A stretch of DNA of 64,000 bases from a virus (lineage: Duplodnaviria > Caudoviricetes), in the IMG/VR virus record IMGVR_UViG_3300042940_001591; one strand, 5' to 3'. Under the pieces are notes generated by a model. That model saw nothing but the letters and a program-made list of their open reading frames with translations, had not been told where the DNA came from and ran no database searches. How positions within the stretch are numbered: position 1 is the first letter of the stretch; every line of letters begins with the position of its first letter. Of this stretch, positions 1 to 64,000 are shown piece by piece. The position numbers and the translations under genes are program-made.

Positions 1-607
1 ATACAACTTGTAATGTCGTACTAGGTAATGTTACACCTGAAGGCATTAAACCAATTGTAAACCATTTACCGTCATCTGTAGTTGTAAAACCACTAAAATT
101 TGATACTATATAACTTGTTATAGATACTCCTTCTGTTGAAGTTTTACCCGATAACTCACCATATATTGTACTTCCGGTAATTGTTGCGGTTGTTGCAGAC
201 ATAGTAGTACTTCCAGACGTACTATAACTTGAATCCCAAGTAGCACCTGTTGGTGAAATACCACCTAATGTTTTTATTGCGAATGTTTTACCTGCTTTAT
301 ATCCAGTCAATCCAAGTACTCTTGTTACGAATAATTGGTTTGACTCTTGTAAATAAGATTTAGCTACGTAAGGTAACTCATATTTTGGGTTATTAGATCC
401 GTCTCCATATTTTTCTGGAGAGGTACCGCCAAAGTATGTTTTGAATTCGTCGAAGTCTCCTATTAAAATTGGTTCGAAAGCTGGACCTTTTAAGGTTTCA
501 CCTACTAATCCCAATGTTGTTACTCCGACACTTTGAGCCACGAATGTTAGATCCTTCTCAGATGTGTAGACACCTGGAGAAACGAATACTCTGTTTGAAT
601 TTGCCAT
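1..607 (-). CDS. Tail sheath protein (T4 gp18-like), N-terminal part; runs off left edge
   Basis: Not in ORF track. Hand translation from ATG at 607: MANSNRVFVSPGVYTSEKDLTFVAQSVGVTTLGLVGETLKGPAFEPILIGDFDEFKTYFG...YLQESNQLFVTRVLG. The SPGVY / G-x-T-x-KGP / F-x-x-x-FG / L-x-V-T-R-V pattern is typical of contractile sheath N-termini. Confidence 0.85.
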   Translation of the reverse strand, partial: MANSNRVFVSPGVYTSEKDLTFVAQSVGVTTLGLVGETLKGPAFEPILIGDFDEFKTYFGGTSPEKYGDGSNNPKYELPYVAKSYLQESNQLFVTRVLGLTGYKAGKTFAIKTLGGISPTGATWDSSYSTSGSTTMSATTATITGSTIYGELSGKTSTEGVSITSYIVSNFSGFTTTDDGKWFTIGLMPSGVTLPSTTLQVV

Positions 608-734
608 CGATTGTTGTTTGGTTAATTATTTTTATTAGTTATTCTATAAATATCTTTGTTTTTACCAAAGATTTCCGTACTTTTCTTAAAAAAGATAGTA
701 AATTATCTTTTTATATCTAAAACTATCTTTCATT

Positions 735-893
735 ATGGAAAACAAACAGAAAAATGTAAAAATCAGTGAAAAACACCACGAGATGTTAAAAGTCCATTGT
801 GAAAAGAACGGATTAAAAATTTACAAAGTCTTAGAAAAATTTATAGAAGACTTGTGTAAACCAAAAAAGAAGGACATGTATGGTGATGATTAA
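735..893 (+). CDS. Small ribbon-helix-helix (Arc/MetJ/CopG-like) DNA-binding protein, 52 aa
   Basis: Below ORF-track cutoff. MENKQKNVKISEKHHEMLKVHCEKNGLKIYKVLEKFIEDLCKPKKKDMYGDD: alternating beta strand (KNVKIS), helix, conserved G turn, helix. Stop overlaps the stop of the convergent gene. Confidence 0.6.
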   Translation: MENKQKNVKISEKHHEMLKVHCEKNGLKIYKVLEKFIEDLCKPKKKDMYGDD

Positions 894-2146
894 TAAAGAT
901 ACGTAACCCCTATTCTTGACCCAATTACAGGTGCACCACTCAACGTTATTCTTTGGTCACTAGTTATATCAAAACCTGAACCTTCCTCTTGTAATAGACC
1001 GTTTATGTCTACAGTTATGATACTATTGATGGAGTTATGTAATGTAAATTCTAATGTTGATCCATTATATGTAAAATATTCCGTTGTAACTTGTAATAAG
1101 GAACCATAAGTGTCGATAATTACACTATTTCTACCCTTATAATATGTTATGGCAATCGAACTACCTTCAGGTGGTGGTTCAGAAAATGTAATTTTTGATG
1201 TGTATGCGACGTGAAAATAATCCGTATCCCTCTCTTGTACAAGACCGTTTACCGATGCGTTGAATAACGTTCCTATACTTTCACCAACACTAAATTGTGT
1301 TTGAATTCCATCAGCAGGAAAAGTGGCCACAGTTACATCAATTAACTTATTAATAAATTTTTTACTGCCTGGTTTTTGATTTATAAATTCATTTAATAGA
1401 AAAAATCTACTAATTGCCGGCTTAACCTCAAATTCCTCACTATCTATTAAAATACCCAACATTACAAATTTATAATTTTGAATATAAAATCTACGACCAT
1501 CAACTGTATCTATAGGACTATTATCTTCAATACCCTCTAAAACTATTGGTATGTAATGTCCTTTTACAGATGTGTAAGCCTGTCTTGAAGAGAACTTTTG
1601 TAAAACAATTTTATTAAATTTATTTAAATCCCTAAATTTATGACACACTATTGTAACCTCAAAAGTTATATCCACAGCAACTGGTTGTGGCATTTTATAT
1701 ATGTCGGCACCAATTTGTGTTCCGTTCCATGTTGGGACAGATGCATAATGGAATGTTCTTCTATCAGGTATTGTTCTTTGTGTTACAGGATTCGTACCTG
1801 GCTGAACGTCAGGTTTTCTAATAATTGCAATAAATGGTACTTTAACATTACCATCGTCATCAGAAAACTCCCAATTGTTTGCAAATTCACCCCATCTTTG
1901 TATTGTAAGTATTTTTGGTATGATTGGGATTTGATTCCCATCAGATACAACAACAAAATTTGTTTTTATAAAATCTAACATTCCACCATCCAAATCATCA
2001 TGAAGTATAGAATCAGGTAAATAGGAATCTGACTTGGTAATCCTATCCAATAATTCCTGTCTTCTCTCCATAACTCGTTCACCTTGGAACGATTCTTTCG
2101 CACCACCATAAACATCAATGTTGTTTTTTCTTTTAGGTATTCCCAT
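890..2146 (-). CDS. Tail completion/terminator-like protein (gp15-like N-terminus) with two C-terminal beta-sandwich repeats
   Basis: PQPVAVDITFEVTIVCHKFRDLNKFNKIVLQKF resembles gp15-type terminators. The C-terminus has two similar units (TFPADGIQTQF..VNGLVQERDTDY..ITFSEPPPEGSSIAITY / TYNGSTLEF..INGLLQEEGSGF..ITLSGAPVIGSRIGVTY). Lies next to sheath and neck genes. Confidence 0.5.
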   Translation of the reverse strand: MGIPKRKNNIDVYGGAKESFQGERVMERRQELLDRITKSDSYLPDSILHDDLDGGMLDFIKTNFVVVSDGNQIPIIPKILTIQRWGEFANNWEFSDDDGNVKVPFIAIIRKPDVQPGTNPVTQRTIPDRRTFHYASVPTWNGTQIGADIYKMPQPVAVDITFEVTIVCHKFRDLNKFNKIVLQKFSSRQAYTSVKGHYIPIVLEGIEDNSPIDTVDGRRFYIQNYKFVMLGILIDSEEFEVKPAISRFFLLNEFINQKPGSKKFINKLIDVTVATFPADGIQTQFSVGESIGTLFNASVNGLVQERDTDYFHVAYTSKITFSEPPPEGSSIAITYYKGRNSVIIDTYGSLLQVTTEYFTYNGSTLEFTLHNSINSIITVDINGLLQEEGSGFDITSDQRITLSGAPVIGSRIGVTYLY

Positions 2147-2147
2147 G

Positions 2148-2660
2148 TTATACTCCTCTAAATTCGTTTTGTTGTGTTGGTACGCAAACTATAGTTCTAT
2201 AATGTGGTTTGAATCCAAACATTTTGTGTTTATTATCTGAGGTTACCTTACCATCATTTGAGACAGTATAAAACCTCAATTTCTCCTCCGAATCGGGATA
2301 ACCAATATAATCACCGTACTTAATATCCACATTCAATTCTTCCAAATGTGTTATATAAACCGACAATGTTAAATTTCCCGGCTCATTATATCTAACCATA
2401 CCAGATTTATATGTAACATTCTTCGGTTCTTCAATTTTAACCAATGCATTAATCTCAACAGGTGGAAAGTACTTTATCTCATCCGCACCCGCTTCAGCAT
2501 AGACCGCGTCATTGTCTGTTTTACTCCTATCGACACGATAAAGGACTAATTTCATGTTTAAATCCCCATGAAGATATTCCCTACCCATTTGAATATTGAT
2601 ATCAAAGTCGTCTTGAGAGAAGAATTTAGACAATCTGGTAATTGGTAATTTATTGTTCAT
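2148..2660 (-). CDS. Neck/head-closure protein (T4 gp14-like)
   Basis: LVLYRVD...DAVYAEA...KYFPPVEINALV and KYGDYIGY pattern; genomic context. Confidence 0.55.
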   Translation of the reverse strand: MNNKLPITRLSKFFSQDDFDINIQMGREYLHGDLNMKLVLYRVDRSKTDNDAVYAEAGADEIKYFPPVEINALVKIEEPKNVTYKSGMVRYNEPGNLTLSVYITHLEELNVDIKYGDYIGYPDSEEKLRFYTVSNDGKVTSDNKHKMFGFKPHYRTIVCVPTQQNEFRGV

Positions 2661-2708
2661 ATCCTAATAAATAGTTTAATCTTACGTTCTAATTATTTAT
2701 ATTTTAAT

Positions 2709-4460
2709 ATGGAAACAAAGATTCCCGAAATTGAGGCTAGAAATATACTTTCAACATATGAAGGTTCTAATAATCAATTATTAGATTGGAAAAGAAAATT
2801 TAAAGATGTTAAGAATTTTAAGTTAACGAGACCCCAATCTGAATATGTACAGAAATATCATGAAGTAACTCCAAAAATTGCCAGAAAACATATTAACATT
2901 GTTAGTACTTTCGGTGAAAAGATAATGGAGGATAGGTTATTAACAACTCCACCGACCAAAATTTGGTGTGAAAAATTATTATGTGAATCAGATAAGGCGT
3001 TTCATATATGGGGTAAGGTTTTAGAAATTGACCAATTAAGTGCAATGTGGTTACCAAAAGCGGCGGTTGTTCAAGAAGAAAAAAAATTAGATAGGGTAAT
3101 TGATTATACCAAATACAATTCAAGACCCCCGATGGACCATCAAAAGATTGCAATTGAAAAATTATTAGCGAACGATAAATTTATTTTAGCGGATGATATG
3201 GGTCTTGGTAAAACAACATCTGCGGTTATTGCGTCTTTAGAAAGTAAAGCAAGAAAGATACTTATAGTATGTCCCGCATCATTAAAAATAAATTGGGAAA
3301 GGGAAATAAAAAACTATTCAGATAGAAAAGTTTTAATTGTCGAAGGACGTAAATGGGGTTCTACTTTTGATTTCTACATTATTAATTATGATATTATTAA
3401 AAACTACCACACTACAGACAAGAGTGAAGATAGCGACGATTATAAATTATTGGTTAATGCCAATTTTGACTTGGCAATCGTAGATGAGGCTCACTATATA
3501 TCAAATGCCACAGCAAACAGAACTCGTTTATTAAATGATGTTTTAGAAACAATCCCAAAAGTTTGGTTATTAACTGGTACACCGATGACATCAAGACCAA
3601 TTAATTATTTCAATTTATTAAAGATTGTAGAATCACCATTAGCATTAAATTGGCAATCCTATGTTCGCAGATATTGTAAAGGTTACCAATTCAATGTCGG
3701 TAATCGTAAGGTTTGGAATACAAGTGGTGCAAGTAATTTAGATGAACTTCGTGAACGAACGAAAAATCTTGTTTTACGAAGAATGAAGACTGACATTCTT
3801 GACTTACCTGAAAAAATTGTTACACCAGTGTTTGTTGAATTGACTAGTAAAATGTATGATGAGGAATTAGAAGAATTTACTCGTATTAGTACCGATAAGA
3901 AAAATGATGAAACAATCACAGTTACGTTAAATCGTTTAATGAAAATTAGACAACTTATTGCTTACGAAAAAATCCCTTATACTTGTGAGTTGATTGACAA
4001 GTGTTTAGAACAAGGTAAAAAGGTAATTGTATTTACAAACTTTACAATGTCATTAGATATGTTACATGAGAAATATAAGAAAGTTTCAGTAACACTTGAT
4101 GGAAGAATGAATAAAGATAAGAGACAAGAAAATGTTGATAGATTCCAAACCGAAGATAAAATCAAAGTCTTCATTGGTAATATTAAAGCTGCGGGTGTTG
4201 GTATAACATTAACCTCTGCTGAAGTTGTTATTATGAATGACTTATCATTTGTACCTGCTGACCACTCACAAGGAGAAGATAGAGCATATCGTTATGGTCA
4301 ACAAAATAGTGTATTAGTTTATTATCCCGTTTTTGAAAACACGGTAGAAAAAATAATTTACAATATATTACAAAAGAAAAAGGGGATTATTGACCAAGTA
4401 ATGGGTGACGGAGAATATTCAGAATCCTTTAGTAAGGACTTACTTAAACAACTCTTTTAA
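2709..4460 (+). CDS. SNF2-family helicase (SMARCAL1/HARP-like)
   Basis: ILADDMGLGKT (Walker A), IVDEAH (DEAH), LLTGTP, KVIVFT, AAGVGITLT, QGEDRAYRYGQ. Confidence 0.92.
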   Translation: METKIPEIEARNILSTYEGSNNQLLDWKRKFKDVKNFKLTRPQSEYVQKYHEVTPKIARKHINIVSTFGEKIMEDRLLTTPPTKIWCEKLLCESDKAFHIWGKVLEIDQLSAMWLPKAAVVQEEKKLDRVIDYTKYNSRPPMDHQKIAIEKLLANDKFILADDMGLGKTTSAVIASLESKARKILIVCPASLKINWEREIKNYSDRKVLIVEGRKWGSTFDFYIINYDIIKNYHTTDKSEDSDDYKLLVNANFDLAIVDEAHYISNATANRTRLLNDVLETIPKVWLLTGTPMTSRPINYFNLLKIVESPLALNWQSYVRRYCKGYQFNVGNRKVWNTSGASNLDELRERTKNLVLRRMKTDILDLPEKIVTPVFVELTSKMYDEELEEFTRISTDKKNDETITVTLNRLMKIRQLIAYEKIPYTCELIDKCLEQGKKVIVFTNFTMSLDMLHEKYKKVSVTLDGRMNKDKRQENVDRFQTEDKIKVFIGNIKAAGVGITLTSAEVVIMNDLSFVPADHSQGEDRAYRYGQQNSVLVYYPVFENTVEKIIYNILQKKKGIIDQVMGDGEYSESFSKDLLKQLF

Positions 4461-4649
4461 CTCACCAATTTTTTTATCCAATAAAGAATCCAACTCCTTA
4501 TCTTCATAATCCGATACGTTAACAACTATTGTTTTTTCAGGTTCATTAAAGTTGACGTAGTTCCCGCCTTCCTCTTTTTGATATGTAAAAACAATATTAT
4601 TTATTCCACAAAGGATTAATAGTTCATTTAGTTTATTCGTTGTAGTCAT
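4440..4649 (-). CDS. Hypothetical protein
   Basis: ATG ORF filling the gap between two genes, preceded by TAttTTTG on the minus strand (4655-4662). Confidence 0.6.
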   Translation of the reverse strand: MTTTNKLNELLILCGINNIVFTYQKEEGGNYVNFNEPEKTIVVNVSDYEDKELDSLLDKKIGELKELFK

Positions 4650-4688
4650 AATACCAAAAATAAACTATTTATTGAAATATACCAAATT

Positions 4689-5804
4689 ATGGCTACAATT
4701 ATTTCACAATCTGAAAAGGACAAATTATATACACAGGTTTTTCACCTATTGGGGATGCCCGTTCGTGGCATTGAACTTACTGAAGAACAAATGGATACTT
4801 TTTTAGAGTTTTCCTTGTCTGAATATGAACAATACGTTAGTGATTGGTTGATTGAATCTCAATGGTCCGCATTGGCCGGATTAGATGTTGATACACAATC
4901 CCTTTCTAGAGCGTTTACTACAAGAAGTTTAGATTATGAGACACAATACACTTATTCATATTCCAAAATAGTTGGTTTACAGGCCGGTGGTGATAACGAA
5001 CTTAAAAAAGATTTTTTTACCCTTACAGGTGGTACACAAACATATGAAATACCTGCTGGTCGTGAAATAAACGAACTATTATGGTTTACAAGAGCCGAGT
5101 TAACCGATTCAATCGTTGACCCGTTTTTAGGTGGTTTCGGTGGTCTTGGAGGTGTTGGTTTTGGTGGTGTGGGAGGATTTGCTCAGGTTGGGTCTTCAGG
5201 TTCATACTTTATGTTACCAGCTTTTGACCTTCTTTTAAGAATGCAAGATAGAAGTATTAAAAATAGAATAATTGGTGGGGATTTAACATATAGGATTACT
5301 GCGGGACCTGAAGGTAAAAAATATATTCACTTATACAACGTGCCTGGTGGAAAATACGATTTTGGTAATAACGCTAATAAAAACTATCAAGTATGGTATT
5401 GGTATTATGATACCATGGATAGAGACACTTGTCTACAAAAAAACAAAGATGTTATTAAATTACCTTCTGATGTTATGACCGAAGAACTTACTTGGGATAA
5501 GTTAAATAAACCATCTCAAAATTGGGTAAGAAAATACCTAATAGGTTATTCTAAAGAAGGATTAGGTCGTATTTGGGGTAAATTCTCAGGTGATTTACAA
5601 GTTCCTGACAGTGCTGTTAAATTAGATTATAGTTCTTTATTGACTGAAGGTAAAGACGAAAGAATGAAATTGGTTGAGGAACTTATGGCTAGATTAGAAA
5701 GACTCCGCCCTGAAAAAATTCTTGAAAGAAAAGGTTCAGAAGCGGAGAATTTAAATAAAGCACTTAAGTTTAGAGCAATGCCAAGTCCGTTTAATGTAAT
5801 CTAA
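4689..5804 (+). CDS. Neck/head-tail adaptor protein (T4 gp13-like)
   Basis: LLGMPVRGIELTEEQMD N-terminal motif; C-terminal WVRKYLIGYSKEGLGRIWGKF...VKLDYSSLLTEGKDE. Confidence 0.7.
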   Translation: MATIISQSEKDKLYTQVFHLLGMPVRGIELTEEQMDTFLEFSLSEYEQYVSDWLIESQWSALAGLDVDTQSLSRAFTTRSLDYETQYTYSYSKIVGLQAGGDNELKKDFFTLTGGTQTYEIPAGREINELLWFTRAELTDSIVDPFLGGFGGLGGVGFGGVGGFAQVGSSGSYFMLPAFDLLLRMQDRSIKNRIIGGDLTYRITAGPEGKKYIHLYNVPGGKYDFGNNANKNYQVWYWYYDTMDRDTCLQKNKDVIKLPSDVMTEELTWDKLNKPSQNWVRKYLIGYSKEGLGRIWGKFSGDLQVPDSAVKLDYSSLLTEGKDERMKLVEELMARLERLRPEKILERKGSEAENLNKALKFRAMPSPFNVI

Positions 5805-8704
5805 ACTTCTATTGCGTGGTAAGCGTAATCGTGTCCATCATTTTCAATGATTTCATCCTCATTACTGATTGTACTTTCAGCTTGTAGTGATACCACTTTT
5901 CTATTATGTTCCACCCAATTTTGGTCAACTAATTTTAGACTATCTTCAACATACATAAAATAAGGATCTCTACCCACTCTATTCCAAAAAATAACTTCAC
6001 TATCTGAAAGTGTCATTACCTCATCAAACTTATCTTGTCCACTTTCTTTTAATGGATAACCATTAACAAGTTCACATTGTAATTTAGTAAAGTATTGTCT
6101 ATCCTTTGGGTCTTCAATAAGAATATCTTCTCTAATGTTTGGGTTAAATGCAACCAATAAAGGCTCAACACGTTTGTTAAAATTACTAAGATAACGAGGA
6201 ACGTTATAATCACCTTTTAAATCGGGATTATTTGTAATTTCCTTTTCATCAATCATGTAACAATTAACATTTATAACTGCGTGGTCTTTCGGCATTTCAC
6301 TACCAATACTTTCAAAATACTCAATCATTTCCTTTTTTGTCCATCTAGTTTTTCTTTCCACATCTCCAGATGATTTTTTTATACCATTATTAACATAGTA
6401 TATTGTATCACCTAAACCGGCAGGATAATCATTTTGAATTATTAATTCCATGTGTGCTTGACGAGACATTAAAGAACCTGATTTAGTTGTTTTTTGTACG
6501 TGTTTTTTATATTCATTAATAGATTGTTTAACACGAGCTTTATTTGCAATTTTAGATAATGGTATTTCTTTATTATATATTTTTTCTACGTAATTGTAAT
6601 ATAGTTCCACAAAAGAATGTCCGTCACCATTTAACAAATATTTAAAACCTTCATCCAAAAATTCAACAATATATGTTTGTAATTTTTTTGATTTAATTGT
6701 GTTACCTGTTAATTTAATTTTCTCCTTGCCTTTCTTAATTAATTTAATAATATAATTCTTACGAGATACGTTAATGCAAGATGGTGCGGTGTAGTCAATA
6801 TCTAAACCCATTTCACCTCTCATGAATATGTCATTGAACTCTGCGGTGTGAGCTTCAATACCTTTATATTCTTTACCTTCTATTACTAATTCATTTAAAC
6901 CTTTACCAACATACACAGCGTCTAATGCACTATCAGGTGTTTCAAAGTTCACACCGTCCGTGTCCATTACAAGAGGTTTATAACCCTTTTGCATATAGAA
7001 CATAATCATCATACGTAAACACTGACGACCAATGCAAGTAATAGTTTCACCTGAATCCATTTCCCCCCAAGGGAATACGTGTGGTGCAGATAATGAACCA
7101 AAATATGCATTAATAAAAATCTTAATTGGTAATTGTTTACGGTCGTACATTTCAGCAGCAACAGGGTCGCTATCTTTTAATTCACTGGCAAGATGCTTAT
7201 ATTTAATACGAATGTTACGGAAATATTTCAACATCGATTTTTGTACTCCCATGACATCACACGCGGGAAATACATCATACACTAATTGAATTGATGGGTA
7301 GAGCGATGAGTAGTCAAATTTAACAATATTCTTTGCATAACCAACATTTAATAAACGAGATAATCCACCAGTAAAGGCTCGTTTCTCATCTTTAGATGGT
7401 ACTGCTAAATTATTTTCATAAGACCAAGCTAACATAATGATTTTCCATAATGTTGCCGTACCCATTGTTGCAATCCTTTCATAAGTTGTTGGTACAAGTT
7501 TTGACAATAAAAATGTTGATTGAGAAAATGAATCGTCTACAACCATTGTCTCATAAAGGTCATCATCAAGATATTGCTCAACAATTTTCCTACCTGGCCA
7601 TATCTCAAACTTGCCAGGATATTTTCGTAATAAATCTTCGGTACCTGGCTCACCTATTTGTTTATATCCACCTGTTTTTGGATTTACATAATAACTTTCA
7701 TTATCTAGATATATTTTTGATATTTTACTACCTTCAACATACACACGATTAGGTTTTTCTTTTTCCAAATATGTGGTAATGTATTTCAAACCCCATGATT
7801 TAATTTCAGAATTGATTGCTTGAGCACGTCGTACTGAATGTGCAATATCAATGATATTAAAACCCCAAATAATATGTTGTTTATATGGCTCAACTTCATT
7901 TGCCAATTTTAACATTCCCTCTTTTTCTTTCATTCCTTGGGACGTGAAAATTTGAGTCATTCCATCAACATCAACACCAAGAATTTCCGCACGTTTTAAT
8001 ATGAATGGCCAATCAAAAAATGCGGAGTTGTAACCAGCAATGATTGTTGGTTTTAAGTCCCTTATATATTGGAAAAATCTTTCAATACATTTTTTTTCTC
8101 CGTCTTCCCCAAAGGCGGGAATTGTTACGTTTAAACCACGATTATCTTTAACCCCAATTAATATAATAACACAAGTTTCAGGGTCAAGACCTGTGGTTTC
8201 AATATCAAATACAAATCGATTAACACCACCATAATCATCAATACCTTTGAATAATCTTTTTTTCGTTTGAACAAGATATTGTTCTACCGGTGATAAAACC
8301 GTAAAATGTTGTCTATATTTTTCATCCCACGGATTAATACCACCCATTCTGAAAAATGAAATTAAATCGGTATACGATTTAAGACTTTTTACCAAATATT
8401 TCATACCCGACTCAAGTCGTTCATCTCCATGAGTATCTAATTTTTCAATTAGAATACCAAATTCACCCATACGTTTTTTTTGTATGGATTTTGAATTATT
8501 GTAAAAACCTAAACCTGATAAATCACCAACCCACATAAACGGGGTAAATGAATCTGATTTTACAATCTTTCCCTTTTCGGGGTCCTGAATAATTTTGTAA
8601 ATTGTGTTGGTGGGGTAGTCGTATTCGACTCCGACAATGAACTCTTCGGGGTCGCCACCGTTAAGGAAGTTTTCTATAACTTCCTGAGAGATAACTTCTT
8701 TCAT
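5801..8704 (-). CDS. Family B DNA polymerase with 3'-5' exonuclease
   Basis: ExoI FDIETT, ExoII GYNSAFFDWPF, ExoIII YLDDDL; region II FDYSSLYPS, region III KIFINAYFG, region I MDTDG. Confidence 0.95.
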   Translation of the reverse strand: MKEVISQEVIENFLNGGDPEEFIVGVEYDYPTNTIYKIIQDPEKGKIVKSDSFTPFMWVGDLSGLGFYNNSKSIQKKRMGEFGILIEKLDTHGDERLESGMKYLVKSLKSYTDLISFFRMGGINPWDEKYRQHFTVLSPVEQYLVQTKKRLFKGIDDYGGVNRFVFDIETTGLDPETCVIILIGVKDNRGLNVTIPAFGEDGEKKCIERFFQYIRDLKPTIIAGYNSAFFDWPFILKRAEILGVDVDGMTQIFTSQGMKEKEGMLKLANEVEPYKQHIIWGFNIIDIAHSVRRAQAINSEIKSWGLKYITTYLEKEKPNRVYVEGSKISKIYLDNESYYVNPKTGGYKQIGEPGTEDLLRKYPGKFEIWPGRKIVEQYLDDDLYETMVVDDSFSQSTFLLSKLVPTTYERIATMGTATLWKIIMLAWSYENNLAVPSKDEKRAFTGGLSRLLNVGYAKNIVKFDYSSLYPSIQLVYDVFPACDVMGVQKSMLKYFRNIRIKYKHLASELKDSDPVAAEMYDRKQLPIKIFINAYFGSLSAPHVFPWGEMDSGETITCIGRQCLRMMIMFYMQKGYKPLVMDTDGVNFETPDSALDAVYVGKGLNELVIEGKEYKGIEAHTAEFNDIFMRGEMGLDIDYTAPSCINVSRKNYIIKLIKKGKEKIKLTGNTIKSKKLQTYIVEFLDEGFKYLLNGDGHSFVELYYNYVEKIYNKEIPLSKIANKARVKQSINEYKKHVQKTTKSGSLMSRQAHMELIIQNDYPAGLGDTIYYVNNGIKKSSGDVERKTRWTKKEMIEYFESIGSEMPKDHAVINVNCYMIDEKEITNNPDLKGDYNVPRYLSNFNKRVEPLLVAFNPNIREDILIEDPKDRQYFTKLQCELVNGYPLKESGQDKFDEVMTLSDSEVIFWNRVGRDPYFMYVEDSLKLVDQNWVEHNRKVVSLQAESTISNEDEIIENDGHDYAYHAIEV

Positions 8705-8795
8705 CTTATAATTTTTTTAAATGTGACGTATTAGCTTACTGAAAATCAGTAGTTTGCCTTGTTTTCATCTGTAAATATAAGAATTAAAATCGGTA

Positions 8796-9164
8796 TTAAA
8801 AAATGTTGATGTATAATTTTTCTTTAACGGGTAATATCAATTTTGTTGTTGGGTTTCCGTTTGTGTCTAAAAATTGTATAGTTATTTTACCCTCAAATTT
8901 ACCCATTTCTGAAGTTTGGGTTTCAGTAAATCTATGTGTAATATAATATTCCTCGGTTGTTTGGTTATATAATTTTGTTCTCGTTGTCACTAAACAATCA
9001 CTATTCAATATTACGGGTTCCCCTGTTTTAACGTCAGACATTTCAAATGTGATGTCTGCACTTTCGAGCATATCATTAAATGATGATTTGTCGTTTTTAC
9101 CGTCATCAATCATCCTCATTTTTAATATTGGGTCAGATGCCCCTTGTCTTATAAAGAATTCCAT
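8796..9164 (-). CDS. BppU-N-like baseplate/tail-associated protein
   Basis: FFIRQGASDPILKMRMID...ITFEMSD...YITHRFTETQTSEMGKFEGKITIQF pattern of the BppU N-terminal beta-sandwich. Confidence 0.45.
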   Translation of the reverse strand: MEFFIRQGASDPILKMRMIDDGKNDKSSFNDMLESADITFEMSDVKTGEPVILNSDCLVTTRTKLYNQTTEEYYITHRFTETQTSEMGKFEGKITIQFLDTNGNPTTKLILPVKEKLYINIF

Positions 9165-9194
9165 ATGTTATAAATATTGTTTTTTTAATATTAT

Positions 9195-10358
9195 TTATCC
9201 TCTAAATGTTATTGTTATTGGTAAATTCTTTACAAATGGATTAGGTGAATCTTGTGTTTGTGTTACTCCGCCTGTCTCAGATATAATAAATGTATTATAT
9301 GTTGGTTGATTAAATATATAGTTAAAACCCGGAGCAAGTGAATATCTTGCGGTGTTCGAACCTTGTGTTAATGACACTGTACCTCCATTATCTTTAATGC
9401 TTTGAAATAATGATAAATAATCAACACCCGCACTATTTTTGGTGTTAAAACGAAGTATAACAAATGTATTACTAATAAAATTAGGATTATATGTAACAAC
9501 TATATCACTAGGCTGTCCTGTAGGATTATATGTGAAAAGTGATTCACCATTACCATCGAAAGTTGCACTCGTCTGTCCAAAAAATAAACCCTCATCGCCC
9601 GTTAAATACCATTCACTAGTAACTACCATTGGTGATGTTGGACTTGGCGTCATAGTCATTGTTGGTGTCATTGTTGGTGTCATTGTTGGTGTTTCCGACG
9701 GAGTCATCGTTGGTGTTAAAGTAATGGTAGGTGTAATACTAGGTGTTGGTGTTACTGTATTAGTTGGTGTCATGGTTGGTGTTTCTGATGGGGTCATTGT
9801 GGGCGTTTCAGAAGGAGTTACCGTTGGAGTTTGACTATTTGTTGGTGTTTGAGTTATCGTTTGTGTTGGCGTTTGTGTTGGTGTTTCCGACGGAGTCATC
9901 GTTGGAGTTTCACTTGGTGTTTGAGTTGGTGTTTCCGACGGAGTCATCGTTGGAGTTTCACTTGGTGTTTGAGTTGGTGTTTGAGTAATGGTATTTGTAG
10001 GTGTTACCGTATTAGTTGGTGTTAAACTAATTGTTGGAGTAATACTTGGTGTGGGTGTGTTGGTCGGTGTTACTGTATTTGTTTGTGTTAAAGTAATAGT
10101 AGGTGTTTGAGTTGGAGTTGGTGTTCCGGTAGGTGTAACAGTATTAGTTGGTGTTTGAGTTGGTGTAACAGTATTAGTTGGTGTTTGAGTTGGTGTGGGG
10201 GTTGCCGTTCCGGTTGGTGTCATAGTATTAGTTGGTGTAATACTTTGAGTAAGTATTGGAGTTACAACCGAAGACCAAATTATGTTTCCATTTAAATAAA
10301 CAAAAGATGGTGTGTTACCATTAAACTTAATATCTGATGCGTTTGTAAATAAACTCAT
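9195..10358 (-). CDS. Thr/Pro-rich mucin-like (likely virion fibre/decoration) protein
   Basis: About 200 aa of TPT(Q/N/M)T / TPSET repeats between a short N-terminal module and a ~140 aa C-terminal globular domain. Confidence 0.75.
9880..9975. repeat. Perfect 2 x 48-nt tandem duplication in the T/P-rich gene (a second 2 x 30-nt duplication at 10132-10191)
   Basis: ggtgtttccgacggagtcatcgttggagtttcacttggtgtttgagtt x2; ggtgtaacagtattagttggtgtttgagtt x2. Confidence 0.9.
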
Positions 10359-10359
10359 T

Positions 10360-10692
10360 TTAATTTATTATAATATACAATGTACCACTAACTGGTGTTA
10401 TCGATGCATATGATGATGATGTAATAGTTTCGAGTTTATTAACGGTATTTGATGACATAATATTACTTCCGTTTACATTTGCACTGCCAGTAACATTTAA
10501 TGAACCTGTTAACGATAAACTACCACTAATATATTGACTACCGGTAAAATAATGTGAACCACTATCAACTAACGTTTGTCTAAGTGTGGATAATGTCGAT
10601 TTATATGTTGTACCACCAAATGCAACCGCGGTAACTCCGGTTAAACTTGGAGCAATTGAACTAGATAGTTCTGTTATTTTTTTTCCTGCCAT
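10360..10692 (-). CDS. Small tail-fibre-like structural protein
   Basis: MAGKKITEL start, GS-x-x-I/V beta repeats, C-terminal [14 protein letters not shown] motif common in phage fibres. Confidence 0.5.
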
Positions 10693-10705
10693 TTAAATAA
10701 ATAGT

Positions 10706-11881
10706 TTAAAATAGTATGATATCATTATTATTTTCAGTTATTATGTCTTCACCATCCTCTGTCAGTAATGCGTTTGAAAATACACCACTTAATGTGTCTA
10801 AACAATCTTCATAACATTCAACAATGTCAAAATTTGGTTTTATTTCGGTCAGATAATGGTGTCTTACTCTCGGGAAATTTAATGGTTCTTCAAAATATTT
10901 TATTTGATAAACATTAAATTGTGTATTCCCTGTATGTAATGATTGTATACCACTGGTTCCTCCACCCCATATTTGTACAATTTTATTTTCAGATTCTCTT
11001 AGTGAAGGTATTATTTCCTCCCAATCTTTTACTTTATAAATTAAATTTCCATTTAAAAATATCTTTAACGTACCCAACCTTCTCTGTTTTTCTGAAGCCC
11101 ACTCTCTATTTAATTTCTCAATAAATTCATATGTTGGTGTTGCCCCCGATAATACATCTATTGAGTTTGTTATGGTATAGCCAGTTGTTATTTGAGTTGT
11201 TGTAGTTCCGGTTGATGACCCAGTATAAGAAATAGGGTATGGACCTCTTATTAAATCGTTCCACCCACCGTCGTTTTCAATCTCACAACCTTCGTAGTGT
11301 TTATATCTGTCGAAAGTAATGGTTATATTAAAATCCATTGAAGTACCACCACTACATAAAACAGGGGTTTGTCCTGAAGATATATAATAACTCTCAGTAT
11401 AACCCGAACTTGAATCACATAAACCAGAATACCTATAAGATTCCCATTTTATTCTACGGTCATCCGTAAACGAAAAGGAAAGGTTGTTGTCAGCATAGTT
11501 AGATTGTACCGTTTCCCCACTAATACCCCAATAGTAAAATGTAGTACCACCCGACCAAGGTATATTCTCCTTATTAAAAACAAAATCCAAAGTCCAACCC
11601 TTTTCAGTACGTCTTCTAATGTTGAAATTACATGTATGACCTGTATATCTCTCGTTAATTGGTATTGACCACGGAGTTGTAAAATTGGTATAACATGAAG
11701 AATCTATTGTTAATCCTGTATATATAATTTCATTTGTTAAATCTAAAACGTCGGAATCATAATTCACGTCTTTTGATAATTCAAAATCATATAATTCGGA
11801 AGAATCCAACCTTAAATCTAATTTTAACCCATAAAAATTTAAAATATTCTGTCTATTCATGTTTCTATAAATATCTTTCAT
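10706..11881 (-). CDS. Hypothetical virion-type beta-rich protein (real start probably ~11860, MNRQNIL)
   Basis: Long beta/aromatic-rich ORF with C-terminal LLTEDGEDIITENNNDIIL; TATTTAT motif just upstream of the second Met. Confidence 0.6.
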   Translation of the reverse strand: MKDIYRNMNRQNILNFYGLKLDLRLDSSELYDFELSKDVNYDSDVLDLTNEIIYTGLTIDSSCYTNFTTPWSIPINERYTGHTCNFNIRRRTEKGWTLDFVFNKENIPWSGGTTFYYWGISGETVQSNYADNNLSFSFTDDRRIKWESYRYSGLCDSSSGYTESYYISSGQTPVLCSGGTSMDFNITITFDRYKHYEGCEIENDGGWNDLIRGPYPISYTGSSTGTTTTQITTGYTITNSIDVLSGATPTYEFIEKLNREWASEKQRRLGTLKIFLNGNLIYKVKDWEEIIPSLRESENKIVQIWGGGTSGIQSLHTGNTQFNVYQIKYFEEPLNFPRVRHHYLTEIKPNFDIVECYEDCLDTLSGVFSNALLTEDGEDIITENNNDIILF

Positions 11882-11913
11882 AAGATTTGATATTTATAAT
11901 AAAACCGATTTAG

Positions 11914-12657
11914 ATGAATAATTTTATAAAACAGGTAATTGAGGAGAAATTTGCATCAAAAGCACAACAAAGGTTCTTCTACGCTAAGGCGAATGAAAAG
12001 GGTAAACCTAAGAAAGAAAAGAAGAAATGGAGTAAATGGGCTAAGGAATTCTCTGATAAAACAAATTATGACGAAATACCTGATAAGGTAGAGACAGAGG
12101 TCGATGAAATTGTAGACAAATACGGAAATATTGCTACAGGCAAAAAACCAACTGATTTTAATACGAAAGGTGTCACACAAAAGAAAACAAGTGATGATGT
12201 TGCAAAGGCGGCTCATGGTTCTATGGGTAGAATGGCTAATGTTGGTGGATCAACAATGAGATATTGGGCTGAATCGGATATGAGTAAAGCGTTAGGATTT
12301 GACGACACGATGGCAAAAGATGCTGATTATGAGGATGCTGAAGACCATTTTAAAGGTGAATTAGGTTTAGATGAACCTGAAGCTGAAGATAGGTTAGCTC
12401 AAATGGGTTATGATAAAAAATTACCCGCGGATAAGGTAAGATTGGTTGAGAATCCTAAAAAATTCATGGAGGAATATATCGAAAGTGTTTTATCTAAAAG
12501 GGCAAAAGACAATGAAATCGTTTCAAAAGACGAACAAACAGAAGAAAAAGAAATTAACCCAATTGTTTTAAAACAATTAAAATCATTGAAAAATACAATG
12601 AATAGTCATAAATTATCAATTAATGATATTATGAAACATTTAAAAGATAATGAATAA
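11914..12657 (+). CDS. Hypothetical protein, putative head-internal protein
   Basis: TATTTAT motif at 11891; several hydrophobic-x-E sites (VIEE, LVEN, YIES). Confidence 0.7.
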   Translation: MNNFIKQVIEEKFASKAQQRFFYAKANEKGKPKKEKKKWSKWAKEFSDKTNYDEIPDKVETEVDEIVDKYGNIATGKKPTDFNTKGVTQKKTSDDVAKAAHGSMGRMANVGGSTMRYWAESDMSKALGFDDTMAKDADYEDAEDHFKGELGLDEPEAEDRLAQMGYDKKLPADKVRLVENPKKFMEEYIESVLSKRAKDNEIVSKDEQTEEKEINPIVLKQLKSLKNTMNSHKLSINDIMKHLKDNE

Positions 12658-13147
12658 AGATTTAAAAGATAGGGTATTCAACATACCTCAAAACATATTG
12701 GACAAAATTAATCACACTATTAAGAGTTTGGGTGGACAACACGTACATGGTGTACAAAGAGCACAAAAACTTTTAACAGATAAAACTGTAAAATATGGTC
12801 AACTTAAAAGAATTATCCACGATTTCCAAAAAATGGATAAGTCGGTAGATAGGGTTAAATATGATTTATCCGGCGGAGATTTAATGGATAAGTGGTCTAA
12901 ACAACATTTACAGGGAGAAAGAGATTTAGTTAGTAATGTCAAAGACGCAAGAAAAAGAGCTGATGAAATTGGTAGTATAGGTGGAGAAAGAAAGAATAGT
13001 CATCTTAAATCACATACTAAAGATGAAACTTTTAAAATACCAACCAATTTATTAAAAAGTAATTCACATAAAAATACAATAAGTCCAATATCATCTCTTG
13101 GATTGTTTGAACAAATTCAAAAATTTAAAAAATTAATATCATATTAA
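12650..13147 (+). CDS. Hypothetical protein
   Basis: Overlaps upstream gene; C-terminal LFEQIQKFKKLISY. Confidence 0.7.
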   Translation: MNKDLKDRVFNIPQNILDKINHTIKSLGGQHVHGVQRAQKLLTDKTVKYGQLKRIIHDFQKMDKSVDRVKYDLSGGDLMDKWSKQHLQGERDLVSNVKDARKRADEIGSIGGERKNSHLKSHTKDETFKIPTNLLKSNSHKNTISPISSLGLFEQIQKFKKLISY

Positions 13148-13148
13148 T

Positions 13149-13526
13149 ATGGCAACACAATTAGAAATTTTAGCAGAAAAACTTAGAAAAGAAGTTATTA
13201 GTAAGAATAGTTACAATAGTAGTAACGGTTATTCTTCAGTTAATAAGAACGCCTTGTCTGATGGAGACGAAAAGGGTAAGGGTGACGTTAATGGACAAGT
13301 TGGTTCCTCCATTGATATACAAAACAGAATCGATAATTTAGGACGAAATAGATACAACAACGGTAATGAATATTCATCTGTTAATAAGGACGCCCTATCT
13401 GATGGGGATGAATTTGGTAAAGGTGATGTTAACGGACAAGTTGGTTCATTAACCGATATTAAAACAAGAACTGACGTTGTTGCTAGAAATAAATACAATG
13501 AATCAAAAGGTTACCCTGATTTTTAA
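13149..13526 (+). CDS. Hypothetical protein built from a 47-aa tandem repeat
   Basis: YSSVNKNALSDGDEKGKGDVNGQVGSSID and YSSVNKDALSDGDEFGKGDVNGQVGSLTD. Confidence 0.75.
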   Translation: MATQLEILAEKLRKEVISKNSYNSSNGYSSVNKNALSDGDEKGKGDVNGQVGSSIDIQNRIDNLGRNRYNNGNEYSSVNKDALSDGDEFGKGDVNGQVGSLTDIKTRTDVVARNKYNESKGYPDF

Positions 13527-13529
13527 TTT

Positions 13530-14252
13530 ATGTTAAATAATACAATCTTTGACATAATCGAAGAACAATCTATACTTAAAACAACTAAAACGAAACCTAT
13601 TGTTGATGCCATCAAAAATAGGAAAAAAATTACGTTTTATTATTCTGGACCAAGAAAACCTAAAAAAGATAGTGTGAAACCGGGTTATAGAGTAAAGGCA
13701 GAAGTCGTTGCATTAGGATTAAGTAAAAAAGGTAATTTGGTTATGAGAGCATATGTTCAACCCCCATCAACCTCAAAAAAGGGGTTTGCAAAACATGGAT
13801 GGAGAACGTTTATGTTGAGTAGGATGAGTGGAACTAATGTGACCGATGAAATTTTTAACGAGAAGAGACCGGGTTATAAAGAAGGTGATGACAATGGATT
13901 AAGTGTTACATATGTAACAACTGATTGGACTAAACAACCCAAAACCAAAAAAGTCGAAAAACCACAACCAAAAGTTGAACCAAAAACCACAGTTAAACCA
14001 CCTATTGAAAAACCTGATGTTAATGTTGAAAAACCCCAACCACAAGTTAAAACACCGGAACCAAAACCAACAGAATTACCTCAACCAAAACCAGAAGTAA
14101 AACCAACAAAAGCACAGGAACCTCCTAAGGAAGAACCAAAACCAGAGGACTTACCACAACCAAAACCAGAAGATAAACCAACTCAAAACCCTGAGGAGGA
14201 TAACAATCTTCAAGAAAATTTAAAAAGAATTAAGAGTTTAATGTTACTATAA
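13530..14252 (+). CDS. WYL-like domain protein with Pro/Lys/Glu-rich tail
   Basis: IVDAIKNRKKITFYY...RVKAEVVALG...LVMRAY...WRTFMLSRM matches the WYL fold pattern. Confidence 0.6.
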   Translation: MLNNTIFDIIEEQSILKTTKTKPIVDAIKNRKKITFYYSGPRKPKKDSVKPGYRVKAEVVALGLSKKGNLVMRAYVQPPSTSKKGFAKHGWRTFMLSRMSGTNVTDEIFNEKRPGYKEGDDNGLSVTYVTTDWTKQPKTKKVEKPQPKVEPKTTVKPPIEKPDVNVEKPQPQVKTPEPKPTELPQPKPEVKPTKAQEPPKEEPKPEDLPQPKPEDKPTQNPEEDNNLQENLKRIKSLMLL

Positions 14253-14287
14253 AAATAGTTATAATTAAAAAAGAAAATATTATTATC

Positions 14288-14872
14288 ATGTCACAAGGTA
14301 AAGGAAGTATATCACAAAACGATTTAATGAAAAAATTAGTTCAGGCCAAAAAAGTTATGAATAAAGTAGATGGAGGAGATTATGAAAGAGGTCACGTTAA
14401 TGAATCTATGTTATTATCTTCTCCTGAAGATGTAATGAACAATACTGAATATCAATCAACTCCAACAAGACCAATAGGTTCCCCTTCAATTGATAAAATA
14501 CAAAATTCTAAATTACCCGACGCAATTAAAAGGGCTATGATTGAAAGTCCAATACAACAAATGAACCAAATTTCATTAAACGATACTCTTGATATGGATT
14601 TTATTAAGGGAGCAAAACGATTAATGGAACAAGAAGGTGTTGCAACTAAAAAACAACAAGTACAACCACAAAGACAACAATCTTCAGGTGGTAATATTGA
14701 TATGGGTGCAATTGCGGTTCTTATTGAAAACACCATACGTAAAGTATTGGATGAAAAATTAAATCAAATTCTAACCGCCCAAACAACATCAACTATAAAT
14801 GAAAATTTAGTATTAAAAGTTGGTGATTCTATTTTTAAGGGTAAAATTACTGGCGTAAATAAAGCCAAGTAA
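14288..14872 (+). CDS. Hypothetical protein
   Basis: ATG ORF in operon; VNES/INEN sites. Confidence 0.7.
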   Translation: MSQGKGSISQNDLMKKLVQAKKVMNKVDGGDYERGHVNESMLLSSPEDVMNNTEYQSTPTRPIGSPSIDKIQNSKLPDAIKRAMIESPIQQMNQISLNDTLDMDFIKGAKRLMEQEGVATKKQQVQPQRQQSSGGNIDMGAIAVLIENTIRKVLDEKLNQILTAQTTSTINENLVLKVGDSIFKGKITGVNKAK

Positions 14873-14923
14873 TTTTGTTTTTCCAATTTTTTTAGTTATA
14901 TTTTAGACATATAAAGTAACATA

Positions 14924-16147
14924 ATGTCAAAATTGAGAATTTTAGCTATTCCGTCCGATGCCCATGGTGTGGGTAAATTTAGGATAATGGATCCATACAA
15001 ATATATTGGTGATAATCACATGGATGAATTTCATGTTGACATTTCATATAATGTTGAAAATAATGATGAAGCGTTTTTAAATTATGACATTGTTGTGTTT
15101 CATAGTTTTATACACCAAACAACTCACGAAGATAACGTTAATAGAGTTTTATGGTTAAAGAAACAAGGAATTAAAGTTGTAATGGACATTGATGATTTAT
15201 GGTTTGTTGACCAAAGACATCCAATGTACCAACAAATAAAAATTTCTAAAATGGGTGAGAAAAAAATCGAGTTACTTAAAATTGCCGATTATGTTTCCAC
15301 AACAACTTCCATCTTTGCTAAAACAATTAAAGAAAGATTAGGTGTTAAAAACATTGTTATTTTTCCAAATGCCGTGAACAATGAAGAACCTCAGTTTAAA
15401 CTAAATCCAATTAAATCAGATAAAGTTAGATTCGGTTGGTTAGGTGGGTCATCACATTTACACGATATTGAGTTAATGGCAAGTGGTATTTCCGCGACAC
15501 ATAATTTATTTAAAGATAAAGTACAATTTGTTTTATGTGGATTTGATTTAAGAGGTAATGTAATGGAAATTGACGATAAAGGTAATCGTAGAAATAGACC
15601 AATTAAACCACATGAAACTGTTTGGTTCAAATATGAAAAGTTCTTTACAGATGATTATAAAGTTTTAAGTGAAGAATATAAATCATATCTTAATACGTTT
15701 ATGGAAATTCCATATGATGATGAAAATGAACCATATAGAAGAAGATGGACAAAAGAAATAAACACATATGCAACAAACTATAACACTTTTGACGTATCTT
15801 TGGCTCCGTTAGTTGAATCTGTGTTTAATGCAAATAAATCACAATTAAAAGTCATTGAAGCTGGTTTTTATAAAAAGGCTTTGATTGCAAGTGATACAGA
15901 CCCATTCACTTTGGATTTATTGTCTGCGGTAAACGAAGGTAATTTTAATGATAAAGGAAACGCATTATTGGTAGGTACAAAAAAGAATCACAAAGATTGG
16001 GCGAGACATATGAAACGATTAGTTGAAAATCCAAATATGATTGAAGACTTAGGAAACCGTTTATATGAAACAGTTAAAGACACATACTCACTAAAAAAAG
16101 TGTGTCAAGATAGAGTAGAATTTTTCAAATCAATTATAAATAAATAA
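14924..16147 (+). CDS. Glycosyltransferase, GT-B fold (GT4-like)
   Basis: VVMDIDD, ADYVSTTT, IFPNAV, FGWLGGSSH, DVSLAPL..FNANKSQLKVIEAG. Confidence 0.85.
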   Translation: MSKLRILAIPSDAHGVGKFRIMDPYKYIGDNHMDEFHVDISYNVENNDEAFLNYDIVVFHSFIHQTTHEDNVNRVLWLKKQGIKVVMDIDDLWFVDQRHPMYQQIKISKMGEKKIELLKIADYVSTTTSIFAKTIKERLGVKNIVIFPNAVNNEEPQFKLNPIKSDKVRFGWLGGSSHLHDIELMASGISATHNLFKDKVQFVLCGFDLRGNVMEIDDKGNRRNRPIKPHETVWFKYEKFFTDDYKVLSEEYKSYLNTFMEIPYDDENEPYRRRWTKEINTYATNYNTFDVSLAPLVESVFNANKSQLKVIEAGFYKKALIASDTDPFTLDLLSAVNEGNFNDKGNALLVGTKKNHKDWARHMKRLVENPNMIEDLGNRLYETVKDTYSLKKVCQDRVEFFKSIINK

Positions 16148-16158
16148 AACAAACACGT

Positions 16159-16392
16159 ATGCATTACTTAGTAACTATCGGTTATGAAACCGAACAAATG
16201 GACAGAAACGGAAACGCCCGTCTTCAAAAATTAAAGTACATTATCGAAGCGGAAACTGTTGAAGAAGCGACAATTGTTGCGTCAAAATATAGAGCCGGAG
16301 ATGTTCGAACAAGCGAAAGTATTTCAGTTGCAAAAATGGCAATTGAATGTGTTATCGACAAAAAGAACACGCCGGAATATTACAAGGCTTAA
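16159..16392 (+). CDS. Hypothetical protein
   Basis: ATG ORF in operon. Confidence 0.65.
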   Translation: MHYLVTIGYETEQMDRNGNARLQKLKYIIEAETVEEATIVASKYRAGDVRTSESISVAKMAIECVIDKKNTPEYYKA

Positions 16393-16414
16393 TAACAAAC
16401 ACACCAACTGAATT

Positions 16415-16636
16415 ATGGATTTCTACGGTAGAGATATACAGATAATGCGACAATCGCAAAGTAAAATGGCTTTAGAATACCTTAATACAGTTGGTGTTCA
16501 AGTTACATTTGAGGAATTACAACGTGTAACGGATGTATTTGTCGAGTGTTGTTTAAGACCACAAGATAATGACTTAAAAGAGAGAGTTAAGAAATTAGAT
16601 AAATGGATATTAGAAAAAAAACTAAAAAATGAATAA
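16415..16636 (+). CDS. Hypothetical protein
   Basis: ATG ORF overlapping the dUTPase start. Confidence 0.65.
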   Translation: MDFYGRDIQIMRQSQSKMALEYLNTVGVQVTFEELQRVTDVFVECCLRPQDNDLKERVKKLDKWILEKKLKNE

Positions 16637-17228
16637 AAAAGAAATTGAGGACTATATAAAAAAATTAAAAGAGTTTGAAACAGAATTATCTAATGATGAT
16701 GATTTGGATTTTAATTTTATTAATGAATTAAATGGTGTTTTAAATAAAATTAATACCGACATTAAAAATGAAACTCAAGAAACACCGATATATAATAATT
16801 CATTAATTGTTAAAGTTAAAAAATTGAGTGATAATGCCGTTATACCATCTTATTCTAAAGTTGGTGATGCTGGTATGGATTTAACAATTACAAGAGAAAT
16901 TGAAAACACATCTTTTAGTGTTTCCTATGGATTTGGAATCTCAATGGAAATTCCAAAAAATTTCGTTGGTTTAGTATTTCCGCGTTCATCAGTACGTAAC
17001 CAAGATTTGATTTTATCAAACTGTGTGGGTGTAATTGACAGTGGGTATCGAGGTGAAATACAGGCAACATTCAAGAAAACGAACGGATTAGACTCAATTA
17101 AATACAAAGTAGGAGATAGGGGTGCTCAGATTATTATATTACCCTACCCACAAGTTAAAATGGTCGAATCAGATGAATTATCCGATACTGAAAGAGGAAC
17201 GGGTGGATTTGGGTCCACAGGTCAATAG
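16629..17228 (+). CDS. dut: Trimeric dUTPase with acidic N-terminal extension
   Basis: Motifs AGMDL, PRSS, GVIDSGYRGEI, GDRGAQ, RGTGGFGSTG. Confidence 0.95.
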   Translation: MNKKEIEDYIKKLKEFETELSNDDDLDFNFINELNGVLNKINTDIKNETQETPIYNNSLIVKVKKLSDNAVIPSYSKVGDAGMDLTITREIENTSFSVSYGFGISMEIPKNFVGLVFPRSSVRNQDLILSNCVGVIDSGYRGEIQATFKKTNGLDSIKYKVGDRGAQIIILPYPQVKMVESDELSDTERGTGGFGSTGQ

Positions 17229-17275
17229 TGAGATATTTATATAAAATAACAATTGAAATTTAAAATTTAAAAGTT

Positions 17276-18007
17276 TTGGCATTAAAACCTAAGGTTGGGA
17301 AAAACTACTCAGTTCCCGTTGTAGTTGAAGATAAGAAAATATCTCATAAAGATAAGATTAGACAAATAATAAAAAGACCAAAAGAAAAGTTCCTAACTAA
17401 GAATCAAGAAACCTATTGGGACATTCTTGGAGAAAATCAAATTACATTATGTTTCGGTCCTGCGGGTGTGGGTAAGTCCTACATAGCGATGAAACGAGCC
17501 GTAGACCTATTATACGACGATTCTAACAAGTATGAGAAGATAATTATAGTTAGACCCGCAGTTGAAGCTGAGGAGAAATTAGGGTCCCTTCCGGGAGGTT
17601 TAGAAGAGAAATTAGACCCATACATTTATCCATCATATTACCTTTTAAATAAGATTATCGGTAAAGAGGCTCGTGAAACTTTAAAAGATATGGGTTATAT
17701 TGAAGTGGCGGCACTTGCGTACATGAGAGGGTGGAACGTAGATAATACAATATTAGTGTTTGAAGAAGCCCAAAACGCTACACCATCTCAAATTAAGTTG
17801 TTATTAACTCGTATTGGATACAATTCAAAATTCTTTATTTCAGGTGATCTTGAGCAATCGGATAAATTTAGAGATAAAACAAAATCTGGTTTATTTGATG
17901 CAAAGAAAAGATTACAAGATGTAAAGGGGATTGGAATATTTGAATTTGGTATGGAGGATATTGTACGAAATCCAATCATCGGTGAAATACTAAATAGATA
18001 CGAATAG
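17276..18007 (+). CDS. phoH: PhoH-like ATPase
   Basis: GPAGVGKS, IVRPAVE, LGSLPG, AYMRG, EEAQN, GDLEQSD, DIVRNPII. Confidence 0.93.
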   Translation: MALKPKVGKNYSVPVVVEDKKISHKDKIRQIIKRPKEKFLTKNQETYWDILGENQITLCFGPAGVGKSYIAMKRAVDLLYDDSNKYEKIIIVRPAVEAEEKLGSLPGGLEEKLDPYIYPSYYLLNKIIGKEARETLKDMGYIEVAALAYMRGWNVDNTILVFEEAQNATPSQIKLLLTRIGYNSKFFISGDLEQSDKFRDKTKSGLFDAKKRLQDVKGIGIFEFGMEDIVRNPIIGEILNRYE

Positions 18008-18044
18008 GGTTTACTTATAATCTCGATAATGTTATATTTCTTAT

Positions 18045-18695
18045 ATGGAAATATTCATTAGTATCGATGGTGTTTTAAGAAACACAATACAAAAATTTGA
18101 CTACCACTATAATGATGCATATCTAGCATCTGATTTTGAGAACGAAAATAAGTTCGAATACGGTGTTGTTGAGCCAATTAAAAATGATGATTTGTTTAAT
18201 CATTATAGGTTTCAATCACAAGACGAATTCGAATTTTTTCTTTTTATGGAATATCCTATTGAGATATTTGGTCACGCTGGTTTAAGTTATTCAACAACAT
18301 TTACCGATTTACATAAATTGTTGTTCGAAAATAAAGAACATAATTTTACGTTGGTTGGTTTAAATGAATTGGGTAAAGCAAAGCCCGCTACTTTATTTTT
18401 TCTATCAAAAAATGGTTTTCTTGGTAATAATATAAAATTTATTAAAACTGAGGATATTAAAAATACGTGGGACTTATGTGATGCTTGGATAACTGATAAT
18501 AAACAAATTTTAGATTCGTGTCCTGAAAATAAAACAGGAATAAAATTCAATAGCAAATATAACGGACACTTTACTTATAATAAAGAAATAACTAAATTAA
18601 CTGAAATACAAGAACCATGGTCGAAATTTTCGGAAAATACTACTACATTGACCTTGACGGAATCACAGAAAAATGTAGAACAGGAAACAAAATAA
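18045..18695 (+). CDS. HAD-fold 5'(3')-nucleotidase-like protein (degenerate motif I)
   Basis: IFISIDGVLRN (DxDGV with the first Asp replaced by Ser); WITDN-type motif IV. Confidence 0.5.
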   Translation: MEIFISIDGVLRNTIQKFDYHYNDAYLASDFENENKFEYGVVEPIKNDDLFNHYRFQSQDEFEFFLFMEYPIEIFGHAGLSYSTTFTDLHKLLFENKEHNFTLVGLNELGKAKPATLFFLSKNGFLGNNIKFIKTEDIKNTWDLCDAWITDNKQILDSCPENKTGIKFNSKYNGHFTYNKEITKLTEIQEPWSKFSENTTTLTLTESQKNVEQETK

Positions 18696-18910
18696 AAACT
18701 GAAGAAGAAGAAGATACTTTAGAAATAAACATTTTCAAATATGAAATTATTAAAATGTGTTTAGAAAGAATCTTAGGTGAGGTAGATGATGTTGATGAAG
18801 AGATGGGTGCGTTTGCACAAAACTCAACCACCACATCATTTAAAATAGCATTTAACACCCTAATAAAATATAAAATCTTAATCGAAGAATTAAACGAAGA
18901 CGATGAATAA
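18617..18910 (+). CDS. Hypothetical protein
   Basis: ATG ORF overlapping the upstream gene by 79 nt and the downstream gene by 8 nt. Confidence 0.6.
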   Translation: MVEIFGKYYYIDLDGITEKCRTGNKIKTEEEEDTLEINIFKYEIIKMCLERILGEVDDVDEEMGAFAQNSTTTSFKIAFNTLIKYKILIEELNEDDE

Positions 18911-19970
18911 TAAAGAAAACATTGAAAAATTAGAGTCCTCATTAGGAAGACTCGCAACAAAAGAAAATGTCATATATTTTTTAACATATGATACAAGAAA
19001 TAACGCAAGAGCATCTGTAAAGCATATCTACGATATGGCATTGATATTGAAACAAAACGATTACAATGTTAAAATATTAGTAGAGGATAAAAGCTATACT
19101 GGAGTTAGTAATTGGTTAGGTAGCACATATGACGAATTAAGTGTTGTTACAATCAAAGAAGATAAAATAGAAATAAAAATAGATGACGTACTTGTAGTAC
19201 CTGAATATTATTCAAACGCATTAGAACAATTATCTAGCGTTAAATGTGTAAAGGTAATGTTAATACAACAAAAAGATTATATTTTTGAAAATCTACCAAT
19301 TGGTAGTCGTTGGAGTGATTATGGTTTTGATAGAGTTATTACAACAACAGAAGAAACTAAGAAATATATTTTAGATATATTTCCAGAATCTTTAGTTTTT
19401 GTTATCCCTCCAATTATAGGTGAAAATTTCAAACCAATATCATTACCATTAAAACCATATATTGCAATTAGTTCAAGAGATAGATTAATTCATAGAAGAA
19501 TCATATCTGAATTTTATTTAAAATACCCACAATTACGTTGGATAACATTTAAAGATATGGTTCAATTATCTTATGATGAATTTGCAACCGCATTAAAAGA
19601 ATGTATGGTTTCTGTTTGGGTTGACGATGACTCTACGTTTGGTACGTTCCCATTGGAGTCGATGAAATGTGGAGTTCCTGTTGTTGGTAAAATACCAAAT
19701 ATTGAACCTGAATGGTTAGACGAAAATGGAATGTGGACATATGATATCAATAAGTTGGTAGAAATATTAGCAACTTATGTATTGGCGTGGGTTGAAGGAG
19801 TTGAATTAAGTGATGAGGTTAAGGAAAAAATGAAGGATACTTTATTACCATATAGTCTTGATATAACAAAAAACAATGTACTATCAATTTTCAAATCACT
19901 AATAAATAAAAGAGTGGAATCTATCGAGAATGCACTTAATAAATTAAAAGAAGAAGAAACTACAGCATGA
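18903..19970 (+). CDS. Glycosyltransferase-like protein (GT-B)
   Basis: DVLVVPEY, FGTFPLESMKCGVPVVG (E-x7-E-like GT4 motif region). Confidence 0.7.
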   Translation: MNNKENIEKLESSLGRLATKENVIYFLTYDTRNNARASVKHIYDMALILKQNDYNVKILVEDKSYTGVSNWLGSTYDELSVVTIKEDKIEIKIDDVLVVPEYYSNALEQLSSVKCVKVMLIQQKDYIFENLPIGSRWSDYGFDRVITTTEETKKYILDIFPESLVFVIPPIIGENFKPISLPLKPYIAISSRDRLIHRRIISEFYLKYPQLRWITFKDMVQLSYDEFATALKECMVSVWVDDDSTFGTFPLESMKCGVPVVGKIPNIEPEWLDENGMWTYDINKLVEILATYVLAWVEGVELSDEVKEKMKDTLLPYSLDITKNNVLSIFKSLINKRVESIENALNKLKEEETTA

Positions 19971-20746
19971 AAAATATAACAGTAATTTTACCAATTCATA
20001 CCTTATCTGATGATTATAAGGAAATGTTAAATAACGCACTATCATCAGTCGAAGATTTTCATAATGATGTAAAAGTTTCTATTGTTTGTCCAACATCATT
20101 AAAAAAAGATTTAAAAGATTTATCAAATAAATTAGAAATAACGATTGTTACAAATAAAGGTGAGACCGATTTTTGTTCACAAGTAAATTTAGGTATTGAC
20201 AATTGTGATACTGAATGGTTTACAATTTTAGAAATTGATGACGAATTTAAACCAGTTTGGTTAAAATCAATGAACGAATATAGTAAAGTCTTTACAGATG
20301 TTTCTGTATTTTTACCAATAGTTAAAGATATTAATGTAGAGGGTAAATTTATTAATTATACTAATGAATCTGCTTGGGCATATGGTTTTACCGATATGCA
20401 AGGATTTATCGATAACGAAGTTTTATTAGATTTCCAAAATTATCAAACAAGCGGTGGATTATTTAAAACACAAGTCATTAAAGACAATGGTAAATTTAAA
20501 GAAAATATTAAATTAACATTTGTTTATGAATTCTTATTAAGATTAACACACAATGGTGTTAGAATAATGACAGTTCCTAAGGCGGGATATCAACACGTAA
20601 ATCTAAGAGAAGATTCATTATTTTGGAAATATAAAAATGAGGAAAAAATGATTCTATCTGAAAACGAAGTTAAATTTTGGTTGGACACAGCAAAGAAAGA
20701 ATTTTTCTTTAAAAATAAACGAGATGTAAATTATCAACCAGCTTAA
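19967..20746 (+). CDS. Glycosyltransferase family 2 (GT-A)
   Basis: ITVILP, SQVNLGI, EWFTILEIDD, YEFLLR. Confidence 0.8.
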   Translation: MKNITVILPIHTLSDDYKEMLNNALSSVEDFHNDVKVSIVCPTSLKKDLKDLSNKLEITIVTNKGETDFCSQVNLGIDNCDTEWFTILEIDDEFKPVWLKSMNEYSKVFTDVSVFLPIVKDINVEGKFINYTNESAWAYGFTDMQGFIDNEVLLDFQNYQTSGGLFKTQVIKDNGKFKENIKLTFVYEFLLRLTHNGVRIMTVPKAGYQHVNLREDSLFWKYKNEEKMILSENEVKFWLDTAKKEFFFKNKRDVNYQPA

Positions 20747-21444
20747 TGCCGAGAAAACGTACCCAAAAAATTTATTTTGGGGAGGATCAAGAGAAGGCGG
20801 TAGTCAGTTACCTTGAAAGTAGTGACGATGCAGAAAAAAACAAGATATTCAACGAATATTTACGAGAACCCCTAATTATAATGGTCGAATCAATTATTCG
20901 ACGTTATAAACTTTACAGAAAAGATTTAGAATTTGAGGAAATTCATAACGATACAATGTCGTTTTTAATTACTAAAATTCACAAATTTGATCACACAAAA
21001 AATCATAAAGCATACTCCTATTTTGGGACAATCTGTAAAAACTACCTAATGGGGGCAATACAGAAAGACACAAAAGAACAGAATAGACAAGTTTCTTATG
21101 ATGATATATCATCTGACATTGAGGATAGAACGGATTTATCCTATGTTATTGATGAGTATATCGTAGACTATCGGGATGTTATTATTAAACTAACAATATC
21201 CTTAGAGGAGTTTATGGAAAAAGAAGACCTAACAGATAACGAACAGAAATTAGGTTATGCGTTACTTGAAATTTTTAATAATTTTGATAGAATATTCCAA
21301 GTTGGTGACGGTAATAAATTTAACAAAAACCTAATTTTATTATCATTACGAGAAATGACATCCCTTTCCACCAAAGAAATTAGAATATCTCTAAAAAAAT
21401 TCAAAAAGATGTACGACGGGATTTTGGGTGGATTTTTAGAATAA
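20746..21444 (+). CDS. Phage RNA polymerase sigma factor (gp55-like, probably late)
   Basis: Sigma region-2 pattern: MVESIIRRY...IHNDTMSFLITKIHKFDHTKNHKAYSYFGTICKNYL. Confidence 0.8.
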   Translation: MPRKRTQKIYFGEDQEKAVVSYLESSDDAEKNKIFNEYLREPLIIMVESIIRRYKLYRKDLEFEEIHNDTMSFLITKIHKFDHTKNHKAYSYFGTICKNYLMGAIQKDTKEQNRQVSYDDISSDIEDRTDLSYVIDEYIVDYRDVIIKLTISLEEFMEKEDLTDNEQKLGYALLEIFNNFDRIFQVGDGNKFNKNLILLSLREMTSLSTKEIRISLKKFKKMYDGILGGFLE

Positions 21445-21458
21445 ATCTATTTATAGGT

Positions 21459-21839
21459 ATGAGAACACAAAGAAATTTAATATCATTAGATGTTGATTCT
21501 GCATTGGCTTTAATGCAGGAGATATATAATGATGTAGTTGAGAACCGAAACACCGCCTCAATTATTATGAAAAAAATGCTTTCTTTTATGAAAGATGCTG
21601 AAGATATGAGTGTTATTGGTCCCGTAATCAAAGAACAACAAAAGGTTTTAAATGACCTTACCGAAAAGAAAATATCCCTTGTAAAATTACAAAGTGCACT
21701 CCTTAAACAGACCCAAGGAACGGGTAGTGGTAAAGGTGGACCTATGGGTAAATTAACATTATCTGAGGAGGATAGAGATTTATTGGATAAGTTGGTTAAT
21801 GACGGTGACAATAAAAACGAAACTAACTATAGATTATAA
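21459..21839 (+). CDS. Hypothetical coiled-coil protein
   Basis: ATG ORF with TATTTAT upstream. Confidence 0.7.
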   Translation: MRTQRNLISLDVDSALALMQEIYNDVVENRNTASIIMKKMLSFMKDAEDMSVIGPVIKEQQKVLNDLTEKKISLVKLQSALLKQTQGTGSGKGGPMGKLTLSEEDRDLLDKLVNDGDNKNETNYRL

Positions 21840-23746
21840 TGGCATCTAAAATAAAAGAACAGAAGTCCAAAATAAAGGCCAAAATTGATGCGGTTAAGAG
21901 AATTGCCGACGACGGTGAGAAAAGTTTCAATGAGAAAAGTGATAAATTCTTAAAGGACTTACCAACAACTGATGCCCTTTTTGGTAAAAAACTTTCAGAT
22001 TTTGCTGAAAAAAGAAAAAAGAAAAAAGAGAACAACAAGGATATTTTTGGTGAATTAATCGATACCGTTGAGGGGTTTTTAGGAACAAACAATAAGATAG
22101 AGATTAACGAAAAAAGTACAAACAAACAAAGACTTAGACAACACACAAACGATTCTATAAATGAAACTTTAAAAAGTTCAAAACAGATTGTTATGGATAG
22201 TGTTAAAAAGGTTTTATTTGCCGGAGACGGTATTTGTGGTACAAATAAATCTTTAATTAGTAGTGTGACCATATCACCTTCTGAATTTGATTTTATGAAT
22301 GTATTAACAGTTTCACCCGTTAGTAATAGTGGTAAAATTGTTTACGAAGATAATAAAGATAGAGGGTTAGTTAAAATGAACCAATTACTTTATAGTGGTT
22401 TTACTTCACCACAAACATTTTATACAAAGGACCCCGACCCAATATTTGACATTAATTGGAATGCATCAACTCAAAAATATACATTTGATAATTTTAGTGT
22501 AACCAAAGTTGATGAATTTTTAACAACATACTACACTAATATAGAGTTTTTAGACATCAGTGGTGTTACAAAAACAGCAATGTTAATGACATTACAAGGA
22601 GATGGTACCGAACCTCCTTTATTTGATAAAGGTTTTAATGAATTAAATAGATTATTGGCAAAATTATGTGCATTATGTAACAACCCAACATCTACAGGTA
22701 CAAATCAAAATCCAACCACTGAATTTAATGAAAATGATGAAGACATTGAATTTTATTTTGATTTTGATAATGTTGAGGGTATTGATTTGGATGATGAAAG
22801 TGCGAGATATAAAAAAGTATTGAGATTTAAAGATTGTAACAATTTTGAATCTGTGGCTGACACCTCTCACTTTGAAGATTTTGTTTACTTATCAAATAAG
22901 AAAAATTTAAACGATGCTGTTAATAATGCATTGTTAAATGCCGCGGCTGCAGCACATGAGACATCAGACTCGTCTATACCGCCAGATAATTTTCATTTAT
23001 CATTATTAAACACTTTTATTTTAAATTTACCAAAGGCATTAATAGGTTCCGTATTGGCACCGAAATATATGCTACCAATTGTTATTATATACAAATCAGT
23101 TGTTGCTGGTGTTGGGGGATTGGTTGAATCCGCAAAAGAAATAATGAAAAAATTGAGTAAATTATTTAATGAAATTATTAGAAATCTACTTTGGAAATTT
23201 TTATCTGAGTTTTGGAAACGAGTTAAAATAGATTTATTAAATTTCTTACAAAGATTAGCATTAAAAATATTAAAAAATAAAGCAAAACGTTATTATCTTA
23301 TTATAACATCGTTAATTGCACTATTAACAAAATTATTAGAATTGGGGTTAGATAATTGTGATTCATTATTTAAAATTATATCTCAATCAATAGATTTAGC
23401 CTTAAAGGGTGGTATTTCTAGTATTACTGGAGGTCTTACTGGAGGTGCTCAAGTGCCAGGATTTTTGTTAGGGTTGTCTCATTATTTACCTGGTTTTAGT
23501 ACGGATAGAGCGTTATTAAATATTACTGAAAAATTAGAATCTTCTGGAATTAGTACAGGTCCAATTTTTGGAGAATCAAATAATTTAACTGCATTAGTTA
23601 AATCTGTAATTGATGGTCAAACCGAAGAACACGACGCAAACAGTTTTATACAAGTATCAACACAAGAGGTTATTATACCAACACCGTTTGGATTACCAAT
23701 TATAATTCCACCGGGTATTATAACAAGTTCAGGAAAAATGTTTTAA
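21839..23746 (+). CDS. Large hypothetical protein, probably tail/baseplate
   Basis: 635 aa; TAATG coupling; amphipathic/hydrophobic helices in the C-terminal half; upstream of the spike-like gene. Confidence 0.7.
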   Translation: MASKIKEQKSKIKAKIDAVKRIADDGEKSFNEKSDKFLKDLPTTDALFGKKLSDFAEKRKKKKENNKDIFGELIDTVEGFLGTNNKIEINEKSTNKQRLRQHTNDSINETLKSSKQIVMDSVKKVLFAGDGICGTNKSLISSVTISPSEFDFMNVLTVSPVSNSGKIVYEDNKDRGLVKMNQLLYSGFTSPQTFYTKDPDPIFDINWNASTQKYTFDNFSVTKVDEFLTTYYTNIEFLDISGVTKTAMLMTLQGDGTEPPLFDKGFNELNRLLAKLCALCNNPTSTGTNQNPTTEFNENDEDIEFYFDFDNVEGIDLDDESARYKKVLRFKDCNNFESVADTSHFEDFVYLSNKKNLNDAVNNALLNAAAAAHETSDSSIPPDNFHLSLLNTFILNLPKALIGSVLAPKYMLPIVIIYKSVVAGVGGLVESAKEIMKKLSKLFNEIIRNLLWKFLSEFWKRVKIDLLNFLQRLALKILKNKAKRYYLIITSLIALLTKLLELGLDNCDSLFKIISQSIDLALKGGISSITGGLTGGAQVPGFLLGLSHYLPGFSTDRALLNITEKLESSGISTGPIFGESNNLTALVKSVIDGQTEEHDANSFIQVSTQEVIIPTPFGLPIIIPPGIITSSGKMF

Positions 23747-23747
23747 C

Positions 23748-23948
23748 ATGGAAAAAGAAAATTTAATTGAAATAGCAAAAGACCCTAAAAATAAATCAAA
23801 TAAAGATTTATTTGTTGTGGTTAATGAATTATATGGTGAACACGAAAAAACAAAAAATTTAATTATAGATTTAACAAGACATTTAGAATCTATTGAAATT
23901 TTATATAATAATGTAAATAATGAAATAGAGAAAAGAATTAAGAAATGA
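23748..23948 (+). CDS. Hypothetical protein
   Basis: ATG ORF, ATGA overlap with the next gene. Confidence 0.65.
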   Translation: MEKENLIEIAKDPKNKSNKDLFVVVNELYGEHEKTKNLIIDLTRHLESIEILYNNVNNEIEKRIKK

Positions 23949-25456
23949 AAATAATAGATATTGGTATTTGTGTTGATAATTTTGATCCGGCTGGTTTAGG
24001 TGCAATTAGATGCGTTAGATATAGTTCTTGGGTTAGTCAACAAGAAAAGGCTTTAGAATACACAAAATGGGATGATAATGATTTATTTTTAGCATATCCA
24101 TTCCTACCAACAAATATTAATTTTATTCCAGAAAAAGGTCAAGCGGTTAAAATTATAAATTACAATCCTGATAAAGATACTGTAAATACAGAATATATTG
24201 CCGGTCCTTTTACAACAATGTTTGACTATAATTCACAAACACATTCCGCACAGGTTGAAAATACAACATATGGAGTTTCAGCAAAACACGGACCTGCGGT
24301 TATGGATTCCACTAAAGCAGATGGATATAAAAATCCTAAATCAGTTGCTGCGTTCGCAAAAACAACAGACTTTGGTGTTTATGGAAAATACGGTTCTGAT
24401 GTTATTTTTACAGAAAATGGTGTACAACTTAGAGGTGGTAAATTAATCGCCAAAGACTATGCATCGACGGGTCAAAAAACAATAATGGTAAATCAACCAT
24501 TAATGTCCAATAAAGTATCAACACTATACCTTAAAAAATTTGGTAAAAGAAAAGAATTTAAGGAAGAAAAAATAACCACGAACACCGTTGCAATATCTGA
24601 CTTATCACATCTTATAGAATATTCAATAGATAAATTTAGCGGTACAACAAGAACCGTTAGTTTATATGTTTATAAATTAACAAAGCCGTTCGGTGGTTTA
24701 TATAGAACGGATAACCCAAAACTATCCGATGTTGATTTAATTCAAGACCATTATAAGTTATTAAATTTAGATGGGACAACAACGGGAGCAACTCTTACCT
24801 TTACAACCGAAGATACCGAAGAAACTTATTGTACAATAAGAGATGTCTTAAAAACATTACACTTAAAGAGTCTTAATGAATTTAATACATCATACTCAGA
24901 AGGAGATTTACATCCTTTTTATTTTAGACCAACAAGTGAATGTAAAAATAGAGTTTTATCCGACACAACCCAAAAAACTGAAAGAAAAACTATATTCAAT
25001 AAAATAACCATTAATAAAGGATGTGGTCCAATTAATGGTTTGGTATTTTCAAGAACAAAGGTTTCACCGCCGGTAACTCCAGTTACAAAAAAAGAAAACG
25101 TTCTTAAAGATTCAAACATTCCGGGGGAACAGACTTTTGCGTCTTTGAAATCGGATAACATATATCTTATATCTACAGATACTAACGATTCAGGTAAAAC
25201 AATTGATTTTACCAATTTAGACAAATATGAATTAACCCAAGAAAATTATTTAAAGGATATTGGACCAAACACATACTCAACTGTTAGAGGTGAAAATTTA
25301 TTAGAATTGTTAAGAGCAATTATAGATTTATTAAACGGACATAAACATAATTTAATGGGTCCTTTAGTGAAAGGAGACCCAAATTACGAAAGATTAATGG
25401 GGTTATATTCCTCTTTTGAAAATGACATTTTAAATAAATCGATTAGAATCAACTAA
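23945..25456 (+). CDS. Baseplate central spike/hub protein (gp5/gpV-like)
   Basis: N-terminal OB-fold pattern GICVDNFDPAGLGAIR...PFLP...IPEKGQAV; C-terminal VRGENLLELLRAIIDLLNGHKH (HxH tip motif). Confidence 0.65.
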   Translation: MKIIDIGICVDNFDPAGLGAIRCVRYSSWVSQQEKALEYTKWDDNDLFLAYPFLPTNINFIPEKGQAVKIINYNPDKDTVNTEYIAGPFTTMFDYNSQTHSAQVENTTYGVSAKHGPAVMDSTKADGYKNPKSVAAFAKTTDFGVYGKYGSDVIFTENGVQLRGGKLIAKDYASTGQKTIMVNQPLMSNKVSTLYLKKFGKRKEFKEEKITTNTVAISDLSHLIEYSIDKFSGTTRTVSLYVYKLTKPFGGLYRTDNPKLSDVDLIQDHYKLLNLDGTTTGATLTFTTEDTEETYCTIRDVLKTLHLKSLNEFNTSYSEGDLHPFYFRPTSECKNRVLSDTTQKTERKTIFNKITINKGCGPINGLVFSRTKVSPPVTPVTKKENVLKDSNIPGEQTFASLKSDNIYLISTDTNDSGKTIDFTNLDKYELTQENYLKDIGPNTYSTVRGENLLELLRAIIDLLNGHKHNLMGPLVKGDPNYERLMGLYSSFENDILNKSIRIN

Positions 25457-25480
25457 TTTGATATTTATAAATAAAAAGAG

Positions 25481-26851
25481 ATGTCATATTTTCGTTCATA
25501 TTTTGAGAAAAACAACACAATCATAAAGGATTCTGCTGTTAATACCTCTAAAAATCCAACAACTGAGATATTTTATGGTTCTGGATTTTCTAAATTTATA
25601 TTTAAATTAGATTTAGACAGTTTACAGAATAAAGTAAACTCGGGTGAATTGGTTGTAACCAACACCACTAACCACACATTACATCTAACAAACACGATTT
25701 TTGGTGACGAGGGACTAAAAGGTAAAAACAGAAGTACCTCAAGAGATAGAGCAACTTCTTTTGATTTAATAATCTTTAAAATAACAGAATTTTGGGACGA
25801 GGGTGTTGGTTTTGATTACCAAGACTCTGGTTATGATTTTACAACTGGTAACCACACATTTGATGAGAGACCATCTAACTGGTTTAATAGAACCACTTTA
25901 AATGAATGGACAAGTCAAGGTGTATATGCAACAGACCCAATTATAGTAACTTCAATGCATTTTGACAATGGTAATGAGGATATTAATGTCGATATAACAG
26001 GATATGTTAATGGTATATTATCGGGAGATACAAATCACGGATTGGGAATTGCGTTTTCGGTGTTATATCAAGATTTAAGTCCCGAGGTTGATAACTCTGT
26101 AGCGTTTTTTACGAAATACACCCAAACGTTCTTTGAACCTTATATGGAATCAACATTTGATGATAGAATAGAAGATGATAGACAAAATTTTATCGGTGGG
26201 GTTGACCAAAATTTATATTTGTATGTTACAAAAGGTTCTAATTTTTATGATTTAGATGAACTTCCAATGGTGGATATATTGGATAGTACAAATACCGTTA
26301 TTAGTGGATTGTCCAATTTTACAGCAACAAAAGTCAAAAAGGGAGTTTACAAAGTTACATTTGGAATTGATGGTGTTTTGTGTGACGGTAAAAAATTCTT
26401 TTTTGATAAGTGGAAAAATTTAACCTTAGATGGTGTTGACATTTCAGATGTCACTCAAAAATTCGTACCTAAACCATACACCTCATTATATACTATTGGT
26501 GCAAATCAAACAGAATTACAAAGATATGCAATACAATATTTTGGTATAAAACAATCCGATAAGATAAAAAGAGGAGAAAAAAGAAAAGTTGTAATAAGTT
26601 TTAAATCAATTGACAATCCTAAAACGGTGTTATTTGACGAGGTTTATTATAGAATGTTTATAAAGGAGGGGGTTACCGATGTTATTATTCATGATTGGAC
26701 TTTGACAGATACCACAAATGAAAATTCTTTTACATTAGACACGTCTATTTATATTCCGAGGGAATATTTTATAGAAATAAAAGGAAAAACTCATACAGAA
26801 GAAATCTTCTATAAAGAACATATAAAATTTGAAATTTTATCTGAAAAATAA
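25481..26851 (+). CDS. Hypothetical virion protein, beta-rich (DNRLRE/CBM-like N-terminal domain possible)
   Basis: NTSKNPTTEIFYG..SKFIFKLDL, WDEGVG, NHGLGIAF; TATTTAT at 25462. Confidence 0.6.
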   Translation: MSYFRSYFEKNNTIIKDSAVNTSKNPTTEIFYGSGFSKFIFKLDLDSLQNKVNSGELVVTNTTNHTLHLTNTIFGDEGLKGKNRSTSRDRATSFDLIIFKITEFWDEGVGFDYQDSGYDFTTGNHTFDERPSNWFNRTTLNEWTSQGVYATDPIIVTSMHFDNGNEDINVDITGYVNGILSGDTNHGLGIAFSVLYQDLSPEVDNSVAFFTKYTQTFFEPYMESTFDDRIEDDRQNFIGGVDQNLYLYVTKGSNFYDLDELPMVDILDSTNTVISGLSNFTATKVKKGVYKVTFGIDGVLCDGKKFFFDKWKNLTLDGVDISDVTQKFVPKPYTSLYTIGANQTELQRYAIQYFGIKQSDKIKRGEKRKVVISFKSIDNPKTVLFDEVYYRMFIKEGVTDVIIHDWTLTDTTNENSFTLDTSIYIPREYFIEIKGKTHTEEIFYKEHIKFEILSEK

Positions 26852-26865
26852 AAATATTTATTATT

Positions 26866-27324
26866 ATGAACATAAGTGAATTAATTAAAAAACATTTAAG
26901 TAAGGTGGTTAAAGAACAACAAGAATCTCACATATCTGAGGACGGAACGTACATGGTTTTAAGTAACCTTGTTAAAATAAAGAATGATATTGAAACAATA
27001 CTGTCATTTAAACACCAAACCGATTTCCCTAAATTAGTCACAGGAGAACATGCTTGGGCTGGTGACCATATAACAACATCTGCGGATGATATTGAGGAGG
27101 TTGCTAACTTCATTGATGGTTATTTTGAACAAAAAAATCTGTCAGAATCAGAGAAAAAAAGAAACAAACTTTGTTCAAGAGGAATGTCCGCAGCCAAATC
27201 TAAATTTAAAGTTTATCCATCGGCATATGCAAATGGGTACGCAGTACAAGTCTGTAAGGGTAAAATTAAAGGATTAGATGGTAAAAAACAATGCTCCGGT
27301 TCATACTGTAGTGGTAAAAAGTAA
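26866..27324 (+). CDS. Hypothetical protein with basic Cys-containing C-terminal module
   Basis: LCSRGMSAAKSKFKVYPSAYANGYAVQVCKG. Confidence 0.7.
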   Translation: MNISELIKKHLSKVVKEQQESHISEDGTYMVLSNLVKIKNDIETILSFKHQTDFPKLVTGEHAWAGDHITTSADDIEEVANFIDGYFEQKNLSESEKKRNKLCSRGMSAAKSKFKVYPSAYANGYAVQVCKGKIKGLDGKKQCSGSYCSGKK

Positions 27325-27327
27325 ATT

Positions 27328-28209
27328 ATGAAAATACACATAAACGAAGAAGATTTACGATATATTAAATTATCTATTAAAAATGGTGAAGTCTTAGAAG
27401 AAGACTTAGGTAGATGGTTTAAAGAAAAATGGGTTGATGTAAGTCGTAAAATTGACGGTAAACATCCTCCATGTGGTCGTAGTGACGCCGATGGTGAAAA
27501 GGGAAGAAAGGGTTACCCAAAATGTAGACCCTCTAAAAAAGTATCAAAAGACACCCCTAAAGTAGCTTCTTCTTATGATAAAAAAGAAAAGAAAGCAATG
27601 ACATCTCAAAAAAGAAACGCAGAAAAGAAAGACCCAAAAATTGGGAAAGGTAATAAACCAACAATGACAAAATTCGATGAACAACAAAATGTTGACGAAA
27701 GAAGTAGAAGTTTTGCGTTTACAAGAAAAAAAAGATTGTTTAGTCAATCAGAAAAAATGTCTAATCCCCTTAGATATAAAGAATCTGATAGATTATCTGA
27801 AAGTGTAGAAAAAAGAACAATTATTCAAATATCTGAGGATCAATTTGAAAGACTTTTTGAATATAACGAAGAAACTCCTGTTTTAATTTATGAAGATGAG
27901 TCGGGTTCTGTTCAAAATACAAATTTTGAATCAACCAATATGTTAAATGAGGCCGAGTATCAAGGACGTAAGGTTCAACTTGGCAAAATCATGCAAGGTG
28001 ATATTAAAAAGTTTAAAGTGTATGTCAAGAATGACAAGGGTAAGGTCGTTAAAGTAAATTTCGGTTTCGGAGGTAAATCTGCGAAAGGAAAAAGAATGGT
28101 TATTAAGAAAAATAATCCTCAGAGACGTAAATCTTTTAGAGCTAGACATAATTGTGAAAATCCTGGACCTCGTTGGAAACCAAGATATTGGGCTTGTAAA
28201 ACTTGGTAA
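27328..28209 (+). CDS. Two-module basic Cys/His protein, putative head-internal protein
   Basis: LGRWFKEKWVD..CGR..YPKCRP and YQGRKV..KKFKVYV..VNFG..RRKSFRARHNC..YWACKTW. Confidence 0.7.
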   Translation: MKIHINEEDLRYIKLSIKNGEVLEEDLGRWFKEKWVDVSRKIDGKHPPCGRSDADGEKGRKGYPKCRPSKKVSKDTPKVASSYDKKEKKAMTSQKRNAEKKDPKIGKGNKPTMTKFDEQQNVDERSRSFAFTRKKRLFSQSEKMSNPLRYKESDRLSESVEKRTIIQISEDQFERLFEYNEETPVLIYEDESGSVQNTNFESTNMLNEAEYQGRKVQLGKIMQGDIKKFKVYVKNDKGKVVKVNFGFGGKSAKGKRMVIKKNNPQRRKSFRARHNCENPGPRWKPRYWACKTW

Positions 28210-28674
28210 TTAATAATAAATTATATTAACCCCACACTCATTTAAAAGTTGTTTGGCCTTACTTTGGGATTCATCCCACTTTTCTTTATTTTTAGTAGTG
28301 CAGACTTCCTTACAATATACCGTCTTTATACCAGAATTAACAATTCCTCTAGCACAATCCATACAAGGTAATCCCGATGTTAAATAGATTGTTGAGTTTT
28401 TAAGGGACACACCCTCTAACGCAGCATTATAAATCGCATTACGTTCCGCATGTTCCATCCAGAAGTATTTCTCGGGTCTTTCCTGACGTTCAGGTTTAGA
28501 ATCGTCTAAACCCCTTGGAAAGGAATTATAACCCGTAGAAAGGACGTTTCTACCCTCCCCAACGACAACAGCACCTATCTGTGTAGATTGGTCCTTAGAT
28601 TTAAGTTTTACAACCTCTGCAATTTCTAAAAAATATTCCGTCCAATTCATTATATTAATTTTTGTGGTGACCAA
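28210..28674 (-). CDS. dCMP deaminase
   Basis: QIGAVVV, TGYN, HAERNAI, PCMDCARGI. Confidence 0.92.
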   Translation of the reverse strand: MVTTKINIMNWTEYFLEIAEVVKLKSKDQSTQIGAVVVGEGRNVLSTGYNSFPRGLDDSKPERQERPEKYFWMEHAERNAIYNAALEGVSLKNSTIYLTSGLPCMDCARGIVNSGIKTVYCKEVCTTKNKEKWDESQSKAKQLLNECGVNIIYY

Positions 28675-28946
28675 AACATAATACGATTATCCTCGTACCT
28701 ATTTAAATGTTTCCCTTCTTTTTTCTCGATTAATTTACTCATTTGTAGTAAATGGTCTCTATTTTTAATATCAATACCCACAGCATATCCATTACCATCC
28801 TTCATATAAGTGGTTTCTCTGATATATTTATCCTCATCGTCCAATTTAAGGTATTTTATAATCTCATCCTTCTTGCTTTTACAAGAAATACCCCTTTCAT
28901 CAATGAGTTTAATAAGAACATCTAATCTAAGATTCTCGTATTCCAT
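28650..28946 (-). CDS. Hypothetical protein
   Basis: ATG ORF directly after a host-type promoter. Confidence 0.65.
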   Translation of the reverse strand: MEYENLRLDVLIKLIDERGISCKSKKDEIIKYLKLDDEDKYIRETTYMKDGNGYAVGIDIKNRDHLLQMSKLIEKKEGKHLNRYEDNRIMFWSPQKLI

Positions 28947-28950
28947 AATG

Positions 28951-28982
28951 CAAATATAAATAATATTCTGGAATATGCCAAA
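28951..28982 (-). promoter_or_regulatory. Bacteroidota sigma-A-type promoter (TTTG-N20-TAtaTTTG)
   Basis: Minus strand: TTTG at 28979-28982, TATATTTG at 28951-28958. Confidence 0.7.
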
Positions 28983-29010
28983 AATAAAAAACCCCCATAA
29001 TTGGGGGTTT
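28981..29010 (-). terminator. Intrinsic terminator
   Basis: aaaccccc-ataatt-gggggttt followed by a U-tract on the minus strand. Confidence 0.75.
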
Positions 29011-29013
29011 AAA

Positions 29014-29334
29014 TTATCTTACTACTGTAAATTTACCTAATTGTGAATTACCACTTAGTACACCGGGAGCGTCTGAATATAATTCAAGACCCGATTGTCC
29101 ATTTTTTAACGATGCCCCACCGTATGTTCCTGGACCTGTTATAGTACCAACCATAAAATTTGGTTCTGCCGCTGTAATTTTTATTGTATACATTTGGCCA
29201 TCAACATCTCTCTTAGTATTAACTACTTGACCCACACTAAAATTTTTAGGTTGGTGTTGTTCATTTAATAATGTTTTGTTTAATCTTTGGTTAGCCTCAA
29301 TTATGTTTTGTAATTTTGCAAGTTTTTTGTTCAT
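29014..29334 (-). CDS. Hypothetical protein (SH3-like beta fold possible), putative head protein
   Basis: IIEAN..LLNEQ N-terminus; TATTTAT upstream; directly after the capsid terminator. Confidence 0.65.
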   Translation of the reverse strand: MNKKLAKLQNIIEANQRLNKTLLNEQHQPKNFSVGQVVNTKRDVDGQMYTIKITAAEPNFMVGTITGPGTYGGASLKNGQSGLELYSDAPGVLSGNSQLGKFTVVR

Positions 29335-29373
29335 TTTTTAATTGTTTATAGATATAAATATTTCAGTTTAAAT

Positions 29374-29404
29374 AAAAAACCCCCGATTTCTCGAGGGTCT
29401 TTTA
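29374..29404 (-). terminator. Intrinsic terminator after the major capsid gene
   Basis: GC stem (ccccga-tttc-tcgagggt) with an A-run on +, i.e. a U-tract on -. Confidence 0.7.
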
Positions 29405-29422
29405 ATATGATAAATCCTAAGA

Positions 29423-31177
29423 TTATCTTAATGTATCCATATTGAATGTTACAATACCTTGTACATCGATTACACCAAAGTAACGGTTGTTCACCATTTT
29501 CTTTGCGTAACGTGTCATGATACCTTTGATAGGAGTCATGTTGAATGGATTGTACATTGTTGGAGTTAATTGTAATGGCACGTATGGTGCGTATACATAT
29601 CCTGCGTCCAATAATGATTTTCCTTTATGTCCAATCAAGATTTTTCCAGCTGGGAAGTAAGGGTCACGATATACTTGATATCTTCCAGCAAGAGAACCGA
29701 TTTTCTCGATACCCATGTTGTATGAATCTTGCTCAGGAGCTGCATTAGATACGTGGAAATACTCTAAATCATCGAATACTGCAGAAACTTCTGAAGAAAC
29801 AACAATCCAGTTAGCACCACCTCTTAATGTAGTCTTGTGGATTTGAGCAGAAATTTGGTTAACTTTAGTTACTAAAGTTTGGTTCCAATCTTTCTGTGTG
29901 TAACCTTGTAGAGTTGCTCCACCAGTTCCACCGTATTTCCATTCGTTATAATCCCACTTAGCTTTCCATGCTGCACCTTTACGTAAGTCACGTAAGATTT
30001 CACGGTCAACTTCAGCAGCGATTTGCTCTGATAATAAAGCTGTCAATTCTGCCTCAGCATCGATGTTGTGGAATGCACTAACGTCTTGAGCCAATTCAGG
30101 AGACCAGCTAGCTCTTAATTTTCTTTCAGTTACAGAAACTGTTACTGATTCTAAATCAAAAGAAACTTCACCGATTGCATCTTCAAATTCTAAAGTTGCA
30201 TAACGACGGTATTCCGCTGTAAAGTCAGTACCATCTAAAGATGTTGTACCTGTTACAGAAAAATTAGAATAACCTGCAGTAGATGAATAAGATTGTAAAT
30301 CAACGTTTAAGTAGATTGCACCATCTTCATCACAAATGTCATTAAATTTAAGACCATTTGCACCTGCGGTTCTTGAACCGTATTCTACAATACCTTTACC
30401 ATATTTCTGAGTTACTACGTTAAATGGTAATGATGTTCTACCACTTAAACCAGCAATACGAGGACATGTTAAAGATAATGAAGCTAAAAATTCTTCAGTA
30501 TCCATTTCGTTACCGTCTGGACCTGCTAATTTACCTTGACCTGGTTTAGAGAAACCAGTTAATTTCAAGATTACTGAACCTAATGAAGTTACAGTTGAAC
30601 CTGAAGTGTAAGTTACTCCGTTACCTGCTTCACCTGCAGCAAATTCGTGAAGTGATGTACCTGTTAAAGAAACTGTTGAAAACTCTCCTTTAGAGTAATC
30701 AAACAAACCTTGATCGTTTGCATCACTGTTCTCGTAGAAACGATCGTACAAGTTAATACCTGTATAACCAGTAGAAGCACTTGATCCACCAGCACCACCT
30801 GGGATACCGTAAGGAGAATAGTGACCGTTACTTGCGTTTCTTTCTTGAATTTTAGGTACGAAGAAGAACAATTTACCAATTGGTAAGTTCATTGCTTGTA
30901 CTGAAACGATGTCGTTTGCTAATAATTTAGAGAATACACGACGGATAATTGGGAAAACTACAGTCTCGAAAGAACCAGATGCATCAGCTGTTGCTGCTTC
31001 ATTGATTAAGTAAGACGCTTGGTTTTCATACAATTGCGCGATGTTATCTTTTTGGTGACCGTTAAGACCTTCTAAAAAGCCTAAGTCATCCCATTTTTTG
31101 ATGGTATCTTCTTTGATAACACGAAGGTGCTTAAGACCGATGTTACCTACCATACCTGATTCTAATAATGCTCCCAT
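29423..31177 (-). CDS. Major capsid protein (T4 gp23-like)
   Basis: FPIIRRVF, VSVQAMNLPIGKLF, VTVSVTERKLRASWSPELAQD, EAELTALLSEQIAAEVDRE, YAPYVPL, GIMTRYA. Confidence 0.96.
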   Translation of the reverse strand: MGALLESGMVGNIGLKHLRVIKEDTIKKWDDLGFLEGLNGHQKDNIAQLYENQASYLINEAATADASGSFETVVFPIIRRVFSKLLANDIVSVQAMNLPIGKLFFFVPKIQERNASNGHYSPYGIPGGAGGSSASTGYTGINLYDRFYENSDANDQGLFDYSKGEFSTVSLTGTSLHEFAAGEAGNGVTYTSGSTVTSLGSVILKLTGFSKPGQGKLAGPDGNEMDTEEFLASLSLTCPRIAGLSGRTSLPFNVVTQKYGKGIVEYGSRTAGANGLKFNDICDEDGAIYLNVDLQSYSSTAGYSNFSVTGTTSLDGTDFTAEYRRYATLEFEDAIGEVSFDLESVTVSVTERKLRASWSPELAQDVSAFHNIDAEAELTALLSEQIAAEVDREILRDLRKGAAWKAKWDYNEWKYGGTGGATLQGYTQKDWNQTLVTKVNQISAQIHKTTLRGGANWIVVSSEVSAVFDDLEYFHVSNAAPEQDSYNMGIEKIGSLAGRYQVYRDPYFPAGKILIGHKGKSLLDAGYVYAPYVPLQLTPTMYNPFNMTPIKGIMTRYAKKMVNNRYFGVIDVQGIVTFNMDTLR

Positions 31178-31211
31178 TTTTTGAATATTTGTTTTTTGGT
31201 TTTTTTATTTA

Positions 31212-32387
31212 TTATTTTATTTTACTCATCAAATCCTTCATTCTCTTGAATTGTGGATTCTCATATGCTTTAGCTTCTGATAATACTTCTTGAGATGTTG
31301 ATGTTGATGGAGTGTTTGAGATTTTTTCAACTACTGATTCGGTAACTGTTATTTTTGTACCTAATTCAGTTTTTATTGTATTGAATAGATTTTTAGCCTC
31401 ATTCATAGTAGAAACTGAATCAAATCTCTTTAATATATTCAATTTCTCCTGTTTTGTTGTAGAATGTTCTGTGAATAAACGAGTGGCATAAGCTAAGTTC
31501 GCATTGAAAACAGCAACTTCATTAAGTTTTTCTTTAAAAAGGATTAACGCCTTCTTATACTCAGAATTTTGCTTTTTTAAGTTTTCAACTTCTTCATTCA
31601 TTTCGTGACGACCAGCTTTGTATTTTTTACCCTGAGGTGCTCTAACGTCAGCTCCATATGTTCTTGCAGCTTCGCCAAACTCTCCTTCTTTAGATTCTTC
31701 TTCCTCTTCAGAAACCTCAATTTCTTCAGAATCTTCGTCTTCTTCATCTAACTCAATTTCGTACATAATTTCTTCGTCCATTTCAGGTTCCATTGCTGGA
31801 GCTTCCATTTCTGATTCATCATCACCATCAAGTTTGATAATATAGTCGTCATCACCTGTAGACATTTCGACATTGTTACCGTCTTTTTTAACTACAATAC
31901 CATCTTCTGGTTTCATAGCCTTAAAAACTTTTAGTACTTCATCATCTGAAGCACCTGTCATGTCCATTACATCTTCATCATCTGCAGAAAAATCATCCAT
32001 AGATGCTTCTTCGTCTTCTGATTCTGAATCTGTAGGTAATTCATCATCACCCATTTCTGAGTCTAATGAGTCGATACCTTTCATAGGATCTTCGTTATCG
32101 AGGTCTGTTGCGTCATTTTCAGCATCATCAGCTTCAGCATCATCTGCTGTTGCTTCATCGTCTGACATATCATCTGCCTCTTCGTCAGGATTAACTTCGT
32201 CCTCAGGTTGCTCAGCGGCAATCATAGGGTTTTCAGTTTCTTCCTCTTCTTCCAATGATTCTTTAAGCAAGTCATTCAGTTCTTGTTTCATAGTTGAAGC
32301 AAGTATACCCTTTGCATTTTGCTTTACGGCTTCTTCAAGTGTTTGTACTTGAAGTAACGCTTGTTCTAAAATTGATTTTTCAGTCAT
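31212..32387 (-). CDS. Prohead core scaffolding protein (gp22-like)
   Basis: Acidic low-complexity centre, coiled-coil C-terminus, between protease and capsid genes. Confidence 0.8.
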   Translation of the reverse strand: MTEKSILEQALLQVQTLEEAVKQNAKGILASTMKQELNDLLKESLEEEEETENPMIAAEQPEDEVNPDEEADDMSDDEATADDAEADDAENDATDLDNEDPMKGIDSLDSEMGDDELPTDSESEDEEASMDDFSADDEDVMDMTGASDDEVLKVFKAMKPEDGIVVKKDGNNVEMSTGDDDYIIKLDGDDESEMEAPAMEPEMDEEIMYEIELDEEDEDSEEIEVSEEEEESKEGEFGEAARTYGADVRAPQGKKYKAGRHEMNEEVENLKKQNSEYKKALILFKEKLNEVAVFNANLAYATRLFTEHSTTKQEKLNILKRFDSVSTMNEAKNLFNTIKTELGTKITVTESVVEKISNTPSTSTSQEVLSEAKAYENPQFKRMKDLMSKIK

Positions 32388-32472
32388 TGTGAAATTTTGT
32401 TTTATTATCTTATAAATAGTACGTTTTTATGAAAAATTCTCTTTTTCGATATAACTACCCCTATAAAATTTA

Positions 32473-33156
32473 TTATTTAGATAAAAAAGTATCTAAATTT
32501 CCCATTAATTTTTTCATTCTATCCTCAACTTGGGGTTTTTTCTCTTCAGACTCTTGATATTGGTCTCTTTCAGATTGGTCCGCAAAAACATACGCACCTG
32601 GAGTTGATGGTGATGATACTAAATCAAAACACACTAACTCGAAGTCCTCCTGAACAATATTTTGTCCTTTTACATTTTTAAGTGAACCAACACCACGAGA
32701 AGATATACCTAAAGTTGCTCCGTTCATAATTAACATTGCAGCTTGGTCTCCTCTAGTAGATACAATACCCATCTTTCTCCAACCTGGAGAAGTGAATAAT
32801 TTAATTTTACCCATTAGGATTTTACCGTCCCACCATGTTTCAAGAATTGAATGGGATACTCTATCTAAGTCGATAAGTGAAGATGAGGGATGGTTTAATT
32901 CATTAAGTGCTCCACCCTTTTTGATAAGTGATTGATATTTCTCGTTTTCTCTCTTAAGTAACATCTCAGGATAAATCCTTCCATTCTTATTTGCAGTGTC
33001 GTATTTTTGCAAAACGGCATAAAGGATAAGGTCTTGTGAAAAGTCCATATCCTTCGCCTCTTTAATAATTTGTTTGTTATCCTCTGGTGAAACGTGACCA
33101 GCATCGTACTCTATTAAAATTCCGTGCCCCGTCTCTTTTGGTCCTAATATCTTCAT
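32473..33156 (-). CDS. Prohead protease (T4 gp21-like)
   Basis: NKNGRIYP, ELNHP, VSH, LGISSRGVGS, FDLVSSPS. Confidence 0.93.
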   Translation of the reverse strand: MKILGPKETGHGILIEYDAGHVSPEDNKQIIKEAKDMDFSQDLILYAVLQKYDTANKNGRIYPEMLLKRENEKYQSLIKKGGALNELNHPSSSLIDLDRVSHSILETWWDGKILMGKIKLFTSPGWRKMGIVSTRGDQAAMLIMNGATLGISSRGVGSLKNVKGQNIVQEDFELVCFDLVSSPSTPGAYVFADQSERDQYQESEEKKPQVEDRMKKLMGNLDTFLSK

Positions 33157-33194
33157 TTATAGATTTTATTACTATAAATACATCAAGAACCAAG

Positions 33195-33620
33195 TTATTT
33201 CTTGCTTTTGTGAAAATTGAACAGTTTTTTATCAATTAAACCGTCATTAACAACATCTACCAATAAATTTTTAATTGTATTTTTAATTTCTTTTGATTTA
33301 ACATCAAATTGTTTCTCAACATATAAAGTTATTTCGAGGTTCATGAATGACCTTTTTTCTAACTTAATACCTTTTGTTCTTATATCTAAATCAACAATAC
33401 ATTGGTCTTTAAAATTTGAATCTTTAAGATTGTATATTGATTCTTTTATTTTTCTTCTTGTCTTTGAAATGGTTTGATTATAATCTTCAGTATCATTTTC
33501 TGGTTGTACCCATGCATTCAATTTCAAATAAACGGTTTTAAGATTTTTAAAATCTACGGTACCATAACCGATTTTTACATTGTTGTAAGTCCCTAATGGG
33601 ATATACTTACCTGTTTTCAT
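33195..33620 (-). CDS. Hypothetical protein
   Basis: ATG ORF divergent from bS21. Confidence 0.7.
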   Translation of the reverse strand: MKTGKYIPLGTYNNVKIGYGTVDFKNLKTVYLKLNAWVQPENDTEDYNQTISKTRRKIKESIYNLKDSNFKDQCIVDLDIRTKGIKLEKRSFMNLEITLYVEKQFDVKSKEIKNTIKNLLVDVVNDGLIDKKLFNFHKSKK

Positions 33621-33701
33621 TAATTTCTCATTATTATATATTATTTTATGGTGTTATCTAAAAAATAAGAAAAAAAACTTACAAAACCAAAAATAATTTT
33701 A

Positions 33702-33709
33702 TATATTTG
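33702..33709 (+). promoter_or_regulatory. Bacteroidota -7 promoter element for bS21
   Basis: TATATTTG 18 nt upstream of the ATG at 33728. Confidence 0.6.
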
Positions 33710-33727
33710 TAGTATACTTATTATATT

Positions 33728-33919
33728 ATGATTATTATCGATTTAACAAAAGAAAAAAGTATTGAAAGTGCACTTAGAACCTATAAACAAAAGGTTCAAA
33801 AAACTAAGCAAATTCAAAAATTGAGGGAAAGACAACAATTTGAAAAACCTTCAGTTACTAGAAGAAAAGAAGTTTTAAAAGCTGTGTATGTTCAACAAAT
33901 AAAAAATGGTCTTAGTTAA
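33728..33919 (+). CDS. rpsU: Ribosomal protein bS21
   Basis: SIESALRTYKQKV..LRERQQFEKPSVTRRKEVLKAVY: bS21 signature (ALR.FK..; R....YEKPS..RR), Bacteroidota-like. Confidence 0.92.
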   Translation: MIIIDLTKEKSIESALRTYKQKVQKTKQIQKLRERQQFEKPSVTRRKEVLKAVYVQQIKNGLS

Positions 33920-34658
33920 GACCATTTTTTAATTCTGTTAATCTGTAGTAGTTGTACTTAGATGTTGTCATTTGACTAACTTCATCTTTTACTTTATTTA
34001 GTTTAGTGGTTAAATCAGAGTCGTTTGATTCACTTAAAAGTGTAGATACCTGATTAATAATTGATTCTTGTAATTCATTACTTTTAGTTACTAAATCATC
34101 ATAAGAAATTGATAAGATATTTTTTAATTCTTCTTTTTGTGATTCTGATAATGTGTTAGAATATAATACGTTAAAATTGTTTGCTAATACCGCTTGTAGT
34201 AATGTTTCGTTAGGAACAATAGTTGAATCTTTAGATTCTTTGATTTCCTTTTTAGTTGTTAAATGTTCTACTAATTTCTTTTTTGCAATAACTTTCTTTT
34301 CAATATTTGATAATGAATCTTTTTCTGATAACATATCTAAAGATTCGTATAATTCTTTGGTTTCGATTTCAATCTCACCCAACTTAGTATTTAAAGATTC
34401 ACAAAACATATTTAAACTACTCCAATTACCTATTGGTTGACCAAAATATGTATTTAATCCTTCAACATATAACTTCGCAGTTTCTTTATCTTCAATGTAT
34501 TTGTTTTCAATTTCTTCATAAAACAAATACATTTCTTTAAAGTCTTTGTTTTCTTTGATTGTGTTTAATAAATCTTTAACTTCTTTCTTATTCTCTTTAG
34601 CGTAAGATTCAGTTAATTTCGTCAACATTTTGGTTTTTATAACCCCGAATTTGTTCAT
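33912..34658 (-). CDS. Hypothetical helical head-assembly protein
   Basis: Directly downstream of portal; many L/I-x-E-S sites. Confidence 0.7.
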   Translation of the reverse strand: MNKFGVIKTKMLTKLTESYAKENKKEVKDLLNTIKENKDFKEMYLFYEEIENKYIEDKETAKLYVEGLNTYFGQPIGNWSSLNMFCESLNTKLGEIEIETKELYESLDMLSEKDSLSNIEKKVIAKKKLVEHLTTKKEIKESKDSTIVPNETLLQAVLANNFNVLYSNTLSESQKEELKNILSISYDDLVTKSNELQESIINQVSTLLSESNDSDLTTKLNKVKDEVSQMTTSKYNYYRLTELKNGLN

Positions 34659-34660
34659 TT

Positions 34661-36496
34661 TTAATCGTTTATAATATCGTTCAATTTATTTTCTATTTCA
34701 TAAATATTCTGTTGAGCTCTTTCCATATCAAATAAAACATTTTTTCCTTCTTTTTCTTCTCCCAACATACTTAATATCTTTGATTTTTTAGATTTAGTAA
34801 AAGATTCACTCAATGGAGCTTCTCCCTCACCTCCCGATGGAGGGGTTGCGGGTGCTCCACCCATATCCATTGCTCCTGCACCAGCAGTATCACCACCCAT
34901 TGCACCTGCAGCTTCTAATTTTTGTCTTTCTTCTTCAGAAATACCATACTTAGAATCCACGTCGTCAAATACGCCAGAACGTTTAATTATGTTTTGTGTA
35001 TTTGTCAATTCAAATCCCATTGCTCTTTCAAGTCTTTGTTGTTGTAAATCTAAAATAACCTCTGAGTCACTCATACCAAGAATATTCTTTTTAGCCCACG
35101 TGTGAGATACTGGTAAAATACCGACTTGTGATTGGTCAGATGTTGCGTCTTTATAAAGTGTAATCTTTTCTTTCCACTGTTCTATTTTTAATAAATCAGA
35201 TTGTGCTGAAGGATTAGTTAACGATAAAGAAAAATTATCTAACTCATCTTCTAAACCTAAAAGATATAAATGTACTAATGCAATTTTATTTAATTCTTGA
35301 ATAATAGATTTTTGAATTCTATTAATCGTTCTCGCAAAACGAATATCCATTAATGCTAAACTCTTACCTTCACCAACAACTTCTTCAAATCCTAAGAATG
35401 CCTTTGGAATACGTAACGCCGCTAATAACTTCTTTTGAATATATTCGATATCTGCAATTTCACCTAAATTTTGAGCCCCCGGCAATGTTTCAATTGGATT
35501 GCTTTGTGCTGGATCACGAACAGGAATGAAATAATCTTGGTCTACCGCCATTTGATTATATCTCATATCTACATTACCATTACGTGGATCTGAAACTTGG
35601 TCTCTTTTAAATTTATTAGCAACACGTTGTACATAAGGTTCAATATCCTTATCATCCATGTTACCAACGAATACTTTGAATACACGTCTTTCAGGTGCTC
35701 TTGATGTTCTGTAAATTAACATTGCATCTTCCGCAAGAAGTAATTGTTTCCAAATTCTTCTAATCTTGTCTAACATAGAAGTTCCATAAGGAAGTTTTCT
35801 ATCATCACCTAATAATCTAAAGTGTGCAATCTCCCATGCTTGAAATTCTAAATCTTTATTCTTCCAAGTAAATCTTAACTCTCTTGTTGGAACTTTAATA
35901 TCAGTATATGAGTTCGGTGTTTTAGATGCCGCACCCTCAATTCTTTCAATTTCAATATTTGGTAACTGTTGACAACCAACAACTCCCTTCTCAGGGTCTA
36001 TTTTTAAATAAACAAAATCGTCACCATACTTACAAAGACCTCTTGTCCACATTTGTAAGTTAGTGTTAACATCTAATTTGTTATTAAATAAATCATCTAA
36101 TATATTTTTAACTCTATCTGAATCTGAAAATATTGTTAATATTTGTCCTTTCTCAGACATTGTTGTTGATTCTTCAGCATAAATGTCTAACGCCGCAGAT
36201 ATTTCGGGAGTAAACTCCATAGATTCATAATCGTAATATGCTGATAACCTATTTGGTTCGTAATAAACAGATTGATTGTAAAGTGATTGGTCTAATTTAG
36301 TCCACTTATCTGCAATGTATTGACTCTGTTGAGCTTGTAACATTGCCTTTTCATATTCTTCTCTACTATCCGTTTTTAATATTTCATCTTTGTTGAAATT
36401 AAACGAAGGTGGTGCAACATTTTTTTGTTTTGCTTGATTTGGGTAACCAAACACCTTTGTTAATCTCTGAAAGACGGTAAGATTCTGTTCTGCCAT
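34661..36496 (-). CDS. Portal protein (T4 gp20-like)
   Basis: YESMEFTPEISAALDIYAEE, PYGTSML, EDAMLIYRTSRAPERRVF, DYFIP, IETLPGAQNL. Confidence 0.95.
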   Translation of the reverse strand: MAEQNLTVFQRLTKVFGYPNQAKQKNVAPPSFNFNKDEILKTDSREEYEKAMLQAQQSQYIADKWTKLDQSLYNQSVYYEPNRLSAYYDYESMEFTPEISAALDIYAEESTTMSEKGQILTIFSDSDRVKNILDDLFNNKLDVNTNLQMWTRGLCKYGDDFVYLKIDPEKGVVGCQQLPNIEIERIEGAASKTPNSYTDIKVPTRELRFTWKNKDLEFQAWEIAHFRLLGDDRKLPYGTSMLDKIRRIWKQLLLAEDAMLIYRTSRAPERRVFKVFVGNMDDKDIEPYVQRVANKFKRDQVSDPRNGNVDMRYNQMAVDQDYFIPVRDPAQSNPIETLPGAQNLGEIADIEYIQKKLLAALRIPKAFLGFEEVVGEGKSLALMDIRFARTINRIQKSIIQELNKIALVHLYLLGLEDELDNFSLSLTNPSAQSDLLKIEQWKEKITLYKDATSDQSQVGILPVSHTWAKKNILGMSDSEVILDLQQQRLERAMGFELTNTQNIIKRSGVFDDVDSKYGISEEERQKLEAAGAMGGDTAGAGAMDMGGAPATPPSGGEGEAPLSESFTKSKKSKILSMLGEEKEGKNVLFDMERAQQNIYEIENKLNDIIND

Positions 36497-36549
36497 GTAT
36501 ATAAATACTTTTCTTTACAATATAAACTAAATTATTGATAAATGGAATC

Positions 36550-38325
36550 TTATTTTGATTTACCAAATAACCACATATGTTCTCTATATGCGTCCTTTGA
36601 TACATTCATATTATTATTTGGGTGATATAAATTTTGATTATCAATCCCCATAGAACCAATTTGGTCAAATGCAGTACCGTAAGAATAAAACGATTTATTG
36701 GGTTCATACGATCTTTCTGACATCGTCCAAGACTCCAACATTGCTTTATTTGCGTTTTCGTTCTTTTGTAATTGATTGAAACACATATCGGCAGCATATA
36801 ACGCCATTGACATACTCATAATTGCATCATCGTGAGCACCTTTCATGTGGTCGGGTCTACCATTTATATAAACAAACGTATTAAGTTCATTTAATAACCT
36901 ACTTGACCTAACTAAAAACCCCTTTCTTAATTGTTCCTCGAAAGCAGCAACTATTTGAGTTCTTTTATTGTTAAAATTTATACCGGGGATTTTATCCATG
37001 GCCTTTTTATTCCACTCCCATATATTTTGAGTGTTTATCCCATCGATGTATAGATTTTTATATTGCATCTCTTGTAACTTCCTAGACGTTGCAACACCCA
37101 TACCCCCTGTAATATCAATAACAATATATGCCTCATACAAAACACCCCATTTATATGCAACTGCAGCCAAATCATCAGGAGGTATTTTTCCAATGTATTC
37201 TGCAACCTGTTCCCTTTCATCAAAGTCGATAATATTAATTGAGGAGAAGTCTTCACTATCACCTCTACTAACATCTACACCCATAATGTAACGATGTCCC
37301 TGAACAGGTTCCTTCCAATGCCAAAATGTACCCTGCATATATTTTTCTTTAGGTACACGTATCATATTCTTAGCAATGTTCTCTTGAATATCACCCGGAA
37401 TAACACCATCACCCGAACCTAAGAAATCGCATTCCAATTCCTGAGCAATCTTACGTCTATCATATTTAAATTTCTTAGACATTGATTCAAACCAAGAAGA
37501 GAACGGTTTATATCCTTGTTCAATATATTCATTATAATTCTCTGGATTAAAATCCTTCATTACAACTTCATCATCATTATATTGTTCTCTATTCAACATG
37601 TAATGACAAATGTCTTGACACTTAACCCAATGTAAATCTTTGGTATAACGAGGGTCTTTAAACCACCTTAAATCTGTTATATGGAAATCATTGATTCCAC
37701 GTAATGCTTGGTCATAAACACCGTAATAGATAGGGTCATAACCATTTGGGGTTGAGATAAGAATAATCTTACCACCCGTTGATAGGGACGCCATAGATGC
37801 CGCCCAAAAATCCTCACCCGCTTCAATATAAGCCGCCTCATCAAATACAAGTATAGTTGGTGTATAACCACGTAAGGCATCTGCAGATGTTGCTACCGCC
37901 TTAACCTCACACCCATTGTTTAATCTAAATCTACTTTCTGAGTTCTTATCGGGTGAGAACCCAACATTAATCCATTCAGGCCATTGCTCAATAAAATTTC
38001 TAACTTTATTGGCCATTTCCACCGCAGTGTCACGTTTGTTTGCAATAAGAAGAACCCTTTCTGGTTCATTTTCCTTTGCGGTTTGTAATTTCTTAGAAAT
38101 CCAAGCGGCAGTTACCGTAGTAACACCAGCCTGTCTATATTTTCTAGTTATGTTTTCATTATAATTTTCATAATCCTGAATTAATTGAATTTGGTCAGGA
38201 AACAACTCTAATGGAACATATTTTTTTTGAGTATTGTCATAGGTTTGCAAATATGTTTTTAACGCATATGGTGCATCCTTTATAATTTTCGCATACTCCT
38301 TTAGTTGTTCTATTTTGGAATTCAT
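36550..38325 (-). CDS. Terminase large subunit (T4 gp17-like)
   Basis: KYRQAGVTT (Walker A), ILVFDEAA (Walker B), ISTPNG, GVDVSRG and HDDAIMS nuclease motifs. Confidence 0.95.
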   Translation of the reverse strand: MNSKIEQLKEYAKIIKDAPYALKTYLQTYDNTQKKYVPLELFPDQIQLIQDYENYNENITRKYRQAGVTTVTAAWISKKLQTAKENEPERVLLIANKRDTAVEMANKVRNFIEQWPEWINVGFSPDKNSESRFRLNNGCEVKAVATSADALRGYTPTILVFDEAAYIEAGEDFWAASMASLSTGGKIILISTPNGYDPIYYGVYDQALRGINDFHITDLRWFKDPRYTKDLHWVKCQDICHYMLNREQYNDDEVVMKDFNPENYNEYIEQGYKPFSSWFESMSKKFKYDRRKIAQELECDFLGSGDGVIPGDIQENIAKNMIRVPKEKYMQGTFWHWKEPVQGHRYIMGVDVSRGDSEDFSSINIIDFDEREQVAEYIGKIPPDDLAAVAYKWGVLYEAYIVIDITGGMGVATSRKLQEMQYKNLYIDGINTQNIWEWNKKAMDKIPGINFNNKRTQIVAAFEEQLRKGFLVRSSRLLNELNTFVYINGRPDHMKGAHDDAIMSMSMALYAADMCFNQLQKNENANKAMLESWTMSERSYEPNKSFYSYGTAFDQIGSMGIDNQNLYHPNNNMNVSKDAYREHMWLFGKSK

Positions 38326-38365
38326 ATATATAAATACAAAAAAAGGGAGTTAAACTCCCTTTCTA

Positions 38366-39865
38366 TTAATCTTTAGGTCTGTCTAACCCCAATTCTTTAT
38401 AAATGTCAAAATCGTCATCATCGTCATCGTCATCGTCATTTGATAACGAAATACCTGGTATACCTAATATAAAATCTTTTAAATCGTCCGGTTCAGTCTC
38501 GTCTGACATTGTTTCCAATTCGTCGTTAAATTGATTTAAAGATTCTTCATAATCTTGTTGGTTAAACATTTGTTGAATTGACGCCATTAAATCTGTCATT
38601 AAACGTTTTCCGTTTTCACTATTACTAACAACTTCTTTCATTAAAACTAAGAACTGTTTAGCTGGTAGTTGGAAGATGTGCATTAACATGTAATTCTGTA
38701 ATTGCTTACCATTTTCCAAAATTACCTCGTCTGGAAACTGTCCTCTAATTCTATCCCAAATTGCAGGTCCCAAAAGTAATGTCCACATTTCTTTTTCTAA
38801 TGTACTTTCTAACTTTTGAGCTTGTTGATACATTGCCCTATCTTGTGGATTTGTGTATTCTCCCGGTTGTCCGTGACTACCTAATATTTCAAAAACACCT
38901 TTTATTAATTCATGTATTAAAACTGGAAAATTAATTCCTCTCGCAATCACTTTAACTTTTTGTTCTTCTTGTTCTTCACCACCTTCTTCTCCCTCATCAC
39001 CGGTTTCACCTGTCTCATCATCACCAGGAAATTCCATTTTAACTTTACCAGCAACACTATCAGAAGCCCCTTTAATCATTGCAGGACTAAATTGCCAATA
39101 GTTTGCATCGTTAACCGACATCATCACTCCATAGTCATTATATAATTCATCAGAACCTGTAATTTCTCTAAGTTTCTCACCAACAAGTTGGTACATATAA
39201 TGACCTCTTTTTGACGCTCCTTGGATAATACTATTAATTAAAGTTAATTTCGCTCTCTCTAAATCTAATTGTTTTAAATCAATATATAATTCTTCTTCAA
39301 CTTCTTGATTTTCGGGATTAACTTGAGGTTGTTCTTGGTTATTTTCCTCATCGTCTTCCTCATCTTCAACATCAACTTCATCTGGATTTTGTTCAGGACC
39401 TTGTTCTCTATTGAAATCACTCGTATCGATTTGATTCATACCAACGATTTTTGCATCAAACTCAACCTCCTCACCAATACCCATTTCTTCTTTTACAATT
39501 TCAATTGCTAATTGTTCTAAAGCCTCTTTATGTGTATTTTCAAGTCTTATGATGTTGTTATGTGCAGTATACATCATTGTTAATAATGGACCCATTTCAG
39601 TACCGTTTAATGTACCTTGATAGTTTGTATATTGTCTAACATTATTTACAATTTGTCTATATCTTTCGGAAGCCAAAAGTTCTTGGAAATTTTGGTTAGG
39701 TTCGTTTCCTGTTTTAGGAAAAGGTATTTTTTTTAAGGGTGTATCTCCTGAAGCCAATTTAGATTGTAAATCGGGATTTGGTCTATCAGCAGTATCAAAA
39801 TCCATTGCCATCTCACTTAAATTTTCGTTAATTAAAGATAACAAAATTTTCTTAGATAATTTCAT
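38366..39865 (-). CDS. Acidic hypothetical protein, putative head-internal protein
   Basis: 499 aa; LINENLSE N-terminus; FPVLIHELIKG. Confidence 0.75.
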   Translation of the reverse strand: MKLSKKILLSLINENLSEMAMDFDTADRPNPDLQSKLASGDTPLKKIPFPKTGNEPNQNFQELLASERYRQIVNNVRQYTNYQGTLNGTEMGPLLTMMYTAHNNIIRLENTHKEALEQLAIEIVKEEMGIGEEVEFDAKIVGMNQIDTSDFNREQGPEQNPDEVDVEDEEDDEENNQEQPQVNPENQEVEEELYIDLKQLDLERAKLTLINSIIQGASKRGHYMYQLVGEKLREITGSDELYNDYGVMMSVNDANYWQFSPAMIKGASDSVAGKVKMEFPGDDETGETGDEGEEGGEEQEEQKVKVIARGINFPVLIHELIKGVFEILGSHGQPGEYTNPQDRAMYQQAQKLESTLEKEMWTLLLGPAIWDRIRGQFPDEVILENGKQLQNYMLMHIFQLPAKQFLVLMKEVVSNSENGKRLMTDLMASIQQMFNQQDYEESLNQFNDELETMSDETEPDDLKDFILGIPGISLSNDDDDDDDDDFDIYKELGLDRPKD

Positions 39866-39874
39866 ATTTGTAAA

Positions 39875-40822
39875 TTATTTTTTATCTCCCTTAGTTGTTG
39901 CTTTAGGGTTAGGATTAACTTTAGGTCCGGGTTGAAACGGAGTTTTAGGTTTATTTGGTTTAGTACCAGGATTAACCTTTGGTTTACTCGGTGCAATTTT
40001 AGGGTTGTTCTCATCCAACGATTTAGAATTTACTTTTGATTTTGGTTGGAATGGAGTTTTAGGTTTGTCAGGTAAGTAAGGGTTATCACGCTTAGGTTTA
40101 CTTGGAGTGATTTTAGAATCGTCCTCACTTAATGCTTTAGGATTAGGGTTTACCTTTGGTCCAGGTTGAAATGGTGTTTTAGGTTTGTTAGGTTTTGTAC
40201 CTGGATCAACTTTAGGTTTACTCGGTGCAATTTTTGGTCCATTACTCACAATTGCATCATATGTCATAAATTCTGGTAAACCATTGTGTCCAGTTTTAAC
40301 ATTTGGACCGTACTCATGTACTTCTGATTCGTTTAATTTAACATTGATTAATTCCATAATTTCATTTTTTGATGTAAAACTATGAAAACTTTCTTCCGCC
40401 AATGTATTAATCCATTTTTTTATTTCTTTAGATTCATCCATATGTGTATGGTCACATTTACAATCCTTTATAGATTCTCCACAACTATCACATTTCTTAC
40501 CCTCTTTAACTTCTTTTTTCTGACCTCTTAATATTTTAAAATCTTGACCATCAATTTTACCATTGTGGTTCTTATCTAATTTCTTTTGATTACCTTTTAA
40601 TTCTTCAGAAACTTCTCCTTCTTCACCAACAAGTTTAATGTCTTGTTTTTTTGCTAAATTTTGTAATGCGGCACTTTTAGATAATGCATCTGCGGTAGTT
40701 GTGATAGCTTCACCTATCATTCTTTCAGCTAAGTTGTTAAGTTGTTTATCAGTAAATTTTACTAATGTCTTTTCTGACATACCTTCTTTGATTAATTTAT
40801 CAACTAATTCTGACCTTTTCAT
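39875..40822 (-). CDS. Hypothetical protein with EF-hand-like motif, Cys knuckle and three Pro/Lys repeats
   Basis: DKNHNGKIDGQDF; CDSC..CKC; PKIAPSKPKV(D/N)PGTKPNKPKTPFQPGPKVNPNPKA x2 plus one degenerate copy. Confidence 0.75.
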   Translation of the reverse strand: MKRSELVDKLIKEGMSEKTLVKFTDKQLNNLAERMIGEAITTTADALSKSAALQNLAKKQDIKLVGEEGEVSEELKGNQKKLDKNHNGKIDGQDFKILRGQKKEVKEGKKCDSCGESIKDCKCDHTHMDESKEIKKWINTLAEESFHSFTSKNEIMELINVKLNESEVHEYGPNVKTGHNGLPEFMTYDAIVSNGPKIAPSKPKVDPGTKPNKPKTPFQPGPKVNPNPKALSEDDSKITPSKPKRDNPYLPDKPKTPFQPKSKVNSKSLDENNPKIAPSKPKVNPGTKPNKPKTPFQPGPKVNPNPKATTKGDKK

Positions 40823-41220
40823 ATTTCTTTGAATTTAATTTCCTCTTTTATAAGAAGATAACTTCTTATTTTTAATTTTTTTGTTACACTATCAATCGAC
40901 TCCCCAAATTTAAAGGTTAACCTTTCACTATCCGAATCCATATCAAATTTTTCCCAAGCCATCGCAACCACCCCATCTACAGCATCAATAACTCCGAAAT
41001 AATCGGAGTCTTGAACTAATTCTAATTGTAAGTCTGTATTTTTTAATAACCCAACTAAATCAACGTATTCCATTTCTGGAGATTTAGGTTGTGAGGATGC
41101 GGATGCTGGTATAATAAACCACTCATCCATGTCAATTTCAGTACTTTTACTAAAGATAAATTCGTACTGTTTTTGTCCTTTATAATCAGAACCTATTTCA
41201 TTAACATAGATAAGATGCAT
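40819..41220 (-). CDS. Hypothetical protein
   Basis: ATG ORF, ATGA overlap. Confidence 0.7.
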   Translation of the reverse strand: MHLIYVNEIGSDYKGQKQYEFIFSKSTEIDMDEWFIIPASASSQPKSPEMEYVDLVGLLKNTDLQLELVQDSDYFGVIDAVDGVVAMAWEKFDMDSDSERLTFKFGESIDSVTKKLKIRSYLLIKEEIKFKEI

Positions 41221-41221
41221 T

Positions 41222-42229
41222 TTATTTAAAGTATTTACTTAATTTTTCGCTAATTGCCTGATTAATATCGTTTTTAATTTCGTCTAAATCAAGTTCTTGA
41301 ACATCGTCCTCATAAGATTGTCCCTCACTTGCTTCAATGTCAGCAAATTTACTTAAATCTAATTCGTTTGTATCTTCCTCACCAATTGGTGATTCTATAA
41401 AACTATTTAATAAATCCATAGTTTCACCTAAGTCCTCATCACCAGTTACTGGTTCTTCAGCAGGTACCTCATCTTCTGCAGATGGTTCTGTAATTGGTTC
41501 TTCTCCACCCATCTCTTCTTCCTCTCTTTCAAATTTCTTAGCAATGTCCTCAATATCTTCATCGTCTAATTTATCCAAATCAACAGCAGAAATAATCATG
41601 TTTAAAATGTATTTGATGTCATCACTTTCCATTTTATCCTGTAAATCTCTTAGTTCTTGACCTAATTTACCAGCAAACTTCTGAGCTTCCGCCATATAAT
41701 CTGAGCGTTTCCCTTCACCACCCATTTCTTCACCACCTGATGGAGGTAATTCACCCATTGGTTCTTCTGCTGGTACATCCCCCATTGGCTCTTCGGCCGC
41801 AGGTGGAACACCCATACCAGCGTCAGGTGCTACGGGTGCTGCAGGTGCATCCATAGAAGGTTCCGCTAAAGGAGACTCTTCTTGTGGTTTTGTTTGCTTT
41901 AAAACATATTTTGTTGCTTCTTGTAAATCTTCTTGACCCTTTAAAAGGTCTAATCTTTTAAATGCCTCAGCATAAGACGAAAATTTATTTTTATTTTTCA
42001 TAAACATACCACCAATGTAGTCAAGAGAACTTTCGTTTAATCCCCTTTTTACATAGTATCCGTCTTTTTCTTTAACGATACCATAAACACCCCCATTAGT
42101 TGACTCCTTCACTATTTCGGATTTTTTAGTTGATGATTGGTTATTGTTGTAGTAGGTTAACTCGAGAATTCTCTTTAATTTGTCATCTCCGTTAAGTTTT
42201 TCACTACCAAGTGGTTTTAAATCTGCCAT
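41222..42229 (-). CDS. Acidic hypothetical protein, putative head-internal/scaffold-like
   Basis: LKPLGSEKL start, E/P-rich linkers, IVKES/LNES/LQEA sites. Confidence 0.7.
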   Translation of the reverse strand: MADLKPLGSEKLNGDDKLKRILELTYYNNNQSSTKKSEIVKESTNGGVYGIVKEKDGYYVKRGLNESSLDYIGGMFMKNKNKFSSYAEAFKRLDLLKGQEDLQEATKYVLKQTKPQEESPLAEPSMDAPAAPVAPDAGMGVPPAAEEPMGDVPAEEPMGELPPSGGEEMGGEGKRSDYMAEAQKFAGKLGQELRDLQDKMESDDIKYILNMIISAVDLDKLDDEDIEDIAKKFEREEEEMGGEEPITEPSAEDEVPAEEPVTGDEDLGETMDLLNSFIESPIGEEDTNELDLSKFADIEASEGQSYEDDVQELDLDEIKNDINQAISEKLSKYFK

Positions 42230-42299
42230 TTTATTAATTGTTAGATATGCTTATTCTTATCCTATAAATACATTGATATAGGGAAAAAAATAAGGTTCT

Positions 42300-43046
42300 T
42301 TATTGTGTTATAGATAATTTCTTATCTACAAGTGTTGTTTTTAGTTTTAATAATTTTTCAATATACCCATTTCGTCTAAGTAATTTAAAGGTTAAGTTTT
42401 CATAAGAATACTCTCCGCCGGATTCTAAACCACTTTGTCTAAATTCTTTTAACTTCTTCCTTAACCCCTCAATCGATTCAATAGGTCCTTCCTTCTTAAT
42501 GAGTAAATCGATTTTTTTCATGTATTCTTCGGATTTTTGAAGAATCATATTATCATCAATGTTGGATTTAACCTTATCTGGTTCAACAATCCATTTATCA
42601 TTTAAAATGGAATATACTCCTGAAGATACATGTTCTTCATCAATATCCTGAACATATAATTCAACATCATATCCTTTAATTGTGATATTATGCTTTTCAT
42701 TCCACACATTTTTCTTAGCATCAAAAAACTCCTTTAGTAAATCTAAATTGTAATCAGTCTCTTTAAAATCAATTAAAACATGTAAATCCACGTCAGAATA
42801 GTTTGACCAATTGTAGTTAGCTAAAGAACCTGTAAGAACTATGTCATGAATAAAAAACTCAATACCAAGACTTTCAATAAAGTCATTTGATATCTTTAAT
42901 AAATTTTTTCTGATATCATCTCGCATAGAGAACTCACCATCAGAACCTTCAAAAATTTGTTCCGATAGTGAATCCTTTGGTTTAAAGGACTTGATAATTT
43001 TTTTATCTTCGTCTTTATCCTCAATCAGTTCTTCAAATAAACTCAT
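42300..43046 (-). CDS. Pol-beta-superfamily nucleotidyltransferase
   Basis: IVLTGSLANYNWSNYSDVDLH (GS-x10-DxD) and a third carboxylate in YDVELY. Confidence 0.8.
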   Translation of the reverse strand: MSLFEELIEDKDEDKKIIKSFKPKDSLSEQIFEGSDGEFSMRDDIRKNLLKISNDFIESLGIEFFIHDIVLTGSLANYNWSNYSDVDLHVLIDFKETDYNLDLLKEFFDAKKNVWNEKHNITIKGYDVELYVQDIDEEHVSSGVYSILNDKWIVEPDKVKSNIDDNMILQKSEEYMKKIDLLIKKEGPIESIEGLRKKLKEFRQSGLESGGEYSYENLTFKLLRRNGYIEKLLKLKTTLVDKKLSITQ

Positions 43047-43288
43047 CCTTTTTTTGTGTACTTATGACTTCTGGCGATATTCTCGTTGAAGTATTTTCCT
43101 TGTGATTCAGCAAGTCTAAACTTAGTGAACTTTGCCCAAGGAACTTTATTATACTCATAAATAGCACCATTATTAAAAGTGACAGTCAAATCCTCATTTT
43201 CTGTATTAAATGAAGCTGATTTTAAATTAGATGAATTGATAATAACGTCAATCATCTTTCCATTAATTGTTTCTGAAATTATTGCCAT
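43043..43288 (-). CDS. KTSC domain protein
   Basis: INSSNLKSASFN..LTVTFNNGAIYEYNKVP...AESQGKYFNENI. Confidence 0.88.
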   Translation of the reverse strand: MAIISETINGKMIDVIINSSNLKSASFNTENEDLTVTFNNGAIYEYNKVPWAKFTKFRLAESQGKYFNENIARSHKYTKKG

Positions 43289-43361
43289 AATATAATTGAT
43301 TTAGTACTATAATATACACAATAAATATCAAAATAAAAACCCCCGATAACGGGGGTTAGAT

Positions 43362-43718
43362 TTAATTAAGTGAAATTAACCTTTCAAGTGATTTTTTCCT
43401 ATCAATAGGTAAAGTAAGTTCAAGAACTCCGTTTTCAACCTTACCGACAATGTCTTTTTCCTTTACATCGTCAGGTATATTATAAGATTTTACAAAACTT
43501 CCAATAAAATGATGTGTTTTATCACTTTCTTCTTTTTCGTAAATGATTTTTAATATACCTTCTTTTGTTGAGATTTTTAAATCGTCTTTGGTTAAACCAG
43601 GTACACTTATCGAAACCGAATACTCAGTTTCACTTTTACTAATGTTAGTTTCAGGAGTAGATAAAAATCTGTTAGTATCAAATCCTGTGAAGAATGGGTC
43701 TTTAAATAATGTTATCAT
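43362..43718 (-). CDS. Small heat-shock protein Hsp20 (start set at MITLF)
   Basis: ISVPGLTKDDLKI, FVKSYNIPDDV, GKVENGVLELTLP alpha-crystallin motifs. Confidence 0.9.
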   Translation of the reverse strand: MITLFKDPFFTGFDTNRFLSTPETNISKSETEYSVSISVPGLTKDDLKISTKEGILKIIYEKEESDKTHHFIGSFVKSYNIPDDVKEKDIVGKVENGVLELTLPIDRKKSLERLISLN

Positions 43719-43760
43719 AGTTTTTATATTTTTAACATATGTTTTACAAATTGTAAACCA

Positions 43761-43818
43761 AATGTCTAAAACTGACATTTAGACATTGGTTAGACATTTT
43801 TTTAGACATTTTGACATT
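43761..43818. repeat. Array of five direct GACATT repeats plus one inverted copy between hsp20 and clpC
   Basis: GACATT at 43774, 43782, 43793, 43805, 43813; AATGTC at 43761. Confidence 0.85.
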
Positions 43819-43844
43819 TATTTTTTTTTTAGAATTAAATGTGT

Positions 43845-43852
43845 TATGTTTG
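43845..43852 (+). promoter_or_regulatory. Bacteroidota -7 element for clpC
   Basis: TATGTTTG 22 nt upstream of the ATG. Confidence 0.6.
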
Positions 43853-43874
43853 TACCAACAAAACTTAATAACAC

Positions 43875-45893
43875 ATGGCAGTAGATTTCTTTGAGGACGG
43901 ACCAACCTCAACCCCTAAAAAGGGACGCAAAGGTTCAACCACACCAATTTTAGATAACTTCTCAAGAGATTTAATTAAACTCGCAGAAGAAGGTAAAATT
44001 GATCCCGTTGTTGGTAGGGATAAAGAAGTGAAAAGAATAGCTCAAATTCTTTCACGTAAAAAGAAAAATAATGCGGTTATTGTTGGTGATGCCGGTGTTG
44101 GTAAGTCCGCACTTGTTGAAAAACTTGCTTTAATGATTGTTAAAGGAGATTGTCCAACAAATTTATTAGATAAGCGAATTATGTCTTTAGATTTAACTTC
44201 ACTTGTTGCTGGTACAAAATATCGTGGACAATTTGAAGAACGTATTAAAGCAATTTTAAACGAATTACAAGAATCACCAAATGTAATCGTGTTTATTGAT
44301 GAATTACACACAATGGTGGGTGCAGGTAATGCGAGTGGTGCGATGGATGCTGCAAATATTATGAAACCGGCTTTGGCTCGTGGTGAAATTCAATGTATTG
44401 GTGCAACTACTTTTGATGAATTTAAAAAACACATCGAAAAAGATTCCGCATTAGTTAGAAGATTTCAGAAGGTAATTTTGAAAGAACCTACGATGGCAGA
44501 AACAGTTGAGATTCTTAAAAATTTAAAAGAGTCATATGAAACATTTCATAGGGTATCTTATGAGGAAAATGTAATAGAAACAATTGTTAAACTTTCTGGT
44601 AGATACATTACAGATAGACAATTTCCTGATAAGGCGATTGATGTAATAGACGAATTAGGTTCAGAAAAAAGAGTATCGAGTAGAGTACCCGAATCAATTG
44701 AAAAATTAAAAAAATTGATTGATGAGATAAAAGAAAGAAAAATACAAGTTGTTAAATCTCAAAATTATGAACAAGCGGCAAAATTAAGAGATGAAGAAAA
44801 GAAAATTTTTGATAAACTTGAAAACGAAAAGGTAAAATGGTCAGAAAAACAAAAGGGGAATAAAATTCCTGTGTCCGTTGATGATGTTTATACCATAGTT
44901 TCCGAAATGACTGGTGTACCAATTACTAAACTTGATAGTAAGGAAACAGAAAAACTGTTAAAAATGGAAACCTTATTGACTGATAAAGTAATTGGACAAG
45001 AAGAAGCAATTACAACAATATCAAAAGCAATTAGAAGGAATCGTGTTGGAATCAAAGATGCAAATAAACCTATAGGTTCATTTATCTTTTTAGGATCTAC
45101 GGGTGTTGGTAAAACACATTTAGCGAAATCATTAGCCAATCTTTTATTTGGTGACCCTGAAAAAATCATTCGTGTTGATATGAGTGAGTTTATGGATAGA
45201 CACAATGTTTCTAAATTAATCGGTTCTCCTCCGGGTTACGTTGGATACGATGAAGGTGGTCAATTAACTGAAAAGGTTAAAAACAACCCATTCTCTGTTA
45301 TTTTATTTGATGAGATTGAAAAAGCACATAAAGACGTTTTTAATCTATTATTACAAATTTTAGATGAAGGACATTTAACAGATTCATTTGGTCGAAAAAT
45401 AAACTTCACAAATTGTTTGGTTATCATGACATCCAATTTAGGAGCTAAAAGAGTTTCTGAATTTGGTGGAGGTGTTGGTTTTAATACATCATCGAGCGAA
45501 ACTCAAAAGTATGAGGTAAGAAAATCAATGATACAAAAGGCATTAAAACAACAATTCAATCCTGAATTTTTAAATCGTATTGATGACGTAATATTATTCA
45601 ATGCACTTAACGAAGAAACTCTTAAGAAAATAATTCAAATAGAGGTTGGTAAATTAAACAGTAGATTGTTAGATAAAAATTTCTTAGTAACTTTTGATAA
45701 AACCGTTACAAATAGAATTTTTGAATTAAACAGTCAAGAAGAATATGGTGCTCGTCCTTTAAAACGAATCATTCAAAATCTTTGTGAAGATTTTTTAAGT
45801 GAAGAAATACTAAGAGGAAATATAAAGGAAAACGAACCAATAACTCTTAAATATAAAGATGAAAAATTAACAATTTCAAAAAAATTGTTATAA
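43875..45893 (+). CDS. clpC: ClpC-like AAA+ ATPase lacking the N-terminal domain
   Basis: D1 GDAGVGKS, FIDELH; UVR QNYEQAAKLRDEE; D2 GSTGVGKT, RVDMSEF, GSPPGYVGY, FDEIEKAH; VGF loop; YGARPLKR. Confidence 0.9.
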   Translation: MAVDFFEDGPTSTPKKGRKGSTTPILDNFSRDLIKLAEEGKIDPVVGRDKEVKRIAQILSRKKKNNAVIVGDAGVGKSALVEKLALMIVKGDCPTNLLDKRIMSLDLTSLVAGTKYRGQFEERIKAILNELQESPNVIVFIDELHTMVGAGNASGAMDAANIMKPALARGEIQCIGATTFDEFKKHIEKDSALVRRFQKVILKEPTMAETVEILKNLKESYETFHRVSYEENVIETIVKLSGRYITDRQFPDKAIDVIDELGSEKRVSSRVPESIEKLKKLIDEIKERKIQVVKSQNYEQAAKLRDEEKKIFDKLENEKVKWSEKQKGNKIPVSVDDVYTIVSEMTGVPITKLDSKETEKLLKMETLLTDKVIGQEEAITTISKAIRRNRVGIKDANKPIGSFIFLGSTGVGKTHLAKSLANLLFGDPEKIIRVDMSEFMDRHNVSKLIGSPPGYVGYDEGGQLTEKVKNNPFSVILFDEIEKAHKDVFNLLLQILDEGHLTDSFGRKINFTNCLVIMTSNLGAKRVSEFGGGVGFNTSSSETQKYEVRKSMIQKALKQQFNPEFLNRIDDVILFNALNEETLKKIIQIEVGKLNSRLLDKNFLVTFDKTVTNRIFELNSQEEYGARPLKRIIQNLCEDFLSEEILRGNIKENEPITLKYKDEKLTISKKLL

Positions 45894-45934
45894 ATAGTTG
45901 ACTTTTTATTAAAGTTATATATATTTATATTCTT

Positions 45935-46037
45935 GGAGGTTCTCTTTGTCGATTACCTTTTCGTTTTATTTTCATAAGTAAGTGGGGTTGAACCCACCCA
46001 AAGACCTTAAACCCCGACATCTCGTTGGGGTTTTTTA
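45935..46037 (+). ncRNA. Candidate small RNA with own promoter motif and terminator
   Basis: TATTTAT at 45922; hairpin gtggg-gttgaa-cccac; terminator aaccccgac-atctc-gttggggtt-T7; no ORF. Confidence 0.35.
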
Positions 46038-46081
46038 TTAAAATTTGGTTTTATCAACGGATTTTCGTATATTTACATTAT

Positions 46082-46261
46082 ATGAAAAAATATACATTTA
46101 TCTTAGCACTTGGTGTAGCACTTACACTAACTGCATGTGGTTCAGGGTCAACCGCAACTGAAACAACTGACTCAACTGCGGTTCAAGTAGACACTGCCGC
46201 AGTATCTGCGACAGATTCAACAACTGCACAAATTCCTGCAGACGGTTCATCCGTAAAATAA
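46082..46261 (+). CDS. Small lipoprotein (start set at MKKYTF)
   Basis: Signal peptide II with LTAC lipobox; mature part rich in S/T/A/D. Confidence 0.8.
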   Translation: MKKYTFILALGVALTLTACGSGSTATETTDSTAVQVDTAAVSATDSTTAQIPADGSSVK

Positions 46262-46316
46262 AAATTGGGGTCGGTAACCAATCCGACCTTATTTTTAATT
46301 TTTAAATCTCTCTCCA

Positions 46317-46745
46317 ATGGATACAAATACAGAAAAACAAGGCGATTTAATACTTCTCAGAGGTATTCCTGGTTCGGGTAAAACAACATTTGCCAATGTT
46401 ATATTACAACAACCAAATAACAACCCACAAGAAATATTGTCTGCAGATGATTTTTTTGAGGATGAAAATGGTGAATATAATTTCGACCCAACAAAATTAA
46501 AAGAAGCACACAATTATTGTCAATTTAGATGTTCCGAAAGAATGAGACAACAAAAAGTGAGAATTGTGGTTGCAAATACATTTACACAGGAGTGGGAAAT
46601 GGATGAATATTTTAAAATGGCTGAAAGGTACAATTATAGGGTTCATACAATAATTGTAGAGAATAGGCATGGTAATGAAAATATCCACGGAGTCCCAAAA
46701 GATAAACTTCAACAAATGAAGAATAGGTTTGAAATTAAATTATAG
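46317..46745 (+). CDS. P-loop polynucleotide-kinase-like protein (AAA_33)
   Basis: LILLRGIPGSGKTT, SADD, IVVANTF, NIHGVP. Confidence 0.85.
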   Translation: MDTNTEKQGDLILLRGIPGSGKTTFANVILQQPNNNPQEILSADDFFEDENGEYNFDPTKLKEAHNYCQFRCSERMRQQKVRIVVANTFTQEWEMDEYFKMAERYNYRVHTIIVENRHGNENIHGVPKDKLQQMKNRFEIKL

Positions 46746-46991
46746 ATGAGTCAATTTATTGAATCTTATTTTAAAATAATCTCACAAAAAAAAACAAAAA
46801 TGAAATTTAGTTCACACTTATTTAAAAATCAATGGGCTGTATACCCATTACCTTTTGCATATATCTATTTTGAAACATGTGAACCAGAATCACATAAAAC
46901 ATTACTTGAAAATAAAATATGTGCGGTGTACTTGTCTTTTAATTGGTTAAAATGGACTTACAATGTTGGATTTTATAAACCTATTAGATAA
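46746..46991 (+). CDS. Hypothetical protein
   Basis: ATG ORF coupled (TAATG) to the RNA ligase. Confidence 0.55.
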   Translation: MSQFIESYFKIISQKKTKMKFSSHLFKNQWAVYPLPFAYIYFETCEPESHKTLLENKICAVYLSFNWLKWTYNVGFYKPIR

Positions 46992-48199
46992 TGTTGGAAA
47001 TTTTACAGAAATACCATACTGATGGTTTGTTACATAAACAAACTCACCCAACTCTTGATTTAACTATTTGGAATTATTCACCAAAAGTTCAGTATGAAAG
47101 ATTATGGGATGAGATTACTTTGCAATGTCGTGGATTGGTAACCAACTCAAAAGGAAAAATTGTTGCAAGACCGTTTAAGAAATTCTTCAACTACGAAGAA
47201 CATAAATCAGAAGACATCCCAAATGAAGATTATGTTGTCTATGAAAAAATGGATGGTTCTTTAGGTATTCTCTTTTATTACGAATACGAATTGAGTGATG
47301 AAAGGAGATACAACATATGGTTTAATAATAATTACGAAACGGGCATGGAAAGGTTTTTTGACCCGAACAACTTACCTGATTATGATAATTCATATTATGA
47401 ACCAACACCAAAGACTAAGGGTGAATGGATAATGGCAACTCGTGGGTCATTCACATCACCACAAGCAATTAAGGGAAAAGAAATTCTTGATAACAAATAT
47501 GATGTAAGTTCTTTAAGTAAAAAAAGAACCTATTTGTTTGAGATTATTTATCCCGAAAATCGTATCGTTGTTAATTATGGTAATGAAGAAAAGTTAGTTC
47601 TTCTTGGTGTTATAGATACCGATAGTGGTGAGGAGTTACCCAATAGTTCAATATTTTTTATGCAAGAACAAGGTTTTGAAGTTGTAACAACGTACAAAAC
47701 TTGGGGCGAAGGATATGACTTATTGAAAGAAGAAATATCTAAAGACAAGGAAGGTTATGTCATTCGTTTCAATAATGGTTTCCGTATGAAAATTAAAGGA
47801 GAAGAATATGTTAGACTTCACAAAATTTTAACCAACGTATCAAATAGAGATATATGGGAATATTTGAAAGATAATAAACCATTTGATGAACTACTTGAAA
47901 AAGTTCCGGACGAATTTAATCAATGGGTTAAAGAAACTGTTCGAGATTTAAGATATGCTTGTTTTCAACTAAGAGAACGTGCAGGTAAATTACATGATGG
48001 TTTTAGATATGGAAAATTTAATGACAGGGGCCCTGAGCCATCTAAAAAAGAATTTGCCGAATTTGTTATGAAACAACAAAAAGTTTTACATGCGATTATG
48101 TTCGCAATGTGGAATGGAAATAATGAAAAAGTCGATGACATAATTTGGAAAATAGTTAAACCAGAATATTCAAAACCATTTAAGAAAGATGAAAACTGA
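46991..48199 (+). CDS. RNA ligase (T4 Rnl1-like)
   Basis: CRGLV, RPFKKFFN, EKMDGSLG (motif I), ATRGSF, FEII, EGYV, KIK. Confidence 0.92.
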   Translation: MLEILQKYHTDGLLHKQTHPTLDLTIWNYSPKVQYERLWDEITLQCRGLVTNSKGKIVARPFKKFFNYEEHKSEDIPNEDYVVYEKMDGSLGILFYYEYELSDERRYNIWFNNNYETGMERFFDPNNLPDYDNSYYEPTPKTKGEWIMATRGSFTSPQAIKGKEILDNKYDVSSLSKKRTYLFEIIYPENRIVVNYGNEEKLVLLGVIDTDSGEELPNSSIFFMQEQGFEVVTTYKTWGEGYDLLKEEISKDKEGYVIRFNNGFRMKIKGEEYVRLHKILTNVSNRDIWEYLKDNKPFDELLEKVPDEFNQWVKETVRDLRYACFQLRERAGKLHDGFRYGKFNDRGPEPSKKEFAEFVMKQQKVLHAIMFAMWNGNNEKVDDIIWKIVKPEYSKPFKKDEN

Positions 48200-48674
48200 G
48201 AAAAAAAGATTATACTTAGACGACGTTAGAACACCAATTGGAACTGATTGGGTTATTATAAGAAATTATGAACATTTTGTTTCTACCATTAGATTATATG
48301 GGTTAGAAAATTTTGATGTTATTTCGTTAGACCATGATTTAGGTGATGAGTCTATGATTGAGTACTATACAAATGTAAAAAATAATTATGTTTTAAATTA
48401 TGACAACATAGTTAATGAAAAAACAGGATATGATTGTTGTAAATTTTTAGTGGCTGAAAGTATGTCCAAAAAGATACCCCTTCCCCAAATTTATGTTCAT
48501 TCCGCAAATCCAATCGGTAGTGCTAATATGATGGGATATATTAATAATTATTTAATGAACTGTGGTTTACCCCAAACCTGTATTAGGGTTAAAATTGAAC
48601 ACACAATAGACGAGCCAATGATACTTTCTCCAGAAGCCAGAAAAGCAAAATGGGATAGAAGTAAGGAAAATTAA
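48189..48674 (+). CDS. Cyclic-phosphate-processing receiver-domain protein
   Basis: LYLDDVRTP, ISLDHDLG, KTGYD, VHSANPIG. Confidence 0.8.
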   Translation: MKTEKKRLYLDDVRTPIGTDWVIIRNYEHFVSTIRLYGLENFDVISLDHDLGDESMIEYYTNVKNNYVLNYDNIVNEKTGYDCCKFLVAESMSKKIPLPQIYVHSANPIGSANMMGYINNYLMNCGLPQTCIRVKIEHTIDEPMILSPEARKAKWDRSKEN

Positions 48675-48725
48675 TTTTTATTTTAAAAAAAAATTATTTA
48701 TATTACACTAACCAAATATTAGACA

Positions 48726-49076
48726 ATGGCTTACACAAAAAAAACAAGAACACCATATAAAAAAATGTACATAAAGGGGAAATATGAAGATTTCACTGAT
48801 TTTTATGATATTAATAAAAAATCAATTTATGAAAATATTTTGGAGGTTTTTTATGGTTTCAAAGACAATAAAAAAAGAGTATTAACACTTTATATTCAAG
48901 CGATTATACAAGGTTTGGAATGGGATACCGAGTTTAAATTTAATAGAACTGACACAATTGTTTTAACAAGAGACGTATTACCGTATTTTGAAAGTATTGA
49001 GGATTATGAAAAATGTTCAGAAATAAAAAATTTATATGAAGTATTGACAAATAAAAAAGAATTGTCTATAATTTAA
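48726..49076 (+). CDS. Hypothetical protein
   Basis: ATG ORF; C-terminal FESIEDYEKCSEI (UVR-like). Confidence 0.65.
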   Translation: MAYTKKTRTPYKKMYIKGKYEDFTDFYDINKKSIYENILEVFYGFKDNKKRVLTLYIQAIIQGLEWDTEFKFNRTDTIVLTRDVLPYFESIEDYEKCSEIKNLYEVLTNKKELSII

Positions 49077-49113
49077 TTGTATCAGGAGAGAGGTACATTT
49101 TCATTTTTGTCAC

Positions 49114-49148
49114 ATCCCCGTTGGTTTTAATCATCGGGGATTTTTTTT
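49114..49148 (+). terminator. Intrinsic terminator
   Basis: atccccg...cggggat followed by T8. Confidence 0.7.
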
Positions 49149-50604
49149 ATAGTACCATTCTTGACCCTATTAAGAAATTACTTAACCAAGGTGAACCTGG
49201 AGATGTGTTTCCACTCAATTTGTAGTTAAAACTAAACCCAAATCGTTTACTCAACTTGTAATCAAACGAACTACCTAATAAGAATCCCATATGTCGATTA
49301 ACGGTGGACGTTCCTGCAACAGTGTTCCAAGATAATGGTGCAAACATTGTAAATATTTGTGGAGACACCGTCAACTTTTTACTATATTGATATGGTTTAG
49401 TCCAAAAAGCGACTACCGATGACGACATGTTATAATCATAGTTATCTTTTTCATTTTTAAGAAATAAATTTATCAATCCTAAATTATAACCAAATACACC
49501 ATGCTTTGGTGTTGGTTTAATATATGTATAACCTAATAAATTCATGTAGTTCCCATTCAAATAAGCAAATGCGGTAGAATATGAGTGTATTGCTTTTAAT
49601 TTACCTTCTGAGAAATCCATCTTAGTGTATCCACCACTAACAATAAATGTTTTTAGGTCACTCATAATAACCGTATTTGCGGAATAACTTTTATCCCCCA
49701 TCAAGGATGATTTAGATACCCCAATAGTGGCCGATTGTAACCATCTACCGTCAGGTGATTCTATTGTTGATAAATCAGAAGATAATAACATAGGATTTGT
49801 TGCGACCGCCTTTTCTTTTTTCTTCTCTTCTTTTTTCTTTTCCTCTTCCTTCTTTTCTTCTTTAGATTCCTCTTTCTTTTCTTCTTTTTTCTCTTCCGAT
49901 TTAGATTCCTCTTTCTTTTCTTCGGATTTACTTTCAGATTTAGATTCTTCTTTTGATTCAGATTTACTTTCGGTTTTTGATTCTGACTTAGTCTCCGATT
50001 TAGTTTCGGTTTTTGTTTCTGTTTTAGTTTCAGAAGATGAGGATGATCCACCACTTGATGACGAACCACTTGATGAAGATGATGAACTTCCACTACTTGG
50101 TGGTGGAGGTGTTGATGAACTACTACTTGTTGGTGGTGGAGTAGTGGGTGGTGGTGTTGACGCGGCGGAACTTGCGGCAGCTGAACTTGCACTTGAACTA
50201 GCAGCAGAACTTGCCGATGATGATGCAGCACTACTTGCCGCACCACTTGCAGCAGAACTAGCGGCTGCAGATGCTGCCGATGCTGCAGCATTACTTGCGG
50301 TTTGTGCAGCCGCATTTGCTACCGTTTGTTGAACAATTGGATTATTAATTACAGGACAAGTTAATGCCTCATATGTTGCTTTAGTTGTAAATAACCAAGT
50401 CTGTACAACTCCCGTTTGTACTTCCATAGGAGAAAATGTTCTTACTTGATTGTAAAAAGACACAGTAGCATTACCATTTATGATGGTTGTTGTTGCTATC
50501 TTTTTTTCACCACTACATTTATCAATAAATGTTTGAGTGTACGTTTGTCCAAAAGATTTACCACAAAAAAACAATATTAGGAGAGAGATAATATATTTTT
50601 TCAT
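49147..50604 (-). CDS. Secreted/outer-membrane protein: signal peptide, Ala/Ser/Pro and Lys/Glu linkers, C-terminal beta-barrel-like domain
   Basis: MKKYIISLLILFFCGKSFG-Q signal; alternating hydrophobic strands FGYNLGLINL, FLLGSSFDYKL, FGFSFNYKL. Confidence 0.75.
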   Translation of the reverse strand: MKKYIISLLILFFCGKSFGQTYTQTFIDKCSGEKKIATTTIINGNATVSFYNQVRTFSPMEVQTGVVQTWLFTTKATYEALTCPVINNPIVQQTVANAAAQTASNAAASAASAAASSAASGAASSAASSSASSAASSSASSAAASSAASTPPPTTPPPTSSSSSTPPPPSSGSSSSSSSGSSSSGGSSSSSETKTETKTETKSETKSESKTESKSESKEESKSESKSEEKKEESKSEEKKEEKKEESKEEKKEEEKKKEEKKKEKAVATNPMLLSSDLSTIESPDGRWLQSATIGVSKSSLMGDKSYSANTVIMSDLKTFIVSGGYTKMDFSEGKLKAIHSYSTAFAYLNGNYMNLLGYTYIKPTPKHGVFGYNLGLINLFLKNEKDNYDYNMSSSVVAFWTKPYQYSKKLTVSPQIFTMFAPLSWNTVAGTSTVNRHMGFLLGSSFDYKLSKRFGFSFNYKLSGNTSPGSPWLSNFLIGSRMVL

Positions 50605-50605
50605 T

Positions 50606-51439
50606 TTAAAAATTGATACCTAAACCAAAGGTACCGTTACGAATTACCGGGTCATAGTCATACTTTATTGTTATATTTTTGAAATCGTGTAATATTCCAA
50701 CTTTAACAGTTGCGAATCTATCTTTATATTTTGGGAAAGTAATATATCCAATATCATCTTTACCTCTCCACTTCACATCTTCCGTCACACTACCAATCAT
50801 AAGGTGAATACCCGTTCTTTTAATCCTCTTACCAACACCAACATAGAAATTTCTTTGTTCTATCAAATCACTTACCATTGGAAAATCGACTTGTGTTATA
50901 TTACCATAAGGAAAGAATGTTGAATTATCTCTTTCAAATGTTGAGTTATATTCAGCAATAAAATATGCTTTAGTCCCTATTGTAAAAAATCCACCAATCT
51001 GATTACCACCTGTTTTCTGAATACCAAAGCTGACGATTGGTCTCTTACCTTTAATGGTGTCCAATTTTCCATTATCATAAACATACACTCTTGCAGGTTG
51101 TCTATAACCCCAATCGTTTAAGTAAAAGCCTGGGTTCCAAAAGTTCCAACCAAATGCAGGTGCTCCCCACATATCCCATCTATTCCATCCCCATCCAAAA
51201 TTATTCATTAACCATGGGTCTCTTACAATTATGTTTGAACCTGGTCTTGTTCTTAGAGGTCTATCATATCCATTTGATGGTGGTTGATTTCTCCAATTAC
51301 TAACATCATTTCTTTGTGGAGTTGGTGGTTGTATTGATGGTGTTGACCTTTGAGGTGTAGGTGGATTACTTCTCCATGATGAGACTTGTCCTAACACGAT
51401 AGTTGGGATAAGTAATAATAATATTAATAACGTTTTCAT
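50606..51439 (-). CDS. Secreted protein with W/G/N-rich N-terminus and C-terminal beta-barrel (BAM-type terminal Phe)
   Basis: MKTLLILLLLIPTIVLG-Q; ends GTFGLGINF. Confidence 0.75.
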   Translation of the reverse strand: MKTLLILLLLIPTIVLGQVSSWRSNPPTPQRSTPSIQPPTPQRNDVSNWRNQPPSNGYDRPLRTRPGSNIIVRDPWLMNNFGWGWNRWDMWGAPAFGWNFWNPGFYLNDWGYRQPARVYVYDNGKLDTIKGKRPIVSFGIQKTGGNQIGGFFTIGTKAYFIAEYNSTFERDNSTFFPYGNITQVDFPMVSDLIEQRNFYVGVGKRIKRTGIHLMIGSVTEDVKWRGKDDIGYITFPKYKDRFATVKVGILHDFKNITIKYDYDPVIRNGTFGLGINF

Positions 51440-51516
51440 ATGGTTATTCTTTTATTATAAATATAAAAAAAGGAGGTTATTACACCTCCTTTTAAATAAT
51501 TCTTAATGTAATTAAA

Positions 51517-52239
51517 CTATTTTGTGAATATTCCTTTTTTAATCATTCTATCAAGGATGTTAGCACATGCAATATCTAAAGCCTTTTTAGTTGCTATGGA
51601 AATTGTTGATTGATTAAATTTTATTGGGTCTACAGTTGCATCAGATAAAAGGGTTAACTCTCTTTTTGTGGTTGCCTCACCTAAACCCGATCCACCAAAT
51701 ACAACACCTGTTTCAGCATCTGTAAATCTAACCTGAAGACCTATACGAGTCACCATATTGTCTTGTATACCATTTTTAAGGTTGATGGTTTCATCTTCCG
51801 ACACCGAGTAATCATAACACTCAATAGTGACAAAATACTTTGCCAAATTTATTTTACCACGACCATCTAATTTATTCTCGGAAATACCAGATTGGGATGC
51901 TTGGAATTGCTTTACCATACGATTCTTAATTTCTGTTTTATCCTCAGTAAATTTGAATCTGTTTAAGTTTTCAAGATATTCCATTGAAATATTAGCAACC
52001 CCCAAACCAACACGTTTTTCTTTTAGTTCAGGATACATTTCATACATCTCATCAGAAATTCCTGCCTTTAATATTTGAATTGGAATTTGTGGACCGTCGT
52101 AATCCATATAATCACTAATATCTCTTTTCTTTTCGAAGTCCGCCTTGTAGTCTTCTGTTTTAGTTTTACCTATTGTTTGTCCGTTAACAACAACAACGCT
52201 TAGTAAAAAAACGCTTAATAATGTTAATAATTTTTTCAT
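51517..52239 (-). CDS. CsgG/HfaB-like secreted protein
   Basis: Signal peptide; GVANISMEYLENLNRFKFTE, AKYFVTIECYDY, IGLQVRFTDAETGVVF, SGLGEA resemble the CsgG/TolB-N fold. Confidence 0.6.
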   Translation of the reverse strand: MKKLLTLLSVFLLSVVVVNGQTIGKTKTEDYKADFEKKRDISDYMDYDGPQIPIQILKAGISDEMYEMYPELKEKRVGLGVANISMEYLENLNRFKFTEDKTEIKNRMVKQFQASQSGISENKLDGRGKINLAKYFVTIECYDYSVSEDETINLKNGIQDNMVTRIGLQVRFTDAETGVVFGGSGLGEATTKRELTLLSDATVDPIKFNQSTISIATKKALDIACANILDRMIKKGIFTK

Positions 52240-52249
52240 ACATTTTATC

Positions 52250-52417
52250 TTAACCCTTCCAATTTTTTGGGTGGGATTTTCTTTTAGGTGTGTTATTTAT
52301 AATTTCTTCTACAACAACAATTTCCGGTTCAGGAATAACTTCCTCAACAACTGAAACAATTTCAGGTTCCGTAATTATTTCTTCAATAACAGTAACAATT
52401 TCATTATTTTCTTCCAT
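52250..52417 (-). CDS. Small acidic repeat protein, 55 aa
   Basis: Not in track: MEENNEIVTVIEEIITEPEIVSVVEEVIPEPEIVVVEEIINNTPKRKSHPKNWKG. Confidence 0.55.
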   Translation of the reverse strand: MEENNEIVTVIEEIITEPEIVSVVEEVIPEPEIVVVEEIINNTPKRKSHPKNWKG

Positions 52418-52477
52418 TTTTAATTAATTTTTTAAATAAATTTTTATTAAAAAGGAGGGTTTTATCCCTCCTTAATA

Positions 52478-52726
52478 TTAACCTTCCATCTCATCTTTCT
52501 TTTTGTGAGAGAACTTATCCAAAGTGTCAGCACCCATTCCAATTCCCGTGATTAACATCACTGCATTCACCAATTCAGGTGACGGGGCAAAATCCGCATG
52601 AGAGAACGAATTTAAAATCATCGTTATACATAGGAATAAAGCACCTATCATTGCTATTACCGGTTTTACCGATATTGAACCTCTTTCATCTTTGAAGAGT
52701 TCGATTACCCATTGTTTAAAATTCAT
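52478..52726 (-). CDS. Small 2-TM membrane protein (holin-like)
   Basis: Two hydrophobic helices, basic C-terminal tail. Confidence 0.6.
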   Translation of the reverse strand: MNFKQWVIELFKDERGSISVKPVIAMIGALFLCITMILNSFSHADFAPSPELVNAVMLITGIGMGADTLDKFSHKKKDEMEG

Positions 52727-52751
52727 TTTTGTCTTGTTTTAATTTTATTTA

Positions 52752-53381
52752 TTATCCTTCCATATGCATTTCTGCATTTTCATCTTTTATTTTACCACAC
52801 TTTAAACATTCCTCGATTCCGTCACCATCCAAGTCACCCCAAACGTGTTCACATTGTCTATGTGCAAAATACATATCAATTTTACCATCACCATCAAAAT
52901 CTATACCATCCATTGTACCATCACCATCTTCATCAACTTCAACACCAGTTCTTGGTTGAACGGTTGGTACTTGTTCAAACGTATCATTTACCTTTTCTAT
53001 TTTTGAGTTTTCAATAGCGGTTTGAAACTCCTCTGGTATGATTGGAGTGTTGTTTGGTGGAGTTGGTGGTAAATCGGCGGTATTGCTTAATGATGTGCCA
53101 TCTTCTTCATCCATTTTCTGAACTAACATCTTATCCTTATCGGTATCACTAAACCAATAGTCAATTATTTTACCATAAGAACCGATGAAAGCTCCTAACA
53201 ATAATAGAAGAAGTTCTTTCCATTCTCCTTCTATTGCTGATTTATTTAATATAGCAAAGAACATTCCTCCTATAATAAACATGAATCCACCCAATACCAA
53301 TGCGGTGATGTACCATCTTCTGGCCATCATATTACTTAATAAATCTTTAAAACCACTTGGTGGTTGTTTGTTTTCTGCCAT
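52752..53381 (-). CDS. 2-TM membrane protein with DxDxDG Ca-binding loops and Cys knuckle
   Basis: DEDGDGTMD, DFDGDGKID, DLDGDGIE; C-x-H..CLKC. Confidence 0.7.
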   Translation of the reverse strand: MAENKQPPSGFKDLLSNMMARRWYITALVLGGFMFIIGGMFFAILNKSAIEGEWKELLLLLLGAFIGSYGKIIDYWFSDTDKDKMLVQKMDEEDGTSLSNTADLPPTPPNNTPIIPEEFQTAIENSKIEKVNDTFEQVPTVQPRTGVEVDEDGDGTMDGIDFDGDGKIDMYFAHRQCEHVWGDLDGDGIEECLKCGKIKDENAEMHMEG

Positions 53382-53383
53382 TT

Positions 53384-53629
53384 TTATTTATTTTTTTTTA
53401 AAAGAGATTTTATATCACAATAACAGGAATTAGCACCGTGAGCTATTGCCATTAGTATCCACATTAAAGTCATTTCACCCAAACCCAAAATGGTTTTAGG
53501 AGTATCACTACTTAATGTGTTTGGTGAACAATGTGTTATTGATTGTATTGGTTCGTAAAAATAGATCGCTAATCCTAAAAAAATTATAGAAACCCAATAT
53601 CTTAGTATGTAGTATTTTATATTATTCAT
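53384..53629 (-). CDS. Small membrane protein (start set at MNNIKYY)
   Basis: Two hydrophobic segments. Confidence 0.55.
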   Translation of the reverse strand: MNNIKYYILRYWVSIIFLGLAIYFYEPIQSITHCSPNTLSSDTPKTILGLGEMTLMWILMAIAHGANSCYCDIKSLLKKNK

Positions 53630-53643
53630 ATTATTATTATTTT

Positions 53644-53799
53644 TTATCTTTTCCAAGACCATCCCTTTTTTCTACCTCTTATTAATAAATAACTACAACC
53701 CCCAATAAAAAATGTTAAAAACATCGATTGGGAATTAAATACAAACATAGCTATCATACATAATACGATTACCGCTATAAAACTTAATCCCTGTTCCAT
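53644..53799 (-). CDS. Small 2-TM membrane protein, 51 aa
   Basis: Not in track: MEQGLSFIAVIVLCMIAMFVFNSQSMFLTFFIGGCSYLLIRGRKKGWSWKR. Confidence 0.55.
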   Translation of the reverse strand: MEQGLSFIAVIVLCMIAMFVFNSQSMFLTFFIGGCSYLLIRGRKKGWSWKR

Positions 53800-53808
53800 T
53801 TTAAATTT

Positions 53809-54120
53809 TTACCATTTAGGAGCCTCTTCTTTAAACTCATCACCTTCTTTCTTTTTTACAGGAGCTGGTTTTTCTTTAACTGTTTCTTTTTCTTTAATAA
53901 TTACAGTCTTACCACCACCCGCCGATTGTTGTTGAGTTTGTGAATTTGTAATGTTTATTACTGGTGCCGCTTGTTGTGGTGCCGGTTCTGCTTTATCACC
54001 ACCACCTAAAAGTGTTGATAACCATACTCCCGCCGCGGTCACTAATGTTCCTGCAACCCCAATTATTGTCTTTTTTAAACCCGACCAAGTTCCTTCTGAT
54101 TGTTCTACTTCTTCTGACAT
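53809..54120 (-). CDS. Single-TM membrane-anchored protein
   Basis: IIGVAGTLVTAAGVWLSTLL helix then a Q/P/K-rich tail. Confidence 0.7.
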   Translation of the reverse strand: MSEEVEQSEGTWSGLKKTIIGVAGTLVTAAGVWLSTLLGGGDKAEPAPQQAAPVINITNSQTQQQSAGGGKTVIIKEKETVKEKPAPVKKKEGDEFKEEAPKW

Positions 54121-54158
54121 TGTATTTGTTTTTAGTTTTTTAGTTTATTTTATTAATA

Positions 54159-54878
54159 TTACGCACCCAATGCTTTACTGAATCCATTAGGACAAGTTCT
54201 AGTACATATCAAATCTGCTATAATAGGTGCTACTGCAGTTCCGATTGCAATACCAACTCCAGCAGGGGTAGCCCATAATGCCGCCGAATCTAAACTATGA
54301 TAGATACAATTTGAACATACGTTTCTTAATAATTCTGAATCAATATTTTCACCAACACCAGGTATTGATAAAAATCCATCTGCCACTATTACACCCATTG
54401 CCGTTGATACCGCCATTTTAGCTGCCGTATCTGCAATGTAAAGAACAGGCGTAGCCATCAACGATAATGTAGTTGAAGTTGCCGCTCCAGCAGGTTGCGC
54501 TGGTGTAAATGCCGCAACAACACCGGCAGAGATTAGTGCGGTTATTGCTATATTACAAGCGTTTTCGTCCGCCCAGTTATATGCCATCACAGCACCATCT
54601 TTTACCACTTCATATCCCTCTTTAACACCAGATTCTATTTGATTTCCAACATTAATAAGTACCGGCATAACTTCTTCTTCCCATTCTCTACCTACCACAT
54701 CTTCAACTCTATGATTTATTTCAGGATGGTCGTGAATGTATCTTATTGCTTTATTGGTTAATCCCCACGTATCACACGCCGAACAAGGTCCATCTCCTCC
54801 GAATCCATACCATCTTACATAGTTATCACCACAATCCGAGCGATGATAAACAACTCCGTCTCCGTTTCTGTCTGCCAT
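54159..54878 (-). CDS. Cys-containing protein with long Ala/Gly hydrophobic C-terminal helices
   Basis: No signal peptide; IAITALISAGVVAAF, AAKMAVSTAMGVIV, AGVGIAIGTAVAPII. Confidence 0.7.
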   Translation of the reverse strand: MADRNGDGVVYHRSDCGDNYVRWYGFGGDGPCSACDTWGLTNKAIRYIHDHPEINHRVEDVVGREWEEEVMPVLINVGNQIESGVKEGYEVVKDGAVMAYNWADENACNIAITALISAGVVAAFTPAQPAGAATSTTLSLMATPVLYIADTAAKMAVSTAMGVIVADGFLSIPGVGENIDSELLRNVCSNCIYHSLDSAALWATPAGVGIAIGTAVAPIIADLICTRTCPNGFSKALGA

Positions 54879-54895
54879 AATTTTTGTTTTTTAAT

Positions 54896-55276
54896 TTATT
54901 GTATTTTATTGAAATCTGTTATTCCTAATTGTTTATTGTTAGAATCGAATAACCCTATTCTATATGCTGATGATGGTAACGCGTTAGTGTATACCTTTAA
55001 AAGATTATCACCGGCAACTACATTCATCGTTTCTTTAGATACTACTCTGTTTGAAATGTCGAATATTTTAACCGTCACTGAACCCGCAGTTTCGGTTTTA
55101 ACATTCATTGCCACCTCAGAGGTTACAAAAACAGTTTGTAATTTAATACCGACTGAATTTGTCATTTTAAGATCTTCCGATATCGATTGAGGGGCTGGTA
55201 AAATGTCATCTTTGTAACATCCTGTTAAAATTGTGGATAATAACACCATTGAGAGAATTTTTTTCATTTTTGTCAT
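54896..55276 (-). CDS. Lipoprotein consisting of a T9SS C-terminal-domain-like fold
   Basis: LTGC lipobox; GSVTVKIFDISNRVV..GDNLLKVYTNALPSSAYRIGL. Confidence 0.65.
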   Translation of the reverse strand: MTKMKKILSMVLLSTILTGCYKDDILPAPQSISEDLKMTNSVGIKLQTVFVTSEVAMNVKTETAGSVTVKIFDISNRVVSKETMNVVAGDNLLKVYTNALPSSAYRIGLFDSNNKQLGITDFNKIQ

Positions 55277-55278
55277 TT

Positions 55279-55623
55279 TTAATTTACTATTATTTTTGTT
55301 TTTTTCAATTCATTTCCATCCACACCTTTAAGTACTAAATATAAATATCCTTTAGGTAGGGAATTGGTATAAATCTTCTTCACATTTTCACCATTTTGTC
55401 CAATAAATTTTTCTCGACTAATAACTTGATTTGTTGTCACATCTATTAAGGTCAATGTATACGTACCTGCGGAGGGTAAATCAAAATAGATAGATTGTCC
55501 GTTTGTTACCTTACTTTCTGTTACATTAAAGATATTATCTTTCGCAACCACCTCGGGCATCGGTAATTCGGGTTTAACACATCCCGTTAATAAAATAAAT
55601 GATATTAATATTAATTTTTTCAT
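55279..55623 (-). CDS. Lipoprotein consisting of a T9SS C-terminal-domain-like fold
   Basis: LTGC lipobox; AGTYTLTLIDVTTNQVI..IYTNSLPKGYLYLVLKG..KKTKIIVN. Confidence 0.7.
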   Translation of the reverse strand: MKKLILISFILLTGCVKPELPMPEVVAKDNIFNVTESKVTNGQSIYFDLPSAGTYTLTLIDVTTNQVISREKFIGQNGENVKKIYTNSLPKGYLYLVLKGVDGNELKKTKIIVN

Positions 55624-56516
55624 TAAAATTGAAAGTTTGTTCCTATCATAAACATTATTGGATTACTTTTTTTATAACCAACTGATTCTGATAATTTATC
55701 CCAAGTTGTGTTATATCTGATATTAGTATTTAACACAAATCTTTTAGTTATTTTCCAATCAATAGATGTTCCATAATATAAGTCCAAATTGAAATCATCT
55801 ATATATGTCAAATCCGATTCAGTACCATCTTTAAATACTTTATATACATCACTCATAGCAAATATTTGTGGTGAAATGTTTACCCTCTTCGTTTTCAATG
55901 TATACGTGTACATCACCATACCTCTATAAGTAAGTTCGGATGATGATGGCATTTGTGGATATATTAAATCTTTAAAATCACCATTTTCATCTACCGTATA
56001 TTTTCCTTCCCATTCACCCTGATAAGTTCCCCAAAATGATTTTGACGCAGTTAAACTATAACCAAATGTTCCAAACTTTTTAGTTCTGAATACATCTATA
56101 AATGATAATGTAATATCTTTTTGGAAATCAAAATCGGTTGAAAAAAATGTTTGTATTGTTGTAGTTCTCTTTTCGGTATTTTTACTAAGTCCATAACCCA
56201 CACCATAATAATTCCATATAGGGTTTATTGATGTTGCGAATGTATGTCCCCATTGTCCATTCATAGATGATTTATGATACCCCAAATTAAGAGTAGTAGA
56301 TACCTGTCTTCCAATTATACCAACTGATAAGTTTGAAGATGAAAGTACATCTTTTGAAAAATTAACATATGATTGCAATATACCCACATCGTTCCAATCA
56401 TCACTTTCTCCAAATAATTCTTTTGGTGATAGTTGTAATGTATCGGGTGCAGGTATTTGTGCGTTTGACACAAATCCAATTAAAACTAACGATATGATTA
56501 ATAATAGTTTTTTCAT
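55623..56516 (-). CDS. Outer-membrane beta-barrel protein
   Basis: Signal peptide (VSNA-Q); amphipathic strands; ends MIGTNFQF. Confidence 0.78.
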   Translation of the reverse strand: MKKLLLIISLVLIGFVSNAQIPAPDTLQLSPKELFGESDDWNDVGILQSYVNFSKDVLSSSNLSVGIIGRQVSTTLNLGYHKSSMNGQWGHTFATSINPIWNYYGVGYGLSKNTEKRTTTIQTFFSTDFDFQKDITLSFIDVFRTKKFGTFGYSLTASKSFWGTYQGEWEGKYTVDENGDFKDLIYPQMPSSSELTYRGMVMYTYTLKTKRVNISPQIFAMSDVYKVFKDGTESDLTYIDDFNLDLYYGTSIDWKITKRFVLNTNIRYNTTWDKLSESVGYKKSNPIMFMIGTNFQF

Positions 56517-58813
56517 TAGTTCATTTTTACTTTTAATTGTGTTCCATTTTTATTAACTGCATCGGTTGTTGATATTGAAGTTAAACCCAAAGTACCACTC
56601 AGTCCTATTAATGGTAAAAATGTTATTTTATATTCTGTTGTTTTATCCAATAATGTTGAACCATCGGTAATCAATGAACCTAATGTTATTGATGAACCTC
56701 TATTAGTTCCAAAATTGGTAGGAGTTCCCTTTGTGGTGAATTCTACTTTTTCAAATTTCAATGATGTGTTATCATAGTTCAAGTTAAATTGAGTACCAAC
56801 TACCTCTTGTTGTAATGGGTCTACCGAAATCGTTACTACTAATTTACCACCAATGTTTTCACCCATCAAATATGCATTTATTTCGTTTGGTACTGAATTG
56901 GTATTTAAACTCATAGTTCTAATTGAATTACTTGTAACACCACTTACACTTTGTTGTGCCGAATGTGATAGATTTACATCACCTACCCAAGTTGCGTTCA
57001 CATTGTAAGTATTATTAAGTGTACTCGTATTCAAACTAAAAGGGAATAAACTTCTGGTAGAGTTAAATTGTGTACTCCAATTAGATTTTGTTACCGCATC
57101 ATATTCTGACTTACTATATAACTTAATCAAATAGGTTAATACCGAGTATTGTGTTAGTGGTGCGGCTCCTGTCAAATGTTGTAATAATTTGTATGTATCT
57201 GCTTCATTAAATATACCATTACCATCCACATCTGCGTTCATATATTGAATCCCCGATGTAAATTCCAACCCACTCTCATTTCCAAATATACCACCATTTG
57301 ATAATTCTTTAAATGCGATAAACACATCCGATACCGTTACAATACTATTATATAGAGTGTTTAAATCAGTTTGGTTGGTATATGATAAATCGATTCCGTG
57401 TTGTTTATAACTTTGAATTGGTGAGAATGTAAATTCTGCCTTTGTTCCGTACCACCCATCTTGTAATCGTAATTGAGATTGAAATGTGGATGAAGTTATT
57501 TTGGTTGTCAAATTACCTGGCATTATATACGTTTTCCAAAATCCACTTACATTATTAATGGTAACCGGTCCATCATATATGTCAAATAATTTAACCGATG
57601 TTACATTGTTTGGGGATACTCCCGTTCCATCAAATTCTCTTTCATCTATTAACAATTGGTGTCCACCTAAATTTGCATCATATGGATTTATTATTGCCCA
57701 TTCAACTTGTCCGGCGGTTGTAGTTGCTTTAACCCCAACACCACTTACCTTTGCGGTATCTAAATCATTTGTAATATCAACTTTACCTAATCCACTTATT
57801 GCTCTTGATGTGTTGGTTGTTGTACTCCATACATTATTTACATATCTGTTTGCCTTTGCTGAGAATTTGGTCTCATCCACGTTACTACCAAAATCAAAAT
57901 TAAATCTAGCAGTTAGAACTTCACCATTTGAGTGAGTTACTGAATTGGTATAAAACTCTGTGAACGTTGCATCATCAGGATTAGTCCAAGTTCCAAATTC
58001 AACCACATAAGGATTTGCAAAATGGTTTGGTAAATCATTCCATTGAGAACCATTCCATTTGGTTACTGCATAATCTTCGTTACCACTATCGTTTGGTTCA
58101 CCAGGTGCCCAGTTATTATATTGACCGGGAATATTTCCGTTTAGTTGTCCGTTATTTATTTTAATTAAAGTTCCAGCTTCAGGACCTGCATCAATTGTCC
58201 ATCTAGCTTCACTTGCAGCATCGGATAATGCGAACCATATATTTGTTTGAGGTACATTGTTAAAAATAAAAGCATCTTCATCCGCTGAAGTAATTGTTAC
58301 TAAATATCCTTGTTGTCCTTTGAATGTTTGTTGTGATGATAGTGTTTTAGCATTTGTATAAGTTGCTCCGGTTGATATTGGTCTATAAAAGTGTCCATTT
58401 GTTCCGTTATAAAAATATCCTGTTGGATTGACTGTTGCAGCCACGGATAATGCAACATTACCTCTTACCGAACCTGTATTTACTTTTAGAGATGCTAAAG
58501 CAGTATTGATATTCGCCATTGTTCCCGTTACCACCAAACGAGTTTTATTACCGCTTAAAGTAAATCCACTTGCTGCGGTTAAACCTGTTGTTGTAGTTAG
58601 GTTAAATGTTGTACCCGTTGGTGGATTAACTAAACTAATTGATGCTAATAAAGTTGCGGTTGAACCGAACCCACTCAATACAAATCCACTTGCATCTTGT
58701 CCAGATGTAGATGGTAAAAATGATTTAGAGTCCGGAGCAGATACACTCTGTCCGAACCCTAAAAATGAAATTAGTAAAAAACATATTACTAATAGTTTCT
58801 TCATATTACTCAA
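56516..58813 (-). CDS. Secreted adhesin: C-type lectin domain + dockerin-like + cohesin-like
   Basis: NGHFY..YLVTITSADE..IWFALSD..NWAPGEPND..WNDL (CTLD with EPN/WND); ADVDGNGIFNEADTYKLLQHL; GTQFNLNYDNTSLKF. Confidence 0.75.
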   Translation of the reverse strand: MSNMKKLLVICFLLISFLGFGQSVSAPDSKSFLPSTSGQDASGFVLSGFGSTATLLASISLVNPPTGTTFNLTTTTGLTAASGFTLSGNKTRLVVTGTMANINTALASLKVNTGSVRGNVALSVAATVNPTGYFYNGTNGHFYRPISTGATYTNAKTLSSQQTFKGQQGYLVTITSADEDAFIFNNVPQTNIWFALSDAASEARWTIDAGPEAGTLIKINNGQLNGNIPGQYNNWAPGEPNDSGNEDYAVTKWNGSQWNDLPNHFANPYVVEFGTWTNPDDATFTEFYTNSVTHSNGEVLTARFNFDFGSNVDETKFSAKANRYVNNVWSTTTNTSRAISGLGKVDITNDLDTAKVSGVGVKATTTAGQVEWAIINPYDANLGGHQLLIDEREFDGTGVSPNNVTSVKLFDIYDGPVTINNVSGFWKTYIMPGNLTTKITSSTFQSQLRLQDGWYGTKAEFTFSPIQSYKQHGIDLSYTNQTDLNTLYNSIVTVSDVFIAFKELSNGGIFGNESGLEFTSGIQYMNADVDGNGIFNEADTYKLLQHLTGAAPLTQYSVLTYLIKLYSKSEYDAVTKSNWSTQFNSTRSLFPFSLNTSTLNNTYNVNATWVGDVNLSHSAQQSVSGVTSNSIRTMSLNTNSVPNEINAYLMGENIGGKLVVTISVDPLQQEVVGTQFNLNYDNTSLKFEKVEFTTKGTPTNFGTNRGSSITLGSLITDGSTLLDKTTEYKITFLPLIGLSGTLGLTSISTTDAVNKNGTQLKVKMN

Positions 58814-60458
58814 TGGTTAAATCAACTTTATTTCCTTTCGCGTCAACAGCATCCGATAAAACAAAGTAGAATAAACCCGCAGTATTTGTTAAAGTAGTTT
58901 TTGGTGTGAATATTAATTTATATGGAGTACCTACTTTAATTCTCGCACTTTTCAATTGGTCAATAGAACCAAACGTTAATCTACCATCTTTATGTGTAGA
59001 AAAGTTTGTGATAGTTGAACCTGAATCAAATATGATATTATCCAAAGTTAATTTAGACTCATCATAATTCATTATTACTTGTAAACCTGCTAATTCTGTC
59101 TTTGTTAATGTAGTGGTTAATACAACCTTACCACCCTCTAATGTTGATGTAATACCTAATGTTGCCTTTTCCACTGCTAAAGTTTGATAAGCCATCGGGG
59201 CAGTACTCATAGATTTTATAGAACTAGTTGCTTTATCATTTACAGAATTTGTAAATTGACCTGCAGTTATTTTAGTTGCAATTACCGCTGGGTCGGATGA
59301 ATGTGACCAGTTTAAGTCTCCACCCCACGCAAATACAGCATAAACCTCTTTTGTAGGTGAATCAATTAATACTCTATTCTTAACCACACCATCTAACCAA
59401 CTTTGATTCAATAAACCACTATACCATCTTACTGATGTTGATGTGTTTGTTGGAATCATTGCGTTTGAGTCAGTATTTTGTCCCATTACATGTGCAAATA
59501 ATGCGTATGAATCTCCTTCACCAAACGCGTTTTGGTTATTGGTTACCTTACCAACTTTCTTTTCCAATGCTGGTAGAGTAAAGAAGTTCGCGGTACCACT
59601 AATATCAGTTTGTGAGTGTCCTAAGAATGCTTTATAGGCATCTGATACGGTTACAATGTTGTTCATCCAAGTTTTTTGAAACGCGGGTCCAACGAATACC
59701 CCAACTGAATCACCCACTTTAACTTGTGTTGTGAATAACGCTTCACCACTTGCATCCAATGGTAATTGTGCAATAGGTTGTTGTGACCAATCAATTTCAC
59801 CACTACCATTTGATTTCAATTTCATCAATTGAACATTATGGTCGGTAATAGTATATCCTTGTGGATATAATACTTTTACTTTGAATTGTGACGTGTTACC
59901 AACAACATTACTTACAGATGACCAACCACCACCAAAGATAGTCCCAACATTTGCACCGGCAGTGTCGGTACCCGTTGCCAAATCTATTTTGAAAATATTG
60001 TTATATGTATTTTGGTCTTTTAAAACATATTTTTGAGTCGCAATTAAACCACTAATAGATGCATCAGCTCTTTGAACGGTTAATTGTCCAACATTCCAAT
60101 CAGCATTTACCGCATAACCCCAAGGAGTTAAACCATATTGAAGATCTAAATTATTATCACTCGTAGTGCTGTTTGGTGTAAACTTATAGTTACTCCATCC
60201 AGTGTAAAATGTTTGGGCAGACGTGCCTTGGTTAAATGCGGTTGACACATATGATAATGCCTTATTATTAAATTGATATCTAAACCAAAGATAACGAGGG
60301 TTTTTAATTACAGTACCTTTTGTTAAGTTATATTTAACCGTTAGTGTGTCTCCTACTTTTAATCCAGTAGTTGGTGTTATTGATTGACTAATTGTTAATT
60401 GACCGAATGATGTAAAGGCGATCAATAAAAAAAAGCTAAGAGAGAGTAGTTTTTTCAT
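58806..60458 (-). CDS. Secreted cohesin-like / dockerin-like protein, paralog of the adjacent adhesin
   Basis: Signal peptide; VGDTLTVKYNL..FRYQFNNKALSY; IVTVSDAYKAF; GDLNWSHS; GLQVIMNYDESKLTL. Confidence 0.7.
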   Translation of the reverse strand: MKKLLSLSFFLLIAFTSFGQLTISQSITPTTGLKVGDTLTVKYNLTKGTVIKNPRYLWFRYQFNNKALSYVSTAFNQGTSAQTFYTGWSNYKFTPNSTTSDNNLDLQYGLTPWGYAVNADWNVGQLTVQRADASISGLIATQKYVLKDQNTYNNIFKIDLATGTDTAGANVGTIFGGGWSSVSNVVGNTSQFKVKVLYPQGYTITDHNVQLMKLKSNGSGEIDWSQQPIAQLPLDASGEALFTTQVKVGDSVGVFVGPAFQKTWMNNIVTVSDAYKAFLGHSQTDISGTANFFTLPALEKKVGKVTNNQNAFGEGDSYALFAHVMGQNTDSNAMIPTNTSTSVRWYSGLLNQSWLDGVVKNRVLIDSPTKEVYAVFAWGGDLNWSHSSDPAVIATKITAGQFTNSVNDKATSSIKSMSTAPMAYQTLAVEKATLGITSTLEGGKVVLTTTLTKTELAGLQVIMNYDESKLTLDNIIFDSGSTITNFSTHKDGRLTFGSIDQLKSARIKVGTPYKLIFTPKTTLTNTAGLFYFVLSDAVDAKGNKVDLTIE

Positions 60459-60473
60459 TTTATTATTTTTTTT

Positions 60474-61124
60474 TTATTTTTTATCCATTAATTTATTTAT
60501 TAATTTTTCACTAGCCTTTTTAAGTGCATTACTTAAAGATGTTTGGTTAAACGACCCCCCTTCATCGACAATAAGCGTCGACATAGAAACTTCAGATGAT
60601 GATTCCTCAACAACAAATTCTTTTTCTTTTTTACCGTCTTTTGTTAATGTTCCCTTCAATCTAATAACCACTTCCTCCTGATTAGAATGGAAAACAGATA
60701 TGTTCTTCTTTGTTGTAAGAACATCTAAATAAACAATTTGTACTTTTAATTTGTAAGGAGATGATGCCGATAAATCGTAGCCTTTTTCTTGTAAAAACTC
60801 TTCTAATATGTTTTTAACCCCGAATGCTAAATTTCTGTTACCAGCCAATTTACCAATTTTAACCTCATTGGTTACACTCTCAACCCAAATATGGTCTTCA
60901 GCATTATACCAAATGTTTTCTGGAGAGTTTTTGAATGTTCCATCAATTCTCCACGAAATCCAATTAACGATATTTCGTTGCAACTCATGTTTGCCGGAAA
61001 ACTCTAAATAAACAAAGAATAATTGAAAACAAAGGGCAAAGACTATCCAAAATACTACTAATCTTAAAAATACCCAAAATAATATATTGCCTAAATTAAG
61101 TGATAATGTTCTAATTCTTTCCAT
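60474..61124 (-). CDS. Membrane-anchored protein with CsgG/TolB-N-like domain
   Basis: N-terminal TM; LAFGVKNILEEFLQ..FNQTSLSNALKKA parallels GLGVANISMEYLE..FNQSTISIATKKA of 51517-52239. Confidence 0.55.
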   Translation of the reverse strand: MERIRTLSLNLGNILFWVFLRLVVFWIVFALCFQLFFVYLEFSGKHELQRNIVNWISWRIDGTFKNSPENIWYNAEDHIWVESVTNEVKIGKLAGNRNLAFGVKNILEEFLQEKGYDLSASSPYKLKVQIVYLDVLTTKKNISVFHSNQEEVVIRLKGTLTKDGKKEKEFVVEESSSEVSMSTLIVDEGGSFNQTSLSNALKKASEKLINKLMDKK

Positions 61125-61200
61125 ATGAAATTTTTTAAAGTACTCCTGGCAATTTTCATATGAAAAGAGTCAGGAGAGAGATAATTTTTATTTGTCCCTT

Positions 61201-61207
61201 ATAAATA
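61201..61207 (-). promoter_or_regulatory. TATTTAT motif (putative phage-sigma promoter) heading the envelope-protein cluster
   Basis: The same motif precedes many structural genes on the sense strand (e.g. 646, 2667, 4666, 11891, 25462, 32412). Confidence 0.55.
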
Positions 61208-61250
61208 TCAACACTTTATACATCTGACAAAAAAAAGTTTTTAACTTTTC

Positions 61251-61281
61251 TTGATTATATACGTATTTATTAATATCTTTG
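61251..61281 (+). promoter_or_regulatory. Bacteroidota sigma-A-type promoter for the tRNA array
   Basis: TTG (61251-53) - N20 - TATCTTTG (61274-81). Confidence 0.75.
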
Positions 61282-61310
61282 TAAAAGAAAAAAAGATAAA
61301 ACTAAATTCA

Positions 61311-61406
61311 ATGAGACAATTAACAAACATAACGTCGACATCAAACCAACTAAATTGGAATGAGCAACCTATGCGCATATGTCTCGATGATACTGATGTT
61401 GGTTAA
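61311..61406 (+). CDS. Putative leader peptide (31 aa) of the tRNA array
   Basis: MRQLTNITSTSNQLNWNEQPMRICLDDTDVG*; A-rich upstream context; lies between promoter and terminator. Confidence 0.55.
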   Translation: MRQLTNITSTSNQLNWNEQPMRICLDDTDVG

Positions 61407-61429
61407 TTTAGTTTAACTTAAAATATTAG

Positions 61430-61468
61430 AAAACCTCGGGACTTAAAAATCTCGAGGTTTTTTGTTTT
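61430..61468 (+). terminator. Intrinsic terminator/attenuator immediately before the first tRNA
   Basis: aaaacctcggga-cttaaaaa-tctcgaggtttt (12 bp, one G-U) followed by ttgtttt. Confidence 0.75.
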
Positions 61469-61476
61469 ATACAAAT

Positions 61477-61551
61477 AGGGTAATGGACTAATGGCTAAGT
61501 CACTTGCTTTGGGAGCAAGGCATCATGGAGGTTCGAGTCCTCTTTACCCTA
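61477..61551 (+). tRNA. tRNA-Pro(TGG)
   Basis: AGGGTAA/TTACCCT acceptor; CTTGC-TTTGGGA-GCAAG; GGAGG-TTCGAGT-CCTCT. Confidence 0.9.
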
Positions 61552-61556
61552 CAAAC

Positions 61557-61628
61557 GCTGATTTAGCTCAGAGGTAGAGCACGAAGCTGTTAACTTCGGG
61601 GTCCAGATATCGTAATTCTGAATCAGCG
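61557..61628 (+). tRNA. tRNA-Asn(GTT), atypical T-loop
   Basis: GCTGATT/AATCAGC; CGAAG-CTGTTAA-CTTCG; T-arm CAGAT-ATCGTAA-TTCTG. Confidence 0.85.
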
Positions 61629-61634
61629 CAAAAT

Positions 61635-61706
61635 GCGTGTGTAGTTCAATTGGTAGAATTTCGGTCTCCAAAACCGAAGATGAAGGTTCGAGTCCTTACA
61701 TGCGTG
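61635..61706 (+). tRNA. tRNA-Trp(CCA)
   Basis: GTTC-AATTGGTA-GAAT D-arm; TCGGT-CTCCAAA-ACCGA; AAGG-TTCGAGT-CCTT. Confidence 0.9.
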
Positions 61707-61713
61707 CAACAAT

Positions 61714-61793
61714 ACCCGAGTGGTGGAATGGTATACACAGCGGTCTTAGAAACCGTGTCGAAAGGCGTGTCGGTTCGAGTCCGACCTTGGGTA
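61714..61793 (+). tRNA. tRNA-Leu(TAG)
   Basis: ACCCGAG/CTTGGGT; GCGGT-CTTAGAA-ACCGT; long variable arm; GTCGG-TTCGAGT-CCGAC. Confidence 0.92.
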
Positions 61794-61798
61794 CATAT

Positions 61799-61869
61799 TG
61801 TCCTTTAGTATAGTGGTAGTACAGATGGTTTTGGTCCATCTAGCTGTGGTTCGAGCCCACGAGGGACAA
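61799..61869 (+). tRNA. tRNA-Gln(TTG)
   Basis: TGTCCTT/AGGGACA; GATGG-TTTTGGT-CCATC; TGTGG-TTCGAGC-CCACG. Confidence 0.9.
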
Positions 61870-61874
61870 CATAT

Positions 61875-61947
61875 TGCGGGGAGGAGGGTACCCGACCAGT
61901 CTCATAAGCTGTGTCTTTTCCGGTTTCGACTACCGGCCCCGCAACCA
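61875..61947 (+). tRNA. tRNA-Met(CAT), initiator-like acceptor, aberrant D-arm, encoded CCA
   Basis: TGCGGGG/CCCCGCA-A-CCA; CAGT-CTCATAA-GCTG; CCGGT-TTCGACT-ACCGG. Confidence 0.75.
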
Positions 61948-61964
61948 AAAAGATTTTAAAATAA

Positions 61965-61996
61965 TTTGGAATATCTGAAATTATTTATTATCTTTG
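61965..61996 (+). promoter_or_regulatory. Bacteroidota sigma-A-type promoter, internal to the array
   Basis: TTTG (61965-68) - N20 - TATCTTTG (61989-96). Confidence 0.75.
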
Positions 61997-62003
61997 TTAA
62001 ACA

Positions 62004-62089
62004 ATGGTTGATTGGGATTTAACGGGGCTAGCGAATAGCGAGAAACGCCAATCATAAAAACAGATGTCCACACCCCCATCTTCTGTTTT
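62004..62089 (+). other. Structured leader: 17-aa uORF (62004-62057) plus hairpin, before tRNA-Thr
   Basis: MVDWDLTGLANSEKRQS*; TGATTGG/CCAATCA stem; AAAACAGATG...CATCTTCTGTTTT hairpin. Confidence 0.4.
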
Positions 62090-62097
62090 CCATAGTA

Positions 62098-62171
62098 GCC
62101 CGAATAGCTCAGCTGGCCAGAGCAACTGATTTGTAATCAGTAGGTCCTCAGTTCGAATCTGAGTTTGGGCT
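62098..62171 (+). tRNA. tRNA-Thr(TGT)
   Basis: GCCCGAA/TTTGGGC; ACTGA-TTTGTAA-TCAGT; CTCAG-TTCGAAT-CTGAG. Confidence 0.93.
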
Positions 62172-62173
62172 CA

Positions 62174-62349
62174 ACAGGTGACGACGGTGGTGTAACCCCA
62201 CTGTCTATGAATCCCAAAAGATCCGTCTGACTCGCGAGGTAGGGCGGTGAGGGTAGAGTTACTATAAGTCGGGAATAATTACCCCAATACGAAAATGTAA
62301 CCGCAGACTATGTCTGTTATGATGTACATAGATGGTACGAAAAACCTGT
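62174..62349 (+). ncRNA. Candidate ~175-nt multi-stem ncRNA
   Basis: Closing ACAGGT/ACCTGT; GACGGTGG/CCACTGTC; CCGTCT/GGGCGG; GTTAC/GTAAC; GCAGAC/GTCTGT; GC-rich, no ORF. Confidence 0.5.
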
Positions 62350-62361
62350 AACTTTTTGAAA

Positions 62362-62426
62362 CTAACTCAACGAGGACTTTGTCAACCAGAGCAGTGACTC
62401 GGATGGTGCAACTTAAGGTGAGTTAG
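62362..62426 (+). ncRNA. Candidate ~65-nt structured RNA
   Basis: CTAACTCA/TGAGTTAG closing stem; CGAG/CTCG and GTCA/TGAC inner stems. Confidence 0.35.
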
Positions 62427-62437
62427 AATCAATTTTT

Positions 62438-62522
62438 AGAGAGTTGGCCGAGTGGTTGATGGCACCAGTCTTGAAAACTGGCATACTGAAAGGTATCTGG
62501 GGTTCGAATCCCTAACTCTCTG
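62438..62522 (+). tRNA. tRNA-Ser(TGA)
   Basis: AGAGAGT/ACTCTCT-G; CCAGT-CTTGAAA-ACTGG; long variable arm; TGGGG-TTCGAAT-CCCTA. Confidence 0.93.
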
Positions 62523-62526
62523 CAAG

Positions 62527-62610
62527 AATTAACTAAGATACTGTAAAACCAGTAGGTGGTGATTCCAGATTTATCTGTGAGCCATTTAAACCCTGATAGC
62601 AATGTTAATT
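62527..62610 (+). ncRNA. Candidate ~85-nt structured RNA
   Basis: AATTAAC/GTTAATT closing; TACTG/CAGTA; GTGGT/GCCAT enclosing CAGA/TCTG. Confidence 0.35.
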
Positions 62611-62643
62611 TTTAATATATAATATTTTTTTTATATTAAGATA

Positions 62644-62674
62644 TTGATTTCCAACATTTTATTCTGTATATTTG
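62644..62674 (+). promoter_or_regulatory. Bacteroidota sigma-A-type promoter
   Basis: TTG (62644-46) - N20 - TATATTTG (62667-74). Confidence 0.7.
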
Positions 62675-62698
62675 TCATATTATTAATATTTATAATAT

Positions 62699-63001
62699 AT
62701 GATAGATAAAATCACATTATCGTTAATGTTATTTTTTAACACATTAACATCATCTATCGACCCAAGTCTTTCTGATGAAAGAAAGTCAGTCAATCAAATA
62801 AAAAAAGAGATTAAATCCCTTGAAAGAAAGATTGAATGGGTTGAAGTAACAGATGAGAATTACGCTAGCAGGGCCGTCAAAACCAAAGAAATCACGGACG
62901 AGATTACCAAATTGAATGGTAAAATTGTAAAGATTGAGAAGGTTGCAAAATTAAAAGAGAAATGGGCAACGGAAGATTCCTTGTCCAAATCAAAAAAATG
63001 A
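62699..63001 (+). CDS. Exported coiled-coil protein
   Basis: Hydrophobic N-terminus, then a heptad-rich helix. Confidence 0.65.
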   Translation: MIDKITLSLMLFFNTLTSSIDPSLSDERKSVNQIKKEIKSLERKIEWVEVTDENYASRAVKTKEITDEITKLNGKIVKIEKVAKLKEKWATEDSLSKSKK

Positions 63002-63447
63002 AAAAAATTTTTTTAGTGCTAACGTTACTTTTGGGAGTGGAAGTCGTAGCAAATGGACAAGAGTGGTTTATAACCGCCACTCGAAAAGGCGGTCCATCAG
63101 ACGGTTATATAACAGGTGGTTTTATGAAAAAAGGTTGGGGGTTTTATGCGGGACTTCCATACGGTGAAATAAAAACCCCAAATGGCGGAATTTCAATTCC
63201 CCCTGGTGTTAACACCAATACAGGAAATGTGTCCGATAACATGAAGTTTGGTGTTCTTAGACAATTAAAAGAAGACAAGGCGATTGTTGGATTTGGATTA
63301 CAGCCAACACTTGATGGTAATAAACCAAATTTTCTTATAATGTACAATCCACTTAGGCCAAGTACTGTTATAAATTTATGGACAATTGGTAATTTAGTCG
63401 GTAGTGATTTTACATTAGGACTTGGATTATCGTATAAAGTAAAATAA
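62998..63447 (+). CDS. Small outer-membrane beta-barrel-like protein (start set at MKKIFL)
   Basis: Signal peptide (VANG-Q); amphipathic strands; C-terminal FTLGLGLSYKVK. Confidence 0.7.
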   Translation: MKKIFLVLTLLLGVEVVANGQEWFITATRKGGPSDGYITGGFMKKGWGFYAGLPYGEIKTPNGGISIPPGVNTNTGNVSDNMKFGVLRQLKEDKAIVGFGLQPTLDGNKPNFLIMYNPLRPSTVINLWTIGNLVGSDFTLGLGLSYKVK

Positions 63448-63472
63448 AATAAAATTTTAGTTAAGTTAATTC

Positions 63473-63508
63473 CCTGAACAAACTAAAAAAATTGTTCGGG
63501 GTTTTTTT
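63473..63508 (+). terminator. Intrinsic terminator
   Basis: ccctgaacaa...ttgttcgggg followed by T7. Confidence 0.7.
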
Positions 63509-63525
63509 ATATCACATTTTTTGTT

Positions 63526-63533
63526 TATGTTTG
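63526..63533 (+). promoter_or_regulatory. Bacteroidota -7 element before tRNA-Leu(TAA)
   Basis: TATGTTTG. Confidence 0.55.
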
Positions 63534-63568
63534 AGTTATAGTTCTTTGATGTATTGGAAAAACAAAAT

Positions 63569-63653
63569 GCCTGAGTGATGAAATGGTATACATGACAGAC
63601 TTAAAATCTGTTGAGCAGAAACGCTCGTGCGGGTTCAAGTCCCGCCTCAGGTA
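63569..63653 (+). tRNA. tRNA-Leu(TAA)
   Basis: GCCTGAG/CTCAGGT; ACAGA-CTTAAAA-TCTGT; long variable arm; GCGGG-TTCAAGT-CCCGC. Confidence 0.93.
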
Positions 63654-63655
63654 CA

Positions 63656-63765
63656 AATGTAATGACTCAGAAATGAGTGACGGAACGGACGCTACGTATG
63701 AAATGGAAACTTTTGATGCACGTACAAAGGTGCTGATTAGAAACAAACCGTACAGACATTACATT
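63656..63765 (+). ncRNA. Candidate ~110-nt structured RNA
   Basis: Perfect 9-bp closing stem AATGTAATG/CATTACATT; ACTCA-GAAA-TGAGT GNRA hairpin; ACGG/CCGT; TACGT/ACGTA. Confidence 0.45.
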
Positions 63766-63770
63766 AACTT

Positions 63771-63844
63771 GGTTCCGTAGCTCAGTTGGATAGAGCAACA
63801 TCCTTCTAAGATGTGGGTCTTTGGTTCGAATCCAAACGGGATCA
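63771..63844 (+). tRNA. tRNA-Arg(TCT)
   Basis: GGTTCCG/CGGGATC; ACATC-CTTCTAA-GATGT; TTTGG-TTCGAAT-CCAAA. Confidence 0.93.
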
Positions 63845-63854
63845 CGTAAATTTT

Positions 63855-63928
63855 GGACTTGTAGCTCACTCGGTTAGAGCGGCACACTCATAATGTGAAG
63901 GTAGTAGGTTCGATTCCTACCTGGTCCA
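63855..63928 (+). tRNA. tRNA(CAT), probably Ile2 (lysidine) type, possibly elongator Met
   Basis: GGACTTG/CTGGTCC-A; CACA-CTCATAA-TGTG; GTAGG-TTCGATT-CCTAC; overall look closer to ileX-type tRNAs. Confidence 0.85.
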
Positions 63929-64000
63929 CTTTTAAGTTATGGGTCTCCGATGGAAGTCCGCAAGAAAAATAGATGTTTTTCATCCATCAAAAAATTACCA

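Follow-up and report, generated by a model that had tools for sequence, protein, structure and literature searches.

The 64,000-nucleotide (nt) stretch of DNA analysed here (the window) encodes a Gp23 capsid protein, a T4 portal and a terminase, and belongs to a very large, T4-like phage with related contigs of 297–334 kb. Its hosts are freshwater Flavobacterium-type bacteria. Between positions 49147 and 61124, 16 co-oriented open reading frames (ORFs) occupy the minus strand, in the number and orientation reported by an earlier reading of the sequence (the initial annotation), and this 12-kb block forms a conserved, envelope-directed module. Its features are as follows, beginning upstream of the first gene.

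61201–61207 (−): TATTTAT(A) element, 77–83 nt upstream of the first gene
60474–61124 (−): 216-aa membrane-anchored periplasmic protein, YajG-like (PF03923) by Pfam profile; first gene of the block
58806–60458 (−): 550-aa secreted protein, signal ending FG↓Q, with a C-terminal dockerin-like and cohesin-like cassette (alignment A6)
56516–58804 (−): 762-aa secreted protein (765-aa ORF) with Lectin_C, cohesin-like and dockerin-like matches
55623–56516 (−): 297-aa predicted 12-strand outer-membrane β-barrel (AF2 pLDDT 70; VIA Z 17–18)
55279–55623 (−): 114-aa lipoprotein (LTGC), putative small β-sandwich, by sequence; sub-threshold Por_Secre_tail and DUF3244 matches
54896–55276 (−): 126-aa lipoprotein (LTGC), paralogue of the 114-aa protein, by sequence
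54159–54878 (−): 239-aa hydrophobic protein rich in Cys and in Ala/Gly; an insert of variable occurrence, not part of the core
53809–54120 (−): 103-aa type-II membrane protein, core member, with homologues in contigs L092, L087 and L095 and in phage immuto (gp016)
53644–53799 (−): 51-aa small membrane protein with a basic C terminus; homologue in L092
52752–53381 (−): 209-aa membrane protein; N-terminal transmembrane part kept in distant relatives
52478–52726 (−): 82-aa protein with two transmembrane segments and a charged C terminus, by sequence
~52447–52472 (−): terminator-like hairpin after the 82-aa gene
51517–52239 (−): 240-aa secreted protein of predicted CsgG-superfamily fold, core member (AF2 pLDDT 73; VIA)
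51457–51493 (−): terminator-like hairpin (51493–51468) followed by TATTTATA (51463–51457), 24 nt upstream of the 277-aa gene
50606–51439 (−): 277-aa secreted protein; N-terminal half rich in Pro/Trp, C-terminal half β-rich
49147–50604 (−): 485-aa stalked barrel protein, by sequence layout and hhalign to the 297-aa barrel family

Export or membrane signals (a Sec signal, a lipobox or transmembrane (TM) segments) are present in 14 of the 16 ORFs, matching the earlier estimate, whereas one of the 47 genes elsewhere in the window scores on the same crude hydrophobicity test (Fisher P = 4.6 × 10⁻¹¹). Six proteins carry SPase-I-type Sec signals (485, 277, 240, 297, 765 and 550 aa), two carry the lipobox LTGC (114 and 126 aa) and six have TM segments (216, 239, 103, 51, 209 and 82 aa). 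All six SPase-I proteins have glutamine at the +1 position, in line with the ‘Q-rule’ described for signal cleavage sites in Bacteroidetes (PMC5837995), of which a phage example is also on record (PMC10367356). The ORFs at 52250–52417 and 53384–53662 may not be genes, because they have no counterpart in 80 related loci. Start/stop overlaps link the lectin gene, the 297-aa barrel gene (the start of which overlaps the lectin gene stop) and the lipoprotein genes, and the block is likely to comprise three transcription units separated by terminator-like hairpins.

Across the window, TATTTAT occurs 49 times against 48 expected, and is thus not enriched; its placement ahead of coding-strand gene starts is strong, with 22 of the 63 genes having it there, compared with 3.4 in shuffles. 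Among the copies proposed earlier as control motifs, those at 61201 and 51457 fit this upstream-of-start pattern, whereas the copy at 53685 falls inside a coding region and is doubtful. The element at 61201 is kept in relatives that have the same upstream region, and the TATTTATA element preceding the block is conserved and common to the portal and terminase genes. The module is probably expressed late, with the late genes.

The module was confirmed in 109 viral contigs. Gene order is retained at 40% identity in the related contig L092, and the core set is retained at 28–57% identity in L087, L095 and the cultured Flavobacterium phage immuto, which carries a reduced form of the module (gp013–gp019). 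Over this range of identity six or seven families co-travel, in varying order, and the core members are strongly conserved among the related loci. The block sits within contigs of 126–334 kb with phage genes flanking both sides, and its G+C content is the same as that of the remaining window, identifying it as phage DNA rather than a misassembled host fragment.

Two of the three β-barrel-like proteins proposed earlier are supported by structure prediction or profile comparison. The AF2 model of the 297-aa protein was matched by VIA to NalP (Z 17.9), Hbp (Z 17.4) and AIDA-I (Z 17.3), as well as to KdgM and FapF (Z range 17–18). A search of 1.8 billion representatives with this barrel family returned few clusters and no cellular relative. 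Across the same contigs, identity is 84–90% for the 297-aa barrel and 78–85% for the major capsid protein, and by this comparison the barrel is conserved as much as the capsid protein. One homologue (L089) stands alone in an unrelated context. The 485-aa protein comprises a signal, an N-terminal domain of about 75 aa with two cysteines, a low-complexity stalk of about 170 aa (Ala/Ser, then Pro/Thr/Ser, then Lys/Glu) and, at the C terminus, a barrel domain paralogous to the 297-aa barrel (hhalign of alignments A1 and A4, probability 98.5%, E = 2 × 10⁻¹⁵). This arrangement is autotransporter-like. Its family is found in at least 58 related loci and in L087, L088 and L095, and immuto gp018 is its counterpart, judged by its position and N-terminal motif. 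The 12-strand C-terminal barrel (Z ~17–18) is shared with classical autotransporters (type Va) and FapF, and the 485-aa protein also has an N-terminal domain and a linker before the barrel. Unlike in classical autotransporters, this linker is a long, disordered low-complexity stalk with no β-helix passenger, and the 297-aa protein has almost no passenger; the Pfam Autotransporter model (PF03797) gave no match at E ≤ 0.1. The third candidate, the 277-aa protein, is possibly a small barrel: its language-model lead (0.89) is to OMP_b-brl families only, its terminal Phe is not conserved, and its only resemblance to the 297-aa barrel is the signal peptide.

The 240-aa protein, the family of which has a median identity of 85%, is predicted to adopt a CsgG-type fold. 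Its model matched six CsgG entries in VIA with Z scores of 11.0–11.6 (root mean square deviation 3.8–4.4 Å over 155–177 residues), above Cj1090c (10.2), PelC (9.3), LptE (~8) and the TraT exclusion lipoprotein (6.3); the top Foldseek matches are also CsgG, and language-model features assign the protein to CsgG/LpoB clusters (0.94). The resemblance is at the level of fold: Pfam CsgG (PF03783) gave no match at E ≤ 0.05 for this protein or any of 13 family members, and a PDB profile search with the family gave no sequence match. Immuto gp017 is 54% identical to the 240-aa protein. The present protein has an SPase-I-type signal (NG↓Q) and no lipobox, whereas its L087 homologue is a lipoprotein, and in the model the long strands at residues 135–196 end in hairpin tips that are polar or charged, with no membrane hairpins visible. 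Within the wider CsgG/PelC/LptE/FlgT fold group, the CsgG secretion channel of curli (type VIII) is its best structural match (Z 11.6, ~4 Å over 158–177 residues). The phage protein differs from that channel in lacking a sequence-family match, a lipobox and visible amphipathic membrane hairpins, and no match to the CsgF, CsgE or CsgA families was seen in the block. The export channel envisaged in the initial annotation is borne out neither for the barrel nor for the CsgG-fold protein, given the latter's plain Sec signal and polar hairpin tips, and the 240-aa protein may instead form a periplasmic ring or plug similar to PelC or LptE. The second CsgG/TolB-N-like candidate is the 216-aa product, which has a hydrophobic N-terminal anchor segment (residues 14–41) and is weakly related to immuto gp019; PF03923 matches all 13 members of its family (best E = 7 × 10⁻⁶), with the window protein scoring 22.8 bits against a cut-off of 25, so that this assignment is sub- or near-threshold.

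The lipoboxes of the 114- and 126-aa proteins are real, and the 126-aa protein reads C-Y-K-D-D-I, an exact match to the Bacteroidota lipoprotein surface-export signal C-X-K-(D/E)2-X (PMC5080379). The 114-aa protein has a partial signal (C-V-K-P-E), and nearly all members of the family have lysine at +3. Their earlier description as T9SS C-terminal domains (CTDs) holds only at a sub-threshold level, with Por_Secre_tail matching 7 of 20 members at E ≤ 0.05 (best 8 × 10⁻⁴, all below the cut-off); DUF3244 matches 9 of the 20, also sub-threshold. Among the membrane proteins, the 103-aa core member has a periplasmic tail rich in Pro/Gln and Lys/Glu, and the acidic C-terminal part of the 209-aa protein contains DxDGDG-type repeats. 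The 239-aa gene is missing at the matching position in the nearest relative (G001) and occurs in only ~24–30 of the 80 loci, at differing positions.

The 765-aa ORF has its real start at the MKK of codon 4, giving a 762-aa protein. Numbered on the 765-aa ORF, an N-terminal region rich in Thr/Ser/Gly is followed by a C-type lectin domain (residues ~165–270), a dockerin-like segment (~490–550) and a cohesin-like domain (~640–765). The Lectin_C match (PF00059, E = 2 × 10⁻⁵) scores 25.7 bits, over the cut-off of 22.6, and the EPN (239–241), E246 and WND (258–260) residues are invariant in 84 of 84 homologues; the sugar- and calcium-site motifs are intact. The Cohesin match (PF00963) scores 22.4 bits, below the cut-off of 24.1. 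The 550-aa protein is a paralogue sharing the dockerin-like and cohesin-like cassette; among 17 cassette members, cohesin matches recur in 13 (best E = 4 × 10⁻⁶) and Dockerin_1 (PF00404) in four, all under the Pfam cut-offs. The paralogy and the lectin proposed earlier are therefore borne out, with the cohesin and dockerin assignments recurrent and sub-threshold. Predicted docking of the 765-aa dockerin-like segment on its cohesin-like part scored 0.53 (best control 0.02; partner pLDDT 46–48). Of 80 solved complexes 58 attained this mark, as did 2 of 110 mismatched pairs, but passes of 0.60 or less are classed as weak, and because both segments lie in one chain the contact could be intramolecular.

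No T9SS sorting domain (PF18962/TIGR04183) was found in the 765-aa protein, the 550-aa protein or the 17 cassette members. By contrast, cohesin proteins of relatives (immuto gp015, with a tail of 44.8 bits, and proteins of 631 aa in L087 and 642 aa in L095) score above the cut-offs for both Cohesin and the T9SS Por_Secre_tail. The module thus resembles T9SS type-A cargo and cohesin–dockerin scaffolds in the tagged cohesin proteins of its relatives and in the cohesin- and dockerin-like segments of the window, and departs from T9SS cargo in that the large proteins of the window have no sorting domain, the weak CTD-likeness residing in two free-standing lipoproteins. Because the 765- and 550-aa proteins have Sec signals without a T9SS tag, they may stay periplasmic, and their proposed placement at the cell surface is not borne out here.

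We put at about one in two the chance that the module re-dresses the envelope of the infected cell by way of host export pathways, the pay-off being adhesion or receptor masking. The phage proteins would be exported by the Sec, lipoprotein and barrel-assembly machinery of the host, and the infected Flavobacterium-type cell would have its envelope loaded with this set, probably alongside expression of the late genes. The barrels and lipoproteins would reside in the outer membrane, where the lectin and cohesin proteins could associate with one another and with barrel or lipoprotein anchors, so that a new sugar-binding coat, dependent on calcium, would form on the infected cell or on its debris. 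Relatives would have a route to the surface in a cohesin protein that bears a genuine T9SS tag; no such route is visible in the present phage. The most likely benefit would be an altered stickiness late in infection, through adhesion to particles or sister cells or through masking of the phage receptor, in which case progeny and rival phages would not be lost on the infected cell. Rather doubtful is a self-contained phage system for export and display, in which 12-strand barrels and a ring of the CsgG-fold protein would transport and anchor, on the infected cell, a self-docking cohesin–dockerin scaffold with a C-type lectin tip, so that the host adheres to particles or to its sister cells (‘sibling capture’) or the phage's own receptor is coated; if true, the result would represent a new type of cell-surface structure that a virus builds in bacteria.

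Adhesion or receptor masking is most likely the leading purpose, and lysis control its main rival. An extended lysis or envelope-integrity module, although unlikely in our view, is a serious alternative that the initial annotation missed, because the block begins with or adjoins an endolysin in relatives: in ~10 of 80 close relatives, the gene immediately upstream on that strand encodes a PG_binding_1 and GH19-like endolysin, and in L087 and L095 the endolysin adjoins the core set. The membrane proteins, CsgG-fold ring protein, lipoproteins and barrels would then govern the timing and manner of failure of the three envelope layers or keep the envelope intact through a prolonged infection, and a periplasmic lectin would bind the GlcNAc-containing cell wall, EPN-type lectins being able to bind GlcNAc. 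The several small proteins with one or two TM segments and charged tails fit this role, as does the lack of a visible route for the large proteins past the outer membrane, and a timing role has been proposed for phage CsgG/CsgF in Melnitz (PMC9004378). However, there is no endolysin in the window, nor beside the block in most relatives, and that of phage immuto lies 8 kb off, behind tRNA genes. Holin and spanin families gave no match in the block apart from a signal-peptide match, spanin features are absent from the lipoproteins, one of which has a surface-export signal, and the T9SS-tagged cohesins of relatives point to the cell surface.

Less probable than lysis control is superinfection exclusion, in which later phages would find their receptors or the entry of their DNA blocked by the envelope proteins, in the manner of T5 Llp, T4 Imm/Sp, lambda Lom/Bor-type proteins and plasmid TraT. 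Among the known uses of phage envelope proteins exclusion is the commonest, the block's products are envelope-targeted, TraT falls within the fold family of the 240-aa protein at a lower Z, and a lectin could cover a glycan receptor; yet genes for exclusion usually stand alone, act early and vary, whereas here a module of ~12 genes has a core conserved as much as the capsid protein and an upstream element common to structural genes. The T5, lambda, T4 and plasmid proteins are likewise placed in the host envelope, but each is the product of a lone gene known to act in exclusion or serum resistance, in contrast to a dozen genes conserved together. We find it hard to credit that the block is a dumping ground of unrelated exported accessory genes: the three likely transcription units with intervening hairpins, the mobile or missing 239-aa gene and the lone L089 barrel homologue would fit, but the co-travelling families, which persist in a cultured phage, the overlapping lectin, barrel and lipoprotein genes and the conservation of the core argue against it. 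To a misassembled host fragment or a set of virion proteins we give almost no credence, given the uniform G+C content and flanking phage genes, the absence of cellular relatives in the 297-aa barrel search, and Sec and lipoprotein signals that are incompatible with cytoplasmic virion assembly, in agreement with the earlier impression that none of the products looks like a virion part.

The statement in the initial annotation that no such phage system is described holds only in part: we found none reported with the same composition, but its parts are partly foreshadowed by a few reported phage envelope genes. Outer-membrane barrels of 6–22 strands, sometimes several per genome, occur in huge phages, many of them freshwater (Yuan & Chen, bioRxiv 10.64898/2026.10.24.761521). 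These are likewise large phages with barrels beside envelope-related genes; in contrast to the present module, CsgG, lectin, cohesin and autotransporter-like proteins go unmentioned in that survey, and most of its barrels cluster with host proteins, whereas the 297-aa family has no detectable cellular homologue. Furthermore, ‘curli-like’ csgG/csgF clusters have been published for T4-like pelagimyophages (HTVC008M group) and the methylophage Melnitz (PMC7029224, PMC9004378). Those clusters contain CsgG and CsgF by sequence, whereas the 240-aa protein is CsgG-like by fold only and no CsgF was found, and the present module adds barrels, lipoproteins and lectin/cohesin/dockerin proteins in a phage of Bacteroidota hosts. 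They resemble it in belonging to aquatic T4-like myophages and in pairing a CsgG-type protein with uncharacterized neighbours, and the same ideas were raised for them: aggregation (‘sibling capture’), a pore and lysis timing.

The window belongs to a T4-like phage of very large size. Besides a family-B DNA polymerase, it encodes the following features:

29423-31177, minus strand, Gp23-type major capsid protein
34661-36496, T4-type portal
36550-38325, T4-type large terminase
61477-63929, ten tRNA genes

Related IMG/VR contigs reach up to 297-334 kb, and the nearest relative shares 54% of sampled words with the window and is 97% identical to it over 49147-53402. The G+C content is 28-37% across the window, with no break at the block of genes analysed here. 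The Gp23 model covers mainly residues 317-568 of the 584-residue major capsid protein, so that, compared with T4 gp23, the N-terminal half of this protein resembles a large insertion or extension. Among the plus-strand genes at 43875-48674, that of a ClpB-like two-ring AAA+ chaperone comes first; a P-loop kinase-like ATPase, an RNA ligase of the T4 Rnl1 type and a receiver domain protein of the cyclic-phosphate-processing kind are encoded after it, and the group looks like an RNA-repair set beside a disaggregase. Inside the tRNA array, a 161-residue open reading frame (ORF; 62962-63447, plus strand), for which no family match was found, contains a segment resembling a signal peptide when read from an internal MKK start.

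The block is a phage module that is conserved, is directed to the envelope and has defined folds. Its 16 ORFs follow one another in the same direction (minus strand, 61124 to 49147); the gaps between them measure 0-77 nt, and in several places a stop and a start overlap. Their products are named here by length. Classical Sec signals are present in six ORFs, the lipobox LTGC in two, and one or two hydrophobic segments in six. In a single crude test run on all genes of the window, 14 of the 16 block ORFs scored for an export or membrane signal, as against 1 of the 47 other genes (Fisher p = 4.6e-11), which bears out the count of about 14 in the initial annotation. Gln stands right after the predicted cleavage site in all six Sec-type proteins (FG/Q, NA/Q, LG/Q, NG/Q), following the 'Q-rule' of Bacteroidetes signal peptidase I substrates (PMC5837995), which was previously observed for Porphyromonas phage proteins (PMC10367356); its occurrence in all six favours both real export and a Bacteroidota host. 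Megablast of the block against GenBank phages gave no match, PHROGs gave nothing informative for the 16 proteins, NCBIfam gave nothing over noise, and profile searches of PDB sequences (the barrel, the 240-, 216- and 277-residue families, the shared C-terminal cassette of the large secreted proteins, and the lipoproteins) gave nothing significant, cohesin being marginal (E = 0.012). For two small ORFs (52250-52417 and 53384-53662), a counterpart was absent from all 80 related loci, and these two are possibly not genes.

A search with the 297-residue barrel protein (55623-56516) confirmed 109 viral contigs (75-95% identity), which identifies the block as phage DNA and disposes of a host fragment misassembled into the phage. 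Most block genes are found in most of the 80 loci fetched, with median identities of 88% (297 residues), 85% (240), 77% (209), 76% (765) and 40% (277). In five contigs that carry both genes, the barrel is 84-90% identical to that of the window, as against 78-85% for the major capsid protein; with a core as conserved as the capsid protein, the module must matter to the phage. When 1.8 billion representatives were searched exhaustively with HMMER, the barrel family yielded only about seven full-length clusters and no cellular relative. The 240-residue profile gave only two matches in genome contigs, and both were rejected as cellular homologues, as they look like phage DNA in metagenome-assembled genome (MAG) bins. 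Contigs of this phage clade are filed in bacterial bins, namely a 254-kb contig in 'Bacteroidetes' (L095) and a 2.7-kb contig in 'Thiobacillus' (L094); such bins are probably contaminated by phage DNA or reflect infected cells. The metagenomes with DNA of the barrel gene are from lake water. No RNA data set matched the 10-kb stretch searched, and the small shares of the barrel gene in six metatranscriptome runs are not evidence of expression either way.

The module extends to more distant relatives. Locus L092, with a barrel 40% identical, has the same order of large protein, barrel, two lipoproteins and the 103-, 51- and 209-residue proteins. In locus L087 (28%) and in L095 (CAIWBA010000291.1, from a Bacteroidetes MAG bin), the order differs, but a cohesin protein, membrane proteins like those of 103 and 209 residues, counterparts of the 240- and 485-residue proteins and a barrel are all retained. 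The cultured 160-kb phage vB_FspM_immuto (host, Flavobacterium sp. LMO8) carries a compact version, gp013-gp019:

gp013, C-type lectin
gp014, member of the compact version
gp015, cohesin and type IX secretion system (T9SS) sorting domain
gp016, like the 103-residue protein
gp017, 54% identical to the 240-residue protein
gp018, like the 485-residue protein in N-terminal motif, size and position
gp019, weakly like the 216-residue protein

The AF2 model of the 297-residue protein (16-row alignment; pLDDT 70) comprises a closed sheet of ~12 strands after a poorly defined N-terminal segment of 45 residues. A structural search against representatives ranked 12-strand barrels first, with the NalP translocator (Z = 17.9), KdgM (17.9), Hbp (17.4), AIDA-I (17.3), a COG4313 channel (17.1) and FapF (16.9), and Foldseek agreed. 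The model shows a predicted 12-strand barrel fold, which does not in itself give a function. Because the gene stands after a large gene, a PorP/SprF-type partner of T9SS cargo was considered but not favoured: there was no Pfam match, the best folds were 12-strand barrels and PorV reached only Z = 12.2. By hhalign (probability 98.5%, E = 2e-15), the last 220 residues of the 485-residue protein form a homologue of the barrel; they are preceded by a signal peptide, a conserved domain of ~75 residues with two Cys and a low-complexity stretch of ~170 residues, rich in Ala/Ser, then Pro/Thr/Ser, then Lys/Glu. This is the layout of an autotransporter, but a Pfam match is absent. The stalk differs in length between relatives, and in L087 and a further locus, L088, the 485-like gene directly precedes the barrel gene. 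Two loci have an extra stand-alone 254-residue barrel right after the 297-residue gene (L064, 10373-11137; L074, 2486-3250), a paralogue about 25% identical to the C-terminal domain of the 485-residue protein. Three barrels had been proposed for the block, and two of them hold; the third, the 277-residue protein, is unproven, because its sole pointer is a language-model lead (0.89 to outer-membrane barrel families) and its terminal Phe is replaced by a ...NNK ending in most relatives. An hhalign comparison of its family with the barrel aligned signal peptides only.

Two CsgG-like proteins had likewise been proposed. The AF2 model of the 240-residue protein (51517-52239; pLDDT 73) most closely resembles the pre-pore and membrane forms of CsgG (Z = 11.0-11.6, rmsd about 4 Å over 155-177 residues), followed by Cj1090c (10.2), PelC (9.3), LptE and FlgT (about 8) and TraT (6.3), and its language-model features score 0.94 to CsgG/LpoB clusters. 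Several features speak against a channel: no member of its family matches Pfam CsgG, the window's protein has a plain Sec signal (the L087 homologue is a lipoprotein), and its long hairpins have polar tips. For these reasons, we read it as a periplasmic member of the CsgG/PelC/LptE fold group, a reading that extends to the predicted fold and not to a pore. The 216-residue protein is membrane-anchored, and all 13 of 13 members of its family give near- or sub-threshold matches to PF03923, which is YajG-like (best E = 7e-6). By sequence its family has no relation to the 240-residue family (hhalign probability 16%), so that two CsgG-like proteins are not borne out at this level.

The 765-residue (56516-58804) and 550-residue proteins, initially described as cohesin/dockerin paralogues, have their last ~300 residues in common, consisting of a dockerin-like segment, a W-GD-N-SHS motif and a cohesin-like domain; the family matches (Cohesin in 13 and Dockerin_1 in 4 of 17 members) all lie under the curated cut-offs. 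Predicted as a complex, the dockerin-like and cohesin-like parts scored 0.53, a weak grade, against 0.02 for the best control, with at least 77% of contacts agreeing between runs and a partner pLDDT of 46-48. Of 80 solved complexes, 58 attained the mark for such scores, as did 2 of 110 mismatched pairs; at 0.60 or below, wrong results outnumber right ones unless the guess was likely beforehand. Since both parts sit in one chain, the modelled contact may be intramolecular. The C-type lectin domain of the 765-residue protein is over its cut-off. In this family, the EPN, E and WND residues form the calcium and sugar site; as EPN, E246 and WND are invariant in 84 of 84 homologues (53-100% identity), the domain has probably kept sugar binding. 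Pfam and NCBIfam detected no T9SS sorting domain in the 765- or 550-residue protein; the cohesin proteins of immuto, L087 and L095 have one over the cut-offs of both. The 114- and 126-residue lipoproteins are paralogues with the lipobox LTGC, and their description as T9SS C-terminal domains finds weak, sub-threshold likeness in the family (Por_Secre_tail, 7 of 20; DUF3244, 9 of 20). After the lipobox, the 126-residue protein reads C-Y-K-D-D, with the K at +3 nearly invariant in the family, and matches C-X-K-(D/E)2-X, the optimal lipoprotein export signal that sends Capnocytophaga lipoproteins to the cell surface (PMC5080379).

Phage-sigma control through TATTTAT motifs had also been suggested. 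The motif is not enriched over the whole window (49 found, 48 expected), but its placement is: coding-strand copies lie within 90 nt upstream of the start of 22 of 63 genes (3.4 in shuffles, maximum 10), and those of TATTTATA upstream of 16 genes (1.5 in shuffles), including the portal, terminase and other head genes. TATTTATA precedes about a quarter to a third of genes (for example, at 36501-36507, 38330-38336 and 61201-61207). Many copies, those of the portal and terminase among them, sit just 11 nt before the ATG, so that a simple -10 box may not describe the element; candidates are a phage promoter, whose transcripts could be leaderless, and an element of the start site. Reverse-complemented, TATTTATA is the T4 late promoter word TATAAATA. 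Relatives with the same upstream region keep the copy at 61201-61207. A terminator-like hairpin precedes the copy at 51457, and further hairpins follow the 82- and 485-residue genes, so that the block probably comprises three transcription units, which would be co-regulated with the structural genes.

The evidence does not support going from this module to a single surface appendage that has an export channel of its own. Our preferred reading, with a probability of about 0.5, is that the phage would re-dress the envelope with a sugar-binding protein set, anchored via barrels and lipoproteins, with adhesion or receptor masking as the pay-off. Control of lysis or envelope integrity is less probable but a serious alternative. 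About 10 of 80 close relatives (for example, L062, 4493-5320) encode an endolysin (PG_binding_1 plus a GH19-like domain) directly upstream of the 216-residue gene and in the same orientation, and this endolysin adjoins the core set in L087 and L095; it is absent from the window, and in immuto it lies 8 kb away. Superinfection exclusion as the role of this block appears improbable, and an unrelated collection of genes very improbable. As a rule, an envelope protein made by a phage is the product of a single gene that serves exclusion or lysis; here, a dozen exported proteins travel as a set within a clade of phages that is very abundant in lakes and the sea.

We found no published description of a module of this composition. 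CsgG and CsgF occur in T4-like pelagimyophages and the methylophage Melnitz, where their purpose is unknown and the same hypotheses have been raised (PMC7029224, PMC9004378), and a 2026 preprint, which covers 1,303 huge phages and counts 1,603 outer-membrane barrels in them, makes no mention of CsgG, of lectins or cohesins, or of autotransporters (bioRxiv 10.64898/2026.10.24.761521). If the module makes a sugar-binding coat, the aggregation, sinking or further phage adsorption of infected Flavobacteria would be altered, which would matter for the flow of carbon that follows algal blooms. A role in lysis or envelope integrity would give the first insight into the way in which large phages break through or preserve the envelope of Bacteroidota, for which spanins are, to our knowledge, poorly known. 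Either reading is testable in the cultured pair of immuto and Flavobacterium sp. LMO8, as this phage carries the core genes.

One gene of the block varies in position. The 239-residue ORF (54159-54878, minus strand) has eight Cys, six in the N-terminal 108 residues and two near the C terminus, long hydrophobic stretches rich in Ala/Gly, and a weak PHROG match to 'tail fiber protein/lysozyme'. It occurs in about 24-30 of 80 loci, is not at the same place in the 97%-identical relative (G001), and shifts within the block, for example to directly upstream of the barrel in locus L006; it behaves as a mobile insert.

Follow-up and report, generated by a model that had tools for sequence, protein, structure and literature searches.

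We describe here a short leader that precedes the tRNA array of a jumbo phage and that combines a promoter, a small upstream open reading frame (uORF), a set of alternative RNA pairings and an intrinsic terminator, with the codons of the uORF mirroring the anticodons encoded directly downstream. We consider it likely that this leader is a ribosome-mediated attenuator of the trp style, whose input is the supply of the tRNAs that it controls, with translation of the leader and conditional read-through of the terminator being inferred. As part of this reading, the unit under control is most likely the first transcription unit of the phage tRNA array, and the regulatory codons are those that its tRNAs read. 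The phage probably makes these tRNAs only while the sampled codons are being decoded slowly.

The stretch of DNA analysed (64 kb, G+C content 32%; hereafter the window) encodes a portal protein, a large terminase, a major head protein and a DNA polymerase, and is therefore phage DNA. IMG/VR contigs related to it measure 324–334 kb, and one of these, G006, is rated 97% complete and carries all of its 26 tRNA genes in one array; the phage of the window is therefore a jumbo phage. The stretch itself is contained in DNA runs from lake-water metagenomes. The leader is absent from G001, the record nearest to the window, and blastn against GenBank phages gave similarity at the tRNA level only, with no cultured relative.

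Anatomy of the leader and the tRNA array

The elements of the locus, all on the + strand, are as follows.

61251–61281, +: Bacteroidota-type promoter, read from the sequence; TTG at 61251–53 and TATCTTTG at 61274–81 (TAnnTTTG −7 box)
61308–61318, +: region 1, the anti-antiterminator strand, TCAATGAGACA, including the start codon; pairs with 61380–61390 in the full-length MFE structure
61311–61406, +: leader ORF of 31 sense codons plus TAA, MRQLTNITSTSNQLNWNEQPMRICLDDTDVG; ATG at 61311, TAA at 61404–06
61314–61376, +: variable "codon sampler", codons 2–22; 19/22 codons read by the 11 tRNAs of the window, 10/11 tRNAs represented
61380–61390, +: region 2, TGTCTCGATGA, with the core GTCTCGA at 61381–87; alternative partners are region 1 or the terminator 5′ arm
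61393–61429, +: central hairpin P2, from folding; its 5′ strand is formed by the last four codons and the stop codon
61430–61468, +: intrinsic terminator; 5′ arm 61430–41, loop, 3′ arm 61450–61, T-run
61477–61947, +: proximal tRNA block; Pro-TGG, Asn-GTT, Trp-CCA, Leu-TAG, Gln-TTG and an atypical CAT tRNA
61875–61947, +: the atypical CAT tRNA, found by ARAGORN at a relaxed threshold only and without an Rfam match
62098–63929, +: distal tRNAs; Thr-TGT, Ser-TGA, Leu-TAA, Arg-TCT and Met/Ile2-CAT, whose codons also occur in the leader

An earlier note on this DNA, made from the letters alone, had described the promoter (61251–81), the 31-codon uORF (61311–61406) and the terminator (61430–61461 and T-run), and all three are present as it described them. 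The two promoter boxes fit the −33/−7 consensus of Bacteroidota, with TAnnTTTG as the −7 element, and of the 92 distinct leaders among the matches listed, 78 have this motif no more than 60 nt before the ATG, at a median distance of 28 nt. The 5′ UTR of the uORF is A-rich. The terminator hairpin has 12 bp (61430–61441 / 61450–61461), extended to 15 pairs at 61427–61464 in the terminator scan, and on its own is assigned −18.7 kcal/mol by RNAfold; its 5′ arm contains the core of region 3, TCGGGAC at 61436–42. In all 22 IMG/VR variants the T-run ends 54–59 nt past the stop codon. The terminator sits 13 nt upstream of tRNA-Pro, which starts at 61477, and in most leader variants just 6–14 nt lie between the T-run and the first tRNA, which therefore leaves no room for a second promoter, as had been argued before for the window alone.

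With default settings, ARAGORN reports 10 tRNAs in the window; the eleventh (CAT, 61875–61947) needs the relaxed threshold. The tRNA calls were made with ARAGORN at relaxed thresholds, and the CAT tRNAs may be either Met or Ile2.

The leader codons match the array of the window

The earlier note had proposed that codons 2–17 of the uORF are all read by the array, and this holds with standard wobble if one of the CAT tRNAs is taken to be Ile2. The run of covered codons in fact extends to 20, beginning three codons upstream of the ATG; no longer run occurs in any of the six frames of the 64-kb window, where the runner-up is 14. Of the 11 tRNAs, 10 are represented in the variable part of the uORF, a count that the earlier note had given for the first 16 codons. 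By comparison, the 19 codons that the window array can read make up 34% of the codons in the long ORFs of the window, and the other two frames of the leader stretch have 7/20 and 6/20 codons covered. Dinucleotide shuffling of the local sequence never gave 16/16 or 20/20 (50,000 shuffles), and none of 15,882 same-length windows taken from the phage's own ORFs attained both 19/22 codons and 10/11 tRNAs. The ORF-window null is the harsher of the two.

The sampled codons change with the downstream tRNA genes

Homologous loci were collected from IMG/VR and metagenomes by an exact hairpin search, by motif-pair searches, by searches anchored on the first tRNA and by a metagenome scan with the terminator alone, which gave at least 148 loci with at least 92 distinct uORFs and at least 78 distinct peptides. 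Every one of these relatives was found by way of conserved motifs or the terminator, so that the sample understates how much those parts vary; those from the metagenome scan, in particular, were selected by the presence of a terminator. Six hits (L018 and L024–L028) fitted the search patterns by chance and were excluded, and L039 and L040, in which the Pro tRNA lies in mid-array, were left out of further analysis.

The ORF is kept across the 92 distinct variants among the matches listed, mostly with 27–34 codons. Its variable part contains no in-frame stop in the leaders listed, whereas the other two frames contain 29 and 72. Within the uORF, the start and the last ~9 codons are conserved, and the middle is variable and covaries with the tRNA genes that follow. 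Clustering at 50% peptide identity gives seven leader clusters, each with near-complete tRNA representation.

The match was quantified on the 58 distinct uORFs among the matches listed that have at least 1.5 kb of downstream sequence, using leader codons 2 to n−9. A cognate codon is present in the leader for 454 of the 472 tRNAs within 1.5 kb downstream (96.2%). When the arrays are permuted among the leaders, representation falls to a mean of 75% and a maximum of 82.5% (2000 permutations), and when the leader is read in the other two frames it falls to 57.6% and 47.2%, with 68.6% for the reverse complement. The comparison of reading frames serves as an internal control, in which composition and phylogeny are held fixed. 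For individual anticodons, the presence of the codon in the leader depends on the presence of the tRNA as follows.

TAG (Leu; codons counted, CTA/CTG): codon in leader in 8/9 with the tRNA present, 0/49 with the tRNA absent
GCA (Cys): 41/41 present, 4/17 absent
ACG (Arg): 36/38 present, 4/20 absent
GTT (Asn): 13/13 present, 10/45 absent
GTA (Tyr): 5/5 present, 5/53 absent
GCT (Ser): 4/4 present, 4/54 absent

For Leu, Arg, Ser and Thr, the cognate codons are favoured over the phage's own synonymous usage. Pro is an exception, leaders having mostly CCT, which is not the strict cognate of Pro-TGG.

The counts over 58–92 leaders are not phylogenetically independent, and the case for codon matching is carried instead by several unrelated leader designs. 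Class A leaders, the type found in the window (..TSNQLNWNEQP..), precede Pro-Asn-Trp-(Leu-TAG)-Gln-(His)-CAT, and CTA is present exactly in those leaders whose block has Leu-TAG. Class B leaders (..SFIICSKWADER.. / ..HTMSFIICSKWADER..) precede Ala-Ile-Phe-Lys-Trp-Arg(ACG)-Cys-His-Met and then Asp-Ser-Glu, and all 12–13 of these tRNAs have a cognate leader codon, a result reached by none of ~13,800 ORF windows (maximum 11). Phages of class B also have Pro, Asn, Leu-TAG and Gln tRNAs, located over 3 kb further on, with a terminator and another promoter in between. Their leaders, in which Asn and Pro codons are lacking, do not sample these distal tRNAs; what the leader follows is therefore the proximal transcription unit and not the tRNA set of the genome. 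Smaller changes in the block are also accompanied by changes in the leader. Where other leaders read WADER and go with Asp and Glu tRNAs, L173 reads WASQR and goes with Gln and Ser tRNAs, and L084 has WAAVR with a Val-TAC tRNA; Tyr and Arg codons were gained in L070 together with Tyr and Arg-ACG tRNAs, and Cys and His codons in L063 and L125 together with Cys and His tRNAs. There are also leaders that precede quite other blocks: L157 (variable part ..ASWSYSPCSAYPAGS..) stands before Tyr, Pro, Ser-TGA, Ser-GCT, Ala, Trp and Cys; L107, in front of His, Ser-GCT and Cys, has many His, Ser(AGT) and Cys codons; and L168 is followed by 16 tRNAs. The sequences of these last three leaders are unrelated, and they nonetheless obey the same codon–tRNA rule.

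The match is not without exceptions. L034 retains TGG, CAT and ACA without having Trp, His or Thr tRNAs, and L050/51 lack Phe and Lys tRNAs yet retain TTT and two AAA codons.

Conservation of the uORF, and codons that track the anticodons of each genome, had been put forward earlier as the decisive check, and the relatives answer it strongly in the affirmative; the core of the interpretation given in the note is supported. It had also been pointed out that the enrichment would disappear if the full array, beyond the window, covered most codons. This is not what is found, since close relatives whose arrays end at 13 tRNAs are still enriched; in relatives with 24–26 tRNAs, the leader follows the proximal transcription unit and not the whole array.

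Alternative pairings in the leader RNA

Folding predicts three states. In the MFE structure of the full-length leader, the terminator forms and region 1 (61308–18, with the AUG) pairs with region 2 (61380–90). In a nascent RNA that still lacks the terminator 3′ arm, and whose 5′ part is masked to mimic a ribosome at about codon 12, GTCTCGA (61381–87) pairs instead with TCGGGAC (61436–42) according to RNAfold, and this pairing encloses P2 (61393–61429), which carries the stop codon. The same three states are predicted in 22/22 IMG/VR variants. The antiterminator proposed in the earlier note thus stands as far as GTCTCGA/TCGGGAC is concerned, whereas its suggested extension by GGTT/AACC does not, the hairpin at 61393–61429 forming there. 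The attenuator geometry that it had inferred is likewise confirmed, and is extended by the predicted region 1:2 anti-antiterminator, which had not been noticed.

Among the 92 leaders in the matches listed, the antiterminator is predicted in 89, compared with 35% when the 3′ part of the uORF is shuffled, and the region 1:2 pairing in 69, compared with 12% when the 5′ end is shuffled; in the most divergent leaders, region 1:2 is absent or different. The sequence GTCTCGA is read as TGT-CTC-GAT in most leaders and as TCT-CGA in L045 and L048, and the C-terminal peptides differ (..LDDTDVG, ..SRTEDINKG, ..SRGFSNCIG, ..SLGDVVLS). Being kept in two reading frames while the peptides differ, this motif is therefore conserved as RNA and not as peptide.

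Covariation of the hairpins, which had also been proposed as a check, is seen in part of the pairs. The 11-bp core of the terminator has zero mismatches across the 22 variants and shows a double compensatory change at two positions (C-G,U-A to U-A,C-G). In the antiterminator, an A-U pair is replaced by G-C in L047, L050 and L051, and the antiterminator of L048 forms one uninterrupted helix of 11–12 bp. P2 is kept with different sequences in L045, L047, L048 and L050/51, with both-side changes at 4 pairs. RNAalifold, applied to the 22-sequence alignment, recovers region 1:2, the core of P2 and the terminator, with 7/25 pairs changed on both sides. Helix pairs were counted on motif-anchored registers, the MAFFT alignment misaligning region 2 of L045 and L048.

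A model for control of the tRNA block, and its alternatives

That the leader is translated, which way the switch works and what triggers it physiologically are all inferred, on the basis of the anatomy just described and the classical attenuator model. Transcription would start ~7 nt past the TAnnTTTG box, and a ribosome would load on the AUG, which is located inside region 1. In the absence of a ribosome, or once the ribosome has moved past the variable stretch of ~21 codons, region 1 would pair with region 2, leaving the terminator 5′ arm free for the 3′ arm, so that RNA polymerase would stop at the T-run before tRNA-Pro. If, on the other hand, the ribosome is delayed on any of the sampled codons as region 3 emerges, regions 1 and 2 would be held apart; region 2 could then pair with region 3 as the antiterminator, with P2 acting as a clamp, the terminator would not form and the tRNA block would be transcribed. 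Such a leader would act as an any-of-N gate, in which more of the whole tRNA block is made as soon as any one of the sampled codons is decoded slowly. As the tRNAs accumulate, the leader would be read fast and transcription would stop, giving negative feedback between supply and demand. The bracket that regions 1 and 2 form around the sampled codons suggests that the quantity measured is whether the ribosome is still inside the bracket as region 3 emerges. One limit of this model is that each tRNA is sampled by 1–3 dispersed codons and not by runs like those of classical attenuators, and the sensitivity of the device is uncertain.

Some features of the locus leave room for a codon-matched leader with another output or the opposite polarity, in which fast translation opens the terminator, or in which the position of the ribosome acts, in place of intrinsic termination, on Rho or on how the precursor is processed or how stable it is (RNase P/E access), an alternative that we consider unlikely. 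A ribosome at the stop codon leaves region 2 just outside its expected footprint, which speaks for this alternative; under trp-style attenuation, termination in the fast state must therefore rely on re-pairing of regions 1 and 2. The re-pairing so needed is predicted in just 69/92 leaders among the matches listed. Its absence from the predicted folds of 23 of the 92 leaders listed also favours the alternative, as does the existence of RNA-library contigs that bridge the terminator. These contigs, the sole expression data, come from the metatranscriptomes of two studies, run into the tRNAs (61302–61530 and 61416–61632) and have a low depth of ~2.5; neither the depth values nor the uncovered parts of the stretch bear on expression. 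The two contigs are a weak hint, compatible with co-transcription, and DNA carry-over is not excluded. Against another output or polarity, a strong terminator is universally kept, with compensatory changes, directly before the first tRNA, and the sampled codons precede the segment that competes for its 5′ arm, which is the classical layout, in which stalling frees this segment. Moreover, if more tRNA led to more transcription, there would be no reason for the codon matching to follow the proximal block only.

Trp and his attenuation are established as responding to the supply of aminoacyl-tRNA, and a ribosome-mediated attenuator of the present kind would also stall upon starvation. One could thus regard the leader as a general amino-acid starvation sensor, responding to the charging of many tRNAs and merely located before tRNA genes. 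We find this improbable, in that the match is at the level of isoacceptors and anticodons (CTA only with Leu-TAG, AGY with Ser-GCT, CGN with Arg-ACG), the synonymous codons favoured are the cognate ones, and the sampled set changes with the downstream tRNA set, which a general sensor would not need. That the uORF is an ordinary small phage gene whose peptide is functional, or else an sRNA ending at a terminator of its own, with codons that reflect bias or chance and with the tRNAs expressed independently, is hardly tenable: phage genes are indeed enriched in codons read by phage tRNAs (the 34% background) and the tails of real ORF windows are heavier than binomial, but codon content is conserved where peptide sequence is not, the C-terminal part shifts frame while the RNA motif stays, no ORF window of the phage attains the observed representation, neither permutation nor frame controls reproduce the match, and in most variants there is no promoter room between the T-run and the first tRNA.

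If the leader is an attenuator that senses the supply of its own tRNAs, it may in addition be a surveillance device against the loss of host tRNAs, with any-of-N detection of host tRNA cleavage or degradation, by an anticodon nuclease or host shut-off, being answered by transcription of the matching phage replacements. This trigger is speculative, as is the suggestion of anticodon-nuclease defence or starvation in the earlier note, and we regard the surveillance role as possible but doubtful. Should it prove true, the codon list would be a readable record of the tRNAs contested in a given phage–host pair.

Comparison with known regulatory systems

Classical leader-peptide attenuators include trpL, hisL, leuL and pheL, as well as the multivalent thrL (Thr/Ile) and ilvL (Ile/Leu/Val). 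The phage leader resembles them in having a short leader ORF (translated in the classical cases), regulatory codons that would be sensed by slow decoding, exclusive 1:2, 2:3 and 3:4 hairpins, here predicted, and a terminator before the genes. It differs from them in several respects. First of all, it would control tRNA genes and not biosynthetic enzymes. Second, it mixes 10–16 different codons, each used 1–3 times, without runs. Third, its codon set co-evolves with the anticodons encoded downstream. Finally, its region 1 holds the start codon, and the predicted 1:2 helix brackets the whole sensing stretch. In a search with Rfam, His_leader (RF00514) gave only a sub-threshold hit at 61329–61467 (25.2 bits, E = 0.42; gathering threshold 49 bits), and the leader of the window has no run of His codons.

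A further comparison is with the pheM leader of pheST and with attenuators of other aminoacyl-tRNA synthetase genes, where ribosome-mediated attenuation adjusts a translation component to the supply of charged tRNA; in pheM/pheST, unlike in the phage leader, a single amino acid is sensed and the output is a synthetase. T-box riboswitches likewise sense a specific tRNA by codon–anticodon reading and act through a terminator/antiterminator switch, whereas, in contrast to what we propose for the phage leader, they bind the tRNA directly without a ribosome, rely on a single specifier codon and regulate genes for synthetases or amino-acid genes. No T-box (RF00230) match was obtained with Rfam at E ≤ 1 in 60000–64000. 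A Phe-rich attenuator before the tRNA-Phe genes of E. coli was considered as a precedent and rejected, pheU and pheV having a promoter directly upstream and no leader ORF.

The array itself is of a familiar kind, clustered tRNA genes interspersed with structured non-coding RNAs being found in T4, T5, vibriophage, mycobacteriophage and jumbo phages. The role proposed for such arrays is to replace depleted or cleaved host tRNAs, and compensation for codon usage has also been discussed. To our knowledge, these arrays have been described as promoter-driven, and how their expression is set is largely unknown. Full-text literature searches returned no report of a leader-peptide attenuator, or of a codon-matched leader with a terminator, before tRNA genes. 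The evidence supports a mechanism of a known kind, ribosome-mediated attenuation, in which the new element is the link of input and output: a sampler of many codons, co-evolving with the tRNA genes under its control.

A translated leader that mirrors codons in this way would be a self-tuning supply-and-demand regulator for tRNAs, and would carry trp-style attenuation beyond amino-acid metabolism, to the machinery of decoding. Each change of the tRNA block brings a rewritten sensing list, which makes the leader modular and evolvable. The leader also gives a sequence-level way to delimit tRNA transcription units and shows which tRNAs matter to a given phage, and it makes the question of when and why phages express tRNAs directly testable by reporters. 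As a natural multi-input translational sensor, it may be reusable in synthetic biology.

The remainder of the array

No further cassettes of a uORF and a terminator were found in the other inter-tRNA gaps of L047, L029, L015 and L004. In the window, a second leader-peptide cassette was considered at 61997–62097, before tRNA-Thr, and rejected in favour of a structured RNA: this element is near-identical in many relatives, has no ATG in L008 and is not enriched in array codons (7/16). The distal part of the array contains at least two more promoters, one with TATCTTTG at 61989–96 and one with ATGTTTG at ~63530.

Transcription units of the tRNA array

Judged from its sequence, the tRNA array is predicted to be made up of several transcription units, with the codon-matched leader on only the first of those in the window. 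This reading rests on an internal terminator and promoter, preceded by two small ORFs that the terminator closes off.

62699-63447, two small ORFs
63455-63545, strong terminator (GAACAA...TTGTTCGGGG followed by a T-run), then a promoter

The promoter is of the TAnnTTTG type, lying downstream of the terminator and immediately 5' of tRNA-Leu(TAA). The same terminator-promoter layout recurs in four of the related loci collected from databases (L004, L015, L029 and L047).

A further element with its own promoter lies directly 5' of tRNA-Thr.

61989-96, promoter of the element (TATCTTTG)
61997-62097, element of about 100 nt

Near-identical copies of this element are found in many related arrays, and it contains a TGATTGG/CCAATCA helix together with a weak hairpin whose tail is T-rich. 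The window copy holds a 17-codon ORF, the ATG of which is missing in the counterpart from the related locus L008; on this comparison of sequences, the element thus appears to be a 5' leader RNA that is structured and conserved, not a second leader peptide.

Spacers and inserts

Two of the spacers between tRNA genes have counterparts in related arrays.

62173-62437, G+C-rich spacer of 265 nt between tRNA-Thr and tRNA-Ser
63655-63770, spacer of 116 nt between tRNA-Leu(TAA) and tRNA-Arg(TCT)

The first, for which Rfam gave no match, is clearly homologous to spacers that Met-CAT and Asp-GTC flank in the L029, L015 and L047 arrays. It probably represents a structured non-coding RNA transcribed together with the tRNAs. 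The second, kept in L015, has self-complementary ends (AATGTAATG...CATTACATT) and may act as a processing element or be a further small structured RNA.

In some class B relatives, those whose leaders precede an Ala-Ile-Phe-Lys-Trp-Arg-Cys-His-Met tRNA block, 50-85 nt are inserted between the leader terminator with its T-run and tRNA-Ala (L015, L043 and L046/L050/L051). This insert holds a further hairpin (TTTTGGC...GCCAAAA) and may serve as a processing site or as a second terminator, or may simply be the scar of an insertion.

Atypical tRNA calls and a predicted protease gene

61875-61947, atypical tRNA with anticodon CAT (Met or Ile2), called by ARAGORN at a relaxed threshold

Both default ARAGORN and the Rfam tRNA model miss this CAT tRNA; relatives have a counterpart at the equivalent place. 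Relaxed-threshold ARAGORN also calls a tRNA with anticodon TTA, which would read the stop codon TAA, immediately 3' of the array's last Met tRNA in two related loci (L010:5505-5585 and L004:7910-7990, oriented coordinates). These calls may be false positives or represent a suppressor-like tRNA.

43875-45893, 672-aa protein matching a PHROG family

The family, matched very strongly (E = 9e-241), is annotated as ATP-dependent (Lon-like) protease, an unusual cargo in a phage.
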